A stretch of DNA of 52,904 bases from a virus (taxonomy: Duplodnaviria > Caudoviricetes). The notes below the pieces were generated by a model. The model had not been told where the DNA came from and did not search any database. It saw nothing but the letters and a program-made list of their open reading frames with translations. Location: positions 1 to 52,904 of IMG/VR virus record IMGVR_UViG_3300013123_000008; one strand, given 5' to 3'. Shown one piece after another: positions 1 through 52,904 of this stretch. Within the stretch, counting starts at the first letter, position 1; every line of letters begins with the position of its first letter. Position numbers and translations under genes: made by a program.

Positions 1-81
1 AAATATCGAGTTTCATTAAATGAAGTTAAATATAAATTTAATGTTTTTCAGCAAAATTCAACATTAAAAAGCATGATTTAA
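1..81 (+). CDS. 3' end of an upstream gene (partial, ...KFNVFQQNSTLKSMI*)
   Basis: Frame 1 is open from the window edge to TAA at 79-81, on the same strand as all neighbours. Confidence 0.4.
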   Translation, partial: KYRVSLNEVKYKFNVFQQNSTLKSMI

Positions 82-146
82 ATTATGATTAATTATTTAA
101 TTTATTGGATTTTGTATTTTATAAAAATTAAATTTAAGGTATATTA

Positions 147-2282
147 ATGACATCAAAATATATTCTAAATAAACTTACTGATGAATTATCATATAGAGTG
201 CCTGATGGTCTTATTAATTTTAATAATAACGAACATTTAATTATCTTTTCTGATATTCTCACTGAATATAATATTCCAAATGAAGATGTTATTGACATAT
301 TGGCCAATATAATCTTAAATAGAGAAAAGAAAAAATTAAATGAACTTGATTTTAAATCATCAGATGAGTTTAATTTGTATGTGAGTCAACATGATATTAA
401 ACCTACAACACACGTAACAATTGACAATAAAACTTTAAATCAACAAGATGTACAGAATACTATTGATACCCATTCTGCTAAAAAACTAAAATCAAAATCA
501 ACTAGTTCAAAAGAAAAATCATCTGGTAACACTGATTCTAATGAAAAAACACCTGGAGAAAAACCACTGTCTGAAAAACAATTGGCAGATCATAAGAAGA
601 AAATGGAAGAAGTATTTAATAAAATATTATCTCATGTTAAACTAAATAGTGCAGATCAAGCTAAATACAAAACCGTAGCAAATTTATTAGCAAATAATAA
701 AGATATTAGTGCGGATCAAGCTAAATTCGTGTCTAATTATATTAGACCTTCAGAATCAAATGATTCTAAGTTTTATTTTACTATTAAAGAACCTGGAAAT
801 TTTAATCAATACGGAAATGCAAGAGGTGATATTGAAGGTGCAGTAGGAAAACGAATTAGTGATAAACTTAAAAAACATAATGTTCCACTTGCATACGGTA
901 AAACAACAAGTACTGGTAAGCCACTAGTTTTAGCTGGAAAAAAATTAGTACCTAATAAAATATTTGCAGATAATCACGGTGAAATATCTAAAGAAGCAGC
1001 TACAATAAAATTAAAAGATAATATATTAACTATTTATAATTCAAAAAATAAGCCATTACAACAGATGAAAAAAATTAAAGTATTGGATAAATCTACTATA
1101 CTTTCAGAAATAATGGTAGAATTAAAGAAAAAAAATCCAAATACTTCAGTTGATCAATTAGATAAACAAGCAAATCGCATTACAACTATTATAAACAGAC
1201 ATAATAAAACAATTGATATGTTAGCATCATCTGGAATACTTGAATATATAACTGATCCTGAACACTCTGATTTATCTCCACTAGATCCAAAGAATATAAA
1301 TCATTATCAACAACTTGCCGGTAAAAAAATATCTTCTAAAATACAAGAATTACTTGGTAGTGAATTTGATAATTCTCATAAAGTTGTGGCTCAAAGAATT
1401 AATAAGTTGGGTACATTAAAAAATGATGCATTTGATAAAGAATTGAATGATGTAATGAAATTAATAGATTCTGATGAACAATTAAAAGCAGGTACTGCAG
1501 ATTTAATAGAATCATTATCTTATATGAGACAATTATCTAAAGGTTATACATGTGTAATGCCAACTGCTGCTAATTTTGCAATAGCAGATATTTTAACTCT
1601 TAATCCTAATGTTAATTATGATAAATTATCAAGTACAAATATAAAGATTGACGATTTATTAGATGCAATAAATCTTATAGATGTTACATATGATGCGACC
1701 TCTATTAAAAGTGGGGTAGGTGGAGCTTCTGCATCTCCAACTAAAATAGATGCAAGTTCGTTTGCACCTAAACCACCAATTACTGAACAAGAAATAAAAG
1801 ATGATATGCATAAAATGATTAATATGAGTTTTATATTTAATGATAAGACTGACCAAATTAAATCTAGAAATGAATATATTAAGTTAGCAAAAAAATATGA
1901 TTATAATGTAGACAAAACTACACTTGCCGGTATTCAGTCTGACGCTAATAAATATGTTGATTTAATTATGAAACGTAATCCCACTTTAGATAGTAAAAAA
2001 TTACGAGAACAATGGACAAATTATATATTAACAGGTCGTGCATTTGAATATATGTATAATGATAACTTAAAGTCTCAAACATTTACAAATGAAAGTTGGA
2101 AAGTTTCAAAAAAAGATGGGTTACAAATTCATAGAACAGATGGAGTGGATAAGTTAGGATTTTTAAAATTTGAATATAGTGTAGGTTTTTCACCAACAGG
2201 TCGACCAACAAATTCACATCCTACTAGATTTGAAAATATGACTCGTGACGAATATAATGCTAAGAAATTAAAGAAGAAATAA
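147..2282 (+). CDS. Large hypothetical protein, possibly virion-associated, with a weak PD-(D/E)XK-like motif in the C-terminal half
   Basis: 711-aa ORF with AAGGT upstream; S/K-rich linker; motif PTAANFAIAD...TSIKSG only loosely nuclease-like. Confidence 0.6.
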   Translation: MTSKYILNKLTDELSYRVPDGLINFNNNEHLIIFSDILTEYNIPNEDVIDILANIILNREKKKLNELDFKSSDEFNLYVSQHDIKPTTHVTIDNKTLNQQDVQNTIDTHSAKKLKSKSTSSKEKSSGNTDSNEKTPGEKPLSEKQLADHKKKMEEVFNKILSHVKLNSADQAKYKTVANLLANNKDISADQAKFVSNYIRPSESNDSKFYFTIKEPGNFNQYGNARGDIEGAVGKRISDKLKKHNVPLAYGKTTSTGKPLVLAGKKLVPNKIFADNHGEISKEAATIKLKDNILTIYNSKNKPLQQMKKIKVLDKSTILSEIMVELKKKNPNTSVDQLDKQANRITTIINRHNKTIDMLASSGILEYITDPEHSDLSPLDPKNINHYQQLAGKKISSKIQELLGSEFDNSHKVVAQRINKLGTLKNDAFDKELNDVMKLIDSDEQLKAGTADLIESLSYMRQLSKGYTCVMPTAANFAIADILTLNPNVNYDKLSSTNIKIDDLLDAINLIDVTYDATSIKSGVGGASASPTKIDASSFAPKPPITEQEIKDDMHKMINMSFIFNDKTDQIKSRNEYIKLAKKYDYNVDKTTLAGIQSDANKYVDLIMKRNPTLDSKKLREQWTNYILTGRAFEYMYNDNLKSQTFTNESWKVSKKDGLQIHRTDGVDKLGFLKFEYSVGFSPTGRPTNSHPTRFENMTRDEYNAKKLKKK

Positions 2283-2683
2283 TGAACTCACAACTACTAA
2301 TAACTTTTACAACTTCTAAAAATATTGATTCTGTAATTTCTAATATTATAGATGCATATAGTATTAATTTTAATAAAATATTTGTATTAAATAATGTAGA
2401 AAACAAAAATGAATTTATTGTAAGTTACAATATAAATTTAGATAATCAAATAAATGAAGAATACATTCCAAGTAATACAATTAGTGTTCATAGAAAAAAA
2501 CATACAAGTACATTGTATACAATTAATGCATTAAATTATTTGATAATGGCATTAAATAATGGTAAATTGGATAAACAATTTTCTTTACCTTGGGAAAATT
2601 ATAAGAATTGTATTCTTATAACTAATAATACAGAATTTAAAAAAATAAATACTACAATTAATAAAATTATAAAACTATATTAA
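2282..2683 (+). CDS. Hypothetical phage protein
   Basis: 133-aa ORF translationally coupled by a TAATG overlap; VHRKKHTSTLYTINALN block looks conserved. Confidence 0.7.
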   Translation: MNSQLLITFTTSKNIDSVISNIIDAYSINFNKIFVLNNVENKNEFIVSYNINLDNQINEEYIPSNTISVHRKKHTSTLYTINALNYLIMALNNGKLDKQFSLPWENYKNCILITNNTEFKKINTTINKIIKLY

Positions 2684-2800
2684 TGAGGAGAAAAAATGTC
2701 AAAGATAACAATGGGTCAATTAAAACAAATTATAAAACTATATTAATGAGGAGAAAAAATGTCAAAGATAACAATGGGTCAATTAAAACAAATTATAAAA
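2664..2800 (+). repeat. Perfect 63-bp tandem duplication (2 copies plus 11 bp) spanning stop codon, RBS and start of the next gene
   Basis: Unit aaattataaaactatattaatgaggagaaaaaatgtcaaagataacaatgggtcaattaaaac starts at 2664 and 2727; aaattataaaa recurs at 2790. Confidence 0.95.
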
Positions 2801-3271
2801 GAAGTACTTTATGAACAAAACGTTCGTATTGCACTTAGCAGTAAAACACATAAAAATAAATCAACACTTCACAATACTAGAATGTTAACTAAAAAATTAG
2901 TTAAAGAAGCAGCTGGTAATGTAGGTAAATTAATAAAAAATCCATTTTATGATTCAGATGGTTGGGATCCTAAAGACCCAGTTCAAGCTAAATATTTAAA
3001 ATTAGAAAAACAAAAACTAAGTGGTATTTATAGTGAACTTCGAAAATTACTTCGAGATTATGATATTAGTCGTCCTGAATCAAATGTAGATACTGATGGT
3101 TCATCTATAGCAATTATGAATGAAGATGGTGATGAATATGAAGTTCATAATAATGCAAAAACAAGTGAACTTTCACTATTTGATGTAGAAGATGCTAAAC
3201 TTTATAGTATAAAATCTGCAGCAGATGCTGTCGCAACTATTCAATATTTAAAATCAAAAAAAAATAAATAA
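2759..3271 (+). CDS. Hypothetical protein with N-terminal LKQIIKE motif (possible head/internal protein)
   Basis: 170-aa ORF with GAGGAG RBS. Confidence 0.7.
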   Translation: MSKITMGQLKQIIKEVLYEQNVRIALSSKTHKNKSTLHNTRMLTKKLVKEAAGNVGKLIKNPFYDSDGWDPKDPVQAKYLKLEKQKLSGIYSELRKLLRDYDISRPESNVDTDGSSIAIMNEDGDEYEVHNNAKTSELSLFDVEDAKLYSIKSAADAVATIQYLKSKKNK

Positions 3272-3289
3272 ATAATTTATATAAATTAA

Positions 3290-3319
3290 AATAGGAATGT
3301 ATTTTTATGCATTCCTATT
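3290..3319 (+). terminator. Hairpin aataggaatg/cattcctatt (terminator or leader structure)
   Basis: 10-bp inverted repeat after the stop at 3271, followed by an AT-rich tract. Confidence 0.5.
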
Positions 3320-3397
3320 ATATTTATATATAAGTGGTTATTATAAAATAATTACTTATTAAACATTAAACATTAAAACATTACATGGAGTTAAATC

Positions 3398-4189
3398 ATG
3401 TCTACACAATCAAGTGATGCGCTACTTGCAAGCGTAAAAAACAAACTAAGAAATCTTCAAGACTCAAACAAAAGAACATCTGGGATATGGAAACCTACAG
3501 GTGAACATACTGTAAGATTATTGCCTTATAAATTTTCAGATTTTCCTTTTATTGAATTATATTTTCATTATGATTTAGGAAAAGATAATTTACTTTCTCC
3601 TACATCATTTGGTGATCCGGACCCTATTGTTCAATATTCTGATAAAATCAAGGCAGAGGGAACACGTGAGTCTTATATTTTAAGTAGAAAATTAATGCCC
3701 ACACTTCGTACTTATGCTGCAGTTATCGTCCGTGGTGAAGAAGACCAAGGTGTAAGATTCTGGGGTTTTGGTAAACAAACATACGAAGAAATTCTTAAAA
3801 CAATGGATGACCCGGAATATGGTAATATTCTTGACCCATATACTGGTACGGATTTAAAAGTATCATTTATGTCTGCTGAAGAAGCTGGAAATAAATATGG
3901 TAAAATTACAGTTAAGGGAGCACGTAATTCTAGTAAGTTAGCACCTAATGAAGAAACAATTCAGAAATGGTTAAATACCCAAAGACCTATTACTGATATT
4001 TATAAAGTAAAAACTTATGATGAACTAATGGAATCACTTAAAGCTTGGTTAGAGTCTAAAGACGATACAGAAGAAACATCTTCACGTGAAACTGCCGCGG
4101 CGAAATCTAAACCTACAGCTGAAGAAGCAAATACTGTCAGTAAAGCAACAGATGCATTTAAGAAATATTTTCCTAAAACATCAGCATAA
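3398..4189 (+). CDS. Single-stranded DNA-binding protein, T4 gp32-like
   Basis: WKP..GEHTVRLLP, ELYFHY, VIVRGEED.GVRFWGFGK, GTDLKV motifs; lies directly before the recombinase. Confidence 0.85.
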   Translation: MSTQSSDALLASVKNKLRNLQDSNKRTSGIWKPTGEHTVRLLPYKFSDFPFIELYFHYDLGKDNLLSPTSFGDPDPIVQYSDKIKAEGTRESYILSRKLMPTLRTYAAVIVRGEEDQGVRFWGFGKQTYEEILKTMDDPEYGNILDPYTGTDLKVSFMSAEEAGNKYGKITVKGARNSSKLAPNEETIQKWLNTQRPITDIYKVKTYDELMESLKAWLESKDDTEETSSRETAAAKSKPTAEEANTVSKATDAFKKYFPKTSA

Positions 4190-4200
4190 TGGAATAAATC

Positions 4201-5388
4201 ATGGGAAAAAAAATAGTAGAAAAATATTCATCTCCTAATAGAGATGAATTAATAAGTAAAGTGTATGATGTTATTAATTCATCAGATGGAAATTATTCTG
4301 CGTTTTTTCTTGATGAAGATAAATCTGACTCTGAAATAGTTGACTGGATTTCTACCGGAGATCCAGTCACTGATTTATGTATAAGCAATAGAAAAAACGG
4401 CGGTATACCAGTTGGACGTATTACAGAAATTGCAGGTTTAGAAGGTACGGGCAAAAGTTTATTGATTGCGCATCTTATGGCTGAAACCCAAAAACGTGGA
4501 GGAATTGCAGTTATTATTGATACAGAATTTGCAACAGACAAAGACTTTTTGGCTGCGATTGGTGTTGATTTGAGTAAACTTATTTATATAAATGATTCTG
4601 TATTAGAAAATGCATTTGAAATAATAGAAAATATAGTTGAAACTGTTAGAAAAAATAATTCTGATAGATTAATTTGTATTGCTATCGATTCTATAATGGG
4701 CGCGACAGACGAGTCTGAAGATGAATCTGATTGGAGTAAAACGGGGTATGCAACCCAAAAAGCTAGAGTTTTAGGTAAAGCAATGAGAAAAATTACATCT
4801 CTTATTGCAAAACATCGTATTGCATTAGTTCTTACGAATCAATTGAGAGCTAAGTTAAATACTATGGCATTTGCAGATCCTTGGACTACAAGTGGTGGAA
4901 AGGCTGTACCATTTCACGCCTCATTAAGATTAAGATTACAGCAATTAAATAAACTTAAAATTAAAGATAAAGTTGTAGGTATTAAAACTAGGGTTAAAGT
5001 TGTTAAGAGTAGATTGGGTTCTATGTATAATACGTGTTCTTTTGACATATATTTTGATAGAGGAATAGACACCGTATCGACTTGGTTTGATGTAGGAAAA
5101 TTATATAAAGTTATTATACCTGCAAAAAAACTTGAAGATGAAACACAACCTGAATCTAAAACAAACAAATATAAAGATGTAAAGGGTCAATATATGATAG
5201 AAGGAGATCCTAAAATGACTAGGTTTCAATTACCGTCTTTTAAAGAATCTATTTTAGATGTACCCGAATTAAAACAAATATTATATGATGCTATAGCAGA
5301 CGCAGTTCTTCTGAAATATAGAGATATTAATCAAAACCCTATTAATAGAAATGAAATAGAATACGGAACAGGTCAAGACGAAGATTAA
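4201..5388 (+). CDS. uvsX: RecA/UvsX recombinase
   Basis: GIPVGRITEIAGLEGTGKS (Walker A), IDTEFA, IAIDS, TNQLR, SGGKAVPFHASLRL. Confidence 0.95.
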   Translation: MGKKIVEKYSSPNRDELISKVYDVINSSDGNYSAFFLDEDKSDSEIVDWISTGDPVTDLCISNRKNGGIPVGRITEIAGLEGTGKSLLIAHLMAETQKRGGIAVIIDTEFATDKDFLAAIGVDLSKLIYINDSVLENAFEIIENIVETVRKNNSDRLICIAIDSIMGATDESEDESDWSKTGYATQKARVLGKAMRKITSLIAKHRIALVLTNQLRAKLNTMAFADPWTTSGGKAVPFHASLRLRLQQLNKLKIKDKVVGIKTRVKVVKSRLGSMYNTCSFDIYFDRGIDTVSTWFDVGKLYKVIIPAKKLEDETQPESKTNKYKDVKGQYMIEGDPKMTRFQLPSFKESILDVPELKQILYDAIADAVLLKYRDINQNPINRNEIEYGTGQDED

Positions 5389-5405
5389 TTTAATCAATTT
5401 AATTT

Positions 5406-5433
5406 AGGGCTACATGTGTAGCCCTTTATTTTT
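5406..5433 (+). terminator. Intrinsic terminator
   Basis: agggctac-atgt-gtagccct 8-bp stem followed by ttatttttt-like T tract. Confidence 0.8.
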
Positions 5434-5436
5434 ATC

Positions 5437-6492
5437 ATGAGCAATACATATCTAGATATATTAAATAAAATTAAACAAGAAAATATTCAATTAACAACAC
5501 AGACTAAAGATTCAAGAATTTTAATTTTAGATGGGTTAAATAATTATATCAGAACATGGGTAATGAATCCTACAACTAATGATGATGGAGTACATGTTGG
5601 TGGAATATCGGGGTTTTTACAAGCGCTTGGAGTTACAATAAGAGAGATTAAACCCACGAGGCTTGTCATAGTATTTGATGGTAAAGGTGGGTCAGTTAGA
5701 AGAAAAAAAATATTTCCTGGATATAAGGCAAACAGAGGTGGTGGAGTAAGATTAAATAGAGCTCATGATTGGGCAAGTGACGTTGAAGAAAATAAACAGA
5801 TGTTATATCAATTGTCTAGAGTTATTATATATTTAAAACAATTACCATGTACTGTAATTTCTATAGATAATATAGAGGCAGATGATACAATAGCATATAT
5901 TGCACACGAAATATGTGAAGCTAACTCTGCATGCGAAGAAGTTTATATTTCATCTACAGATAAAGATTTTTATCAATTGATAAGTAATAAAGTAAAAGTA
6001 TGGAACCCAGTAACTCATAAACGTATAGATAAAGATGCTATAATTAATGAGTATGGTATTCATCCTAATAATTTTATTTTATATAAATGCTTAAAAGGAG
6101 ATGGAAGTGATAACATACCGGGTTTGAAAGGATTTGGAGTAAAGACTTCTGTAAAATTATTTCCGTTTTTATCGGAACAGACAATTTATAGTGTAAATGA
6201 TGTAATTAATTATGCTAAGGATCATTTAGATGAATCCAGAATGCATCAATCGTTATTAGATAATAAAACAACATATTTAATGAATTATGATATTATGAAG
6301 CTTTCAAACGGAAACATCAAATCTTCAACCGGTTTAGTAATATCAAAACAATACAATAAATATGTGAAAAAATTAAATATTCACAAAATAGCCGAATTGT
6401 GCACCGAAGACAAACTTTGGTCTAAGTTTCCAAACTTAAATTCATGGGTCAATATTAATTTTTCACAATTGAACTATTTTATTGACAAGTAA
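5437..6492 (+). CDS. 5'-3' exonuclease / flap endonuclease (T4 RNase H-like)
   Basis: ILDGLN, VFDGKG, YKANR, EADD, STDKDFYQL, GDGSDNIPG.KGFG.KT (H3TH). Confidence 0.93.
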   Translation: MSNTYLDILNKIKQENIQLTTQTKDSRILILDGLNNYIRTWVMNPTTNDDGVHVGGISGFLQALGVTIREIKPTRLVIVFDGKGGSVRRKKIFPGYKANRGGGVRLNRAHDWASDVEENKQMLYQLSRVIIYLKQLPCTVISIDNIEADDTIAYIAHEICEANSACEEVYISSTDKDFYQLISNKVKVWNPVTHKRIDKDAIINEYGIHPNNFILYKCLKGDGSDNIPGLKGFGVKTSVKLFPFLSEQTIYSVNDVINYAKDHLDESRMHQSLLDNKTTYLMNYDIMKLSNGNIKSSTGLVISKQYNKYVKKLNIHKIAELCTEDKLWSKFPNLNSWVNINFSQLNYFIDK

Positions 6493-6541
6493 CACCATCA
6501 CATATATTTATATTTAAGTTTAATTAATAAAGGTTTTATAA

Positions 6542-7921
6542 ATGGAATTAGATAATTTGTCCAATTTAGGACAATCTTATCAATCTAAGACAATATATAG
6601 TTTAATAAGTGATAAGAGTTTTTTAGAAACTGTAGATGATATTCTATATCCAGATTATTTTGAATCTGAAGCAAATCAATGGATTGTTAAGGTAATCAAG
6701 AATTACTTTAATACATATAAGATTGGACCCACTATTGAAGTTTTTAAAGCTGAATATGAAAAAGAAAAAAATGATTTATTAAAAAATGAAATTCTATCAA
6801 AATTAAAAGATGTGTATGAAAGTGAAGTATCTACAGATTTGCAGTACATAAAAGATAATTTTATAAATTTTTGTATTAATCAACATTATAAAATATCTTT
6901 ATATCAATCTATAGATGATATTAAAAAGGGAGATTATGAATCTATTAAAAAGAGATTCGATGATGCATCTAAGGTTGGAAAAAATAAACATTTAGGTTTA
7001 GATTTATTAAAATTAAACCCATCTAATGTATTTAAAACTTTAAAACGAGATACAATAATTACACCGTGGGATACAATAAACAATATTACTGAAGGTGGAT
7101 TGGGTAAAGGTGAATTAATAATTGCAGTTGGTGGACCAGGTAGTGGTAAAACTTGGGCACTATGTGCAGTTGGAGTTCAGGCATTGAAATTAGGTTTAAC
7201 AGTTAATCACTATACATTAGAATTATCAGAAGGTATGGTGGCAAAAAGATATTATTCATTGTTGACCGATATATCATCTGCAGATTTAATGTATAGTTTA
7301 GACGAGATTGATCATAAAGTTGACGCATTACAGAAAAAAGGTTCTAATTTAGTTATAACAAATTATCCGACTAAAACTGCTACTGTTAATACAATTAAGG
7401 CTCATATAGATAAATGTATACAGCTTGGACAAAAACCTGATATGATAATTGTAGATTACGGTGACCTACTTAAAGCTCCAACTTTCTATAAAGAAAAAAG
7501 ATTAGAAATTGGAAATATATTTGAAGAGCTTAGAGGTTTAGCTGGTTTATATCAAATTCCGGTTTGGACAGCTAGTCAATCAAATCGTTCCGGTGCTGAA
7601 GGAGATTATATTTCTGGTGAACAAGTTAGTGAAGATTATTCTAAAATTATGATTGGCGATTTTATATTTTCTATATCTAGAAAATTAGAAGATACAGTAC
7701 ACAAGACTGCTAGGGTTTATATTATTAAAAATAGATTTGGTGCAGATAAGATTTTATTTCCTGCTAAATTTGATGTGTCAAACGGCAATTTAAATATTTA
7801 TGAGTCCGAATCTATGCAAGGTAAAGATGCAAAGACTCAAATGGAAGATAGTAAAAAATCAAATCTAAAACAATTGTTAAGAGAAAAAATATCAACAATA
7901 CATTTAGATAATAAAGAATAA
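6542..7921 (+). CDS. Replicative helicase, DnaB/T4 gp41-like
   Basis: GGPGSGKT Walker A, TLEL, IIVDYGDL, WTASQSNR, KNRFG. Confidence 0.93.
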   Translation: MELDNLSNLGQSYQSKTIYSLISDKSFLETVDDILYPDYFESEANQWIVKVIKNYFNTYKIGPTIEVFKAEYEKEKNDLLKNEILSKLKDVYESEVSTDLQYIKDNFINFCINQHYKISLYQSIDDIKKGDYESIKKRFDDASKVGKNKHLGLDLLKLNPSNVFKTLKRDTIITPWDTINNITEGGLGKGELIIAVGGPGSGKTWALCAVGVQALKLGLTVNHYTLELSEGMVAKRYYSLLTDISSADLMYSLDEIDHKVDALQKKGSNLVITNYPTKTATVNTIKAHIDKCIQLGQKPDMIIVDYGDLLKAPTFYKEKRLEIGNIFEELRGLAGLYQIPVWTASQSNRSGAEGDYISGEQVSEDYSKIMIGDFIFSISRKLEDTVHKTARVYIIKNRFGADKILFPAKFDVSNGNLNIYESESMQGKDAKTQMEDSKKSNLKQLLREKISTIHLDNKE

Positions 7922-7931
7922 GGAAATAGTT

Positions 7932-8255
7932 GTGGAAATTTTAATAGACGAATGGGTGTTAACCAATATAATAATAAATGTAGAATTGCCATATTATTTA
8001 TAAATATGACCTAATAGATGATGGTAAAGGTCCAATAATCTATGGTAAAATTGAAGATGATAAATGTACAACAATTACAGAATATTATAAAATGATATTG
8101 TGCATCAATATACAATTCAGATAAAGAAATATATATCTGTAAAAACTTCAAATCAATCATGTTATTTTAAGCCTGTTTATAAGTCAAATAAAAAAGAATT
8201 TGAAGATACAATAAAAAGATTTAACAAATTTGTAAAAAACACAATAGGAGAATAG
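7932..8255 (+). pseudogene. Probable multiply frameshifted small gene (or indel errors)
   Basis: AAGGA RBS plus GTG at 7932; coding-like segments continue across several frames and end at TAG 8253-8255 just before the next ATG; a 330-bp gap is atypical in this dense operon. Confidence 0.35.
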
Positions 8256-8256
8256 A

Positions 8257-8865
8257 ATGAAAAGAGATGGAAAATTTGTAGAATTAACATTAGATGAATT
8301 TAATCAATGGTTAAAAGATAATGATTATTCACGTAAAATAAACTTAATACAAAATCACCATACGTATTTACCTGACTTAACTATATATAAGAAAAATGCT
8401 ACAAAGGTTAGTAATATTCAATGGTGTAAAAATATGGAATCATTTCATATTAAGACAAATGGATGGAGTGAAATCGCACAAAACATTACTACATTTCCAG
8501 ATGGTAAAATAGTGTTATGTAGAGACTTCAATAAAGTTCCATCTGGAATTAGAGGTGCAAACTCAACTGGGTTATGTATAGAACACGTCGGTAATTTTGA
8601 CGTTGGTAAAGATGTAATGACAGATGAACATCGTAAAACAATTACCGGAGTTAATGCTTTATTGTGTAGAGAATTTAAGATTGAACCATCAGACAAAACA
8701 ATAGTATATCACCATTGGTATGACTTAGTATCTGGTAAACGATTAAATGGAAAAGGTAGTACTAAATCTTGTCCAGGTACTAATTTCTTTGGTGGCAATA
8801 CTGTCGAAAATTTTAATGAAACATTTTTACCACTAGTTAAATCATATTTAGCTATAATTAAATAG
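8257..8865 (+). CDS. N-acetylmuramoyl-L-alanine amidase (Amidase_2, endolysin-like)
   Basis: IQNHHT, GWSEIAQ, CIEHVGNFD, YHHW, KSCPG zinc-amidase motifs. Confidence 0.85.
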   Translation: MKRDGKFVELTLDEFNQWLKDNDYSRKINLIQNHHTYLPDLTIYKKNATKVSNIQWCKNMESFHIKTNGWSEIAQNITTFPDGKIVLCRDFNKVPSGIRGANSTGLCIEHVGNFDVGKDVMTDEHRKTITGVNALLCREFKIEPSDKTIVYHHWYDLVSGKRLNGKGSTKSCPGTNFFGGNTVENFNETFLPLVKSYLAIIK

Positions 8866-8874
8866 GAGAAAAAA

Positions 8875-10725
8875 TTGATACTCTCTAGTAAAATTTTATC
8901 AGATGTTACTATTCATATGAAATATGCTAGGTTTTTACCGGAAAAAAAACGAAGAGAAAACTGGGAAGAAATAGTTACTAGAAATAAAGAAATGCATATC
9001 AAAAAATTTCCTCAATTAAAAGATGAAATTGATTCTGCTTATAAGTTTGTATATGATAAAAAAGTTTTACCTTCAATGCGCAGTCTACAATTTGCAGGTA
9101 AATCAATTGAAATGAGTCCTAATAGAATATATAACTGTGGATTCGCTCCAGCAGATAATTGGCATATATTCCATGAAACAATGTTTTTATTATTAGGTGG
9201 GTCAGGATTAGGTTATTCAGTTCAAAAACACCATGTTAAAAAATTACCTGAAATTAAAAAGGTAGGAAAACTTAGAAGATATTTAATAGGTGATTCTATT
9301 GAAGGATGGGCAGACGCTGTTAAAGTTTTATTGAAAGCATATATGTTTGGTGATTTTATGCCTAAATATGATTTTAGTGATATTAGACAAAAGGGTGCTC
9401 AACTTATAACAAGTGGTGGTAAAGCTCCAGGTCCTCAACCTTTATCAGATTGTTTGCACAATATTAAAAAGATTTTAGATACAGTTCCTGTTGGAGAAAA
9501 ATTACGTCCAATTCAAGTTCATGACATCATTTGCTTTATTGCAGATGCTGTTTTATCGGGTGGAATTAGACGTGCAGCATTAATTTGTTTATTTAGTTAT
9601 GATGATGATGAAATGTTAGCATCTAAATTCAATAATTGGTGGGAATTAAATCCACAACGTGCTAGAGCTAATAACAGTATTGTAATGTTACGACACAGAG
9701 TTAAAGAAGAAGACTTTTTTAATATATGGAAAAAAGTTGAATTGTCAAAGAGTGGTGAACCAGGTATATTCTTCAGTAATGATAAAGAATGGGGAACAAA
9801 TCCATGCGCAGAAATTGCATTAAGACCAAATCAGTTTTGTAACTTATGTGAAATAAATGCAAATGATATTACAGATCAAAATGACTTCAATACTCGCGCA
9901 AAAACTGCAGCTTTTATTGGTACACTTCAAGCTAGTTATACTGATTTTCATTACTTGAGAGATATATGGAAAGAAACTACTGAAAAAGAGGCCCTTATTG
10001 GTGTAGGAATAACTGGAATAGCAAGTGGAAAATTACAAAATTTAAATTTAATAGAAGCAAGTAAAGCGGTCATAGAAGAAAATAAAAGAGTATGTAAATT
10101 AATAGGTATTAATCCTGCAGCTAGAACAACTACAGTTAAACCAAGTGGTACGACTTCGTTGGTACTATGTACTGCTAGTGGTATACATGCTTGGCACGAT
10201 TACTTCTTTATTAGAAGAATACGTGTTGGAAAAAACGAAGCAATATATAGATATTTATCAAAGAAACATCCTGAATTAATAGAAGATGATTATTTTAAAC
10301 CTAAAGCACAAGCAATTATAAGTGTTCCACAACGCGCACCTGAAAATTCAATTATGCGAAATGAAGATGTGATGCATTTATTAGAAAGAACTAAAAGATA
10401 TAATTTGGAATGGATTAGAACCGGTCATATTAAGGGTTCAAATTCTCATAATGTAAGTGTAACGGTATCTATTAAAGATAACGAATGGGATAAAGTTGGA
10501 AAATGGATGTGGGACAATAGAAATAATTATACAGGTATAAGTGTATTAAATTATGATGGTGGTTCATATGTACAGGCACCATTTGAAAGTATTACAGAAG
10601 AAAAATTCAATGAAATGATGTTGACTCTTAAAGATGTAGATGTTAATAAGATAGTTGAAGTTGATGATAACACAAATTTACGTGGTGAAGTAGCATGCGC
10701 AGGAAATTCATGTGAAATAATTTAA
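8875..10725 (+). CDS. nrdJ: Class II (adenosylcobalamin-dependent) ribonucleotide reductase
   Basis: VLPSMR, YNC, GGIRRAA, TNPCAEI, TTVKPSGT, C-terminal ACAGNSCEI; no beta subunit nearby; TTG start after AGGAG. Confidence 0.9.
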   Translation: MILSSKILSDVTIHMKYARFLPEKKRRENWEEIVTRNKEMHIKKFPQLKDEIDSAYKFVYDKKVLPSMRSLQFAGKSIEMSPNRIYNCGFAPADNWHIFHETMFLLLGGSGLGYSVQKHHVKKLPEIKKVGKLRRYLIGDSIEGWADAVKVLLKAYMFGDFMPKYDFSDIRQKGAQLITSGGKAPGPQPLSDCLHNIKKILDTVPVGEKLRPIQVHDIICFIADAVLSGGIRRAALICLFSYDDDEMLASKFNNWWELNPQRARANNSIVMLRHRVKEEDFFNIWKKVELSKSGEPGIFFSNDKEWGTNPCAEIALRPNQFCNLCEINANDITDQNDFNTRAKTAAFIGTLQASYTDFHYLRDIWKETTEKEALIGVGITGIASGKLQNLNLIEASKAVIEENKRVCKLIGINPAARTTTVKPSGTTSLVLCTASGIHAWHDYFFIRRIRVGKNEAIYRYLSKKHPELIEDDYFKPKAQAIISVPQRAPENSIMRNEDVMHLLERTKRYNLEWIRTGHIKGSNSHNVSVTVSIKDNEWDKVGKWMWDNRNNYTGISVLNYDGGSYVQAPFESITEEKFNEMMLTLKDVDVNKIVEVDDNTNLRGEVACAGNSCEII

Positions 10726-10784
10726 TAAAATTTTATATTTTACATATTTATAATTAAGTTTAATAATTTATAACGGAGAAAGAA

Positions 10785-11333
10785 ATGTTTATAGAAGCTT
10801 TTGATAAATACTATGGTTCACTAACTAAGAAAAAAACTCTTAAAGAAGCTGAACATTTTTCTAAAGGTGGTCCATTAAAGTCTAAAAATACAAAAACATT
10901 TTATCATTGGACGTTTGACGAAAAGCCAGCAATTTTTGATGTAGATTTTAATTATAAAATTATATTTAATCCTAATGCAATTAAAGTTGATTATCCATCT
11001 GACTTGAGCACTAAGGAAATAGATTTTGATACATTTCAGTTTCATGTATTAAGAAAATATTTTATGGAGAAACAAGTATTAAATAAGGCCAAGGCTATTT
11101 CTCTTCCCGGGTTTGAAGCGATTTATGCTATATTCGGTACAGATTCGGATATTAAAACCTTAAATCCAAATAAAAAACTTAAATACCAATTTTCACATTC
11201 AATTACGATTCGTGCAACAGATAAAACTAAAATTTATAAAAAATCTGACATTGAAAAAGTAGCTCAAGAATTTGTTAATAAGGCCGAAGAAACTATTTTT
11301 AATAGTAATGATTATTTCAAAATAACCAAATAG
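10785..11333 (+). CDS. Hypothetical protein
   Basis: 182-aa ORF with GGAG RBS. Confidence 0.7.
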   Translation: MFIEAFDKYYGSLTKKKTLKEAEHFSKGGPLKSKNTKTFYHWTFDEKPAIFDVDFNYKIIFNPNAIKVDYPSDLSTKEIDFDTFQFHVLRKYFMEKQVLNKAKAISLPGFEAIYAIFGTDSDIKTLNPNKKLKYQFSHSITIRATDKTKIYKKSDIEKVAQEFVNKAEETIFNSNDYFKITK

Positions 11334-11336
11334 GAA

Positions 11337-11579
11337 ATGATAATGAAAATGAAAAACTTATTGCTGATTAAAGAATCTAAAGTTGGAGATTACTTATTAG
11401 AAATTCAAGATTTATTGAATGACATTAATGAATATAAAACTAAGATGTATGACCTAATTAAAGAATTAGATACAAAGTTAAAGGTCTCTAAAGAAACAAA
11501 TTTTGGAATAACTATTAAAAAAATTAAAATAGATTTAGATGCTGCTATAAATGCAGTAAAAAATAAATTTTTAAAATAA
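11337..11579 (+). CDS. Small helical hypothetical protein
   Basis: 80-aa ORF, AGGA RBS, N-terminal LLIKE. Confidence 0.6.
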   Translation: MIMKMKNLLLIKESKVGDYLLEIQDLLNDINEYKTKMYDLIKELDTKLKVSKETNFGITIKKIKIDLDAAINAVKNKFLK

Positions 11580-11580
11580 A

Positions 11581-11614
11581 CTATTTACTTTAACATAAAT
11601 TAATATTAAATTTA
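11581..11614 (+). promoter_or_regulatory. Bipartite promoter CTATtTA-N19-TAAATTTA
   Basis: Same spacing as five other copies (43610, 46545, 48628, 48789, 52158). Confidence 0.55.
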
Positions 11615-11641
11615 CACTATATAATAAAAGTTACAAAATAA

Positions 11642-13237
11642 ATGCAAATTCAAACGTCTGATTGGATAAAATATTTTCCACACAAATTGCCTCGACCTAT
11701 ACAAGTCGAGGCAATTAATTTTGCACTAAATTCATTCATAAATTCCAATAAGAAATATGTAATACTTGAAGCTCCAGTTGGTACTGGAAAATCGGCAATT
11801 GCAATTACACTTGCGAAATATTTTGAAGAAAATGTGTATTCCCCTGGTCAAAAATCTACATGGCTATTAACTACTCAGAAAATATTACAACAACAATATA
11901 AAGAAGAATTTCAATGGCTGGCTAATATATGGTCTAAAACTAATTATGAGTGTGTTACGAAAATTGGAGTATCATGCCAACTTGGGTCATGGATAAACAA
12001 AATTTTCAAAAGCACATATTGTGATTGTATTTATGTTAAAGATAGAAATGCATTTATTGAAAGTGAAGTATCGGTTACTAATATTCAATTCTTTTTAAAC
12101 CATGCCGAATACGCATCCGCGAATATTCAAAATAGAAAACTTTTAGTTATCGATGAAGCACATAATATTGAAAATAATATTACAGATTTTGTTTCTGTAA
12201 CTCTAGATAAATATATTATTACTTATTACGGATTAAACTGGATTGGTTATAATAGAACACTGCCTTATGTAGTAAATTGGTGTAAAGAAGTTTTATTACC
12301 TAAATTAGAACAAGTTAAAATTTCATTAGATATTAAAATAAAAAATATTGATAAAACTACTTTACTTAGTAGTGGTGAAGGAAAAACAATATTAAAACAA
12401 TTAGATGAAATTGATAGATATATACGTCAATTATATAGATGTATTAAATTATTTGTACCAAGTGAATGGGTTATGAGTAATGTTGAAGCAGAAAATAAAA
12501 TAATTATTAAACCATTATTTGCATCTAAATTTACACATGACCAATTATTTAGAACTGCAGATAAAATATTATTAATGAGTGGTACTATTTTAGATAAGAA
12601 TACATATTGTAAAAATATTGGTATTACACCATCAGATGTTGATTTTATATCTTTACCATCTCCATTTAAAGTTGAAAATAGGAGAATTTTTGTTATTAAG
12701 AGTGGGGCAATGACGTATAAAGAAATTGATAAATCATTACCTAACGTAACACGCGCTATTAAACAACTTGTCGAAAAAGAACATGCAAACCAAAAGGGGA
12801 TCATACATTGTAATTCTTATAAAATAGTAAATTATATTAACAAGAATTTTAAAAATAATAGAATTTTAAGTCATGATTCTTCTAATAGGATGGAAATGTA
12901 TAACATACATAAAAGTAGTCCAAAGCCTACTGTATTACTTTCTCCTTCATTAACCGAAGGTATTGACTTAGTAGATGAACTTTCGCGTTTTCAAATTATA
13001 GTAAAAGTTCCATATCCATATTTAGGGGACAATTATGTTAAAGAAAAAATGGAAAGAGTAGAAGGATGGTATGCATGGGAAACAGCAAAGACAATTATTC
13101 AAGCATACGGAAGATCTATTAGAAACGAAGATGATTTCAGTACAACATATATTTTAGATAGTAATTTTGAATATTTCTATAATAAAAATAATTATCTATT
13201 CCCGAAGTGGTTCAAAGATGCACTCTGTTTTATTTAA
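11642..13237 (+). CDS. DinG/XPD-family SF2 helicase
   Basis: EAPVGTGKS, IDEAH, LMSGT, EGID, KVPYP, QAYGRSIR, YILD. Confidence 0.9.
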   Translation: MQIQTSDWIKYFPHKLPRPIQVEAINFALNSFINSNKKYVILEAPVGTGKSAIAITLAKYFEENVYSPGQKSTWLLTTQKILQQQYKEEFQWLANIWSKTNYECVTKIGVSCQLGSWINKIFKSTYCDCIYVKDRNAFIESEVSVTNIQFFLNHAEYASANIQNRKLLVIDEAHNIENNITDFVSVTLDKYIITYYGLNWIGYNRTLPYVVNWCKEVLLPKLEQVKISLDIKIKNIDKTTLLSSGEGKTILKQLDEIDRYIRQLYRCIKLFVPSEWVMSNVEAENKIIIKPLFASKFTHDQLFRTADKILLMSGTILDKNTYCKNIGITPSDVDFISLPSPFKVENRRIFVIKSGAMTYKEIDKSLPNVTRAIKQLVEKEHANQKGIIHCNSYKIVNYINKNFKNNRILSHDSSNRMEMYNIHKSSPKPTVLLSPSLTEGIDLVDELSRFQIIVKVPYPYLGDNYVKEKMERVEGWYAWETAKTIIQAYGRSIRNEDDFSTTYILDSNFEYFYNKNNYLFPKWFKDALCFI

Positions 13238-13287
13238 ACTATAGAAATTACTTTATTATTTATATACAACATTAAAAGGTTACAACT

Positions 13288-15837
13288 ATTTACACATCGA
13301 TATATTATGACCGTAATAAGAATCGCATCCATTTGTGGGATGATAAATTAGGATATAAAAATATTCCATATCGGAAGTATGCGTATATTTCAGATCCAGA
13401 TGGAAATTATTCTACTATATTTGGAAATACAGTATCTAGAATTACATCTTGGACTGATGATATGAAATCTCAGTTATGGGAATCAGATGTTTCTCCTGAA
13501 AATAGAACTTTAATAGATTTGTATTACAATTTTCCAGATAATGAATACCCTGAAAATAGAGTAATGACATTAGATATTGAAATTGAAACAAAACACGGTT
13601 TTGAAAATATGCATCTTGCACAAGATGTAGTAAATGCAATTTCAATTCACGATAGTCAAACAAATAAATACCATGCATTTATATTAGATTATGATGGGTC
13701 AATTGACACAAGCAAAATTTCTGAAAATAAAGATATTCATATTAATTTTTATAATAATGAAAAAGATCTATTATGTGATTGGTTAGATACTTTTGTATCA
13801 CTTAGACCCACAATTATTACTGGATGGAATATAGAATTCTTTGATATACCATATTTGGTCAGAAGAATTAGTAAACTTTTAGGTTCAGAATGGTTGAATA
13901 AATTATCACCAATTGGAATAATTAGATACTCAGAATTTAAAGAAAGATTTATAATAGCTGGGTTAAATACATTAGATTATTTATCTTTATATAAAAAGTT
14001 TACATTTTCAGAACAAGCAAATTATAGATTAGATTCAATAGCTAAAAACGAATTAGGTTATGGTAAAATTGAATTTGACGGAACATTAGAAACATTATAT
14101 CGAGATGATATTAATAAATTTTTGGAATATAATATTAATGATGTTAAGTTAGTTGTTGAAATTGATAATAAAAAGAAACTTATAGATTTAGCAATTGGTC
14201 TTTCTCATAAAGGAAAAATACCATATGAAGATGTTTTTTATCCATCTAAATATTTAGAAGGAGCAATATTAAGTTTTCTTAAAAAGGACAATTTAGTTGT
14301 TCCTAATAAACCACAGAAAGGTCAAACACTTCGTAAATTTGAAGGTGCATATGTTAAACGACCAATACCTGGATTATATGATTGGGTATTTGATTTAGAT
14401 TTAACATCTCTATATCCTTCAATAATTATGTCATTAAATATATCACCTGAAACTAAATTAGGTAAAGTAGTAAACTGGAATGAACTTGATTTTCATAGTA
14501 AAAAAGAACGTAAATGGACTGTTTCTGCTACACGGGCCGATGCATCATCTGATATAGAATTAAATACAGATGGATTAGTAGAATTATTAACTGATTCGAA
14601 ATGTTCAATTTCATCTAACGGAATTATTTATAAACCACATTCTGAATACGGTGTTATTCCTAGTATTTTATCAAAATGGTTCGACGAAAGAGTTGAATAT
14701 AAAAACCTAATGAAAAAATACGGTAAGTCTAATAATAAAGAAAAATATGACTTTTATGATAAATTACAAAATATCCAAAAGGTATTGTTAAATTCATTAT
14801 ATGGAGTACTAGGATTACCTGTATTTAGATTCTATGATTTAGATAATGCTACTGCAGTTACACTTACAGGCCAGACTATAATTAAATCTTCTGCAGCTAA
14901 GGTTAATGAATATTATAAAAATATATTGAGTACTAATGAAGATCATGTAGTATATATAGATACTGATTCTGTATTTGTTAGTGCTAAGCCATTATTAGAT
15001 AAATTATATCCAGATGCAGACCCAACAGATACAAAGAAAACTATTACAAATGTGGCCGAAATAGTTAATAATGTTCAAAAATATATAAATGATAGTTATG
15101 ATTTATTAGCTACTGACCAGTTATTTATAACATCAGGTAAACATAGGTTTCAAATTAAACAAGAATTAATATGTTTATCAGGGTTATGGACAGCTAAAAA
15201 ACGATATGCATTATTCGTTTTAAGTAGAGAAGGTATATTAATTAATAAATTAAAAGTAACTGGATTAGATACAGTTAGATCTTCTTTCCCACCGGCATTT
15301 GCTGGATTTATGGAAAAGACAATTAAGAATATTTTAGAAAAAATTCCTAAGGAACAAATTGACGCTGAAATATTATCTTTAGAAGATAATCTTATTAATA
15401 TTGAAGTAAGTAAAATATGTAAAAATACTTCTATAAGTGATATTACAAAATATTCTTCTTCATCGACAGATTTATTCTATAATGAAAGAATATTTAGTCC
15501 AATTAAAAAGGGTACACCTGCACATGTAAAAGCTGCTATAGCTTATAATGATTTAATTAGACATTATAATTTAGAAACAAAATATAATTTTATTAGAAAT
15601 AAAGATAAAGTTAAATGGTGTTATCTTAGAAAAAATAGGCTTGGGTTAGATAAAATAGCATTTAAAGGATTCAATGATCCACCTGAAATCATAAAGTTCA
15701 TTGATCAATATATAGATAAGCAAGCTATGTATGAATGTGAATTGAAATCAAAATTAGAAAATATTTTTGAAGCAATGAATTGGAAATTTCCAAATAAAAT
15801 GCAAGTCAAAGCAAGTAGATTTTTTAATATAAATTAA
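13288..15837 (+). CDS. Family B DNA polymerase (T4 gp43-like); probable ATT start upstream of the TTG in the ORF track
   Basis: DIE exo I, GWNIEFFDIPY exo II, YNINDV exo III, DLTSLYPS, KVLLNSLYG, YIDTDS, KKRYA; AAGGT 7 nt before in-frame ATT at 13288. Confidence 0.95.
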   Translation: MYTSIYYDRNKNRIHLWDDKLGYKNIPYRKYAYISDPDGNYSTIFGNTVSRITSWTDDMKSQLWESDVSPENRTLIDLYYNFPDNEYPENRVMTLDIEIETKHGFENMHLAQDVVNAISIHDSQTNKYHAFILDYDGSIDTSKISENKDIHINFYNNEKDLLCDWLDTFVSLRPTIITGWNIEFFDIPYLVRRISKLLGSEWLNKLSPIGIIRYSEFKERFIIAGLNTLDYLSLYKKFTFSEQANYRLDSIAKNELGYGKIEFDGTLETLYRDDINKFLEYNINDVKLVVEIDNKKKLIDLAIGLSHKGKIPYEDVFYPSKYLEGAILSFLKKDNLVVPNKPQKGQTLRKFEGAYVKRPIPGLYDWVFDLDLTSLYPSIIMSLNISPETKLGKVVNWNELDFHSKKERKWTVSATRADASSDIELNTDGLVELLTDSKCSISSNGIIYKPHSEYGVIPSILSKWFDERVEYKNLMKKYGKSNNKEKYDFYDKLQNIQKVLLNSLYGVLGLPVFRFYDLDNATAVTLTGQTIIKSSAAKVNEYYKNILSTNEDHVVYIDTDSVFVSAKPLLDKLYPDADPTDTKKTITNVAEIVNNVQKYINDSYDLLATDQLFITSGKHRFQIKQELICLSGLWTAKKRYALFVLSREGILINKLKVTGLDTVRSSFPPAFAGFMEKTIKNILEKIPKEQIDAEILSLEDNLINIEVSKICKNTSISDITKYSSSSTDLFYNERIFSPIKKGTPAHVKAAIAYNDLIRHYNLETKYNFIRNKDKVKWCYLRKNRLGLDKIAFKGFNDPPEIIKFIDQYIDKQAMYECELKSKLENIFEAMNWKFPNKMQVKASRFFNIN

Positions 15838-15847
15838 TAGGAACACA

Positions 15848-16609
15848 ATGTCAAAAATAAAAAAATCAGATTTTATTTCACTTATAAAGAAATATAATCT
15901 TAATTCAACAATTGAATCTGCAATTATTAATATCGATAATAATATGATGACTACTAATTTTATCTTAGATGATTATTCATTGAAAGGTAGAATAGTAAAT
16001 AAAGATTTTCAATATGATAATTCAAATTTTGCAATTACAGATACTTCTCAATTATTAAAAGTATTGACTATTTTAGATGAAGATGTTGAATTTAGTTTAA
16101 AAAAATCTGGTGATAGATGTAAAATTTTAGAATTAAATGATGAAAAAGTTTTACTTAAAATTGTTCTTGCAGATCCGGCATTAGTAAACTCAGTAGATCC
16201 AAACGTAAATAAACCAAACAATAATTTTATTAAATTAAATTTAACATCTGATATTTTATCTAAAATCAGTAAGTGTGTTGCATCATTAAATAAATGTGAA
16301 AAATTTAGTATTACAACAGATTCACTGGAAGGTAAAGTTATATTATCATTTAAAGAAAATTCTACAATAGGTTCAGTATACTCTAATTCTATAGATGATA
16401 ATACAGTTGCCTTTTCTTTTAATGTTCCAGACGTGGACATAGATATTAGTGCTATTGAATTTTTTTCTAATACACTTAAAAATATTATAGATGCAAATAG
16501 AGAATATGATTCATGTGATGTAATTATTTATAACGTAGGTCTTATGAGTTTAAAATTTAGTAACACTTTAACAGATGCAGACTATTATTTAGTAGCATTG
16601 AGTAATTAA
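15848..16609 (+). CDS. DNA sliding clamp (gp45/PCNA-like)
   Basis: 253 aa, between polymerase and clamp loader; FAITDTSQLLKVL, LADP, terminal YYLVAL. Confidence 0.8.
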   Translation: MSKIKKSDFISLIKKYNLNSTIESAIINIDNNMMTTNFILDDYSLKGRIVNKDFQYDNSNFAITDTSQLLKVLTILDEDVEFSLKKSGDRCKILELNDEKVLLKIVLADPALVNSVDPNVNKPNNNFIKLNLTSDILSKISKCVASLNKCEKFSITTDSLEGKVILSFKENSTIGSVYSNSIDDNTVAFSFNVPDVDIDISAIEFFSNTLKNIIDANREYDSCDVIIYNVGLMSLKFSNTLTDADYYLVALSN

Positions 16610-16610
16610 T

Positions 16611-17525
16611 ATGACAAAAGAAAATACATTATTCGTAGAAAAATATAGACCACATACATTAGAAGATTTTGTTGGTAATGAAAATGTAATTAAACTGTTA
16701 TTTAATTATATTAAATCAAAAGATATTCCTCATCTGTTGTTATATGGTGGTCCAGGTACAGGAAAAACAACTGCAGCTAAATTATTAGTTGAACAAATTG
16801 GGTGTGATTATTTATATATAAATGCTTCTGATGAAAATGATGTTGAGACTGTTAGAACTAAAGTAAAACGATTTGCAATGTCAATGTCAGAATCTCATAT
16901 TAAAATTGTCATTTTAGATGAAGCAGATTATTTATCTTTAAGTTCACAAGCAGCTCTTAGAAATTTAATGGAATCAACTTCGGTTAATACTAGATTTATT
17001 CTTACTGCAAATTACCAAAATAGAATAATTGAACCATTAAGATCTAGATGTGTAATGTTAGAACTTAGACCATTATCTAAACCTTTAGTAATGGCCAGAT
17101 TAGATACAATATTAAAATTGGAATCAATATCATATAATCCTGAAGATTTGGTTCCTATAATTAATTCTCATTTTCCAGATTTGAGAAGAATTATAAATGA
17201 AGTACAAAAATGCACAATAGATAATAAATTGAATGTAGATGTTAATTTAATTATTGAATCAGATTATAGACTTAAAATATTAGATATATTAATATCTAAA
17301 TCTCCTATGAAAGATAAGTTTGAAAAAATCAGAAAACTTGTATTAAATAATCAAGTAAAAGAATTTAATGATATATACAGACTGTTATATGATAATATTG
17401 ATAGTATAGTATCAGACGTCGGGGATGGTATATTAATTATATCAGATCAACAATACAGAGATGCTCTTGTGATAGATAAAGAAATTTGCTTTATGTCGTG
17501 TATTGTAAGGTTATTGGATATATAA
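16611..17525 (+). CDS. Clamp loader large subunit (gp44/RFC-like AAA+)
   Basis: VEKYRP, GGPGTGKT, INASD, ILDEAD, LRSRC. Confidence 0.95.
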   Translation: MTKENTLFVEKYRPHTLEDFVGNENVIKLLFNYIKSKDIPHLLLYGGPGTGKTTAAKLLVEQIGCDYLYINASDENDVETVRTKVKRFAMSMSESHIKIVILDEADYLSLSSQAALRNLMESTSVNTRFILTANYQNRIIEPLRSRCVMLELRPLSKPLVMARLDTILKLESISYNPEDLVPIINSHFPDLRRIINEVQKCTIDNKLNVDVNLIIESDYRLKILDILISKSPMKDKFEKIRKLVLNNQVKEFNDIYRLLYDNIDSIVSDVGDGILIISDQQYRDALVIDKEICFMSCIVRLLDI

Positions 17526-17562
17526 TGGAAATATATGATGATTTTAGCATATAAGAAAAATT

Positions 17563-17751
17563 ATGCCATTTTATGATTATAAATGTGATGATTGTAATTA
17601 TGTCATTGAAGTAGTTAAAAGTATTAAAGATGAATCTCCTGTCAATTGTAAAAAATGTAAAAAACAAATGAGAAAATTAATAACTAACGTTTCATTTAAA
17701 TTAAATGGAAGTGGTTGGTTTAAAGATGGATATTCAAAACCAAAAAAATAA
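17563..17751 (+). CDS. FmdB-family zinc-ribbon protein
   Basis: MPFYDYKCDDC...CKKC...FKLNGSGWFKDGY. Confidence 0.85.
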   Translation: MPFYDYKCDDCNYVIEVVKSIKDESPVNCKKCKKQMRKLITNVSFKLNGSGWFKDGYSKPKK

Positions 17752-17761
17752 AGGAACCAAT

Positions 17762-18070
17762 ATGAATGTAGTTACTCCTGGACATCTATATATTTTAGAG
17801 TCATTAGAAGATACTAATCCTCAATATCTACAATTTATTCAAAAAGAAAAAATAGAAGATAAATTTGTCACAATTAAAGATGGAACAACAAATGAAGAAG
17901 TATTAAAGGTAATGATTGATCGTCTTAAAACCCTTGATGAAAAATTACCAAGTAGAGAAAATGCAATAGTAATTACTAAATTAGAAGAAGCGTTGATGTG
18001 GGTTGAAAAGAGAAGTAATATTAGAAAAACACAAGGTGTATATGGTACACCACTTCCACATAAATCATAA
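17762..18070 (+). CDS. tad1: Tad1-like cyclic-nucleotide sponge (anti-Thoeris/CBASS candidate)
   Basis: IDRL...SRENAIVITKLEEALMW..R...R...V.GT resembles the recalled Tad1 C-terminal hairpin; AAGGA RBS favours ATG 17762 over 17705. Confidence 0.7.
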   Translation: MNVVTPGHLYILESLEDTNPQYLQFIQKEKIEDKFVTIKDGTTNEEVLKVMIDRLKTLDEKLPSRENAIVITKLEEALMWVEKRSNIRKTQGVYGTPLPHKS

Positions 18071-18078
18071 GGAATAAT

Positions 18079-18339
18079 ATGCAACAGAAAATGAATTTAG
18101 ATCCTCGTACATTACCATCTGAGTATTGTGAAAAATGTAATGGTATGACCTTCAAGGTTGTTTATATTATGAAACGTGTATCACCTATATTATCTGGTCA
18201 AGCACGTGTTCAATTTTTTCCAGTAGAATTATTTGCATGTGAAACTTGTGGGCATGTAAACAAAGAATTTGATTCGCTTGGAATATTAACCAATACTACA
18301 GTTGAACCAGAAATTCCTAAGAGTAGTCTTACATTATAA
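18079..18339 (+). CDS. Zinc-ribbon hypothetical protein
   Basis: CEKC...CETCGH, AAGGA RBS. Confidence 0.75.
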   Translation: MQQKMNLDPRTLPSEYCEKCNGMTFKVVYIMKRVSPILSGQARVQFFPVELFACETCGHVNKEFDSLGILTNTTVEPEIPKSSLTL

Positions 18340-18782
18340 TGAGTAAAAATTTCTTTGATCATCTCAACCAGGTTACTAAAATTCAAGATAAAAATTATTG
18401 GAAAACTTTAGATGAACCAAGTAGAAAAAATTGGAATACTTATATGATGTTAAGATATTTATCTATGAATCCAGACTGGATTAATATTGTAGATATTTTA
18501 CAAACACATTGTCATTCATTAGAAGATGAACATGTTTATAAATTGTTAATATCTTATATTCCTAAAGGAAATAGGTTCATTAAGTATATTAAGAGAGATA
18601 AAGGTGATGATAACATAAATAACATCTTACACATATTATGTAAATATTATGAATGCTCTAAACGCGAAGCAAAAGATATTTATAAAATATTAGATCAAAC
18701 AACAATTTCTAATATTATAGAAATAATGGGTGGTGAAATTGAAACTAAAAAACTTAAACCTAAAAAGAAAAAGAAACGATGA
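18339..18782 (+). CDS. Clamp loader small subunit (gp62-like)
   Basis: FFDHLN, YMMLRYLSMN, IPKG.RFIKYIK, YYECSKREA; near gp44/gp45 homologues. Confidence 0.75.
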   Translation: MSKNFFDHLNQVTKIQDKNYWKTLDEPSRKNWNTYMMLRYLSMNPDWINIVDILQTHCHSLEDEHVYKLLISYIPKGNRFIKYIKRDKGDDNINNILHILCKYYECSKREAKDIYKILDQTTISNIIEIMGGEIETKKLKPKKKKKR

Positions 18783-19240
18783 AAGAACTAGAAATAGATA
18801 TACGTGAACTTTGGAAAAATAAAAAATGGACATGTATAACTACAAATGGTTATGTAACTACATCAGGTAAATGTGTTATGGGCAGAGGAGTTGCATTAGA
18901 GGCAAAAAATCGATATTCGAATTTACCCACACAACTTGGATCCGCTATTAAAAAATACAATAACAGAGTATTTGTATTTCCGGACTATAAAATTATAACA
19001 TTTCCAGTTAAACATTTTTGGTATGAGACGGCAGATATAGAATTAATTAAGAAATCGTTTAATGAATTAAAAAACATTTTAAATTCACCTTTATTTAATA
19101 TAAAAGAAATTTATTTACCCCGTCCTGGATGTTCAAACGGAAAATTAAAATGGTCAGAAGTTAAAAAAGAATTAGAACCTATTTACGATGATCGAATTAT
19201 ATTTATAAATAAAAAGAAAGAAAAAAATGAAAATAGTTAA
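18779..19240 (+). CDS. Macrodomain (ADP-ribose binding/hydrolase) protein
   Basis: TTN, VMGRGVA, ITFPVKHFW, LPRPGCSNGKLKW. Confidence 0.8.
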   Translation: MKELEIDIRELWKNKKWTCITTNGYVTTSGKCVMGRGVALEAKNRYSNLPTQLGSAIKKYNNRVFVFPDYKIITFPVKHFWYETADIELIKKSFNELKNILNSPLFNIKEIYLPRPGCSNGKLKWSEVKKELEPIYDDRIIFINKKKEKNENS

Positions 19241-19736
19241 AGTTAGAAATGTTAAAACTCCTCATAGAGGAACACCTGGGTCTGCGGGCTTGGATTTTTT
19301 TGTTCCTGAATTTGATCAAAAATTTAAGGATGATTTTAAAGCTAAAAATCCTACAGTTGACATACGCTTTGATATTGATATTAATTCAGAATGTATAGAA
19401 CTTAAACCTCACACACGTGTATTAATTCCATCTGGTGTACATGTGAAATTTCCTAAATCATATGCCCTTATTGCATTTAATAAAAGTGGGGTATCAGTTA
19501 AAACCGGATTAGATCATGGGGCAGAAGTAGTTGACGATGATTATCAAGGTGAAATACATTTAAGTCTTGTTAATACAAGTTTAGAAAATGTATTAATAAA
19601 ACCGAATGATAAAATAATTCAATTTATTTTAATACCTGTATTAATAGAAGATGTATTTGAATTAACTTCATTAGATGAATTATATCCGGCTAAATCTGAA
19701 CGAGGTACAGGTGGTTTTGGTTCAACAAATAAGTAA
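19227..19736 (+). CDS. dut: Trimeric dUTPase
   Basis: SAGLD, KSG, VVDDDYQGE, IIQ, RGTGGFGST. Confidence 0.93.
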   Translation: MKIVKVRNVKTPHRGTPGSAGLDFFVPEFDQKFKDDFKAKNPTVDIRFDIDINSECIELKPHTRVLIPSGVHVKFPKSYALIAFNKSGVSVKTGLDHGAEVVDDDYQGEIHLSLVNTSLENVLIKPNDKIIQFILIPVLIEDVFELTSLDELYPAKSERGTGGFGSTNK

Positions 19737-19778
19737 TATTGGATATATCAGACATATTTATATACATAAGGAAATTAA

Positions 19779-20336
19779 ATGGTTATTATAATTGAAGGAC
19801 CTGATAACGTAGGTAAATCAACTCAAATAAAATTATTAATGAAAAACTTAATAAAACATCCAACATATACCATTCATTTTTCTAACGTACTCGGTATATC
19901 TAATGATGAATCTAAACAATTTAGTAGAATATTATATAATGATATGTTTCATCTGGTGGATGAAGCATTTAAGTTTAATAGAAATATCATATTTGATAGA
20001 GCTCATTTAGGAGAATATGTTTATTCACCTATTTACAGAAACTATTCAGGCGAATTTATTTTTGAAATTGAAAATAGATTTTTAAATACTAGTGGATTTA
20101 AAAGTATAGTTTTGTTTTTAATGGTTGATGATCCAAATAAATTAATTGAAAGAGAAGATGGTAAATCATTTTCTAACAAACTCCATTCTAAAATATTAGA
20201 AAAAAATATGTTTATAGAAGCATATTTTAAAAGTCAAATAAAAAATAAATTTTTAATAGATGTAAATGGTAGGTCTATTACTGAAATTCATAATGAAATA
20301 TTAAATGATTTAAATGGAATAACAAGTGAAGAATAA
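19779..20336 (+). CDS. Thymidylate-kinase-like dNMP kinase
   Basis: IIEGPDNVGKST P-loop, FDRAHLGEYVYSPIYR. Confidence 0.85.
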   Translation: MVIIIEGPDNVGKSTQIKLLMKNLIKHPTYTIHFSNVLGISNDESKQFSRILYNDMFHLVDEAFKFNRNIIFDRAHLGEYVYSPIYRNYSGEFIFEIENRFLNTSGFKSIVLFLMVDDPNKLIEREDGKSFSNKLHSKILEKNMFIEAYFKSQIKNKFLIDVNGRSITEIHNEILNDLNGITSEE

Positions 20337-21453
20337 AATGAAACTTGCCGTAATTAAATTCGGTGGAAGAATTAATGGTAATGGTGATGGCGCTATAGGT
20401 GGAGAAGTATTAATTGCTGTAGATCTTTTAGTAAAAGGTGGTAACGAAGTACATTGTTATACAAAATTGTGTAATAAAGACATCTTAATTAAAGATGTTA
20501 TATTTCATGATTCTTCTACATTTGACCCAAATACTCAATATGATGCTCTAATTGTTATAAATGGTAATATTAATTTTTATGGTGGTTTAACTTCAACTGT
20601 TGAAATGGACAATTTAAAAATTATAAATTCATTTAAAGGTAAAGTTATTTACATGTTATTTGATCCTATGTTACCACTAAAACAATACTGGGATGGCATT
20701 AAAATTAAACAAGATAAATATAACTGGTCAGATAAATACACAGAAAAAGAAATGTTTATAGAACGAGATGATATTATTTATATTTCTCAACCTTATAATC
20801 TTCAGGCAGTAGATACAATTTTACAAAAGACTGGAGTCAAACACAAATACATAGTACACTATCCTTTATATAAGATGCATTTGGCATACTATGATAGATT
20901 AACATTTAATAATAATCCTAGACTTGTAGATTTATCATACGGTGGAACATTTAGAAATAAAAAACGCGAAGATAAACTTATAAAATTTTATTTTGGATAT
21001 CCAGATAACTATAACATAGACATATTTGGTAAAATTAAACTTGATAATTTTACTTCTAAAAAAATTATAAATCTAACAAGTCCTAAATTTACTTCTGGAG
21101 TACCTCATAATCATGTAAGATATAGAATGGAAAAATCTTTAGGTACAGTAGTCATAGGAGATAAATGGTATGAAGGTAAAAATTTAGCACAAAGAGTATA
21201 TGAGAATATTTTATCAAACACTATTAATTTTATCGATTTAGATTTAGATCCTATGAGGTTAGTATATAGTCATGATACTTTTTTTGATATGCTGTATGTC
21301 AAAGACAGAGAAGAAGTTATACGTGTTTTAGATATGATAAAAGAACATCCCGACAGATTAAAAGATATTTGTGATGCCCAATATGATTGTGTATCAATTA
21401 ATAAACAACAATATATAGATGATTTAACAGACATGATAGGAAATTTAACATAA
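20326..21453 (+). CDS. bgt: DNA glycosyltransferase, T4 beta-glucosyltransferase homologue
   Basis: Colinear with recalled T4 BGT: YDALIVINGNINFYGG, YTEKE, ISQ, YGGTFR..KRE.K, IGDK.Y, RVYE, FID...D, YV..REE. Confidence 0.85.
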   Translation: MKNKMKLAVIKFGGRINGNGDGAIGGEVLIAVDLLVKGGNEVHCYTKLCNKDILIKDVIFHDSSTFDPNTQYDALIVINGNINFYGGLTSTVEMDNLKIINSFKGKVIYMLFDPMLPLKQYWDGIKIKQDKYNWSDKYTEKEMFIERDDIIYISQPYNLQAVDTILQKTGVKHKYIVHYPLYKMHLAYYDRLTFNNNPRLVDLSYGGTFRNKKREDKLIKFYFGYPDNYNIDIFGKIKLDNFTSKKIINLTSPKFTSGVPHNHVRYRMEKSLGTVVIGDKWYEGKNLAQRVYENILSNTINFIDLDLDPMRLVYSHDTFFDMLYVKDREEVIRVLDMIKEHPDRLKDICDAQYDCVSINKQQYIDDLTDMIGNLT

Positions 21454-22028
21454 TGAAATTTAATACATATATTGAATACATGAATAAGATTTATACTGAT
21501 TCATTATTTGAAACTGCAGTTGATAATTTTATAGTAGATGCAAAAATGGCAAAACGTATATTTTTTATAGGTAACGGTGGTTCTGCATCATTAGCATCTC
21601 ATTTTGCTCAAGATATTAATAAAGCAACACAACCTAGTTTAAAAATATTTTCAATTCAGAGGACTACTGCTATTTCATTATGTGATAATACTGCATTTAT
21701 TACAGCTTTAGCTAATGATGATGGGTATGAAACAATATTTACACAACAACTTGAAGCTCATAACTTTGATCCATCCCATGATTTATTATTTGCAATATCA
21801 TGTAGTGGTAATTCTAAAAATGTTGTTAATGCAATAAAATATATTCCTTATGAATTACGACAATGTGTTTATATAATGACAGCGTTTAATGGTGGTGAAA
21901 TATGCACATTAGTATCTCCACACCATCATATGCACATCCATACTAATGATATTTATACTGCCGAATCTCTACACTCAGTTTTACATCATTATATTATAAT
22001 TAGATTGATAGAAGGTTATAATGATTAA
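21453..22028 (+). CDS. gmhA: GmhA-like SIS-domain sugar-phosphate isomerase
   Basis: GNGGSASLASH, TALANDDGY..IF..Q, AISCSGNSKNV, E..H motifs. Confidence 0.85.
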   Translation: MKFNTYIEYMNKIYTDSLFETAVDNFIVDAKMAKRIFFIGNGGSASLASHFAQDINKATQPSLKIFSIQRTTAISLCDNTAFITALANDDGYETIFTQQLEAHNFDPSHDLLFAISCSGNSKNVVNAIKYIPYELRQCVYIMTAFNGGEICTLVSPHHHMHIHTNDIYTAESLHSVLHHYIIIRLIEGYND

Positions 22029-23865
22029 TATTCCAAAAGATTTTTTTACTAGTTCTAAACATCCATTTAAAATTTTATTAATTTCAGGCGGGCATGGGTC
22101 ATCTGATTTTATTAAGAAGATATGGGAAAAAGAAGTATATAAAAAGAATATTCAAATTAAAGTATTATTTAATCCATTTGACGACGGTGCTTCTTATGGT
22201 ATAGTTAGAGATAAACTTGGTGTATCATGTTTAGGTGATGGTAGAAAAAATCAATATAATATGTTTTTACAATTATATGGTGATAAATTACCAGATTATG
22301 TAAGAGAAATTTATTATCTTTTATTTGAAAAGCGTCACTCGTTTGCTAGTAGTACAATATACATAGATACATTAGCAACACATATTTGGACTTTACTGGA
22401 AGCACACAAACATCATATAAATGAACCATATCACTTTACAACAGATGGTATTAAAATATTACATATTATTATTGATTCATTAAAACATTTTGCTGAAAAA
22501 GTATATACAAATACCCCGCATGACAGTTTTAATTTATCAAATATGTTTTATGGTATAATGGAGTTATATTCTACAAGTAGTCTTCAGGATTTATTAGATT
22601 CAATTTCACATTCTATATTTTGTTTAGGACCCAATAGTGTCATAACGTCATTAAATGATAGTGCTAGATTAATATCTAGGACAGAAAGAGGTATGACACT
22701 TTCACGTGAAACCCCAGATGTCATTGATTTTAAAAATCATTATAAAGTTGTAGGATATGATAATATTGTTGAACAGAGTATTGACTCATTTGAACAACAT
22801 AAAACTCCATTAAATTATTATATAGATAATAATGTTAAAAATTATATTTTAAATTGTGATTTAATGTTAATATGTCCAGGCACATTGTATAGTTCATTAA
22901 ATCCTACATTCTTAAATTACAATATTTTAGATTTGGTTACAAGATCAAATAGTAAAAAGTATATGTATATTAATGATATACCAGATACTGATTTTATGAC
23001 TAGTGATTATAGTAATTTAGATGAATACTATCGTAACTCGGTATTTAATAAAAACAAAGGTTTAATAGATAAATTTACACTATTACACAAAACCCATACT
23101 AATATTATTAGTGGTAAACAAATATTAAAAGTTGACTATGATAAATTTTTATATAGTTTATTATCTTATTACTTCTTTGATAGGTTAGTAGATTTAAATG
23201 AAATTCACAAGTTAAATTTAATTTTAGATTATGATGGCACAATATATTCATTAACTGATCCAGAAAGTACTGATACAATTGTTACTATAATTAATGATAG
23301 AATAGATTCTGACAAGTTGTTTATATCAACTGGTAACTATGTTATTAGAGAACATACCGTTAAATTAAAGGAACATAAAAATATTTTCCTTTCTAATGTA
23401 TATAATCCCGACCACACCCGTGACGACATTGATTTTTACGCCGGGTTTTTATTGAACAAGGACATAGTTTCACAATTAGATAAATATGAAAAATTGTATC
23501 CAATAGAAAATTTATTATTAAGTGATAGACATAATGATATAATATCTACAATTAAACATGTTAATACACATACTAGACACTTGATAAGTTCTGATTTAAA
23601 TAGAAAATTACTAAATTATGATATTGCACATGGACAACAACATATTCTAACATATTGTTTAGGTAAGACATCAATTGATTTTATTTATTCAGATTATTTA
23701 AAACAAAATTTAGATAAGTTTATAAATTTAAAATTTTCAATTTATATTGGAGATGGAGTAAATAACCCGTATTCAAATGACAGTAAAATTGCAAAAAAAT
23801 GTAAATACGGAGTTAATGTAAAAAGTTTAGTAGAAACATTATTATTTATTGAGGCATGTAATTGA
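22021..23865 (+). CDS. Fusion of a CofD/YvcK (UPF0052)-like domain and a HAD-IIB (phosphomannomutase-like) domain
   Basis: N-term SGGHGS, NPFDDGASYG, GDGRK, PGTLYSSL.P; C-term LDYDGT, STGN, GKTSID, YIGD...SND. Confidence 0.7.
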   Translation: MINIPKDFFTSSKHPFKILLISGGHGSSDFIKKIWEKEVYKKNIQIKVLFNPFDDGASYGIVRDKLGVSCLGDGRKNQYNMFLQLYGDKLPDYVREIYYLLFEKRHSFASSTIYIDTLATHIWTLLEAHKHHINEPYHFTTDGIKILHIIIDSLKHFAEKVYTNTPHDSFNLSNMFYGIMELYSTSSLQDLLDSISHSIFCLGPNSVITSLNDSARLISRTERGMTLSRETPDVIDFKNHYKVVGYDNIVEQSIDSFEQHKTPLNYYIDNNVKNYILNCDLMLICPGTLYSSLNPTFLNYNILDLVTRSNSKKYMYINDIPDTDFMTSDYSNLDEYYRNSVFNKNKGLIDKFTLLHKTHTNIISGKQILKVDYDKFLYSLLSYYFFDRLVDLNEIHKLNLILDYDGTIYSLTDPESTDTIVTIINDRIDSDKLFISTGNYVIREHTVKLKEHKNIFLSNVYNPDHTRDDIDFYAGFLLNKDIVSQLDKYEKLYPIENLLLSDRHNDIISTIKHVNTHTRHLISSDLNRKLLNYDIAHGQQHILTYCLGKTSIDFIYSDYLKQNLDKFINLKFSIYIGDGVNNPYSNDSKIAKKCKYGVNVKSLVETLLFIEACN

Positions 23866-24578
23866 CATCATTTGCAATAATTTTGGCAGCAGGTAAACAA
23901 ACCCGGTTTGATTCTAATATACCTAAGTGTTTATACCCATATAAAAAAGATACTACAAAAACTATTTTAGAAAAAAATATAGAAATTGCGCACGCGTGGG
24001 GGTGTCACGTTGTAGTAGTATTAAATAGTGAAACTGATAATAGTAATATTATAAAAATTTTAAAATTACATAATAATATTAATATTACAATTGTTGATAT
24101 TATATCGGGCAAAGGTACTGGTCATGCAGTATACGAGGCGATAAAGCATTTATATATAAATGATGATGACAAGTGTTTTTTAATGTGGGGTGATTCAATA
24201 CAAGATAATATTGATTTATATAGGTTAACAGACAATGCGTATAATAATATAATGACTGTACCATTAAAAAGAGAAGATAAATGTTATATGAAATTTGTCG
24301 TTGATCCACATACAAGTTTGATTACAGGCGCCTATCACCCTTCAGGTATTGAATCAGGTTATCATGATTATTCATTTTTTTTATTTAATATAAAACATAT
24401 ATTTAACTTATTGTCTATATATGTATCGAAGAGTACTTCTACTATATTTAATAATATATATCCTGAAATAGATTTTATCCAATTATTTAATTTTTATCCA
24501 AATACGTTTAATTCAATTTTTCCAGAATATTCATCTATAAATGCGTTTAATACTATTAAGGAATATGAAGAATTATGA
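23862..24578 (+). CDS. Sugar-1-phosphate nucleotidyltransferase (NTP_transferase / GlmU-N-like)
   Basis: IILAAGKQTRF...PKCL, GTGHAV, MWGD, FNT. Confidence 0.85.
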   Translation: MTSFAIILAAGKQTRFDSNIPKCLYPYKKDTTKTILEKNIEIAHAWGCHVVVVLNSETDNSNIIKILKLHNNINITIVDIISGKGTGHAVYEAIKHLYINDDDKCFLMWGDSIQDNIDLYRLTDNAYNNIMTVPLKREDKCYMKFVVDPHTSLITGAYHPSGIESGYHDYSFFLFNIKHIFNLLSIYVSKSTSTIFNNIYPEIDFIQLFNFYPNTFNSIFPEYSSINAFNTIKEYEEL

Positions 24579-25441
24579 AAATACAAGGTAGTACATTTGC
24601 AGAAATTTATGAACAATTAATAAAAAGTATTTATTTAAATCCAGAATATATTTCATCACCTCGAGGTATGAAAATAAAAGAACAAACTAATTTAGAAATT
24701 ACATTAACTGATCCAACATCAAATTTATTTACCAATGTACATAGAAGTCCAAACCCAAATTATTTATATCCAGAATTACTTTGGTATTTTTTAGGTCGTA
24801 ATGATTTAGATTTTATATCAAATTATTCTAAATTTTGGAATAAACTAACAAACGACGGAATTTTGAATAGCGCATATGGTAATTTATTATTTACTCAGAA
24901 AAATGAACATGGATATTCTGAATATGGGTGGGCACTTGAGTCCTTAATTAATGATAAGGATTCCAGACAATCAATTCTACGATTTAATAAACCTGTTCAT
25001 TCATATAAAGGTAATAAAGATTTTGTATGTACGTTAAATGGAATATTTAATATTAGAAATAATAAATTAAATTTTACTACAACAATGAGGTCACAAGATG
25101 TATGGTTTGGAATAACATATGATATGCCATTTTTTACTATATTAATGCAGCAAGTGTTATTACATTTACAGGAATATTATCCTGATTTGACTTTAGGTAA
25201 GTACGTACACTATGTATTAAGTGAACATATTTATGAAAAAGATTTTAATAATATAGAACAAATGTTATTACATCCTTTTATTCCAGATTCAACACCACTC
25301 GTGAAATATAATCTGATAGATAAATATTGTAAACCATCCGATAAATTGTTATACGCATTAAATACACGTAATGTATTACTTCCTGAATACACTAATGACG
25401 ATCTTATAAATAATATTATTAAGTATTTAAAAATCAAATGA
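24575..25441 (+). CDS. Thymidylate synthase homologue, probably a dCMP hydroxymethylase-type enzyme
   Basis: SAYG, DSRQ, DFVCT catalytic Cys, MRSQDVWFGITYD (Asp at the dUMP/dCMP specificity position), HIYE. Confidence 0.8.
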   Translation: MKIQGSTFAEIYEQLIKSIYLNPEYISSPRGMKIKEQTNLEITLTDPTSNLFTNVHRSPNPNYLYPELLWYFLGRNDLDFISNYSKFWNKLTNDGILNSAYGNLLFTQKNEHGYSEYGWALESLINDKDSRQSILRFNKPVHSYKGNKDFVCTLNGIFNIRNNKLNFTTTMRSQDVWFGITYDMPFFTILMQQVLLHLQEYYPDLTLGKYVHYVLSEHIYEKDFNNIEQMLLHPFIPDSTPLVKYNLIDKYCKPSDKLLYALNTRNVLLPEYTNDDLINNIIKYLKIK

Positions 25442-25929
25442 CAACAGATAAACAAATTAAACTTGATCATGTGTTTATGAATATTGCGTATCAATTTGCA
25501 TCTTTATCAAATTGTGTATCACACAAAGTTGGTGCTATCGCGGTTAAAGATGGAAGAATTGTTTCAACCGGATATAATGGAAGTTTGGTGGGAATGATGA
25601 ACTGTTGTGAGTTATTTCCTAATTATAATAAATTAACAGATAGAAATTTACATCATTGTTGGAGTAATGACCATGAAATACATGCAGAGATGAATGTGAT
25701 TTTATATGCAAGTAAACATGGTATATCTTTAGATGGGTCGACATTATATACAACTGTTCATCCTTGTAATCAGTGTTTAAAAAATATATTACATGTTGGA
25801 ATAACAACGATTAATTATGATGTTGATTATGATCTAAGTACAAAAAGTAATATGATGCAAGATTATATAACAAAAAATAAAATTAAAATACGCAAATTAA
25901 TTAAAATACGCGGAGACTCAAATGAATAA
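25438..25929 (+). CDS. dCMP deaminase
   Basis: KVGA, STGYNG, HAEMN, PCNQC. Confidence 0.92.
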   Translation: MTTDKQIKLDHVFMNIAYQFASLSNCVSHKVGAIAVKDGRIVSTGYNGSLVGMMNCCELFPNYNKLTDRNLHHCWSNDHEIHAEMNVILYASKHGISLDGSTLYTTVHPCNQCLKNILHVGITTINYDVDYDLSTKSNMMQDYITKNKIKIRKLIKIRGDSNE

Positions 25930-26425
25930 ACAAATAAGAAATAATGTTAATACAAGCATAACAGGTGTACTTGAATTTGATTCAGATTGTAAAGTAAATT
26001 CTAATGTTGATAATAATTTACAATCTACCCAACTTCATACATTACCAAGTGATGAATTTGTAAATTTTAAATTATCATTATCACCGGAGGATATTGAACT
26101 CGTCCACAATATGGAAACTAAATATCCACAGATGACGGAAGAATTTAAACGTATTTGCACAACTCAATATTTAATGTTCCTCAGAAAACAAAATGACTAT
26201 GGTCCAAGTAATATTACATTTAATTCAGATTTAAACGATGAACAAGATCTTAGATTAAGTTTAACAGGTATTGTTGTAAGATTGAATGATAAAATTAATA
26301 GATTAGTTAATTTAATTCTTAAAAAAAATAAAACCTTAAACGAATCTGTTGAAGATTCTTTTTTGGACATGAGTGTTTATTCTAAAATAGCTCTTATAGT
26401 GTCGTCTAAGAAATGGGGTAAATAG
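25922..26425 (+). CDS. Nucleotide-modification-associated domain 1 (DUF1599-like) protein
   Basis: KQNDYG, VRLNDKINRL, ESVEDSFLD..VY. Confidence 0.75.
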   Translation: MNKQIRNNVNTSITGVLEFDSDCKVNSNVDNNLQSTQLHTLPSDEFVNFKLSLSPEDIELVHNMETKYPQMTEEFKRICTTQYLMFLRKQNDYGPSNITFNSDLNDEQDLRLSLTGIVVRLNDKINRLVNLILKKNKTLNESVEDSFLDMSVYSKIALIVSSKKWGK

Positions 26426-27291
26426 TGATACGCCTATCCTATTCTCAATTTAATACATGGAAGGCATGCCCATATCATTGGAAAGTAGCTTATATAGATA
26501 AAGTAAAAACCAAAACTCAGAACATACATTCATTATTTGGTACTGCACTTCATATAACGTTACAAGATTATCTTACATTTTATTATAATAAAACCATTAG
26601 AGAATCAAATGAATTAAATCTTCATGAAATGCTTCTTAAGAACATGTTGAAAGAAATGGAAATATGTGAGACGGAAGGAATAGAAAATTCTATTACTCAG
26701 GCAGAATTGATGGAATTTTATGAAGATGGTATGAAAATTCTAACTTGGTTTAGAAAAAATGTTTCTTTATATTTTGGTAAAAAAAATATGGTCTTACACG
26801 GATGTGAAATACCATTAGAAACTGATTTAGGGAATGGTAGTCAATTTATTGGTAAAATGGATATAGTTATTGAGGATAGAGACCAAAGTGTAATAAAGAT
26901 TATTGATTTTAAAAAATCATATAGGGGATGGCATGAAAATGCAAAAAAAGATCTAATGAAAAAAGGACAATTACAACTTTATAAATACATGTATTCTATG
27001 CAATTTGGTACACCTATTAAAAACATAGATATAGAATTTTTAATATTAAAACAAAAGGTAAATGAACTATCGGAATTTGCAAATGCTAGAAAACGAGTAC
27101 AAAAATTTGAACCGCCGTCTGGTAAAATTGTACTTAATAAAATATTTGACGAATTTATGAATTTTTCTAATACTGTTACTAAGAATGGTGAATACAACGT
27201 TGATATTGAATATCTTCCAACCCCTTCTAAAAAATCGTGTGAATATTGTCCATTTAAAAACAACAAAGAAATTTGTAATGTAGGAGTATAA
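26425..27291 (+). CDS. PD-(D/E)XK exonuclease (RecB/Cas4-like)
   Basis: LSYSQ...CP, GTALH, GKMD, IIDFK, QLQLY, C-terminal CEYCPF..C. Confidence 0.85.
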   Translation: MIRLSYSQFNTWKACPYHWKVAYIDKVKTKTQNIHSLFGTALHITLQDYLTFYYNKTIRESNELNLHEMLLKNMLKEMEICETEGIENSITQAELMEFYEDGMKILTWFRKNVSLYFGKKNMVLHGCEIPLETDLGNGSQFIGKMDIVIEDRDQSVIKIIDFKKSYRGWHENAKKDLMKKGQLQLYKYMYSMQFGTPIKNIDIEFLILKQKVNELSEFANARKRVQKFEPPSGKIVLNKIFDEFMNFSNTVTKNGEYNVDIEYLPTPSKKSCEYCPFKNNKEICNVGV

Positions 27292-27758
27292 TGAATAAAA
27301 ATGTAATTACAATCAGAATAGAAATAATAAGTAATGTAGTAAATAATACTGAATTTTTACAATATATAGAATATTTTTTAGAAGGTTTAGAGTCAACTAT
27401 ACCTGTTAAATTTATATTGTATTTAGATACTATTAACTCTATTTATAATAATATACGCGACCAAATTATTAATAAAAATATTGTAATTACAAATAATATA
27501 GATTATAGTTTATATACATTCGATTTACATCATGATACAAATAATGAGTATAGTCATTCATCTAAATTCTATTTTACTTATACAGATTACAATTCGTTTA
27601 TTACTAATTTAGTACAACTTTTTAGTGCTATTAAAGCGTTATTAAATCACAAGGAATCTATTAATGAAAATCGGAATGATGGGAAGCATATATTTTACAA
27701 AAAGGCAGGAAGTAAAAGATATGATGTGGATGATAAAAAGCGAACTTCCAACAGATGA
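27291..27758 (+). CDS. Hypothetical protein
   Basis: 155-aa ORF coupled to the previous stop; overlaps the next gene by 95 nt. Confidence 0.5.
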   Translation: MNKNVITIRIEIISNVVNNTEFLQYIEYFLEGLESTIPVKFILYLDTINSIYNNIRDQIINKNIVITNNIDYSLYTFDLHHDTNNEYSHSSKFYFTYTDYNSFITNLVQLFSAIKALLNHKESINENRNDGKHIFYKKAGSKRYDVDDKKRTSNR

Positions 27759-28071
27759 TACTCAAATTATATGCACAGGAAAAAAATTTGGAGCAGACAA
27801 ATTTATCAAAGAATATTCTTTATTTTTTGATTTAAAATATAGTGAAATACTTCCATACCACGAGAGATGGAATCAATATTGTCGTGAACAACCTTTTATG
27901 TATAATAAACAGTTTAATAGTAAATATTACTTTATTGCATACAATAAGTTTGTAAAAGTATCTGATAACATTATTATATTTGATTATTCTAAACAATTAG
28001 ATCCTACGGTTACTAATATAATAGAATTATGTAAAAAGAATAATAAAAAATATGTTATTGTTAAAATATAG
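27664..28071 (+). CDS. SLOG/YspA-like protein
   Basis: MKIGMMGS, GAD motif, C-terminal T.NII.LC.K.NK; AAGGA RBS. Confidence 0.6.
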   Translation: MKIGMMGSIYFTKRQEVKDMMWMIKSELPTDDTQIICTGKKFGADKFIKEYSLFFDLKYSEILPYHERWNQYCREQPFMYNKQFNSKYYFIAYNKFVKVSDNIIIFDYSKQLDPTVTNIIELCKKNNKKYVIVKI

Positions 28072-28112
28072 AAATACCTATCATATTTATTATTAAAATC
28101 GGAGTTATATAA

Positions 28113-28664
28113 ATGATTAATGGTTACGAACATATACCTAAATTACAAAGAAAAAATATACTTTTATTGTCTGATGACTTGAGATTGTTTTCTGGTATAG
28201 GTACAATGTCTAGACAATTTGTTCTAGGTACTGCACATAGATACAATTGGTATCAAGTTGGTGCAGCAATTAATCATCCAGACACAGGCAAACGGATAGA
28301 TATATCTGAAGATGTAAATAAACATATAGGTATAAATGATTCTCAAATATATATTCAACCATATAATGGATATGGTGATCCTGATTTAATTAGAGCATTG
28401 ATGACTGAATTTAAATTTGATGCACTAATGCATTTTACAGATCCTAGACAATTTATTTGGTTATATCAGATGGCTCATGAAATTAGACAAAAGATTCCTA
28501 TTCTTTATTATAATATATGGGATAATTTACCATACCCAATGTATAATAAAGCGTATTATGAATCATGTGATGCATTGTTTTCAATATCGCGTCAAACATT
28601 TAATATTAATAAAGTTGTTCTAGGTGAAGATAATTTTACAATTATAAGGGATGTCAATGAGTAA
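28113..28664 (+). CDS. GT4-type glycosyltransferase, N-terminal half
   Basis: ILLLSDD...SGIGT, FTDPRQF.W, YYNIWD, YESCD. Confidence 0.75.
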   Translation: MINGYEHIPKLQRKNILLLSDDLRLFSGIGTMSRQFVLGTAHRYNWYQVGAAINHPDTGKRIDISEDVNKHIGINDSQIYIQPYNGYGDPDLIRALMTEFKFDALMHFTDPRQFIWLYQMAHEIRQKIPILYYNIWDNLPYPMYNKAYYESCDALFSISRQTFNINKVVLGEDNFTIIRDVNE

Positions 28665-29538
28665 GCCATATCTATCATATATACCACATGGTATTAACCC
28701 AACTGAATATTATAAAATTCAACCTGAAGATTTAGAATATAAAGAATTAATAGAATTTAGAAATAAACTATTCAATAATAAAGATTATGAATTTGTTATT
28801 CTTTTTAATAACAGAAATATAAGAAGAAAAAATACAAGTAATATAATATTAGCATTTAATGATTTTTGTAAAAAATATTCTAAAGAAATAAATAGTAAGT
28901 TTGCATTAGTATTACATACTCAGACAATAGATCCTAATGGTACTGATTTATTTGCAGTTAAAAATGCAGTATGTAAAGACTATAATGTTATTTTTCATGA
29001 AGATAGATTACATCCTAAAGAATTAAATTTTCTTTATAATATTAGTGATGTAACTATTAATGTAGCTTTTGCTGAAGGTTTTGGTTTATCCACTGCCGAA
29101 TCACTTATGGCCGAAACAATGATAATTGCTACGGTTACTGGAGGTCTTCAAGACCAAATGGGATTTAGAGATGACGCAGGGCATTTGTTATGTTTTACAA
29201 AAACTTGGCCATCTAATCATAATGCATTAATAAAAACTCACGGCGATTGGGCAATACCCATATATCCGGTTGTACACAATTTAACAGGTTCTCCACCAAC
29301 CCCTTATATATTTGATGACCATACTTCAATACATGATATAACCTTTGCATTAGATAATGTATTTTCTATAGGAAAACAGGTTAGAGATAAAAACGGTAAA
29401 GAAGGTCGCAAATTTATGTTATCTAAAGAATCTAAAATGAGTACAGAATCAATGTGTAATACATTTATGTCTGATATAGAATTTGTGTTAAATAATTGGA
29501 CACCACAACCCCGATATGAAATGTTGAGGTTTGAATGA
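28651..29538 (+). CDS. GT4-type glycosyltransferase, C-terminal half
   Basis: YIPHGIN, NRNIRRK, EGFGLSTAESL, TGGLQDQ. Confidence 0.85.
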   Translation: MSMSKPYLSYIPHGINPTEYYKIQPEDLEYKELIEFRNKLFNNKDYEFVILFNNRNIRRKNTSNIILAFNDFCKKYSKEINSKFALVLHTQTIDPNGTDLFAVKNAVCKDYNVIFHEDRLHPKELNFLYNISDVTINVAFAEGFGLSTAESLMAETMIIATVTGGLQDQMGFRDDAGHLLCFTKTWPSNHNALIKTHGDWAIPIYPVVHNLTGSPPTPYIFDDHTSIHDITFALDNVFSIGKQVRDKNGKEGRKFMLSKESKMSTESMCNTFMSDIEFVLNNWTPQPRYEMLRFE

Positions 29539-29780
29539 AAAAAAAATTAAGTGAAAAATTAAAAAATGTTTGGTTATATATAACTTTTAATTTATTACAC
29601 ATGTCTATTAAATTTAAAGTATATAAATGGTTGTATTTTATTAAATGTATATTTAGTTTAAATAATAAATTGGACCCAATTATAAATATCCAAAATTTAG
29701 AAATAACAGATCTTAACAAAACATTAAATAAATTAATAAATAACCCATCAGTAATATTGGACAGAAAATATGATAACTAA
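29535..29780 (+). CDS. Hypothetical protein
   Basis: 81-aa ORF with ATGA overlap. Confidence 0.45.
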   Translation: MKKKLSEKLKNVWLYITFNLLHMSIKFKVYKWLYFIKCIFSLNNKLDPIINIQNLEITDLNKTLNKLINNPSVILDRKYDN

Positions 29781-31107
29781 ACAACTATTACTTTTTATTG
29801 CACCTGTAAATTCTAGATCTGGATATGGGGAACATTCTCGTGATATTTTGAGGTCATTGATAAAAATAAATAAAAAAACTGATAAATATGAAATACATGT
29901 TTTACCTATTAAATGGGGTATGACTCCATTAAATGTACTTAAAGAAGGTATAGATGATGATATATTAAATTTAATTTTAAAGATACCACATTTAGATAGA
30001 AAACCCGATATATCTATTCAACTAACTGTACCAAATGAATTTAACTCTGGCATTGCAAATTTTAATATTGGAATTACAGCAGGTATTGAAACTACGATGT
30101 GTTCAGCTCAATGGATTGAAGGTATGAACCGTATGAATTTTAATATTGTCCCATCAAATTTTGCTAAAAGTGTATTTGAAAATACAAATTATATAAAGCA
30201 AATTAATGGTAAAAATGTTGGAGAAACACTAAAATGTGTTAAACCTATCTTTGTTTTATTTGAAGGTGTAGACGATAAGGTATATGGTAAATCAAATAAT
30301 ACTGTAACTGATATTAAATTTGATTTGAATAAAATTAAAGAAGACTTTGTATTTTTATTTGTAGGGCATTGGTTAAATGGTGATATAGGACAAGATAGAA
30401 AAGATGTTGGAATGTTAATTAAAGTATTTATGGAAACATTTAAGATTACTCCTAACCCGCCTGCATTATTATTAAAAACTGGATCTGTATTTTCTAAAAT
30501 AGAAAGAGAAGAAATATATACAAAAATAAATGCAATTAAGTCAAGTGTGAAATTGGAAAATAATCAACATATACCTAATGTTTATGTTATTTTTGGTGAT
30601 TTAACTTCAAATGAAATAAATTCACTATATAATCATTCTAAAGTTAAAGCACATGTTACCTTTACTAAAGGCGAAGGTTTTGGCAGACCGTTATTAGAAG
30701 CAAGTTTAAGTGAGAAAATTATAATAGCTAGTGGGTTTAGTGGTCACACAGACTTCTTACCATCTACTGATTGTATTTTATTACCAGGTTCTGTTGAACC
30801 AGTTCATTCGTCGGCAGTTTGGCAAGGTGTTATTGAAAAAGATTCAACGTGGTTTACTGTTAATTATCAAGTTGCATCTAATGCATTACGCCAAGTATGG
30901 AAAAATCCTAGTTCATTCACACACAGAGCTAAAAATTTAGCTAAAAATACATTAAATAAATTTACATTAGATAAAATGACAGACGAACTTGAAAGAATAT
31001 TAAATGAAAATATAAAAAATATACCTGTATTCCAAGAGATGATACTACCTGAACTCAAATTTCCTAAACTTCCAAAACTAACTAAAATAGAGAAAATAAA
31101 TGAATAA
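29770..31107 (+). CDS. GT4 (GT-B) glycosyltransferase
   Basis: SRSGYG, GITAGIET, FLFVGHW, DRKD, GEGFGRPLLEA. Confidence 0.88.
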   Translation: MITKQLLLFIAPVNSRSGYGEHSRDILRSLIKINKKTDKYEIHVLPIKWGMTPLNVLKEGIDDDILNLILKIPHLDRKPDISIQLTVPNEFNSGIANFNIGITAGIETTMCSAQWIEGMNRMNFNIVPSNFAKSVFENTNYIKQINGKNVGETLKCVKPIFVLFEGVDDKVYGKSNNTVTDIKFDLNKIKEDFVFLFVGHWLNGDIGQDRKDVGMLIKVFMETFKITPNPPALLLKTGSVFSKIEREEIYTKINAIKSSVKLENNQHIPNVYVIFGDLTSNEINSLYNHSKVKAHVTFTKGEGFGRPLLEASLSEKIIIASGFSGHTDFLPSTDCILLPGSVEPVHSSAVWQGVIEKDSTWFTVNYQVASNALRQVWKNPSSFTHRAKNLAKNTLNKFTLDKMTDELERILNENIKNIPVFQEMILPELKFPKLPKLTKIEKINE

Positions 31108-31348
31108 ACTAAAATATAAACATTTAACAACTAATGCAGTTGTATATGCTGAAAGAATATTAACAAAACGTACTATAAAGATGATTCTAAATGAATCACA
31201 AGACTCGAATGAAGTAGTTGCAAATGAAGATGATATATTAGTAAGCTATTTTAATGCATCAACAGATACAATAATCAAACAAGTATTATTAAAAGAAAAT
31301 GTTTTTATATCACAATATGTACCAATAAAACAATTATTAATGGATTAA
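31100..31348 (+). CDS. Hypothetical protein
   Basis: 82-aa ORF in the operon. Confidence 0.55.
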   Translation: MNKLKYKHLTTNAVVYAERILTKRTIKMILNESQDSNEVVANEDDILVSYFNASTDTIIKQVLLKENVFISQYVPIKQLLMD

Positions 31349-31349
31349 T

Positions 31350-31814
31350 ATGGAAAAAACATTATGCCCGTGTTGTTCCACTAATAATGTTATAACAGAA
31401 GAAGTAAAACACAAATCTAATACTAGTGTTGTATATAGTTATTTATGTGTTAAGTGTGGATATAGTTCTAATTCATTATTTACAATTGGTAGTGAATCTT
31501 TAAATTCATTTTTTACAACTAATGATAAACAATTAGTTGTTAACCTGAATTATTTTGATGAGTCTACAGGTCTTTATTGGTTTCCTGTTATATTTTTGCA
31601 TGTAACAGGTGCCTTATTTCCAGAAGGCACTGTTGATAATTGGTATTGGGCTTATGTACCAATTATAAAAATAGAAGAAGATGAAAAAGAAAAATATGGT
31701 ACAGAATATAAGACTAGATTTGCAGTTGATAAAATGGAAAAATTTGATAAACTAGATTTTTTAGAAGCATGCAAGAAATTATTTACAATAGATAAAATGA
31801 TAACAGTAGATTAA
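31350..31814 (+). CDS. Zinc-finger hypothetical protein
   Basis: CPCC...CVKCGY, WFP, LFPEG..DNW.W. Confidence 0.7.
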   Translation: MEKTLCPCCSTNNVITEEVKHKSNTSVVYSYLCVKCGYSSNSLFTIGSESLNSFFTTNDKQLVVNLNYFDESTGLYWFPVIFLHVTGALFPEGTVDNWYWAYVPIIKIEEDEKEKYGTEYKTRFAVDKMEKFDKLDFLEACKKLFTIDKMITVD

Positions 31815-31815
31815 T

Positions 31816-32268
31816 ATGAATAGTTTTATTAATGAACACAGGACTAAGATTAAAGGATATACAGTATCTAAATTTAATTACATTAAAATGGGAAATGTAA
31901 TTCGGTTTTCATATCCAAGCGAAACAAATAAATACCCACATGTATTCGTTTTAAATCCGCGATATCAGGGAAAATTGCATGGTCTTGTTGTTGATTATAT
32001 AAATCCAAGGTTATTTAATAAATTAAAAGATTTTATTATATCTGAAGCTGAAGAAGTAGAACCTGGTACACCAAATGATTTGGTTATATCATTGAGAGAG
32101 TTAAGTAAAAATTCTCAAACTCCAATGTCATTTTATGATATTAGATTAAAACCATTTATTAAAAAATATTTAAATGGTATTAATTGTTATAGAACATATG
32201 ATATTGTTAAAATTGGTAATCTTAATAAAGTAAATTATGTATTTAGTAAATACAAAGAAGTATTATGA
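31816..32268 (+). CDS. Possible T4 gp2-like DNA end protector
   Basis: YP.VFVL...LHGL..DYI, FY...K, CYRTY pattern; weak similarity. Confidence 0.4.
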   Translation: MNSFINEHRTKIKGYTVSKFNYIKMGNVIRFSYPSETNKYPHVFVLNPRYQGKLHGLVVDYINPRLFNKLKDFIISEAEEVEPGTPNDLVISLRELSKNSQTPMSFYDIRLKPFIKKYLNGINCYRTYDIVKIGNLNKVNYVFSKYKEVL

Positions 32269-32882
32269 GTATCAGTTTTGCAATAACTGTTAAAGATGAA
32301 ATAGATGAAATTAAAGCACTAGTTGAATTATTATTAAGATATAAATCAACTGATGATGAAATAGTAATCCTTCAAGATATAACTACACATGATCGTAGTG
32401 TTAGAGAATATCTGGCTAATGAAGAACGAGTTACAAAATACATATTTAAATTTGATAATGATTTTTCTAAAATGAAAAATTATATGAATTCAGTTTGTGT
32501 GAAAGATTGGATATTTAATATTGACGCAGATGAATTACCACATGAGTGGTTATTAACAAATTTACCTAAAATATTAAGTAATAATACTACATTAGATGCA
32601 ATATGGGTACCAAGAATTAATATTGTAACTGGAATTACAGAAGAACATATTAGTAAATGGGGTTGGAAGGTTAACAGCCAAGGTTGGATAAACTGGCCGA
32701 ATGATCCGCAATGCAGAATATATAAAAATAGAGCAGATATATATTGGGATAAGAAAGTTCACGAACAACTTATGGGTGGGCGTGTGATAGGTAAATTACC
32801 AGATTTAGAAGAATATTCTATATATCATATTAAAGATATTAAACGACAAGAACAACAAAATAATTTTTATAATACATTATGA
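32265..32882 (+). CDS. GT2 glycosyltransferase
   Basis: ISFAITVKDE, WIFNIDADE, VPRIN, KVHE. Confidence 0.88.
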   Translation: MSISFAITVKDEIDEIKALVELLLRYKSTDDEIVILQDITTHDRSVREYLANEERVTKYIFKFDNDFSKMKNYMNSVCVKDWIFNIDADELPHEWLLTNLPKILSNNTTLDAIWVPRINIVTGITEEHISKWGWKVNSQGWINWPNDPQCRIYKNRADIYWDKKVHEQLMGGRVIGKLPDLEEYSIYHIKDIKRQEQQNNFYNTL

Positions 32883-33724
32883 ATGATTTAACATTTTGCA
32901 TATCAACTTATAATAATCTAGAATATCTAAAAATAGCAATTAAATCGGTTAGAAAAAATAGTTATTTTAAAGATGCACCTTTTATTATTCATGCTGAAAA
33001 TTGTACAGATGGTACAGATGAATGGTTAGGCGAATATTGTGGTCAATACAATTTACAATATTACATAGAAAAAAATGAAATACCAGTTGGTATTGGTGGA
33101 GGTATGAATTTTTGTGCAGATAAAGTTAAAACTAAATATATAAATTTTCTACATTCAGATTTTTATGTAACTAGAGATTGGGATTTAGAATTATTAAAAA
33201 TACATGACAAATATCCAGATGAAAAGCTATGGGTAAATTCGTTTAGAGTTGAACCTAATATATTTAATTCAACAATTAGACCTGGTACATATTTTGTAGA
33301 TAGAGATGTATTTGGTTCATATTGGTATAATTTTAATTCATCTTTATTTGATGAATGGTCTATTAATCTGACTAATATGGGTGATTTTGAAATACCTAAG
33401 GGTGAGGGTGTTAGTGGTTTAGTTAAAAAATCTGTTTGGGATGAAGTTGGTGGAAATGACCCAATATTTGCACCAACAAGTTGGGATGACATGGATTTAT
33501 TTTTACGTATGTTACAACGCGGAGTTAGGTTTATAATGCCAATTAAATCGGTAGTGTGGCATTTTGGTGGAAGAGGTTCTCATAGACTTGAAGAAAATAA
33601 TGGCGTAACGTCTGAAAGACAAAAAATTTCAGAAAATAGAAATTATGTTAAGTTTATACATAAATGGGATGGAAAACCTATATTTGATAAATATGGTATG
33701 ATTGCCGGGATAGAAAAATTTTGA
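32879..33724 (+). CDS. GT2 glycosyltransferase
   Basis: ISTYN, TDGT, FLHSD, VGG.D, WDDMD, WHFG. Confidence 0.85.
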   Translation: MNDLTFCISTYNNLEYLKIAIKSVRKNSYFKDAPFIIHAENCTDGTDEWLGEYCGQYNLQYYIEKNEIPVGIGGGMNFCADKVKTKYINFLHSDFYVTRDWDLELLKIHDKYPDEKLWVNSFRVEPNIFNSTIRPGTYFVDRDVFGSYWYNFNSSLFDEWSINLTNMGDFEIPKGEGVSGLVKKSVWDEVGGNDPIFAPTSWDDMDLFLRMLQRGVRFIMPIKSVVWHFGGRGSHRLEENNGVTSERQKISENRNYVKFIHKWDGKPIFDKYGMIAGIEKF

Positions 33725-34212
33725 AAACTTTAATTTATAAAAATAAAAAATATCCACTATTCCAGTCTAGTGGTTATGCTGCTAAATTTGCAATACCATA
33801 CGCGCAAACAATGTGTAATGGTAAAGGGTATGATATTGGGTGTATGAAAAAAGAATGGGCATTTCCTACTTCTATACCAATAGATTTAAATTTTAATAAC
33901 GGGTTTAATGCAACCAATTTACCGGAAAATAATGTTGATTATATATTTTCAAGTCATTGTTTAGAACATATTCCAAACTGGGTATATGTTATGGAATATT
34001 GGTATAGTGTTTTACGTGTCGGCGGTATACTTTTTTTATATTTACCAGATTATTCTCAAGAGTATTGGAGACCATGGAATAATAAAAAACATTTACATAT
34101 ATTTTCACCTCAGATAATCGAAGATGTTATGATACATTTAAGTTATATAAATATATTTAAATCTGGGATTGATTTAAATAATTCATTTATGATATGTGGT
34201 GAAAAAGCATGA
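33721..34212 (+). CDS. Class I SAM-dependent methyltransferase
   Basis: DIGC, DYIFSSHCLEH, LRVGG.LFLYLP. Confidence 0.85.
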   Translation: MKTLIYKNKKYPLFQSSGYAAKFAIPYAQTMCNGKGYDIGCMKKEWAFPTSIPIDLNFNNGFNATNLPENNVDYIFSSHCLEHIPNWVYVMEYWYSVLRVGGILFLYLPDYSQEYWRPWNNKKHLHIFSPQIIEDVMIHLSYINIFKSGIDLNNSFMICGEKA

Positions 34213-35036
34213 ATGTCGTAATAACTGGTTATACGGGGTTTTTGGGTAAAAATATTTTAGAATATTTTCAATATTTCGATAATACTAATTTTTTATTAAT
34301 AGATAGAGATTATAATAAAATTAAAGATATAAAAAAATTTAAACCAGATTACATATTTCATTTCGGTGCAGAAATATACGATTATACTAAAATGTTTTCA
34401 GCAAATATCGAATTTACATATCTACTATTAGAAGAAATTAAAGATATAGATTTTAAATTATTTGTTAATTGTGGTTCATCATCAGAATATGGTAATAAAA
34501 TAAAACCAATGTCAGAACATGATGTCATAATACCACAGAATTTATATGATGCTACAAAATCTTCTGCTACATTATTAAGTACAGCTTTTGCTAAAATGTA
34601 TAATAAACCTATTATTACAATACGTCCATTTTCTGTATATGGCAAATATGAAAAAGAACATAGATTTATTCCTACAATTTTTAGAAAATTTTTTAATAAT
34701 GAAGAAATTACAATATATGACGGTGTACATGATTTTATACATATAAATGATTTTATTAATTCAATTGATTTAATACTTAAATCAAATAATACAATAGGCG
34801 ATATAATTAATATAGGAACAGGTATACAGCATAGTAATATGTATGTATATGACACAATGTGTAATATTTTTTCATACACAATTCCTATTATACACTATAA
34901 TTACAAATTAAAAAATACTGATTCTGATGTATGGGTATCAGATACATCATACTGTATAAATAAATATAATTTTAGTCCAAAATATAATTTATATGAAGGG
35001 TTAATGCTGGAATATGCACGTAGAAGTAATACATAA
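34209..35036 (+). CDS. NAD-dependent epimerase/dehydratase
   Basis: TGYTGFLG, GSSSEYG, YDATK, RPFSVYG, DFIHI.D. Confidence 0.92.
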   Translation: MNVVITGYTGFLGKNILEYFQYFDNTNFLLIDRDYNKIKDIKKFKPDYIFHFGAEIYDYTKMFSANIEFTYLLLEEIKDIDFKLFVNCGSSSEYGNKIKPMSEHDVIIPQNLYDATKSSATLLSTAFAKMYNKPIITIRPFSVYGKYEKEHRFIPTIFRKFFNNEEITIYDGVHDFIHINDFINSIDLILKSNNTIGDIINIGTGIQHSNMYVYDTMCNIFSYTIPIIHYNYKLKNTDSDVWVSDTSYCINKYNFSPKYNLYEGLMLEYARRSNT

Positions 35037-35634
35037 ATTAAATAGACGTGTATTAGAACTTAGTATTAAATATAAACTTTCTCATCTAGGAAGTTGTTTA
35101 ACGTCATTACCAATTATATATAACATATATTTAACAAAAAAATTTGACGATAAGTTTGTATTATCAAACGGACATGCCGGTTTAGCTTTATATGTTGTAT
35201 TAGAATATTTTTATAATGTAAATGCAGAACAATTATTAATATTATACGGCATACACCCTGAACGTGATTTAAATAATCATATAGACGTTTCTACTGGTAG
35301 TTTAGGATTAGGTATTACAATTGCTACTGGGATTGCATTAACAAACCCAAATATTAAAGTATATTGCTTAATATCTGACGGTGAGAGTACTGAGGGTAGT
35401 GTATGGGAATCACTTAGATTCATAGATGAATTTAATATAACTAATATAGAAGTATACGTGAATATAAATGGTTGGTCTGCATATAAACAAATAGATATAA
35501 ATAAACTGGTTAATAGGCTTAAAACATTTTTACCCAGTATCCATATTGTATATACTAATACAGATGATATAATTCAGTTTGATACACCACTAGCTGCACA
35601 TTACACACCAGCTAATATTAATATGAGAATATAA
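35014..35634 (+). CDS. Transketolase-like N-terminal (TPP-binding) subunit
   Basis: SHLGS, LSNGHA, GIHP, STGSLGLG, SDGE..EGSVWE. Confidence 0.9.
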   Translation: MHVEVIHKLNRRVLELSIKYKLSHLGSCLTSLPIIYNIYLTKKFDDKFVLSNGHAGLALYVVLEYFYNVNAEQLLILYGIHPERDLNNHIDVSTGSLGLGITIATGIALTNPNIKVYCLISDGESTEGSVWESLRFIDEFNITNIEVYVNINGWSAYKQIDINKLVNRLKTFLPSIHIVYTNTDDIIQFDTPLAAHYTPANINMRI

Positions 35635-35636
35635 TA

Positions 35637-36322
35637 ATGAATACACGTCAATTAAAATGTAATAACGGACAAATTTATACACTTAATTTAGATACACCTG
35701 AATTAATAGAACATTTTAATAATCCTAGATGTTGTACTATACCCATATTAAACCAAATAAATAATAATTATTATAATAGATTTATAGATATTACTGATAA
35801 TATAATATTAGACTTAGGGGCAAATATAGGGTTGGTATCAATCTATATGTCTTCGTACGCAAATAAAATAATATCGATAGAACCAACCCCATCACATTTA
35901 ATATGTTAAAACATATTACAAAAGATTTTCATAATATAGAATGTGTAAATTGTGCAATATCTGATATAAATGAAGTTACAAATTTTTATTTGTTAAGTGA
36001 TACGACTGAAAATTCATTATGTTCAGACAAAGGTGGTACTGCAATAAAAGTACAAACATATACCTTAAAAAATATTATTGATATGTTTAATTTGGAATTT
36101 ATAGATTTTGTTAAAATTGATATAGAAGGTTCCGAAATTAAATTTTTAAGTAATGAGAATATAGAATGTATGAATAAATATGTAAAGAAATTTTTTATAG
36201 AATTTCATACAACTAATAATATCAATTATATAGAATACAGAAATAAATATAATACGATTTTTTCTAATTTAGGATGGATAACAGAAAATGTGAATGAAGA
36301 TTCATTATACTGTCACAAATAA
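35637..36322 (+). pseudogene. FkbM-family methyltransferase split by one frameshift near 35900 (ORFs 35637-35909 and 35903-36322)
   Basis: LDLGANIG and IEP in the first ORF; CAIS, KIDIEGSE, IEFH in the second; one base missing in tcacatttaat. Confidence 0.75.
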
Positions 36323-36324
36323 AT

Positions 36325-36798
36325 ATGAGAAGAATATTTGTTAAATTTTTAGAAAATAGAATTAAAAGTGATAATTCAATTTTAGTTATATCTGCCGATT
36401 TGGGTTATGGCATGTTTGACTCAATACGAGATAAATACCCAACTAATTTTATAAATTGTGGTGCTTCAGAACAATTAATGATAGGGTTATGTATCGGTGC
36501 TGCGTATAGTGGGAAAAAACCAATTGCATATTCGATAACACCGTTTTTATTATATAGACCATTCGAACTAATTCGAAATTACATTAACAGAGAAAAATTA
36601 AATATTAAATTGGTTGGGGCAGGAAGAGACAAAGATTATCTAGATGATGGGTTTAGTCACTGGGCTGAAGATGATAGTATTATTATGAACTCATTTAAAA
36701 ATATAAAATCGTATTGGCCAGAGATTACAGATATTGACCGAACATTATCTTTAGTATTTGATTCATATGAACCATGCTATATTAATTTAAGGAGATAA
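36325..36798 (+). CDS. Transketolase-like pyrimidine-binding subunit
   Basis: SADLGY, INCGASEQ, FLLYRPFELIR, GFSHW, YINL. Confidence 0.88.
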   Translation: MRRIFVKFLENRIKSDNSILVISADLGYGMFDSIRDKYPTNFINCGASEQLMIGLCIGAAYSGKKPIAYSITPFLLYRPFELIRNYINREKLNIKLVGAGRDKDYLDDGFSHWAEDDSIIMNSFKNIKSYWPEITDIDRTLSLVFDSYEPCYINLRR

Positions 36799-36800
36799 TA

Positions 36801-37400
36801 TTGGGTAATCCACTAAACAAATTAGATTTACAATTATTATGCGATAAATATAATATTCAAGTATATGTAGAAACAGGTACTGGCGAAGGTAATAGTTTAA
36901 TTTCTGCATTAAAATTAAATAGAATTAATAAATTTTATACTATTGATTTAGATACAGATATATTAAAATCTACATCTAATAAAATAGGAAATTTACATAA
37001 TATAATTTATATAAATGATAATTCTATAAATGCATTAAATACAATTTTATTAGAATTAAAAAACGTATCTAATATATTATTTTTTTTAGATGCGCATTTC
37101 CCATTTGCAGATTTTAAAAAAATATCATATGAAGAGTCAATAACCAAGTATCATAATTATGCTACTCCATTAAAAAATGAATTAGAGTTAATTTATGAAT
37201 TTAGACACAATAATAATGATCTTATAATCTTAGATGATTTGAGAATTTATAAAGATGATAATTTTTCAGATGGAAATTGGGAAAACAGAATTAAATATAA
37301 TATTGGAAATGAACAATTTATATATAATATTTTTTCAGATAGAATTATAACGGAATATTATACCGAACAGGGATTTATTTTAATAGAACCTAAGATATGA
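36801..37400 (+). CDS. SAM-dependent methyltransferase-like protein
   Basis: VETGTGEG, FFLDAH, ILDDLR. Confidence 0.7.
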   Translation: MGNPLNKLDLQLLCDKYNIQVYVETGTGEGNSLISALKLNRINKFYTIDLDTDILKSTSNKIGNLHNIIYINDNSINALNTILLELKNVSNILFFLDAHFPFADFKKISYEESITKYHNYATPLKNELELIYEFRHNNNDLIILDDLRIYKDDNFSDGNWENRIKYNIGNEQFIYNIFSDRIITEYYTEQGFILIEPKI

Positions 37401-38161
37401 AAGATATAGTATTTTGCACACATGTATCTGATCATTTGTATAATACAATTGGTGCAAATAAATTTGTAAAATCTGCAAGATTTTTTCATCCAGAAATAGA
37501 TTTAGTTGTATTTGATAATAAAATATTAATTCCGTTAATGCAGAATGATAATAGAATTAACTGGAACAATATACACCCCATAGTATCTCGTACACTAGCT
37601 AATCAATATAAAACAGTAATTCATTTTGATGCAGATTCAATGTTAACTGGTAAATTAACTGAATTATTAGATGCAATTAAACAATATGACGTAGTAGGTG
37701 TTAGAAATAATAATGATTTTCAAAAAGCAGGAAAAGATTCACCTATATCTTGCCACGGTGTACCATATAACAAATATTTAAATGCTGGATTAGTTGCTGT
37801 ATCTAACCCTGGATTTTATGAAGATTGGATTAAATTAAATTTTGAAAAATCTGATTTTCTTCCGTTCGGTGAAAATGATGTATTGAATATGTTAATTTAT
37901 AATTCTGATATATATAGCAGTTTTATTATAGACGATATTGATTCTAAAGTTCATTATGGTGTATCAGGTTTATACGGAAATAATACACATTGGGATTCAT
38001 GGAAAGATATAACTATAGACAATAATAATTTAATACTTAACAACAAAATAGTTAAAGTATTACATCACGCTGGTGGTTTTAATTCTAATAAGTTAAATTT
38101 TGATATGTTTTCAAACGAGGTTAAAACTAGGTTAACCGAAATATATGAATGTAATAATTGA
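37397..38161 (+). CDS. GT8-like (GT-A) glycosyltransferase
   Basis: HFDADS, LNAGL, ENDVLN, LHHAG. Confidence 0.8.
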   Translation: MKDIVFCTHVSDHLYNTIGANKFVKSARFFHPEIDLVVFDNKILIPLMQNDNRINWNNIHPIVSRTLANQYKTVIHFDADSMLTGKLTELLDAIKQYDVVGVRNNNDFQKAGKDSPISCHGVPYNKYLNAGLVAVSNPGFYEDWIKLNFEKSDFLPFGENDVLNMLIYNSDIYSSFIIDDIDSKVHYGVSGLYGNNTHWDSWKDITIDNNNLILNNKIVKVLHHAGGFNSNKLNFDMFSNEVKTRLTEIYECNN

Positions 38162-38819
38162 CCAACCATTTGGTATTGGAGATATATTATTTCTTTCACC
38201 ATTAGTAAAATATTTGAATTTTAAAAATACAATTTGGCCGGTGGTTGATCATTATATTTGGATTAAAGATTATATTAAAATTAAGAATTTAAACTTTATA
38301 GAAATGTCAAAACATAATAATACTAAAAATTTTATTAATATTCCATTTAAAGATGCGTGGCTAATTAATAGATATGCATCTGATTGTATGATAGCTAAGT
38401 ATATGTTATTTAAAGATGTCGATTTTAATATATGGAAGACATTATCTTTCGATAGAAATTTAGAAAAAGAAAACAAATTAAAATCTTATTTAGGTATTAA
38501 TTATGATATACCATATATATTTATTAATAATAATTTTGCATCTCGTGAATATAATTATCAAATCGATATTAAAGTAAAAGATAATATTAATATTGTAAAA
38601 TTAGAATATATTGAGGGGTATACTTTATTAGATTGGTGTGGTATTATAGAAAATGCGATTGAAATACACACAGTATCAACTGCGTTATTCTTTATGATTG
38701 AATATTTAACTTTAAAAACTAATAAATTACACTTATATCCTAGAAAACCATTAGATACAGATTTTAGTTCGATTTATAGTTTAATACAAAATAATAATAA
38801 ATGGATATATCATGAGTAA
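38145..38819 (+). CDS. Probable GT-B glycosyltransferase
   Basis: QPFGIGD, LLDW..IIENA.EIHTVST; cluster context. Confidence 0.55.
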   Translation: MNVIIDQPFGIGDILFLSPLVKYLNFKNTIWPVVDHYIWIKDYIKIKNLNFIEMSKHNNTKNFINIPFKDAWLINRYASDCMIAKYMLFKDVDFNIWKTLSFDRNLEKENKLKSYLGINYDIPYIFINNNFASREYNYQIDIKVKDNINIVKLEYIEGYTLLDWCGIIENAIEIHTVSTALFFMIEYLTLKTNKLHLYPRKPLDTDFSSIYSLIQNNNKWIYHE

Positions 38820-39519
38820 ACTGAAAGTATTTCTTAGACAAAATAATACATCTAATTTATCAAAACACAGTATAAGACCTCGATGGTTCTCATATGAAGC
38901 ATGTTATAAATCTATAAAAAAATCTAATGATATAGAATTGACAGTATTAATAGATGGTACTGAAGCAAATCATCATTTTAAATTTAATAATGATAAAATA
39001 ATAGAACTTACAGGTGGTAGTGATGCCGCAAGTTTATTAAAGGCGTTTGAATATATAAAATCACTTAATTTAGATGATAATGATATTGTATATTTAGTAG
39101 AAGATGATTATCTACACGCGCCCGGGTGGGATAAAATATTATTAGAAGTATTAGACGACATAAATGGAATTGATTATGCAACATTATACGATCACAATGA
39201 CAAATACACATTTGATATGTATAGATCATTGCAATCTTCTGTATTCTATACCAAATCTACACATTGGAGAAGTACACCTTCAACATGTAATACATACGCA
39301 GGCAAATGGAAAACATTTAAAAAACACTGGGATGATTATCATATAAAATGGTGCATGCCACAATATACTCATGGTGGATATGACCATACTAAATTTTTAA
39401 AATTATGGGAAAATGGGTCAAATTTAGTATCAAGTATTCCCGGGTATAGTACTCACTGCCATATACCGTTTTTGTCTCCGATAATAGATTGGGAAAAAAT
39501 TAATGATTTATTTATATAG
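38812..39519 (+). CDS. GT-A glycosyltransferase
   Basis: VYLVEDDYLH, TLYDH.DKY, PGYSTH. Confidence 0.7.
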   Translation: MSKLKVFLRQNNTSNLSKHSIRPRWFSYEACYKSIKKSNDIELTVLIDGTEANHHFKFNNDKIIELTGGSDAASLLKAFEYIKSLNLDDNDIVYLVEDDYLHAPGWDKILLEVLDDINGIDYATLYDHNDKYTFDMYRSLQSSVFYTKSTHWRSTPSTCNTYAGKWKTFKKHWDDYHIKWCMPQYTHGGYDHTKFLKLWENGSNLVSSIPGYSTHCHIPFLSPIIDWEKINDLFI

Positions 39520-39525
39520 ATTGTT

Positions 39526-40269
39526 ATGTTATTAGCAACTTTAAACCATAATTTACCAGATTTAACTGATAATTTAGTTAATCAGTTATCTAAAGATCTA
39601 TTATTTTCTGAATGTGAATTAATGGTAGTAGATAACGGTTCTACAGAACCGTATGCTAAATCTACTACACATAAATTAAGTGAAAATGTATTTTTTGGTG
39701 GTGGAATTAATACTGTACTAGAATATTTTTTAACCACTACACATGATTATCTATATTTCTTAAATAATGATTTAATATTTCATGGACCTAGTTTTTTAAC
39801 TACTTCCTTAAAAGAAGCAATAAATAGTAACGCATCAGTTTATTCACCTTCTATTATAAATGCTGAACCATCCCAATGCCATTGGAAACAAATGTGGAAT
39901 TGGGGTCATGAATTACGGAATGTAAAATGGATAGATTTTCAAAGTCCGTTGCTTAGAAGAGATGTATTGGAATTAATAGTTCAATACCCTTCAGAATTAA
40001 TATATGGGTGGGGTATAGATTTCTATACAGGGTGTATAACTGAAACACATAATTTAAAAACTGTAGTTTCAGATACAAACACTATATGTCATTTAAATTC
40101 ACAAACATTTAAGCAAAACAAAATTAATATTGGAACAAAACAGTTTTGTTCAAACGCAGAATATGCAATGCTTAATTATTTTTCAAATTCAACATTTCAA
40201 GATTTATATTTTTATTTAAGAAAATATGGAGAAACATATGGCAGAAATAACATATTGTATACCAAGTAA
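39526..40269 (+). CDS. GT2 glycosyltransferase
   Basis: VVDNGS, FLNND, YGWGID, ICHL. Confidence 0.8.
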   Translation: MLLATLNHNLPDLTDNLVNQLSKDLLFSECELMVVDNGSTEPYAKSTTHKLSENVFFGGGINTVLEYFLTTTHDYLYFLNNDLIFHGPSFLTTSLKEAINSNASVYSPSIINAEPSQCHWKQMWNWGHELRNVKWIDFQSPLLRRDVLELIVQYPSELIYGWGIDFYTGCITETHNLKTVVSDTNTICHLNSQTFKQNKINIGTKQFCSNAEYAMLNYFSNSTFQDLYFYLRKYGETYGRNNILYTK

Positions 40270-41389
40270 GAATAATTTAAGATATTTAAAACAGTGTATT
40301 GCTTCTATTAAAGAAAATAGTACAAAAGAATATTCAATTATTGTTTATATTGATTCTGATACAGATGGTACAGAAACATGGTTACTTCAAAATAATATAC
40401 GATATATTAAAAATCCCGAATCTGAACCTAAGGGAATTGCATACGCATTTAATAGATGTGTAGAAAAAAGTATTACTCCAATTGTGTGTATATTTCATGC
40501 TGATATGTATATGGCAAAAGGATTTGATGTTGGCATATTAGACATAATTAAACCTGGAAAAGTAGTTAGTGCCACGCGAATAGAACCACCATTACACCCA
40601 GAAGGTAAAGAAAAAATAATTAAAAATTTTGGAATGTACCCTGAAGATTTTAAAAAAAATGAATTTGATAATTATGTTAAAGAATTATGTAAGTCGTCAT
40701 CATCAAATATAACACATGGAATATTTGCGCCATGGGCCATATATAAAGATGATATAATTAAAATAGGAATGCATGACGAAACATTTAATACATATTATGA
40801 AGACAGTGATATATTTAATAGATTTATATTAGAAGGATATGAATGTATTCAGACCTGGGTTTCATATGTATATCATTTAACGTGTAGAGGTGGTCAATTT
40901 AAAGATGGAATAGATAAAATCACTACTGACCCTGAATTTCATAGAAGAAAATTAAACTCAGGTAGAAATTATATTAGAAAATGGGGTTCGTGGATTAAAA
41001 ATGATGAATTTCAACACCCTATAATTATTCCTAAATATGATATAGGTATAGTTGTTAAAAATTGTAATCCATCAATACTGGCAGAATTGGAAATATGGTG
41101 TAACAACATATATATTGATGATCCTGTATTACGTACTAATTATATTCAGTCTGAACAACCTAACACACCATATAATTTAAGTGAGCGGGTATTATTGGGA
41201 ACTGATATAATTACAAATGATATAATTGTAGGATTTGATGCTCTATATTTAAATAAAGAAAATCATAAATTTATTCAATTGTTACAGGAAATTTTACAAG
41301 ATACGGGTGAAATTGGTGATATGGAATGGAATATATTTAAATTAAAAATACGTAAATTACGTAACGAATTAAACAAGGAAATTTTATGA
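40238..41389 (+). CDS. GT2 glycosyltransferase with C-terminal extension
   Basis: CIPSKNN, DGT, FHADM, YEDSD, YHLTCRG; GGAG RBS favours ATG 40238. Confidence 0.85.
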   Translation: MAEITYCIPSKNNLRYLKQCIASIKENSTKEYSIIVYIDSDTDGTETWLLQNNIRYIKNPESEPKGIAYAFNRCVEKSITPIVCIFHADMYMAKGFDVGILDIIKPGKVVSATRIEPPLHPEGKEKIIKNFGMYPEDFKKNEFDNYVKELCKSSSSNITHGIFAPWAIYKDDIIKIGMHDETFNTYYEDSDIFNRFILEGYECIQTWVSYVYHLTCRGGQFKDGIDKITTDPEFHRRKLNSGRNYIRKWGSWIKNDEFQHPIIIPKYDIGIVVKNCNPSILAELEIWCNNIYIDDPVLRTNYIQSEQPNTPYNLSERVLLGTDIITNDIIVGFDALYLNKENHKFIQLLQEILQDTGEIGDMEWNIFKLKIRKLRNELNKEIL

Positions 41390-42201
41390 CAACTATTAAT
41401 ATGTTAAAATTGGCTGCTATAATTATTGTAGTAACTACTATTGGTTATTTTATTAATGATTATGTTTCAACTAAAAATGAATTAGAAAAAATTAAAGTTG
41501 AAAATGTAATTAAAGATCAAAATACCAGGTGGTATAAAGATAGTTTACAAATGAAAGCTAGAATTATACAAAATTATTCAATAGCAGTTGGTAATTTAAA
41601 TACTCAGCTAAAAGATTCTAAAACTGAATATAGAATATTACAATCAAAATATAAAATAATATTTGATTCTCTTAATGTCCTAAATGGTTCAGTTCGGGTT
41701 GAATTTATGGATTCTTCTCATTTAACAATATACTTTAAAGGAGATAAAAAGAAAATTCACTATGACGGAAATGTAATCTATAATATAGATAATAGAAGTG
41801 CAGTACATTCCATTACAATTAATGTCGACCCTACGGAAATTCAAAGTTTTATATTTGCAGATAGTTTAGGTAAAATTAGAAATACTGTATTTGCTGATAG
41901 TGTATTAATTGATAGTGCATACACAATAATAGACGAAAGTGTTTATAAATTAATAACAGGAAAAGTTAAACCTGGAGAAAATCCAACATCACTTACTACC
42001 TATGACGGAATATGGTCTAAAATTAAGTTTGGTGGGTCACTATTAATAGGAAAAGATTTAACTCAGTTTAATGTAATAAGTGGATTCACACTAAATAATT
42101 ATATTATGTTATTAGGTAAATATGATTTATTTAATAAAGGAATAACTGTAGAATTATTTTATATGACAGATTTTTATCATACTTATAAATTAGTATTTTA
42201 A
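41386..42201 (+). CDS. Membrane-anchored coiled-coil protein
   Basis: N-terminal hydrophobic segment, heptad-rich region, beta-rich C-terminus. Confidence 0.6.
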   Translation: MTTINMLKLAAIIIVVTTIGYFINDYVSTKNELEKIKVENVIKDQNTRWYKDSLQMKARIIQNYSIAVGNLNTQLKDSKTEYRILQSKYKIIFDSLNVLNGSVRVEFMDSSHLTIYFKGDKKKIHYDGNVIYNIDNRSAVHSITINVDPTEIQSFIFADSLGKIRNTVFADSVLIDSAYTIIDESVYKLITGKVKPGENPTSLTTYDGIWSKIKFGGSLLIGKDLTQFNVISGFTLNNYIMLLGKYDLFNKGITVELFYMTDFYHTYKLVF

Positions 42202-42206
42202 ACAAT

Positions 42207-42683
42207 ATGAAAAAAGAATTAGAACAAAACTTATATAATAAATATCCTAAAATATTTAGACAGACAAATTTAAGCCCAGAAGAAACGTCAATGTGTTGGG
42301 GATTTACATGTGGGGATGGTTGGTACAAAATAATAGATACCCTATGTGAAAGATTACAATATGATATAGATCATAACTTTGAGCCTCAACTAGAAGCTGT
42401 ACAGGTGAAAGAAAAGTTTGGTACACTAAGATTCTATGTTAATAGTTCTACTGATACTCAAGATATAATTATTGCAACTGCAGAATCATTATCTAGATAT
42501 ACGTGTGAAGATTGTGGATTGTTAAGTGAACCAAATAGTAATGATGTAAGACATTGGGGTGGATATTATATTAGACACATATGTAGAAAATGTCATTACA
42601 AAAGAGTTATAAAATTGAAGTTTAATAGTTTTAAATATTTTTTAAAAAAATGGTTTAAAAGGTTATTTAGTAATATATATTAG
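42207..42683 (+). CDS. Hypothetical phage protein with zinc finger
   Basis: GDGW, QVKEKFGTLRFY, CEDCG...CRKC. Confidence 0.75.
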   Translation: MKKELEQNLYNKYPKIFRQTNLSPEETSMCWGFTCGDGWYKIIDTLCERLQYDIDHNFEPQLEAVQVKEKFGTLRFYVNSSTDTQDIIIATAESLSRYTCEDCGLLSEPNSNDVRHWGGYYIRHICRKCHYKRVIKLKFNSFKYFLKKWFKRLFSNIY

Positions 42684-42684
42684 T

Positions 42685-42747
42685 ATGTTAGTCGACGGCA
42701 CATAATTATAGCCGTTGAATTGTTAATAGCAATAATTCGATTAGCAT
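42685..42747 (+). promoter_or_regulatory. Structured 5' leader (three-way junction) upstream of the 42770 gene
   Basis: atgttagtcga/tcgattagcat 11 bp enclosing cggc/gccg and attgtt/agcaat hairpins. Confidence 0.5.
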
Positions 42748-42769
42748 GAACTCTTAATAGGAGAATACA

Positions 42770-43549
42770 ATGATTACTTCCAATAATATCCCATACGTGT
42801 GGTTAAATACTTATCAACCTATATTAAACCCTTCGGTTAATTTATTAATTCATAATAACCAACTTAAGCAATATCCTAATAATACTTTTTATTTAAAAGA
42901 TAAAACTGAATTTTCAATAATGTTTACTAATTCAAATCAATGTAAGATTGCATGTGAATTAAGTTTCAATGGAAAATCTCAATCTAATCGATTAGTATTA
43001 TTACCTAATTCTACTGTAAAGCTGGATAGATATTTAGATGATAATAAAAAGTTCGTTTTTGATATTTATCAAGTTGATAACAATGAAGTTGTAAAAACTA
43101 TTATCAAAGATAATGGAACTTTAAGAATTAGATTTTTTTCAGAAAATGTACTGACCTTTGTATCAAGTTCAATGCCTAGATATACATACTTAAATAATAC
43201 CTTTGATGAAATGAATTCTCGATGTGATTTATATACCCAGTGTTGTTCTTCAAATACATTGAGTACTGGAAACTCTAATAGTAGAAGTACAATTAAAACT
43301 AATTCATCTCAAATCGAAACAGGAAGAATTGCTATTGGCTCTGAGTCTAACCAATTATTTGATACTGATTATTCTACTTATAATACAGTACCATATGGAT
43401 CTATAGATTTTAATTTATTACCTGTAAATAAAGAACCTAAACCTGAATCTAAAAATGTAGTTTTTAATTCAAGAGTTTATTGTACTGGTTGTGGAAAACG
43501 ATTAAAATCTAGTTGGGCATATTGTCCTCAATGTGGTCAGAAAAACTGA
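42770..43549 (+). CDS. Hypothetical protein with C-terminal zinc ribbon
   Basis: 259 aa, AGGAG RBS, CTGCG...CPQCG. Confidence 0.8.
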   Translation: MITSNNIPYVWLNTYQPILNPSVNLLIHNNQLKQYPNNTFYLKDKTEFSIMFTNSNQCKIACELSFNGKSQSNRLVLLPNSTVKLDRYLDDNKKFVFDIYQVDNNEVVKTIIKDNGTLRIRFFSENVLTFVSSSMPRYTYLNNTFDEMNSRCDLYTQCCSSNTLSTGNSNSRSTIKTNSSQIETGRIAIGSESNQLFDTDYSTYNTVPYGSIDFNLLPVNKEPKPESKNVVFNSRVYCTGCGKRLKSSWAYCPQCGQKN

Positions 43550-43570
43550 TAAACTGATAAACTGATAAAC
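43543..43570 (+). repeat. Short tandem repeat (aaactgat)x3 over the stop codon
   Basis: aaactgat aaactgat aaactgat aaac. Confidence 0.85.
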
Positions 43571-43574
43571 CAGT

Positions 43575-43604
43575 AATAACCTAGAAATTCTCTAGGTTAT
43601 TTTT
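43575..43604 (+). terminator. Intrinsic terminator
   Basis: aataacctaga/tctaggttatt 11-bp stem plus T tract. Confidence 0.8.
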
Positions 43605-43609
43605 ATATT

Positions 43610-43643
43610 CTATGTATTTTATAGGATATTTTAGTTATATTTA
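43610..43643 (+). promoter_or_regulatory. Bipartite promoter CTATGTA-N19-TATATTTA
   Basis: Repeated motif with fixed spacing, right after a terminator. Confidence 0.65.
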
Positions 43644-43672
43644 TTATACAAATTAAAATAAAGATTACTATA

Positions 43673-44719
43673 ATGTTAAACAAAGAACTTCTTCAAAAAA
43701 TGGTTGATGAGAAATTCGTATCAGTTAAAAAACACCCTACTGAAGAATTGTGGATTTATAATTATACTCCATCTGCGGCTTATAGTCGTGTTTGGAACGA
43801 AGTCACTCTTATATGCAGAGGATTAGTTTTGGATGTTGAATATAATATTATAGCTCGTCCATTTAGAAAATTCTTTAATGTTGAGGAATTAGATCCAGAA
43901 ATAATTCCAAAATTACCATTTGATGTGTATGAAAAAATGGATGGGTCATTAGGAATAGTATTTTGTTGGAAAAATAGATGGATAATAGCAACTAGAGGTT
44001 CATTTGAATCTGAACAAGCTATTAAAGGACAAGAAATTTTAAATAGATCTAATATAAGTGCATTGTCTCCTGACTATACATATATGTTTGAAATAATTTA
44101 TCCTGAAAATAGAATCGTGATAAATTATGATTTTGAAGATTTAGTATTATTGGCGTGTATTGAACCTAAAAGTGGAATAGAAGTAGATATCCACAATGAT
44201 TATTATACTTCACGTTTTAGAGTTGTAAAAAAATATAATGGTCTTAAAGATTTTTCAACTTTAACATCTTTACAAGAAGATAATAAAGAAGGATTTGTTA
44301 TTAAATTTGAAAATAATTTTCGTATGAAAGTTAAGTTCGAAGAATATAAAAGACTTCATAGAATATTAACTGGGATATCTAATGTGACAGTCTGGGAATA
44401 TTTGTCTGACCATAAAGATATAAACGAACTATTAGAAAAAATACCAGATGAATTTTATATGTGGTTAAAAGATATAATAGTGGATTTGCGTTACAAATAC
44501 ACGACTGTTCAAGAATATGCTAGCAAATGTTTTGATGGTTTATTAGAAAACTTAAATGGTAAATTACCAATTAGAAAAGAATATGCTAAATGGGTAATGA
44601 AACATGAAAAATATATTCACGGAATATTATTCAGAATGTATGATAAAAAAGATTATTCAGAAATTATATGGAAAATAGTTAAACCTAAATGGTCAAAAGT
44701 ATTTAAATGCAGTGAATAA
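43673..44719 (+). CDS. rnlA: RNA ligase, T4 Rnl1-like
   Basis: CRGL, RPFRKFFN, EKMDGSL (KxDG), TRGSF, FEII, EGFVI, KVK. Confidence 0.9.
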   Translation: MLNKELLQKMVDEKFVSVKKHPTEELWIYNYTPSAAYSRVWNEVTLICRGLVLDVEYNIIARPFRKFFNVEELDPEIIPKLPFDVYEKMDGSLGIVFCWKNRWIIATRGSFESEQAIKGQEILNRSNISALSPDYTYMFEIIYPENRIVINYDFEDLVLLACIEPKSGIEVDIHNDYYTSRFRVVKKYNGLKDFSTLTSLQEDNKEGFVIKFENNFRMKVKFEEYKRLHRILTGISNVTVWEYLSDHKDINELLEKIPDEFYMWLKDIIVDLRYKYTTVQEYASKCFDGLLENLNGKLPIRKEYAKWVMKHEKYIHGILFRMYDKKDYSEIIWKIVKPKWSKVFKCSE

Positions 44720-44849
44720 ATTTAATTAACAATATCACTTTTTAGTTTAATTATTGTTTTAATAAATATGTTAGAGCGAATTACATTCAAACAAATGAAC
44801 ATTGGACTAAACGTTGGAAAAAAGTAAAATTAATTAATGAAAGTGCAAA

Positions 44850-45740
44850 ATGAAAGAGATTATTTTATTAATAGGATTACCTGGAAGTGGTAAAGATACT
44901 TGGTCATTAGAACAAATAAGAAAGTATCCAGGAAAATATAAACGTATTACTAAAGATATGTTGCGTGAAATGATGGATGATTCCAGATTTTCAAATGACA
45001 ATGAAAAAATGACATTAGAAGTTAGAGATGAAATAGTAAAAAAATCTTTAAGTAGAGGTTATTCAGTTATTATATCTGATACTAACTTTCCAGTAGGTGG
45101 AAAACATTTTAAAAGAATGTGTGAAATCGCGAAGTTGGTTGGTAATGTTAGAGTGTGGGAAAAATATTTTGATGTTGATATTAAAGAATGTAAAAGAAGA
45201 AATTTGTTGAGATCTAGAATTGTGCCTGAAGAAGTTATTGACCGAATGTTTGAAAAATATATTAAAGGAAGATCTTTTACTTTAGGTGATGAATATTTTC
45301 CAAAGTATGAAAAAATACCATATAATTTTGATTTGCCGGATTGTGTAATTTTTGATATTGATGGAACTTTGGCTCATATGAATGATAGAAGTCCATACGA
45401 ATGGTCAAAGGTAGGTGAAGATAAAAGTGATGTTTATTTATCTATTATTAGTAAATATTTAAAAACAGATACTAATTTGTTTATTTTTACTGGCAGGGAC
45501 GGGTCATGCTTAAATGAAACTAAAAACTGGTTAGATTTAGCTAATATAGGTTATGATAAGATTTTTATAAGACCTGCCGGAAATATGGAGAAAGATTCTT
45601 TAATAAAAGAAAGAATGTATAATGAGAATATTAAAGGTAAGTACAATGTTCTTTCAATTTTTGATGATAGAAACCAAGTAGTAGAAATGTGGAGATTATT
45701 AGGATTAACATGTTGCCAAGTCAATTATGGTGATTTTTGA
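44850..45740 (+). CDS. pseT: Polynucleotide 5'-kinase/3'-phosphatase (PNKP)
   Basis: GLPGSGK P-loop, SDTN; HAD FDIDGTLA, FTGR, FDDR. Confidence 0.93.
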   Translation: MKEIILLIGLPGSGKDTWSLEQIRKYPGKYKRITKDMLREMMDDSRFSNDNEKMTLEVRDEIVKKSLSRGYSVIISDTNFPVGGKHFKRMCEIAKLVGNVRVWEKYFDVDIKECKRRNLLRSRIVPEEVIDRMFEKYIKGRSFTLGDEYFPKYEKIPYNFDLPDCVIFDIDGTLAHMNDRSPYEWSKVGEDKSDVYLSIISKYLKTDTNLFIFTGRDGSCLNETKNWLDLANIGYDKIFIRPAGNMEKDSLIKERMYNENIKGKYNVLSIFDDRNQVVEMWRLLGLTCCQVNYGDF

Positions 45741-46567
45741 AATATAATCGTATATTTAGATATAGTGGTTCTAAATATAAATATATAAATTGTATTAATG
45801 GAACTATCAATTTTTCAAAAAAGAAAATTTTTGTTGAACCATTTGTCGGTAGTGGAGTAATTTTCTTAAATGTTAATAATTTTAAAAAATTTATTATAAA
45901 TGATATTGATAGAAATATTATTAGAATATTCAAGTCATTTAAAGAAATTTCATTTGATTATTATCAGACAAAATTAAATGACGTATATGATATGTTTGGG
46001 TCTATAAAAGATAATAAACACGCATATTATGAATTTAGAAACTGGTTTAATGATAATCATTGGAATACAGATACAATTGATGAAGGAATATATTTAATGT
46101 TTCTAGCAAATTCATGTATAAATTCTTTTTTAAGATTCGGTCCAAACGGAATGAATCAATCATATGGAAATAGAGCATATCAATATAATTATAAATATGA
46201 TATGCATAATAGAATATATGAACGATTACAAAATACAGAAATTTATAATTTAGATTATTTAAAATTTTTAAAAGTACTAAATTTACCTGTGTCTGAATAC
46301 GCATTCGTTTTGGATCCACCTTATATTAAAAAGAAAAGTTCATATGATACTTTAAATGAAAATTATTATAATTTTTTCTTAAGTAGTTTAGAATATTTAG
46401 AATATTACTATACTGATATTTATGACCCAGAAATTTTAGATAAATTAAAATGTTCATATAAAGTATTAAGAGAAAAAATGATTAATACGGGTCCTTTAAC
46501 TCATAAAAAACGGAATAATAATACTGAATGCATGTTTTTTAATTCTATGTACTTTGATGAAAAATAA
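45737..46567 (+). CDS. dam: D12-class DNA adenine methyltransferase (Dam-like)
   Basis: RYSGSK, EPFVGSG, IND, LDPPY. Confidence 0.85.
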   Translation: MKYNRIFRYSGSKYKYINCINGTINFSKKKIFVEPFVGSGVIFLNVNNFKKFIINDIDRNIIRIFKSFKEISFDYYQTKLNDVYDMFGSIKDNKHAYYEFRNWFNDNHWNTDTIDEGIYLMFLANSCINSFLRFGPNGMNQSYGNRAYQYNYKYDMHNRIYERLQNTEIYNLDYLKFLKVLNLPVSEYAFVLDPPYIKKKSSYDTLNENYYNFFLSSLEYLEYYYTDIYDPEILDKLKCSYKVLREKMINTGPLTHKKRNNNTECMFFNSMYFDEK

Positions 46568-46578
46568 GATTATATTTG
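46545..46578 (+). promoter_or_regulatory. Bipartite promoter CTATGTA-N19-TATATTTG
   Basis: Repeated motif; TAnnTTTG box 3 nt before ATG 46582. Confidence 0.65.
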
Positions 46579-46581
46579 TAT

Positions 46582-47313
46582 ATGTTAAATATAACTAAAA
46601 ATAGTAGATTTTTCGTGTGTGGTGATACTCATGGAAATCATGATATATCTAAACTTAATACTACATTATGGCCTGAACAAAAAGATTTAACTGAAAATGA
46701 TGTTCTTATTCAAGTAGGTGATTTTGGATTAATCTGGCAACAAGAACAAGATAGTGAAGAGAGATTCTGGTTAGAATGGTTAGATTCAAAACCATTTTTC
46801 ACTTTATTCATTGCTGGAAATCATGAAAACCATTGGAGATTAAATTCATACCCAGATGTACCATTTTATGGTGGTAGAGCTTCTTTCATATCACGCAAGG
46901 TTATTTTATTGAAAGATGGTTATGTATATACTTTTGGTGATAAGAAATTTTTTATGTTTGGAGGTGCATATTCACCAGATAAAGAATTTAGAGTATTAGG
47001 TCGTTCTTGGTGGCCAGAAGAAATTCCATCTTATAAAACAATGTTAGCAGGTATTATTAATTTGGAAAAAGAAAACTATAATATAGATTATATAATAACA
47101 CACACAATACCAAGTAGTATAATTTCTGTTCTTGGAGTACAAGATATTTATAATGATCCTGTATCTGTGTATTTAGAAAATATTAGAATGCAATTTATTG
47201 AAAGAAATAAGTTGTATAAGCATTGGTTTGCCGGTCATTGGCATATTGATAAAACGTTTGATGATTTTAATTTTAGTATAACATATAATAATAAACCTAT
47301 GGAAATAAAATGA
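46582..47313 (+). CDS. Calcineurin-like metallophosphoesterase
   Basis: GDTHG, GDFG, GNHE, THT, GHWH; ATG 46582 preferred over TTG 46576. Confidence 0.9.
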   Translation: MLNITKNSRFFVCGDTHGNHDISKLNTTLWPEQKDLTENDVLIQVGDFGLIWQQEQDSEERFWLEWLDSKPFFTLFIAGNHENHWRLNSYPDVPFYGGRASFISRKVILLKDGYVYTFGDKKFFMFGGAYSPDKEFRVLGRSWWPEEIPSYKTMLAGIINLEKENYNIDYIITHTIPSSIISVLGVQDIYNDPVSVYLENIRMQFIERNKLYKHWFAGHWHIDKTFDDFNFSITYNNKPMEIK

Positions 47314-47840
47314 ATAAGTTATTAAGAGATAAATGTTTATCTTCGAACAGAAAATTTAATATTTTATCTAAAGAAGAAGTAAAAAAAGAATTAGATAAAA
47401 TTCCAATTAATAAACCAACTAAATGTGTCGGTATAATAGAAGATGAATTTTATTCAACTATTACACCGGTATGTAAAGTTGTATACGCCCACTTAAACGG
47501 AGATTTTATTGTAGATCAATTTCATGACGATTTTGATAGACCTGGAGTTAGATTACAATCTGACAAATGTGGAAGTTATGTAGATATTTTATTTGAAACT
47601 CCTACTGATAAATTTATATTTATGAATGAGTTACAATCATCTAAACCTATTAAATATGAAGATAGAATCAATGATAATGGTAAAATTTATATTCCAGATG
47701 ATGTTTTACATAATACAAAATCAAAGTTGAAAGACATAACTATTAAGAACAAATTTAAATTCGCATTAGGAATATTAGCAGGTTTTTCTGTATTTAAGTT
47801 ATATAAAAATAAAAAGAAAGATTTAGGTCGGTTATTGTGA
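47310..47840 (+). CDS. Hypothetical protein with C-terminal hydrophobic anchor
   Basis: 176-aa ORF; FALGILAGFSVF followed by a basic tail. Confidence 0.65.
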   Translation: MNKLLRDKCLSSNRKFNILSKEEVKKELDKIPINKPTKCVGIIEDEFYSTITPVCKVVYAHLNGDFIVDQFHDDFDRPGVRLQSDKCGSYVDILFETPTDKFIFMNELQSSKPIKYEDRINDNGKIYIPDDVLHNTKSKLKDITIKNKFKFALGILAGFSVFKLYKNKKKDLGRLL

Positions 47841-47939
47841 TTTTCGTAAAATGAAATATTTGGAAAAATTAAATATGTAAAGTTTATATTTCACTATATA
47901 TAAAAGATACTATCTTTTAATTTTAACGGGAATATAAAT

Positions 47940-48212
47940 ATGAAAAAATATTTCGGTAAACTAAAATGTTTTATAGGTATACATAATTTTGTTATTAAAA
48001 GACGTATGAGTTTGTCGAATTGTATTTTCAGATTTTTAAGAATAAATAACCTAAATCCTAAGATTTATAAAGTTTTTATTTCTAAAGATAGAATGTTAAT
48101 TGATAAAAAGTGTTCTAGGTGTGAGGTTACAATAAATGAAATATTTGACTTTAACCAACTATTAAAAAAGGAATTAATAATTAATAAAAAAAATAAAATA
48201 AATTTAAATTAA
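47940..48212 (+). CDS. Hypothetical protein (CFIGIH...CSRC)
   Basis: 90-aa ORF, GGGA upstream. Confidence 0.55.
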   Translation: MKKYFGKLKCFIGIHNFVIKRRMSLSNCIFRFLRINNLNPKIYKVFISKDRMLIDKKCSRCEVTINEIFDFNQLLKKELIINKKNKINLN

Positions 48213-48407
48213 AGTTATTTTCTCTATATATATAATATATGAAAATGTATAATTTTATATCACTCAATTTACATAAATTCACCCAAATGGAGATTAAATG
48301 GAATATGTGTGATTATAGAACATCGGCATTTTCACCCGAATATAGTTTATAATCATATCTAAAAGATTAGATTGATTATGGACTTCACAAAAGGTCTAAT
48401 CTTTTAT

Positions 48408-48623
48408 ATGCGAAAACTAAAATATATTTGTGATACATGTCGTCATTTAATATGTGTTCCATATTCAATTGAAAACTTACATAAATGGTGCATGATTTAG
48501 GTATCAAACGGATTTGGTTTAATAAAAATCGTTATGATATACCTAAAAAGAATTATTGAGATTTTAGTAAATGTGAAATATGAGTAATAGGATATAGTAA
48601 ACATTATTCTAAAAGAATTTTAA
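48408..48623 (+). pseudogene. Frameshifted small gene, DUF4031-like
   Basis: Joining frames gives MRKLKYICDTCRHLICVPYSIENLHK/MVHDLGIKRIWFNKNRYDIPK.../...IVNIILKEF*, similar to the LH..A..IG.KR.WF...HYD pattern; shifts fall at short homopolymers. Confidence 0.5.
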
Positions 48624-48627
48624 TATT

Positions 48628-48661
48628 CTATGTACATTTACGAAAAAATATGATATTTTTA
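48628..48661 (+). promoter_or_regulatory. Bipartite promoter CTATGTA-N19-TATTTTTA before tRNA-Trp
   Basis: Repeated motif, fixed spacing. Confidence 0.6.
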
Positions 48662-48696
48662 ATATGTTAAAAAATTAATATCTAAGATGAGTGTAC

Positions 48697-48770
48697 GCGT
48701 TCTAATGTTCCAAGGTTAGGCGAATTGGTCTCCAAAACCGATTGGGAGAGTTCGATTCTCTCAGGACGTG
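48697..48770 (+). tRNA. tRNA-Trp(CCA)
   Basis: gcgttct/aggacgt acceptor, ttggt-CTCCAAA-accga, gagag-TTCGATT-ctctc, G73. Confidence 0.85.
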
Positions 48771-48788
48771 CAAAATTTATTTTTAATT

Positions 48789-48822
48789 CTATGTACAATT
48801 ATAAAAAAAATGATTAAATTTA
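48789..48822 (+). promoter_or_regulatory. Bipartite promoter CTATGTA-N19-TAAATTTA
   Basis: Repeated motif, fixed spacing. Confidence 0.6.
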
Positions 48823-48936
48823 CATATAATTAAAATATAAAAACTGAAATTAAGAGTTCCTGTTTCAATTTATAAATTGGGAATTAATAATTCTCTAAAA
48901 AGATGAACTGAATACATTAATGTTCTTTAAATTTAT

Positions 48937-49064
48937 GGGCGCGAAATAAGATTGGATAGATATACAATGCGGTTATTAATATTTGAGAGGATAGGTTCTT
49001 TAGAATATTAATGACAGAAAATAGGTTAACCTCCTAAGTCGGTGGAATTCCGATCGCGTCTTCC
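48937..49064 (+). ncRNA. Mini tmRNA/tRNA-like RNA (acceptor stem with G3-U70, T-arm, long internal hairpin)
   Basis: gggcgcg/cgcgtct, gtcgg-TGGAATT-ccgat, 13-bp hairpin 48972-49015. Confidence 0.55.
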
Positions 49065-49155
49065 CTTTTTTCAACATATAATATCTGAAAATTTATTTTT
49101 AGATACTGTTTACTTTAATATACATATATGTATATTTAAATGTTAAATTAAATAG

Positions 49156-49166
49156 GTTCTTTGACA
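49156..49166 (+). promoter_or_regulatory. boxA-like antitermination element
   Basis: gttctttgaca between a TATATTTA box (49131) and the tRNA array; second copy tgttctttaaa at 48921. Confidence 0.55.
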
Positions 49167-49181
49167 TATTGAAAACCATAA

Positions 49182-49254
49182 GTATAAGATAGCATAATGG
49201 AAATGCGCTGGATGTTTCGTCCGGAGTATATGGGTTCGATTCCCATCTTATACT
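49182..49254 (+). tRNA. Atypical 8/4 tRNA-like gene, anticodon loop TGTTTCG (nominal TTT)
   Basis: gtataaga/tcttatac, gcat/atgc D stem, ctgga/tccgg, tggg-TTCGATT-ccca. Confidence 0.6.
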
Positions 49255-49262
49255 CAATATTT

Positions 49263-49331
49263 GCTAGTGACTTAGAGTAAGACGACCATTTATAAAATGG
49301 AAAGTAGGAGGTTAGAATCCTTCCATTAGTA
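49263..49331 (+). tRNA. Atypical tRNA-like gene with ATA anticodon and reduced D arm
   Basis: gctagtg/cattagt, ccat-TTATAAA-atgg, ggagg-TTAGAAT-ccttc. Confidence 0.5.
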
Positions 49332-49337
49332 AATCAT

Positions 49338-49414
49338 GTGTCAATGATTGCAATTTGGTAGACATCTGGTCCTTAGAAGACCGGTTTTTGAGAGTTCGAG
49401 CCTCTCTTGACACA
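49338..49414 (+). tRNA. tRNA-Leu(TAG) with short variable loop
   Basis: gtgtcaa/ttgacac, tggtc-CTTAGAA-gaccg, gagag-TTCGAGC-ctctc, A73. Confidence 0.85.
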
Positions 49415-49544
49415 CAAAATAAAACATGTAAAACATGATAAAATATAATTTTATAATATGACGAAACATATGAATGTAATTCATTAATTGATAAATATAA
49501 TTTATATATTAGAATGAAATACAATTTGTATTTTAAAACTTAGT

Positions 49545-49619
49545 GGTCTTATATCCCAATTGGTAGAGGAGGCGGTTTAAGAAATCGTTAAAGTCTTAGT
49601 TCGAATCTGAGTAGGACTA
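49545..49619 (+). tRNA. tRNA-Leu(AAG) with short variable loop
   Basis: ggtctta/taggact, gcggt-TTAAGAA-atcgt, cttag-TTCGAAT-ctgag, A73. Confidence 0.75.
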
Positions 49620-49634
49620 CTGAAAAATTTATAT

Positions 49635-49709
49635 GTGCCTCTGTTGCTGGTCTGGAGACAGCTTCTGGTTGAAGCCCAGAGGAGTTCGGTTCAATCCCGA
49701 AGGGGCGCA
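49635..49709 (+). tRNA. tRNA-Phe(GAA) with extended D arm
   Basis: gtgcctc/ggggcgc, tctgg-TTGAAGC-ccaga, ttcgg-TTCAATC-ccgaa. Confidence 0.75.
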
Positions 49710-49714
49710 CATAT

Positions 49715-49787
49715 TGACTAATAGTTTAATTGGTAAAATACTCGGTTGTTACCCGAGAGAGTTCTGGTTCGAAGCCGGATTAGTCAG
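49715..49787 (+). tRNA. tRNA-Asn(GTT)
   Basis: tgactaa/ttagtca, ctcgg-TTGTTAC-ccgag, G73. Confidence 0.9.
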
Positions 49788-49822
49788 CACTGGATTATTT
49801 AGTTAATCCATTATATTTATAA

Positions 49823-49898
49823 GTACAGTGTGCTCTTCTGGTGATGGGGTCGGTCTGCAAAACCGATTAAATTAGGAGTTCGATTCTCCCACTGTACT
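49823..49898 (+). tRNA. tRNA-Cys(GCA), 8/4 fold
   Basis: gtacagtg/cactgtac, tcggt-CTGCAAA-accga, ggag-TTCGATT-ctcc, U73. Confidence 0.85.
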
Positions 49899-49971
49899 CA
49901 ACCTAAATATGAAATAAATGAATATGTTGGTTAAATTTTTAAAAAACTATTTAGTATTTAATGATATTAAT

Positions 49972-50045
49972 GCGGGTGTAGTATAACGGTTTTATTATAG
50001 GTGGCTTCCAACCATTAGATCCGAGTTCGACTCTCGGTATCCGCT
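49972..50045 (+). tRNA. tRNA-Gly(TCC)
   Basis: gcgggtg/tatccgc, ggtgg-CTTCCAA-ccatt, U73. Confidence 0.9.
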
Positions 50046-50051
50046 CTTTAT

Positions 50052-50127
50052 GCAGATGTAGTATAACGGTTTATTATGTGACATTGCCAATGTTAAGATC
50101 CGAGTTCGATTCTCGGTATTTGCACCA
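50052..50127 (+). tRNA. tRNA-Gly(GCC), CCA encoded
   Basis: gcagatg/tatttgc, tgaca-TTGCCAA-tgtta; D and T arms nearly identical to Gly(TCC). Confidence 0.88.
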
Positions 50128-50167
50128 CGATTTTAATTGTTACTAAATATATTACAAAATGAAATTT

Positions 50168-50244
50168 GGTCTATGGGACTGTTTGGGATGGTCGTCTCCT
50201 TGTCACGGAGTACAAACAGAGGGGTTCGAATCCCCTATAGACCG
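50168..50244 (+). tRNA. tRNA-Asp(GTC)
   Basis: ggtctat/atagacc, ctcc-TTGTCAC-ggag, agggg-TTCGAAT-cccct, G73. Confidence 0.88.
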
Positions 50245-50318
50245 CATGGATGACAATAACAGACAACGATAACACAACGTGACAATAGCATGTGACGATA
50301 ATCCAGTATTTATAATAT

Positions 50319-50395
50319 GGGACATGGGACTGCATAGGGGTGGTCGTCGCACTTGCAATGCGAATACCAGGCCGGATCGTTACCGACATGTTCCA
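50319..50395 (+). tRNA. tRNA-Ala(TGC)
   Basis: gggacat/atgttcc with G3-U70, tcgca-CTTGCAA-tgcga, atypical T loop ATCGTTA. Confidence 0.85.
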
Positions 50396-50473
50396 CTTAG
50401 GAAATATAAGTTCAAATCTTATTATGATGAATATATTCATCTGTCGTCTAATTGGTTAGGACACCTGACGTTT
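50396..50473 (+). ncRNA. Circularly permuted tRNA-like gene (3' half precedes 5' half) or YrlA-like tRNA mimic
   Basis: ttagg-aaat-ataag TTCAAAT cttat-tatgatga, linker atatat, tcatctg-tc-gtct aattggtta ggac-a-cctga; halves pair in both acceptor and anticodon stems. Confidence 0.6.
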
Positions 50474-50543
50474 ATTAGTAACATGAAATTTAAGTTATTA
50501 TTTAAATGTTGCGTAAGTTGAAAGTATCATATTAATAATTTAT

Positions 50544-50942
50544 GGGGATGAAAAGGTATCGATTAGTATTGTTAAGTATATGAGTGCAAATGGACATGAT
50601 GAAGTCCTAAAATTGATCAACAAAATAAGTGCAGAAAAATCAAATACATTCGTTACACCAACTGGAGAACTAGTTCGTGAATATGAATACGCCTTAGCAG
50701 CTTAATAAGCTCTAAGTCATTTCAAAGTGGATTCTCAATTAAATTTTGAAGTGTAACTATTTGAGATTAGCTGAGATTAGAAAATTATTACAGCGAATAT
50801 AAAAAATAAATTTATCTGTTTATAAGTATCGGAATTAAACTTATCGTTTTTGATAAATAATTCGTAATAAAATTTATCTATATTTGTAAATGACTTATAT
50901 ATTTTTAATGTTAAGACGTGGGTTCGACTCCCACCATCTCCA
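50544..50942 (+). ncRNA. ssrA: tmRNA
   Basis: GGGGATG...GGTATCGA 5' end; GACGTGGGTTCGACTCCCACCATCTCCA 3' end with G3-U70; tag frame 50631-50705 AEKSNTFVTPTGELVREYEYALAA*. Confidence 0.93.
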
Positions 50943-50947
50943 CACAT

Positions 50948-51020
50948 GCTACTGTCGTCTAATGGTTTAAGGCACTTGACTGATACTCAGGATACGAAAG
51001 TTCAATTCTTTCCAGTAGTA
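50948..51020 (+). tRNA. tRNA-Ile(GAT)
   Basis: gctactg/cagtagt, cttga-CTGATAC-tcagg. Confidence 0.88.
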
Positions 51021-51090
51021 CACAATTTTGAAGTAGTGCGATATTATGATCCGTCTCAGTACATTCCAAGTAACTACTTCAATTTTATTT

Positions 51091-51163
51091 ATTTCTATAG
51101 TTCAATGGTTTAGAACTCTGGTGTTACATATCGGTAATATTTGTTCAAGTCAAATTGGGAGTA
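51091..51163 (+). tRNA. tRNA-Val(TAC), weak acceptor stem
   Basis: atttcta/tgggagt (3 G-U pairs), ctggt-GTTACAT-atcgg, atttg-TTCAAGT-caaat. Confidence 0.7.
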
Positions 51164-51233
51164 CTAGATTAAACGTTAAGAAGGTTAGATTTCTACTAAT
51201 AAAATGGACTAATTATTTTAACATTTAATTTAT

Positions 51234-51307
51234 GCATCTGTAGCAAAACTGGATAATGCAACTGCCTTTTGAGCAGTTTGGTCCGAGTTCGAATCTCGGC
51301 AGATGCA
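51234..51307 (+). tRNA. tRNA-Lys(TTT) with G37
   Basis: gcatctg/cagatgc, actgc-CTTTTGA-gcagt, A73. Confidence 0.85.
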
Positions 51308-51321
51308 CATTTAATTTATTC

Positions 51322-51406
51322 GGAAAGTTTAAGGATAATGGTAATCCCCTGGTCTTGAAAACCAGTTAGCCACAAGGTTATGAGAGTTCGACCCCCTCAC
51401 TTTCCG
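51322..51406 (+). tRNA. tRNA-Ser(TGA)
   Basis: ggaaagt/actttcc, ctggt-CTTGAAA-accag, long variable arm, G73. Confidence 0.9.
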
Positions 51407-51410
51407 CTCT

Positions 51411-51514
51411 ATAATTCTTGATGAAGAGCCAAAATTCAACCAGTAATCATTTGACAGTAATGATATACTAGATGTAGGTTAAATGAAAAGATGGTGAATG
51501 TGATACAGAATTAT
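51411..51514 (+). ncRNA. Unassigned rod-like structured RNA candidate
   Basis: Nested stems ataattct/agaattat, attcaacca/tggtgaat, tcatttgac/gttaaatga. Confidence 0.4.
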
Positions 51515-51519
51515 TTTAT

Positions 51520-51609
51520 GGGGATTGTTGCAATAATTTATGATGGTTTAACGTTACTGTTTTAATATTATTTTCCTGAATATTTGAGGCAACATATAAG
51601 GTATCCCCA
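51520..51609 (+). ncRNA. Unassigned structured RNA candidate
   Basis: ggggat/atcccc terminal stem followed by ACC; tgttgc/gcaaca inner stem. Confidence 0.4.
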
Positions 51610-51623
51610 CCCTTTGAAAAGTA

Positions 51624-51708
51624 GGTAGATATCCGAGTGGTTAGGAAGCTGTTTGCTAAACAGTAAGCTTGTAAGGGCTGACAAGTTCGAATCTTGTATC
51701 TACCGCCA
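51624..51708 (+). tRNA. tRNA-Ser(GCT), CCA encoded
   Basis: ggtagat/atctacc, gctgt-TTGCTAA-acagt, long variable arm, GCCA end. Confidence 0.9.
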
Positions 51709-51745
51709 TAACAGATAACAAATAATTGTAAATATTGAATTTTAT

Positions 51746-51816
51746 GGTGATGACAGCTGAGGTAGCGGATTCGTTTCATATGCGAATTATAATTGGTTCA
51801 ATTCCAATCATCACCA
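51746..51816 (+). tRNA. tRNA-Met/Ile2(CAT), small D arm
   Basis: ggtgatg/catcacc, ttcgt-TTCATAT-gcgaa, attgg-TTCAATT-ccaat. Confidence 0.75.
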
Positions 51817-51820
51817 CAAT

Positions 51821-51892
51821 ATTCCTATAGTGTAATGGATAACATGTTAGTTTCCTAAACTGACGATAAGAGTTCAATTCTCTTTAGGAATA
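51821..51892 (+). tRNA. tRNA-Arg(CCT)
   Basis: attccta/taggaat, ttagt-TTCCTAA-actga. Confidence 0.9.
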
Positions 51893-51901
51893 CAATAATA
51901 T

Positions 51902-51973
51902 GCTGTCGTAGTGTAGTGGATGCACAAGATCCTTCTAAGGTCTTTAGTGAGGGTTCGAATCCTTCCGACAGTA
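51902..51973 (+). tRNA. tRNA-Arg(TCT)
   Basis: gctgtcg/cgacagt, agatc-CTTCTAA-ggtct. Confidence 0.92.
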
Positions 51974-51976
51974 CAA

Positions 51977-52060
51977 TAGAAAATCAGTAGGGAAGTCTGT
52001 AACACCGGTCCTTTCAAAGTCGCAGTAAACTTGCAGATAACTGACGGTGCTGATTTTCTA
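51977..52060 (+). ncRNA. Unassigned long-hairpin RNA (loosely SRP 4.5S-like)
   Basis: 13-bp tagaaaatcagta/tgctgattttcta plus tctgtaa/ttgcaga; GC-rich interior. Confidence 0.5.
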
Positions 52061-52067
52061 ATTTGTT

Positions 52068-52139
52068 GGATATGTAACTTAATGGTAGAGAATCTGTCTC
52101 TTAAACAGAACGGTTTGGGTTCGAGTCCCAACATATCCA
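52068..52139 (+). tRNA. tRNA-Lys(CTT)
   Basis: ggatatg/catatcc, tctgt-CTCTTAA-acaga. Confidence 0.92.
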
Positions 52140-52157
52140 CTTAAATATTTTTATAAA

Positions 52158-52191
52158 CTATGTACACTTAAAGATATTTGTTTTATATTTA
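52158..52191 (+). promoter_or_regulatory. Bipartite promoter CTATGTA-N19-TATATTTA before tRNA-Glu
   Basis: Repeated motif, fixed spacing. Confidence 0.65.
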
Positions 52192-52211
52192 TAATAATAA
52201 AAAATAAAATT

Positions 52212-52284
52212 GTTCTCGTCTTATAAGAGGTTAGTAAATCGGACTTTCAATCCGACAATACGGGTTCGATTCCCGTCGAGAGCA
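52212..52284 (+). tRNA. tRNA-Glu(TTC)
   Basis: gttctcg/cgagagc, tcgga-CTTTCAA-tccga, acggg-TTCGATT-cccgt. Confidence 0.9.
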
Positions 52285-52465
52285 CTACACGCGACAATTC
52301 TGTGTTAATATATAGTGTCTGCTTTGTACAAATAAGAGATCATCAGCATATATAATAATTTCAGATAGTCGCATCTATTAGATAATGAGATAACAATAGT
52401 GACAGTTCGAGAGTTTTATAGGCTTTATTAAGTTGGTTTTATTTTATCATCAATTACAATTAAAT

Positions 52466-52552
52466 TGCGGGTTCCCATTAGAGGTCTAGATGGCGGGGCT
52501 CATAACCCTAGGGATCAAAAGTCCGTCGGAGGTTCGAATCCTTCACCCGCTA
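52466..52552 (+). tRNA. Initiator-type tRNA-fMet(CAT) with long variable arm
   Basis: U1:U72 mismatch, GGG/CCC in the anticodon stem, CTCATAA loop, variable region gggatcaaaagtccgtc. Confidence 0.8.
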
Positions 52553-52663
52553 CTAAAAGTCCTAATATATTTCGTATAACGAAAAATATAAAGGATATAA
52601 TAGAAACGAAAACATAGTAACATATAATTGGCTATGGCATTTAATAAAAGTAAAAAGGTTAAT

Positions 52664-52904
52664 ATGAATACACATTGGTTAGATAGAAATAATTTATTTG
52701 GATATTCAATAGGTGATATAGTTTGGTCATTTATTTTAATATTGTTTTTATTTATAACAACATATAAAGTAGGTGAAATGATGTTTGCCGACAAATATGT
52801 TAAACAATATTATCTAAGTGGTGGCGAGTCAGGTAATTGGACAATTAAAGTAGATATTGAAAATTGTGCCGATGACATTATTAAAATTAGTGGAATGACA
52901 TATG
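52664..52904 (+). CDS. Partial membrane protein running off the window end
   Basis: AAGGT then ATG 52664; open frame with hydrophobic IVWSFILILFLFI. Confidence 0.6.
   Translation, partial: MNTHWLDRNNLFGYSIGDIVWSFILILFLFITTYKVGEMMFADKYVKQYYLSGGESGNWTIKVDIENCADDIIKISGMTY

Follow-up and report, generated by a model that had tools for sequence, protein, structure and literature searches.

We propose, with a probability of roughly 55%, that an operon of a T4-like phage serves a glycosylated 5hmC genome, in which a phage-made sugar donor, tentatively a heptose donor, would be used by a T4 beta-glucosyltransferase-fold enzyme (BGT) to place sugar on 5hmC. The window analyzed is the whole stretch of 52,904 nt, positions 1-52,904 of IMG/VR record IMGVR_UViG_3300013123_000008 (Caudoviricetes), and the operon sits on this fragment of a T4-like phage. 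The analysis shows which genes are present, their signatures and folds, and how they are ordered and fused across loci.

Organization of the operon

The tightly coupled run from dUTPase to Nmad1/DUF1599 described in the initial annotation was recovered as nine ORFs at 19227-26425, all on the + strand. Neighboring genes overlap by 1-11 nt, with a 42-nt gap (19736/19779) as the sole exception. Pfam and PHROG searches matched the gene content described there as well (dUTPase, kinase, BGT, isomerase, nucleotidyltransferase [NT], and deaminase).

Table 1. Features of the operon and of the adjacent glycan island, with profile matches.
Feature	Positions	Strand	Matches and remarks
dUTPase-family pyrophosphatase	19227-19736	+	Pfam dUTPase 9.5e-20; phrog_135 1.7e-34
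Tmk-like P-loop dNMP kinase	19779-20336	+	Thymidylate_kin 6.3e-9; phrog_761 2.7e-14
T4 beta-glucosyltransferase-fold DNA glycosyltransferase (BGT)	20326-21453	+	T4-Gluco-transf PF09198 1.7e-17; phrog_7922 6.7e-51
GmhA-like single-SIS sugar-phosphate isomerase, divergent subfamily	21453-22028	+	Pfam SIS_2 1.6e-8
GlmR/CofD-like + HAD fusion, 614 aa	22021-23865	+	Pfam CofD 5.1e-11, residues 18-321 only
Fusion N-terminal GlmR/YvcK/CofD-fold domain, residues 1-388	22021-23184	+	
Fusion C-terminal HAD type IIB (C2B-cap) sugar-phosphate mutase or phosphatase domain, residues 393-614	23197-23865	+	
GlmU-like sugar-1-phosphate nucleotidyltransferase (NT)	23862-24578	+	NTP_transf_3 1.3e-8
Thymidylate synthase (TS) homolog, dCMP hydroxymethylase signature	24575-25441	+	Thymidylat_synt 5.3e-17
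dCMP deaminase	25438-25929	+	dCMP_cyt_deam_1 2.6e-20; phrog_174 3.3e-48
DUF1599/Nmad1-like protein	25922-26425	+	DUF1599 PF07659 1.1e-4 (22.8 bits, under the Pfam cut-off of 25 bits); phrog_1485 nonetheless 2.2e-18
PD-(D/E)XK nuclease	26425-27291	+	PDDEXK_1 1.6e-21; translationally coupled
GT-B glycosyltransferase split in two ORFs (183 + 295 aa)	28113-29538	+	Glycos_transf_1 1.3e-8 in second ORF
Glycan-biosynthesis island	29770-41389	+	Adjacent context
GT1	29770-31107	+	Island
GT2, four ORFs	32265-32882, 32879-33724, 39526-40269, 40226-41389	+	Island
GT8, weak match	37397-38161	+	Island
Methyltransferases	33721-34212, 35903-36322	+	Island
Epimerase/dehydratase	34209-35036	+	5e-30
Transketolase-like	35014-35634, 36325-36798	+	Island

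Homologs of the dUTPase open the same operon in three related loci (L004, L005, and L029). These loci and L074 keep the DUF1599/Nmad1-like gene and, in synteny, the PD-(D/E)XK nuclease, whose membership in the pathway is uncertain. The dUTPase-family enzyme would supply dUMP and may have a putative second role as a dCTPase; a scan of 50 ORFs of the window, which amounts to about 28% of the genome, turned up no T4 gp56-type dCTPase. The Tmk-like kinase is presumed to be a 5hm-dCMP kinase, and the available text of PMC13326640 (its Table 1) has a kinase of the same type adjoining a glycosyltransferase and a TS homolog in RB69, DLP3, and RL38J1.

The modified base and its transferase

The TS homolog had been called "Asp-type" and cytosine-specific, and the comparison with solved structures agreed: MilA (3.5e-22) and T4 dCMP hydroxymethylase (4.1e-13) were the best relatives, with ThyA at about 2e-4. 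Its motifs "DFVCT" and "RSQDVWFGITYD" give D143, C146, D169, and D177, residues present in 29 of 29 TS homologs (the window and 28 from related loci, duplicates included). The residue pattern diagnostic of a hydroxymethylase is defined in PMC13326640, which, in the part available, gives D169N as the signature in every tested 5hodCMP synthase. Since the TS homolog has the hydroxymethylase signature and not the RB69-type D169N, the modified base is predicted with high likelihood to be 5hmC.

BGT matches phrog_7922 (beta-glucosyltransferase) over residues 5-356, and T4 BGT (1bgt) aligns to residues 55-357 (E 2.3e-33). An Asp is aligned with the catalytic Asp of T4 "FTDIRLP", the GG(S/T)FR..RE and RV(W/Y)E motifs are retained, and the nucleotide-binding motifs are those of T4. 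Judged by these features, BGT very probably acts on 5hmC DNA. It shares 34-59% identity with BGTs from module-bearing loci (28% for L069) and at most 30% with those of T4-like phages. The highest values (57-59%) are with L004 and L029, two loci that lack SIS and have quite another sugar cassette; BGT is therefore perhaps untuned to the product of the cassette.

A conserved viral module and donor synthesis

Related loci (71) were selected solely by the presence of a CofD-HAD relative; counts include near-duplicate contigs (56 distinct among 68 CofD-HAD sequences), and many contigs end near the module. NT was found in 54 loci, BGT in 42, the kinase in 29, and the TS homolog in 28. The gene order BGT, CofD-HAD, NT was maintained across loci, with NT directly 3' of CofD-HAD in most. 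BGT-like genes are present in 122 of 50,697 GenBank phage records, and their co-occurrence with CofD-HAD in the same order is thus above chance. The genes of the initial annotation do co-occur elsewhere, and most of them are also found in L074, which has the window's order of SIS, CofD-HAD, NT, TS, deaminase, Nmad1, and PD-(D/E)XK. Fourteen loci have a 764-837-aa ORF opening with CofD-HAD, its C-terminal NT domain being directly evidenced in 12. Some loci without BGT have TET-associated glycosyltransferases (TAGT) in its place; in L010 the CofD-HAD/NT pair lies between two TAGT genes (2.7e-29 and 2.1e-37), with BLAST cluster-mates in L019, L044, and L052. The module thus accompanies two unrelated classes of 5hmC-DNA glycosyltransferase. 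T4-type BGT was present in all 7 representative loci (128 ORFs), with no other GT family among the 25 families listed (all families matching at least 2 ORFs included). We lean toward the sugar module supplying the donor of BGT.

No SIS gene was found in the 71 other loci; it is confined to the window and its sister contig L074 (66% identity). The initial annotation needs correction here, as the conserved core does not include the GmhA-like gene, which is an addition specific to this lineage. Its GmhA-like nature was supported: every one of the 15 PDB matches (best 1.5e-14) is a phosphoheptose isomerase or a DiaA, with no hexose isomerase, and the nearest cellular relatives carry the source label sedoheptulose-7-P isomerase. 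The NCBIfam gmhA match (7.7e-20) scored 71.5 bits versus a cut-off of 209. The subfamily invariants are H50, D54, E171, H174, and H179, and Asp and Glu occupy the positions of a Glu and a Gln of canonical GmhA that we take to have active-site roles. Because these residues are altered and the score is far under the cut-off, the isomerase may act on a different ketose phosphate.

The HAD half of the 614-aa protein had no Pfam match at E<=0.01; it has the motifs DYDGT (403-407), STGN, an invariant Lys, and GDGVNN..ND, and the fold agrees. It resembles PMM/alpha-PGM or Cof, with phosphomutases and phosphatases tied in fold comparison, so that of the phosphomutase step proposed earlier the HAD sugar-phosphate enzyme stands, as either a mutase or a phosphatase. 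The N-terminal domain is nearer GlmR than CofD and has many invariant polar residues. CofD/FbiA activity is phospho-lactyl transfer, and we know of no kinase activity in the CofD/GlmR family. Uridylyltransfer by GlmR is reported in the available text of PMC10128056. Since the CofD-like domain is fused to HAD, and in 14 loci also to NT, a part in donor synthesis is more likely for it than the further decoration of the sugar that had been suggested. The NT profile (30 sequences) had GlmU as best PDB match (1.1e-16) and heptose-pathway protein 6jq8 at 2.4e-9, and matched other sugar-1-P transferases; CofC/FbiD was not among the 60 PDB matches listed. A very long stem, measuring 3.68+1.44 changes per column, separates the SIS-linked CofD-HAD pair (window and L074) from the 54 other members. 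Compared to L004, CofD-HAD is 26% and NT 36% identical, versus 48-66% for flanking genes. The gain of the isomerase coincides with this extreme divergence of the fusion, which suggests a substrate change.

What we infer is which substrate each enzyme uses, that the sugar is a heptose, what the GlmR/CofD-like domain does, and which nucleotide the donor carries. Before replication, base supply would be of T4 type: the TS homolog would convert dCMP to 5hm-dCMP, the Tmk-like kinase would phosphorylate it, the dUTPase-family enzyme and dCMP deaminase would balance dUMP/dTMP pools, and the phage B-family polymerase would incorporate 5hm-dCTP. The isomerase would convert a ketose phosphate, most likely sedoheptulose-7-P, to the aldose phosphate D-glycero-D-manno-heptose-7-P, and the fusion would yield the sugar-1-phosphate. 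Preferably, the GlmR/CofD-fold domain would phosphorylate O1 to give the 1,7-bisphosphate and the HAD domain would strip or move the distal phosphate, a kinase/phosphatase logic like that of HldE/GmhB, AfhE/AfhF, and the HAD-APH fusion of "contig 53". NT would then make an NDP-sugar, probably a UDP-sugar, from which BGT would glycosylate the 5hmC of already replicated DNA. The earlier logic of isomerase, HAD mutase/phosphatase, and NT feeding a BGT-fold DNA transferase agrees with these enzyme assignments; its heptose has the GmhA-like isomerase in its favor, and as the sugar's identity it is plausible but tentative.

Alternative readings and known systems

The base and transferase could be as proposed and the sugar a common one, either a hexose or a hexosamine (glucose, mannose, or GlcNAc), with the conserved GlmR/CofD-like, HAD, and NT trio boosting the flow of UDP-sugar that a large genome demands. 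HAD would then be a PGM/PMM-like mutase and NT a GlmU-like uridylyltransferase, the GlmR-like domain would serve as an accessory transferase or as a regulator, and in this lineage the GmhA-like enzyme would make a hexose-6-P, e.g., fructose-6-P to mannose-6-P. The GlmU-like NT profile, the PMM/alpha-PGM-like HAD, and the low-scoring isomerase with altered active-site residues fit this reading, and the absence of SIS from the other loci means that the core must begin from a common host sugar phosphate. Against it are the solved and cellular relatives of the isomerase, none of the former a hexose isomerase, the suggested substrate change, and the transketolase-like genes of the window. Transketolase produces sedoheptulose-7-P. 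We consider the hexose unlikely. Alternatively, BGT could use host UDP-glucose as in T4, giving plain glucosyl-5hmC, while the NDP-sugar goes to downstream GTs that extend the DNA glycan or else make or modify a non-DNA one (host O-antigen or virion glycoproteins, for example). The T4-like nucleotide-binding motifs and the conservation of BGT beside a different cassette are consistent with this, as is the region at 28113-41389. At least 7 further GTs lie there (28-41 kb), and with the epimerase/dehydratase and methyltransferases they could be alternative consumers of the NDP-sugar. The split GT-B, a single 482-aa ORF in L004 and with its first ORF 41% like the N-terminal part of a 785-aa ORF directly after NT in L021, is possibly a second-sugar transferase. 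LPS-type GT genes are numerous in T4-like aquatic myophages, and PMC7029224, in the part available, assigns them to host-surface alteration. However, BGT is the sole recurrent GT beside the trio in the representative loci, the trio lies translationally coupled between BGT and the TS homolog, and it also pairs with TAGTs; we regard use of host UDP-glucose as rather improbable.

A phosphodiester-linked decoration, in which the CofD-like domain transfers sugar-1-phosphate from the NDP-sugar that the mutase and NT produce to a hydroxyl of 5hmC or of the first sugar and releases NMP, would give each of the three domains a role. The invariant polar residues suggest catalysis, and the constant pairing with NT recalls CofC with CofD. 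Yet NT is GlmU-like, the domain is nearer GlmR, the HAD fusion suggests consecutive small-molecule steps, and the single-ORF forms turn up most often in giant-virus bins (the Atlas cluster is 100% viruses, commonest Nucleocytoviricota). We know of no hmC DNA in giant viruses (Nucleocytoviricota), so a general role in making the donor is the better fit, and we think the decoration very improbable. The analogy with RB69 in the initial annotation, arabinosylated cytosine, is outdated: in the available text of PMC13326640, RB69-type phages arabinosylate 5-hydroxycytosine from a D169N TS homolog. A TS homolog making 5-hydroxy-dCMP with arabinose as the sugar would suit MilA as best solved relative, as for RB69 gp48 and DLP3 gp80, and the similar layout of Tmk-like kinase, GT, TS homolog, SIS isomerase, HAD, and NT. 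It is disfavored to the point of being scarcely credible, since Asp, not Asn, is at 169 in every homolog, SIS matches GmhA and not arabinose-5-P isomerase, and no APH-like kinase domain is fused to NT.

Our preferred reading, a phage-made donor sugar (tentatively a heptose) on 5hmC, is not the first of its kind. The accessible text of a 2023 preprint (10.1101/2023.12.21.572611) describes mono- and di-heptosyl-5mC obtained from a phage cluster that combines a HAD-APH fusion with a cytidylyltransferase and a T4-betaGT-like GT. Heptosyl-5hmC is not unprecedented, and the earlier case has a different enzyme set, in contrast to the CofD-HAD fusion and GlmU-like NT found here. This fusion is virus-specific and seems to be uncharacterized, and together BGT, CofD-HAD, and NT are a conserved viral module.

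Gene content around the cluster

The 52,904 bases of the window make up a complete IMG/VR virus record (approximately 26% G+C, estimated to be 28% complete) in which all genes lie on the + strand. The coordinates that the initial annotation gave for the nine ORFs of the cluster were exact; the ORFs overlapped by 1-11 nt, with the exception of one 42-nt gap. Its family assignments were borne out by family scans, with qualifications for two ORFs: the DUF1599 match scored 22.8 bits against a Pfam cut-off of 25 bits, with a PHROG of unknown function matching at 2e-18, and only the CofD half of the 614-aa fusion protein (CofD-HAD) was detected by Pfam. The Pfam scan took in 50 of the 58 + strand ORFs of at least 90 aa, from approximately 28% of the genome. 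A T4-type replication module lay 5' of the cluster and comprised gp32-like and RecA/UvsX-like proteins, a 5'-3' exonuclease, a DnaB-like helicase, a class II RNR, a DEAD/Helicase_C_2 helicase, a B-family polymerase, and the large and A subunits of the clamp loader.

Directly downstream of the cluster was a glycan island with at least 7 further glycosyltransferases, counting a GT-B gene that is split in the window. Since the homologue of this gene in the related contig L004 is intact, the split amounts to a frameshift, whether real or an assembly error. Farther downstream, the RNA ligase and polynucleotide kinase-phosphatase form a predicted tRNA-repair pair adjoining a tRNA array, the region of which had approximately 35% G+C, above the rest of the window. 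The D12-class methyltransferase implies a second DNA modification (6mA).

Coordinates of features in the window and in related contigs (L handles)
Sequence	Position	Feature	Match or remark
Window	19227-26425	Cluster of nine ORFs	
Window	20326-21453	T4 beta-glucosyltransferase (BGT) homologue	375 aa
Window	21453-22028	GmhA-like isomerase (SIS)	
Window	23862-24578	GlmU-like nucleotidyltransferase (NT)	
Window	28113-28664, 28651-29538	GT-B glycosyltransferase	Two overlapping ORFs, different frames
L004	15302-16750	Homologue of split GT-B	Single 482-aa ORF
Window	29770-41389	Glycan island (28113-41389 with split GT-B)	GT1, four GT2, weak GT8, SAM methyltransferase, FkbM methyltransferase
Window	within island	NAD-dependent epimerase/dehydratase	Also GDP_Man_Dehyd, 7.8e-17
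Window	within island	Two short transketolase-like ORFs, methyltransferase between	Transketolase_N, 4e-9; Transket_pyr, 1e-10
Window	within 43673-47313	RNA ligase, T4 Rnl1 type	2.2e-17
Window	within 43673-47313	Polynucleotide kinase-phosphatase	HAD_PNKP, 4.7e-45
Window	within 43673-47313	D12-class N6-adenine DNA methyltransferase	1.5e-20
Window	within 43673-47313	Metallophosphoesterase	
Window	48697-52553	20 tRNA genes, dense array, with predicted tmRNA	3' end of record
Window	50544-50943	Predicted tmRNA	Tag AEKSNTFVTPTGELVREYEYALAA
L007	8405-8944	UDG-superfamily protein	Between BGT and fusion; also in L008
L014	8192-9004	SAM methyltransferase	Between BGT and fusion
L047	7976-8998	SAM methyltransferase	Between BGT and fusion
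L015	11602-12261	Guanylate-kinase-like/MazG group member	
L020	12252-12797	Guanylate-kinase-like/MazG group member	
L029	9001-10881	CofD-HAD gene directly preceding TS homologue	645 aa
L037	7417-9011	Group with no BGT or TAGT match	Also L038, L070, L072
L073	7890-8492	SIS relative, 41%	121.9-kb viral contig

Base, transferase and predicted donor enzymes

The best solved relatives of the thymidylate synthase (TS) homologue were MilA CMP hydroxymethylase (3.5e-22) and T4 dCMP hydroxymethylase (4.1e-13), and true thymidylate synthases matched at approximately 1e-4 or worse. The motifs DFVCT ... RSQDVWFGITYD supply D143, C146, D169, and D177 in E. coli ThyA numbering, which rests on the spacing of Cys+23/+31 and a gap-free alignment to T4 1b49. 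All four residues were present in 29 of 29 TS homologues (the window and 28 from related loci, near-duplicates counted). The published hydroxymethylase signature consists of Cys146, Asp177 (cytosine), Asp/Glu143, and a retained Asp169 (PMC13326640), so that the window protein is by signature a predicted T4-type dCMP hydroxymethylase. According to the accessible text of the same 2026 paper, the DNA of phages RB69 and DLP3 contains arabosylated 5-hydroxycytosine and not 5-hydroxymethylcytosine (5hmC), their MilA-like TS homologues with Asp177 and Glu143 are flavin-linked 5-hydroxy-dCMP synthases, and Asn at position 169 (D169N) marked such synthases in every case tested (PMC13326640). D169N was absent, with Asp169 in the window and all 28 related TS homologues. 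By this diagnostic, the window protein is most likely a hydroxymethylase and the base 5hmC. An RB69-type arabinosyl-5-hydroxycytosine system was rejected on account of D169 and of the GmhA-like SIS.

The BGT homologue aligned to T4 BGT (1bgt) over residues 55-357 with an E value of 2.3e-33, and also matched PF09198 (1.7e-17) and phrog_7922 (residues 5-356). One Asp aligned with the Asp of T4 FTDIRLP, which we take to be catalytic, and the GG(S/T)FR..RE and RV(W/Y)E motifs, with their presumably nucleotide-binding Arg/Glu, were kept. With the fold extending over both domains, the protein is a predicted member of the T4 beta-glucosyltransferase family. Its identity was at most 30% to the BGTs of T4-like phages, 37-40% to those of jumbo phages RsoM2USA and LR756500, and 57-59% to those of the nearest relatives, contigs L004, L005, and L029.

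All 15 PDB matches of SIS were phosphoheptose isomerase or DiaA, and gmhA models were its best NCBIfam matches, far under their cut-offs (TIGR00441, 71.5 vs 209 bits). Arabinose-5-phosphate isomerase was not among these 15 PDB or the 8 NCBIfam matches, a result of the match lists and not of a direct comparison. The SIS subfamily takes in bacterial proteins of 43-47% identity that are labelled D-sedoheptulose-7-P isomerase in their source, and H50, D54, E171, H174, and H179 are invariant in it. We take the catalytic/metal residues of GmhA to be Glu, Gln, and two His, at SIS positions H50, D54, E171, and H179; in the alignment, C. jejuni GmhA has Glu and Gln at the positions of D54 and E171. SIS appears not to be a canonical GmhA. 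A further SIS relative in contig L073 had none of the other cluster genes nearby.

When a 30-sequence NT family profile was compared with the PDB, GlmU uridylyltransferase domains matched best (1.1e-16), followed by other sugar-1-phosphate transferases; 6jq8, a protein of the 6-deoxy-mannoheptose pathway, matched at 2.4e-9. The window sequence ILAAGKQTRF..IPK, with family invariants A10, G11, R15, and K22, answers to the N-terminal G-x-G-x-R...K signature, and NT is thus a predicted sugar-1-phosphate nucleotidyltransferase of the GlmU N-domain type. CofC/FbiD was absent from the best 60 of 64 PDB matches. This and the GlmU match weaken an analogy of NT and the N-terminal domain of the fusion to the CofC/CofD pair.

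A search of 1.84 billion representative proteins at E<=0.001 gave 225 relatives of the fusion protein, which were mostly 540-640 aa and matched end to end. An AlphaFold model from a 104-sequence alignment reached a pLDDT of 89.6 and a pTM of 0.91; prediction with only 4 close sequences was unusable (pLDDT 49.9). Fold comparison of the HAD domain did not separate mutase from phosphatase; a type IIB phosphomannomutase would have the DxDGT nucleophile motif and the C2B cap and would act as a mutase, not as a phosphatase. In the ESM Atlas, two-domain CofD-HAD clusters were 81-100% viral. One 773-aa cluster, with CofD in 98% and NTP_transf_3 in 13% of members, was 100% viral, with Nucleocytoviricota the commonest. 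Among 50,697 GenBank phage records, the fusion occurred only in RsoM2USA and LR756500. Its partner nucleotidyltransferase was not located at the fusion locus of RsoM2USA, which ends at the record start; the accessible text of the RsoM2USA paper lists BGT and TS genes and contains no DNA chemistry.

GlmR/YvcK proteins are by definition stand-alone, approximately 320 aa long, and encoded in a yvcJ-glmR-yvcL operon, and their uridylyltransfer requires a DD motif; CofD/FbiA proteins are defined by the CofD fold, an F420 context, and a partner of the CofC/FbiD type. In contrast to both, the viral domain is always fused to HAD and virus-specific; no yvcJ-glmR-yvcL operon and no F420 context surrounded it, and the CofD/FbiA combination was not found for the fusion.

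The module in related loci and in the window's lineage

An IMG/VR scan with a single fusion sequence returned no loci, and a scan with the family alignment returned 69; with two GenBank loci, 71 were searched by tblastn with the window proteins (E<=1e-4). NT was detected in 54 of the 71, BGT in 42, the Tmk-like kinase in 29, the TS homologue in 28, dUTPase and dCMP deaminase in 7 each, and the Nmad1-like gene in 3. Near-duplicate contigs were counted as well (of 68 fusion sequences, 56 were distinct), and absences are soft because many contigs end near the module. SIS was found in none of the 71 other loci by tblastn, nor by a six-frame profile HMM at E<=1. Of the co-occurrence of BGT, GmhA, and CofD genes elsewhere, to which the initial annotation had looked, the pairing of BGT with CofD-HAD was borne out, and the GmhA-like gene was specific to the window's lineage.

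The gene order BGT, a slot, CofD-HAD, NT was kept across loci. The fusion ORF was 764-837 aa in 14 loci, 12 of which had a C-terminal nucleotidyltransferase part (tblastn, BLASTP, or Pfam). T4-type BGT was present in 7 of 7 representative loci (128 ORFs), and no other glycosyltransferase family was among the 25 families listed for them, which are all those with at least 2 ORFs (the remaining 24 have one member each at most). In contig L010, TAGT genes flanked the CofD-HAD and NT pair on both sides (2.7e-29 and 2.1e-37), with BLAST cluster-mates in L019, L044, and L052; TAGT enzymes glycosylate 5hmC in DNA (PMC8256090).

The slot held a SAM methyltransferase in two loci (BLAST cluster-mates in L016, L033, and L061), a UDG-like protein in two others, and proteins without a family in several more; SIS occupied it in the window's lineage only. 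These differences suggest a variable tailoring position, and the variability may reflect a cassette system for diversifying the modification.

Three other arrangements were observed. In one large group bearing BGT, CofD-HAD, and NT, a guanylate-kinase-like gene (14 loci in its BLAST cluster) and then a MazG/PRA-PH pyrophosphatase (12 loci) lay 3' of NT, many in very large contigs; the two probably act there as kinase and dCTPase. In the L037 group, a short-chain dehydrogenase/epimerase-like gene and a 298-aa ORF without a Pfam family, which could be an unrecognised transferase, precede CofD-HAD and NT, and a DNA polymerase III beta-like clamp and a RecU-like gene follow. In L029, unlike L004 and L005, no NT was detectable between CofD-HAD and the TS homologue.

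The sister contig L074 (5,231 nt, metagenome) had the same gene order as the window, with identities of 66% for SIS, 65% for the fusion, 45% for NT, 69% for TS, 32% for the deaminase, 79% for Nmad1, and 74% for PD-(D/E)XK. A third relative is suggested by protein relatives of the fusion (P0004, 52%) and of SIS (P0156, 55%), for which the listed longest contig has the same length, 30,200 nt. L004, L005, and L029 were the next relatives by flanking genes and had the entire gene order in common with the window, at identities of 48-66%; they had no SIS, their fusions were only 23-26% identical to that of the window, and NT was 36% identical in L004 and L005 with no match in L029. A quick maximum-likelihood fusion tree, midpoint-rooted, supported by SH-aLRT only, and stopped before the careful search was complete, paired the window with L074 at 100% support. 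A stem of 3.68+1.44 changes per column set this pair off from the other 54 members, and L004 and L029 fell within an ordinary clade. The long stem and the close flanks together indicate that isomerase gain coincided with a drastic change of the cassette, by divergence or by replacement, which would resemble a change of substrate.

The proposed sugar donor and its significance

The cluster is read here as a pathway by which the phage would make its own NDP-sugar, probably a heptose, for transfer to 5hmC. Its parts agree in number and kind with a known route in which a sugar-6/7-phosphate becomes an NDP-sugar in three steps, namely anomeric phosphorylation, distal phosphate removal, and nucleotidyl transfer, as for ADP/GDP-heptose (PMC11573728). 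UDP-arabinose in phages HY126, RB69, and DLP3 is made by this route (PMC13326640), and the 'contig 53' heptosyl-5mC cluster fits it by domain content; its 449 and 641 u products required the betaGT-like glycosyltransferase and the cytidylyltransferase as well as the HAD-APH fusion (10.1101/2023.12.21.572611).

Since the GlmR/CofD-fold domain occupies the place of the kinase in those systems, a phosphotransferase role is favored, tentatively and at somewhat under even odds. Such a phosphotransferase could also provide the bisphosphate primer of the HAD domain, should the latter prove to be a true mutase. A GlmR-like second nucleotidyltransferase is rather unlikely; GlmR is reported to make UDP-GlcNAc, with activity approximately 100-fold lower in a D40A/D41A/N198A triple mutant (PMC10128056). 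A CofD-type phospho-sugar transferase is improbable, and a regulatory or other role is a further alternative. There is also a slim chance that the phage makes NDP-heptose and the fusion links heptose-1-phosphate by a phosphodiester to 5hmC or to a first sugar. If true, this would be a teichoic-acid-like sugar-phosphate on DNA, the decoration of which adjacent glycosyltransferases and methyltransferases might extend.

Several observations weigh against heptose as the sugar on DNA: SIS appears non-canonical, the core module lacked the isomerase in 71 of 71 other loci, and BGT was well conserved between relatives whose cassettes differ. No PfkB/GHMP kinase, which would supply the anomeric heptose-7-P kinase (HldE N-domain or HddA) of the canonical pathway, was found in the 50 ORFs scanned. 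Alternatively, the adjacent glycan island is a possible user and could take the phage-made donor. Transketolase makes sedoheptulose-7-P, and the transketolase-like ORFs in the island would fit a heptose route, although they are short and split. Such islands in T4-like aquatic myophages have been assigned by their describers to alteration of the host surface (PMC7029224).

Similarity to T4 hmC glucosylation lies in the TS-fold hydroxymethylase signature, the pre-replicative base supply, the BGT-fold DNA transferase, the dCMP deaminase, and the T4-type replication module within the window. The T4 set comprises gp42 dCMP hydroxymethylase, gp1 kinase, gp56 dCTPase, and alpha- and beta-glucosyltransferases. 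In contrast, the window kinase is Tmk-like and not gp1-like, the part of the genome covered revealed no gp56-type dCTPase, and three or four donor-synthesis genes lie between BGT and the TS homologue where T4 draws on host UDP-glucose. The cluster likewise resembles bacterial NDP-heptose pathways in its GmhA-family isomerase and in steps ending in sugar-1-phosphate and NDP-sugar. The bacterial set is GmhA, the HldE or HddA kinase, the GmhB phosphatase, and the HldE or HddC transferase; GmhB is a capless HAD, whereas the window HAD is of the C2B-cap (PMM/Cof) type and NT resembles GlmU more than HddC. Viruses are known to carry NDP-heptose pathway enzymes, and heptose also occurs as UDP-heptose and CDP-heptose (PMC11573728).

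As described in the accessible text, 'contig 53' shares a T4-betaGT-like transferase, a bifunctional HAD-containing fusion, and a nucleotidyltransferase with the window, and its products by mass are mono- and di-heptosyl-5mC (10.1101/2023.12.21.572611). Its HAD is fused to an APH-like kinase rather than a GlmR/CofD-fold domain, its transferase is termed a cytidylyltransferase rather than being GlmU-like, its 5hmC arises after replication by a methyltransferase/5mYOX route rather than from a TS homologue, and its heptose-7-P comes from the E. coli host rather than from a phage-encoded GmhA-like isomerase. RB69, DLP3, and HY126 share the operon logic of a Tmk-like kinase, glycosyltransferase, and TS homologue, with a SIS isomerase, HAD enzyme, and nucleotidyltransferase making the phage's own NDP-sugar (PMC13326640, accessible text). 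They differ in having a D169N hydroxylase with an arabinose-5-P isomerase, a nucleotidyltransferase fused to a kinase (AfhE) alongside a stand-alone HAD (AfhF) where the window has GlmR/CofD-HAD and a separate NT, and a GT-B of the BshA/MshA type where the window has BGT. TAGT clusters, which L010 and its mates resemble, combine TAGT with a TET-type 5hmC source, whereas the window has BGT and a TS-type source (PMC8256090).

The cluster is thus of a known kind, in which a phage-made NDP-sugar is put on C5-hydroxylated cytosine by a DNA glycosyltransferase, and heptose on 5hmC has a mass-based precedent. Interest centers on the virus-specific fusion family more than on the heptose idea. We found no published link of CofD/YvcK/GlmR-like proteins to DNA modification; 'CofD' had 0 mentions in the main texts of 10.1101/2023.12.21.572611 and PMC8256090, and the 2021 and 2023 supplementary annotation tables may list such genes.

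Taken together, these data indicate a conserved virus-specific set of three enzyme domains, GlmR/CofD-like, HAD, and GlmU-like transferase, that in dozens of phage contigs adjoins 5hmC-DNA glycosyltransferases of two unrelated classes. Among these contigs, many are very large (340-460 kb) or come from T4-like phages; elsewhere the three domains form one protein, in some cases in giant-virus bins. The sugars on its cytosines determine to which restriction, CRISPR, and type IV systems a phage is open, and the number of known DNA sugars is rising quickly: glucose; arabinose on 5-hydroxycytosine; and hexoses, HexNAc, Kdo, and heptose on 5hmC. Solving the chemistry of this set would explain how DNA glycosylation is supplied without reliance on host donors, would place the enigmatic GlmR/CofD fold in a second well-defined biochemical setting, and would show whether this lineage heptosylates its genome without a classical kinase.

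What the first reader, a model, noticed from the sequence alone, without database searches (positions are those of the whole stretch)
48937..49064. Mini tmRNA-like RNA: tRNA-like domain without an mRNA domain
It mirrors the ends of the true tmRNA downstream: GGGCGCG-AAATAA-GATTGGA-TAG versus GGGGATG-AAAA-GGTATCGA-TTAG, a stemless D loop, a 7-bp acceptor stem with the G3-U70 Ala determinant, and a T arm. The body is only about 75 nt with a 13-bp hairpin, and there is no anticodon arm or tag ORF. It could be an SmpB or AlaRS decoy, a tag-less rescue RNA or a nuclease decoy. Caveats: T loop is TGGAATT and the discriminator is U.
Basis: partly seen in the sequence, partly recalled or inferred. Interest (0 to 1): 0.7.

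Follow-up and report, generated by a model that had tools for sequence, protein, structure and literature searches.

The report
Orphan tRNA-shaped RNA in phage tRNA cluster
A 128-base stretch in the tRNA gene cluster of an uncultured T4-like lake phage folds like a tRNA whose anticodon arm is replaced by a long rod, so it is probably a non-decoding tRNA mimic like the unexplained "species 1" RNA of phage T4, not a miniature tmRNA.

Summary
The structure is real. Positions 48937-49064 (+) fold into a 7-bp G+C-rich closing stem (G1.U72, G3.U70) stacked on a 5-bp hairpin with a 7-nt loop. Inside lie a 13-bp rod, a small hairpin and a D-loop-like GAUUGG. MFE is -34.5 kcal/mol, z = -2.8. In the whole window only five tRNAs and this element meet a strict acceptor/T-arm descriptor; 2 of 200 shuffles gave any hit. 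Its ends match its neighbours: a TTTAT leader, shared with the tmRNA and three tRNAs, and C at position 74.

It is not a tRNA, tmRNA, Y RNA or any other Rfam family, and not an intron-bearing tRNA. The T loop is UGGAAUU, the discriminator is U, and a tmRNA-like helix 2 costs 5.7 kcal/mol. The resemblance to the tmRNA ends is generic.

I found no homologue in phage records, IMG/VR, metagenome or genome pattern scans, or in about 2.8 Mb of related loci. Covariation and expression are therefore untested.

The closest known thing is T4 rnaC (species 1 RNA): same setting and architecture, but no detectable homology, and its function is also unknown.

Best reading (0.55): a non-decoding tRNA mimic matured by RNase P, 3' trimming and CCA addition.

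The parts
48932..48936 (+). 5' leader TTTAT directly before G+1; presumed RNase P site
   Evidence: TTTATG occurs 7 times in the 4.76-kb array. Six of these lie exactly at the 5' end of a structured RNA: this element, tRNA-Gly(gcc), tmRNA, tRNA-Lys(ttt), tRNA-Met and the second odd element at 51520.
   Evidence: Fold, z-score and pair probabilities; strict descriptor.
48937..48943 (+). 5' strand of the acceptor-like closing stem, GGGCGCG
   Evidence: Pairs with 49055-49061; probabilities 0.74-1.0.
48944..48971 (+). D-region analogue: AAAUAAGAUUGGAUAGAUAUACAAUGCG, with GG at positions 18-19
   Evidence: Read from the sequence. The MFE gives a weak 4-bp stem at 15-18/29-32, probability 0.79-0.85.
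48972..49015 (+). 44-nt rod in the place of the anticodon arm: 13 bp, a 1x1 internal loop, 6 bp and a UAGG loop. There is no 7-nt anticodon loop.
   Evidence: probabilities 0.89-1.0.
49022..49036 (+). small hairpin UAGG-UUAACCU-CCUA in the position of the variable arm
   Evidence: probabilities 0.77-0.88.
49038..49054 (+). T-arm analogue GUCGG-UGGAAUU-CCGAU: 5 bp and a 7-nt loop that keeps U54, R57, A58 and the G53-C61 pair, but has GG at 55-56
49055..49061 (+). 3' strand of the closing stem, CGCGUCU
49062..49071 (+). U73, then CCC, then UUUUUU. C74 and C75 are encoded; A76 is not.
   Evidence: 20 of the 21 ARAGORN-called array RNAs have C at position 74 (all but the Met gene at 52466). Two encode CCA.
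49082..49105 (+). AU-rich 10-bp hairpin 20 nt downstream; a possible weak terminator of the unit that ends with E1
   Evidence: Fold of 49063-49181, z = -2.19. The terminator scan did not flag it.
49161..49190 (+). promoter-like TTGACA-18-TAAGAT before the next gene, tRNA-Lys
   Evidence: 10 of 12 positions match. A consensus match only.

Best explanation
E1 is a real gene for a non-decoding, tRNA-shaped small RNA that belongs to the phage's tRNA/tmRNA cluster.

How it would be made (inferred):
- It is transcribed with, or just after, tRNA-Trp.
- Host RNase P cuts its 5' end at UUUAU|G.
- Its 3' end is trimmed to U73-C74-C75 and completed to CCA.
- The handle for all three enzymes is the 12-bp coaxial acceptor/T-arm stack.

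What it can and cannot do:
- A 44-nt rod stands where the anticodon arm should be, so it cannot read codons (shown).
- As a stable tRNA mimic it most likely occupies a host protein that binds tRNA, such as a synthetase, a modification or repair enzyme, or a tRNA-cleaving defence nuclease (inferred).
- Its G3.U70 pair makes charging with alanine possible (inferred).

It is the working counterpart of T4 species 1 RNA (rnaC). It is not a miniature tmRNA.
For: Shown:
- A stable five-helix fold with a G+C-rich closing stem in 26% G+C DNA.
- The strict acceptor/T-arm descriptor hits only 5 tRNAs and E1 in the window, and 2 of 200 shuffles.
- The flank upstream is unstructured, z = +0.13.
- It does not overlap a credible ORF.
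- It lies on the same strand as, and between, tRNA-Trp and tRNA-Lys in an array of 20 tRNAs and a tmRNA.
- It has the same TTTAT leader as the tmRNA and three tRNAs, and C74 like 20 of the 21 called array RNAs.
- RNA ligase 1 and polynucleotide kinase genes lie 3-5 kb upstream.

Precedent:
- T4 rnaC lies in the T4 tRNA cluster.
- Its family has a closing stem, a long hairpin, a second hairpin and a T arm: 46 pairs, 19 of them with compensatory changes, in 5 sequences.
- RNAC is detected as a late RNA by Northern blot, function unknown (passages of PMC9697503; PMC3014915).
- RNase P cleaves non-tRNA substrates, among them pre-tmRNA and phage RNAs (passage of PMC11143913).
Against: - No homologue was found, so there is no covariation and no evidence of conservation.
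- Public contigs that cover it are identical to the window.
- Nothing shows that it is expressed.
- The T loop has GG at positions 55-56, so the usual D-loop/T-loop elbow pair cannot form as in a tRNA.
- The discriminator is U and the first pair is G.U. Both are unfavourable for AlaRS (established knowledge, not tested).
- No promoter-like site was found between tRNA-Trp and E1.
- The rnaC model scores E1 at 6.5 bits (E = 0.77), below ten other matches, most of them ordinary tRNAs.
- The loose geometry alone is common by chance in this DNA.
Confidence: 0.55

Rival explanations
1. A signal that acts only in cis. The tRNA-like fold serves as a cutting and 3'-end-forming mark for the transcript that carries tRNA-Trp, as t-elements do in plant mitochondria. 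The excised piece has no role of its own.
For: - E1 is the last structured element before an AU-rich hairpin and a promoter-like site for tRNA-Lys.
- A U-tract follows the fold.
- tRNA-like t-elements that define transcript ends are described in the abstract and listing of PMC1920247.
Against: - A mark for cutting needs only the acceptor/T-arm stack. The 44-nt rod, the extra hairpin and the D-loop-like motif would be superfluous.
- tRNA-Trp has its own processing signals.
Confidence: 0.15
2. One reading: a tmRNA-derived tRNA-like domain that is charged with alanine and binds SmpB. It would act as a tag-less rescue RNA or as a sink for AlaRS or SmpB.
For: - G3.U70 and G2-C71 are present.
- Only the tmRNA and the low-score tRNA-Ala call at 50319-50396 share G3.U70 in the array.
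- It has the same TTTAT leader as the tmRNA.
- The tmRNA 5' end is narrowly the best match to its 5' end.
Against: - No tmRNA or mt-tmRNA match in Rfam or ARAGORN.
- T loop UGGAAUU against UUCGACU in the phage's own tmRNA; U73 instead of A73; G1.U72.
- GG in the tRNA register.
- A helix-2-like fold is 5.7 kcal/mol worse.
- No SmpB gene in the window, which holds only 28% of the genome.
Confidence: 0.1
3. A decaying relic of a tRNA or tmRNA gene, or a fold that arose by chance, with no function.
For: - It is an orphan with no homologue in any search.
- The array holds other degenerate pieces: a tRNA 5' half at about 50441-50483 and low-score tRNA calls.
- The T loop is not canonical.
Against: - All 35 pairs of the model fold are standard pairs.
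- 1 of 200 shuffles folds as well, and 2 of 200 shuffles meet the descriptor.
- The leader and C74 are kept.
- A relic would be expected to lose pairing first.
Confidence: 0.15
4. A bacterial Y-RNA-like (YrlA-type) RNA that tethers a Ro60 protein through a tRNA-like module.
For: It has a tRNA-like module joined to a long stem, and RNA repair genes lie nearby.
Against: - No Y RNA or YrlA match at E <= 10.
- No TROVE/Ro60 gene in the window, although the window is only 28% of the genome.
- In E1 the ends form the acceptor-like stem, not a Ro-binding stem (the YrlA layout is recalled, not tested).
Confidence: 0.02

Closest known systems
Phage T4 species 1 RNA (rnaC)
   Same: - Both are encoded inside the tRNA cluster of a T4-like phage.
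- Similar size: 139 nt against 128 nt.
- The ends pair into a 7-bp acceptor-like stem that stacks on a 5-bp, 7-nt-loop T arm.
- Inside are a long hairpin followed by a shorter one, and no anticodon loop.
- In Klebsiella phage KaAlpha the rnaC-like gene also follows tRNA-Trp.
- The function of rnaC is unknown.
   Different: - No detectable homology: the rnaC model gives 6.5 bits (E = 0.77), below the tRNAs.
- rnaC has a canonical UUCGAAU T loop and two U.U mismatches in its closing stem.
- rnaC has no G3.U70.
- rnaC has 5 nt between its second hairpin and the T arm. E1 has 1.
tmRNA tRNA-like domain (Rfam RF00023, and the mitochondrial mt-tmRNA family)
   Same: An acceptor stem with G3.U70, a D region without a strong stem, a T arm and no anticodon.
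   Different: - No model match.
- Non-canonical T loop.
- U73.
- No helix 2, no pseudoknots and no tag frame.
tRNA-like processing signals (plant mitochondrial t-elements)
   Same: An acceptor/T-arm mimic that RNase P and 3' enzymes could cut out of a longer transcript.
   Different: Those are minimal mimics beside mRNAs. E1 carries about 90 nt of additional ordered structure and sits among tRNAs.
Intron-bearing tRNA genes in other phage arrays
   Same: Long tRNA-shaped genes of 104-126 nt in phage tRNA arrays with an enlarged anticodon region.
   Different: Those keep canonical D and T arms, and ARAGORN's intron mode reads them as tRNA-Asn(gtt) with 51 nt inserted, or as a UUA-anticodon tRNA with 13 nt inserted. 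The same mode finds nothing in E1.

Membership tests
tmRNA (tRNA-like domain) | G3.U70 in a 7-bp acceptor stem | tested here: met
   G3 (48939) pairs with U (49059); read from the sequence.
tmRNA (tRNA-like domain) | Discriminator A73 followed by CCA | tested here: not met
   U73, then CCC. The phage's own tmRNA has A73.
tmRNA (tRNA-like domain) | Canonical T loop | tested here: not met
   UGGAAUU against UUCGACU in the tmRNA of the same window.
tmRNA (tRNA-like domain) | Helix 2, pseudoknots and a tag reading frame | tested here: not met
   A forced helix-2-like fold gives -28.8 against -34.5 kcal/mol. ARAGORN reports no tmRNA here in five settings.
tmRNA (tRNA-like domain) | Match to the Rfam tmRNA-clan models | tested here: not met
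   No match at gathering score or at E <= 10 on 411 nt.
tmRNA (tRNA-like domain) | Alanylation and SmpB binding | not testable with these tools
   Needs biochemistry. No SmpB gene in the window.
tRNA (RF00005) | Cloverleaf with a 5-bp anticodon stem and a 7-nt loop; model match | tested here: not met
   A 44-nt rod replaces the anticodon arm. No RF00005 match at E <= 10. ARAGORN finds none, also with introns allowed. The only overlapping call is a complementary-strand 'tRNA-Asp' with an 870-nt intron at the 80% threshold, which I take as spurious.
tRNA (RF00005) | 7-bp acceptor stem stacked directly on a 5-bp T stem with a 7-nt loop | tested here: met
T4 rnaC (species 1 RNA) | Encoded within a T4-like phage tRNA cluster | tested here: met
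   (PolB of the T4 type, phrog_262; tRNA array).
T4 rnaC (species 1 RNA) | Architecture: closing stem, long hairpin, second hairpin, T arm; 120-140 nt | tested here: met
   Compare.
T4 rnaC (species 1 RNA) | Sequence and structure homology (covariance model built from 5 of 748 matching records) | tested here: not met
   6.5 bits, E = 0.77, ranked 11th behind ten other matches, most of them ordinary tRNAs.
T4 rnaC (species 1 RNA) | Accumulates as a discrete stable RNA | not testable with these tools
   No RNA run was listed for this DNA.
Y RNA / YrlA | Model match and a Ro60 (TROVE) gene nearby | tested here: not met
   The window is only 28% of the genome.
t-element-type processing signal | tRNA-like fold at a transcript end, cut by RNase P or RNase Z | tested here: inconclusive
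   The position before a hairpin and a promoter-like site fits. Transcript ends are unknown.

The most novel reading that the evidence does not exclude
E1 is an alanine-accepting tRNA mimic without an anticodon. After RNase P cleavage and CCA addition, AlaRS charges it through G3.U70. It then acts outside normal decoding in one of three ways: as a sink that ties up AlaRS, SmpB or EF-Tu; as a tag-less helper beside the phage's tmRNA; or as bait for host nucleases that cut tRNA. Together with the RNA ligase and kinase genes upstream, it would be part of a phage toolkit for the conflict over tRNA.
Probability: 0.1. Interest if true: 0.8.

Novelty: new variant of a known kind. Interest (0 to 1): 0.42.

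Why it matters
- Phage T4's two small stable RNAs from its tRNA cluster have had no known function for decades (passages).
- E1 is an independent, unrelated-in-sequence example of the same design in a distant T4-like lake phage. This suggests that non-decoding tRNA mimics recur in phage tRNA clusters and are not a T4 oddity.
- E1 adds a G3.U70 pair and a T loop that keeps only the core of the motif. That gives concrete handles for experiments on what such RNAs bind.
- If it proved to be a decoy for host tRNA-binding enzymes or defence nucleases, it would add an RNA-based counter-measure to the known protein and tRNA ones.

Tried and rejected
**Homologue searches, all negative**
- blastn against 50,697 phage records.
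- A 21-mer in IMG/VR.
- Neighbour proteins as anchors in IMG/VR.
- The 176-aa neighbour in 5.8 billion protein clusters: only itself at 99% identity.
- Loops-only patterns: IMG/VR 0 and 0. Metagenomes gave 3 hits, none with paired stems or a full model match.
- The 21-mer in GTDB genomes: 5 hits, all in G+C-rich DNA. The Nocardia hit that I read looks like coding sequence; the best model hit, L228 at E = 0.13, overlaps long ORFs.

**Single-sequence model R1**
- 38 sources, 475 kb: the best non-self hit has E = 0.42 and is tRNA-like. A hit in L093 lies in an ORF.
- 20 whole related records: 0 of 20.
- 43 loci, 784 kb: the best hits have E = 2.1 and 3.4, both inside ORFs.
- 89 and 37 further loci: 0 at E <= 1.

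**Relatives and reads**
- The nearest relative by polymerase (60% identity) has a syntenic array, but its contig ends inside tRNA-Trp, just where a homologue would lie.
- Public runs: no RNA holder listed. Contigs of 4 lake-water DNA runs that cover the element are identical to the window, so they give no variants. One of these runs may be the source of this DNA.

**Ideas dropped**
- Intron-containing tRNA: ARAGORN's intron mode finds nothing.
- attP-type copy of a host tRNA 3' end: no such match in the genome scan.
- Anti-Shine-Dalgarno mimic (ACCUCCU at 49029-49035): 2 occurrences in the window, 2.05 expected.
- The repeat AUAGGUU occurs twice inside E1, but 16 times in the window against 12.7 expected.
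- The second odd element at 51520-51612 does not fold better than shuffles, z = -1.1.

Full report
**Setting.** The window is an IMG/VR virus record of 52,904 bases, 26% G+C, estimated 28% complete.
- All long ORFs are on the + strand.
- It is a distant T4-like phage. Its PolB matches phrog_262 (E = 1.4e-200) and is 43% identical to Microcystis phage Mel-JY01 and about 35% to cyanomyoviruses.
- Contigs of lake-water metagenomes hold the same DNA.
- From about 47.85 kb to the end lies an array of 20 tRNA genes and a tmRNA at 50544-50945.
- Directly upstream are genes for RNA ligase 1 (43673-44719), polynucleotide kinase (44850-45740), a methyltransferase and a phosphoesterase.

| Element | Positions (1 = 48937) | Detail |
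|---|---|---|
| Closing stem | 1-7 / 119-125 | G1.U72, G2-C71, G3.U70, then four G-C or C-G pairs |
| Weak hairpin | 15-32 | 4-bp stem |
| Rod | 36-79 | 13 bp, a 1x1 loop, 6 bp, UAGG loop |
| Small hairpin | 86-100 | 4-bp stem, 7-nt loop |
| T-like arm | 102-118 | 5-bp stem, 7-nt loop UGGAAUU, abutting the closing stem |

- The MFE of -34.5 kcal/mol lies 2.8 standard deviations below dinucleotide shuffles; 1 of 200 shuffles does as well.
- All helices have high pair probabilities.
- Geometry alone is cheap in this AT-rich DNA. A descriptor that ignores base composition hits 118 times on the + strand and 78 times on the - strand.
- With at least 4 G-C pairs in the closing stem and at least 3 in the T stem, 6 hits remain in the whole window on both strands: five tRNAs and this element. 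Block shuffles of the array give 0.01 hits on average, and 2 of 200 give any.
- The 147 nt upstream are unstructured, z = +0.13.
- No credible ORF overlaps the element.

**Its ends look like those of its neighbours.**
- The hexamer TTTATG occurs 7 times in the 4.76-kb array. Six of these lie exactly at the first base of a structured RNA: this element, the tmRNA, tRNA-Gly(gcc), tRNA-Lys(ttt), tRNA-Met and a second odd element at 51520.
- 20 of the 21 ARAGORN-called array RNAs have C right after the discriminator. E1 has U73-C-C-C, then six U.
- I infer, but have not shown, that E1 is cut by RNase P, trimmed and given its terminal A like a tRNA.
- No promoter-like site lies between tRNA-Trp and E1.
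- Downstream are an AU-rich hairpin (49082-49105) and a TTGACA-18-TAAGAT site before tRNA-Lys. E1 may therefore close a transcription unit.

**What it is not.**
- ARAGORN does not call it in default, intron, 80%-threshold, intron plus 80%-threshold or mitochondrial mode. The one overlapping call is a complementary-strand tRNA with an 870-nt "intron", which I take as spurious.
- Rfam gives nothing at gathering scores. At E <= 10 on 411 nt it gives only rli38 (19.6 bits against a cut-off of 49) and a truncated DUF2693 RNA hit beside the element. There is no tRNA, tmRNA, mt-tmRNA or Y RNA match.
- Against a tmRNA kinship:
  - The T loop differs from the canonical one of the phage's own tmRNA.
  - The discriminator is U.
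  - The GG of the D-like loop is at positions 18-19 as in tRNAs, not 12-13 as in this phage's tmRNA.
  - A helix-2-like pairing costs 5.7 kcal/mol.
  - Among 25 array RNAs, the tmRNA 5' end is only marginally the nearest to E1's and its 3' end is not the nearest.
- No SmpB, Ro60 or CCA-adding enzyme gene lies in the window, which is only part of the genome.
- From memory, not from a call: the loop UGGAA fits the general T-loop motif (U, any, any, purine, A), although not the tRNA version.

**No homologue.**
- Sequence, pattern and model searches of phage records, IMG/VR, JGI metagenomes, GTDB genomes and about 2.8 Mb of loci from related phages found nothing that is not coding or a chance match. 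The list is under Tried and rejected.
- The nearest relatives share 60% PolB identity.
- One of them has a syntenic tRNA array downstream of the same glycosyltransferase gene pair, but its contig stops inside tRNA-Trp, the gene that precedes E1 in the window.
- Contigs from four lake runs are identical over the element.
- Conservation, covariation and expression therefore remain open.

**Closest known.**
- T4 rnaC (species 1 RNA) lies in the T4 tRNA cluster.
- I aligned five family members, chosen from the 40 listed rows of 748 matching records. The alignment supports 46 pairs, 19 of them with compensatory changes: a 7-bp closing stem with two U.U mismatches, a long hairpin, a 10-bp hairpin and a canonical T arm.
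- That is the order of parts in E1.
- Rfam has no family for rnaC.
- A model of the rnaC family scores E1 at 6.5 bits, below ten other matches, most of them ordinary tRNAs. E1 is therefore an analogue, not a demonstrable member.
- The papers I read in passages say that RNAC and RNAD are late RNAs of unknown role (PMC3014915; PMC12685909; PMC9697503).

**Mechanism and odds.**

| Reading | Odds |
|---|---|
| Expressed, non-decoding tRNA mimic matured by the tRNA machinery | 0.55 |
| Cis-only processing or termination signal | 0.15 |
| Relic or chance fold | 0.15 |
| Alanine-accepting mini-tmRNA | 0.10 |
| Y-RNA-like | 0.02 |

- The RNA repair genes next door and the three tRNA-Lys genes make the conflict over tRNA the most natural context. 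This is inference.

**Verdict.** E1 is a real and unusual structure, and an orphan. It is best filed as a new variant of the phage tRNA-cluster small RNAs typified by T4 species 1 RNA. The interest is moderate, because neither expression nor conservation could be shown.

Noticed in passing
window 51520-51612 (+): A second non-tRNA element between two tRNA-Ser genes. It has a TTTAT leader, a GGGGAU/AUCCCC closing stem and an A-CCC-UUU tail like E1, but no T arm. Its fold is not better than shuffles (z = -1.1).
   Followed up: partly
window 51975-52067 (+): A 93-nt spacer between tRNA-Arg and tRNA-Lys closed by a 13-bp stem (GAAAAUCAG.../...CUGAUUUUC). z = -1.85; 7 of 200 shuffles fold as well.
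   Followed up: partly
window 49258-49415, 50319-50396, 47847-47927: tRNA-like genes missed by default ARAGORN and called only at low threshold or in mitochondrial mode: Tyr(ata) with T loop TTAGAAT, Leu(tag), Ala(tgc) with G3.U70, and Tyr(gta). A low-threshold His(gtg) call at 48401-48476 looks spurious.
   Followed up: partly
window 50441-50483 (+): An apparent 5' half of a tRNA that resembles the start of tRNA-Ile at 50948, lying just before the tmRNA.
   Followed up: no
window 48628, 48789, 52158 (+): The 9-mer CTATGTACA occurs exactly three times on the + strand inside the 5-kb array and once on the - strand in the other 48 kb. It lies 53-148 nt upstream of tRNA-Trp, E1 and tRNA-Glu and may be a promoter element.
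   Followed up: partly
window 43673-45740 and the array: RNA ligase 1 and polynucleotide kinase genes, the T4 pair that repairs cut tRNA, lie just upstream of an array with three tRNA-Lys genes.
   Followed up: partly
L101:3456-3577 and 11 further IMG/VR loci (L098, L104, L106, L107, L112, L113, L116, L121, L129, L133, L134): A 122-nt tRNA gene, 98% conserved. It has canonical acceptor, D and T arms and a 51-nt insertion inside the anticodon. In L101 it lies right after a normal tRNA-Asn gene. ARAGORN's intron mode reads it as tRNA-Asn(gtt). The insertion is far too short for a group I intron.
   Followed up: partly
L101:3162-3373 and the same gap in L108, L113, L117, L121, L129, L116, L107, L134, L098, L106: In the same foreign phage lineage the gap after tRNA-Trp holds a conserved tRNA-like gene. 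Its anticodon loop differs in sequence and length between otherwise near-identical copies.
   Followed up: no
L096:18353-18458 (record G005, PolB 39% identical): A 106-nt tRNA-like gene that ARAGORN's intron mode reads as a UUA-anticodon (stop-reading) tRNA with a 13-nt insertion.
   Followed up: no
L093:15385-19538 (record G001): The nearest relative's tRNA array holds three ORFs between the tRNA genes (about 15539-15820, 15826-16309 and 18899-19393). I did not annotate them; by eye two look like homing endonucleases. It also holds what looks by eye like a cold-shock protein gene (about 18539-18742), and a 245-nt stretch closed by an 11-bp stem (17668-17912).
   Followed up: no
L013, L014, L019 (PolB matches): The PolB match in the three nearest relatives spans 2994 bases, against 2505 in the window. 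This suggests an insertion such as an intein or intron in their polymerase gene.
   Followed up: no
L140:174-321 (Klebsiella phage KaAlpha): An unannotated rnaC-like RNA lies between tRNA-Trp and tRNA-Gly. Its long hairpin has diverged from the T4 one, with compensatory changes.
   Followed up: partly
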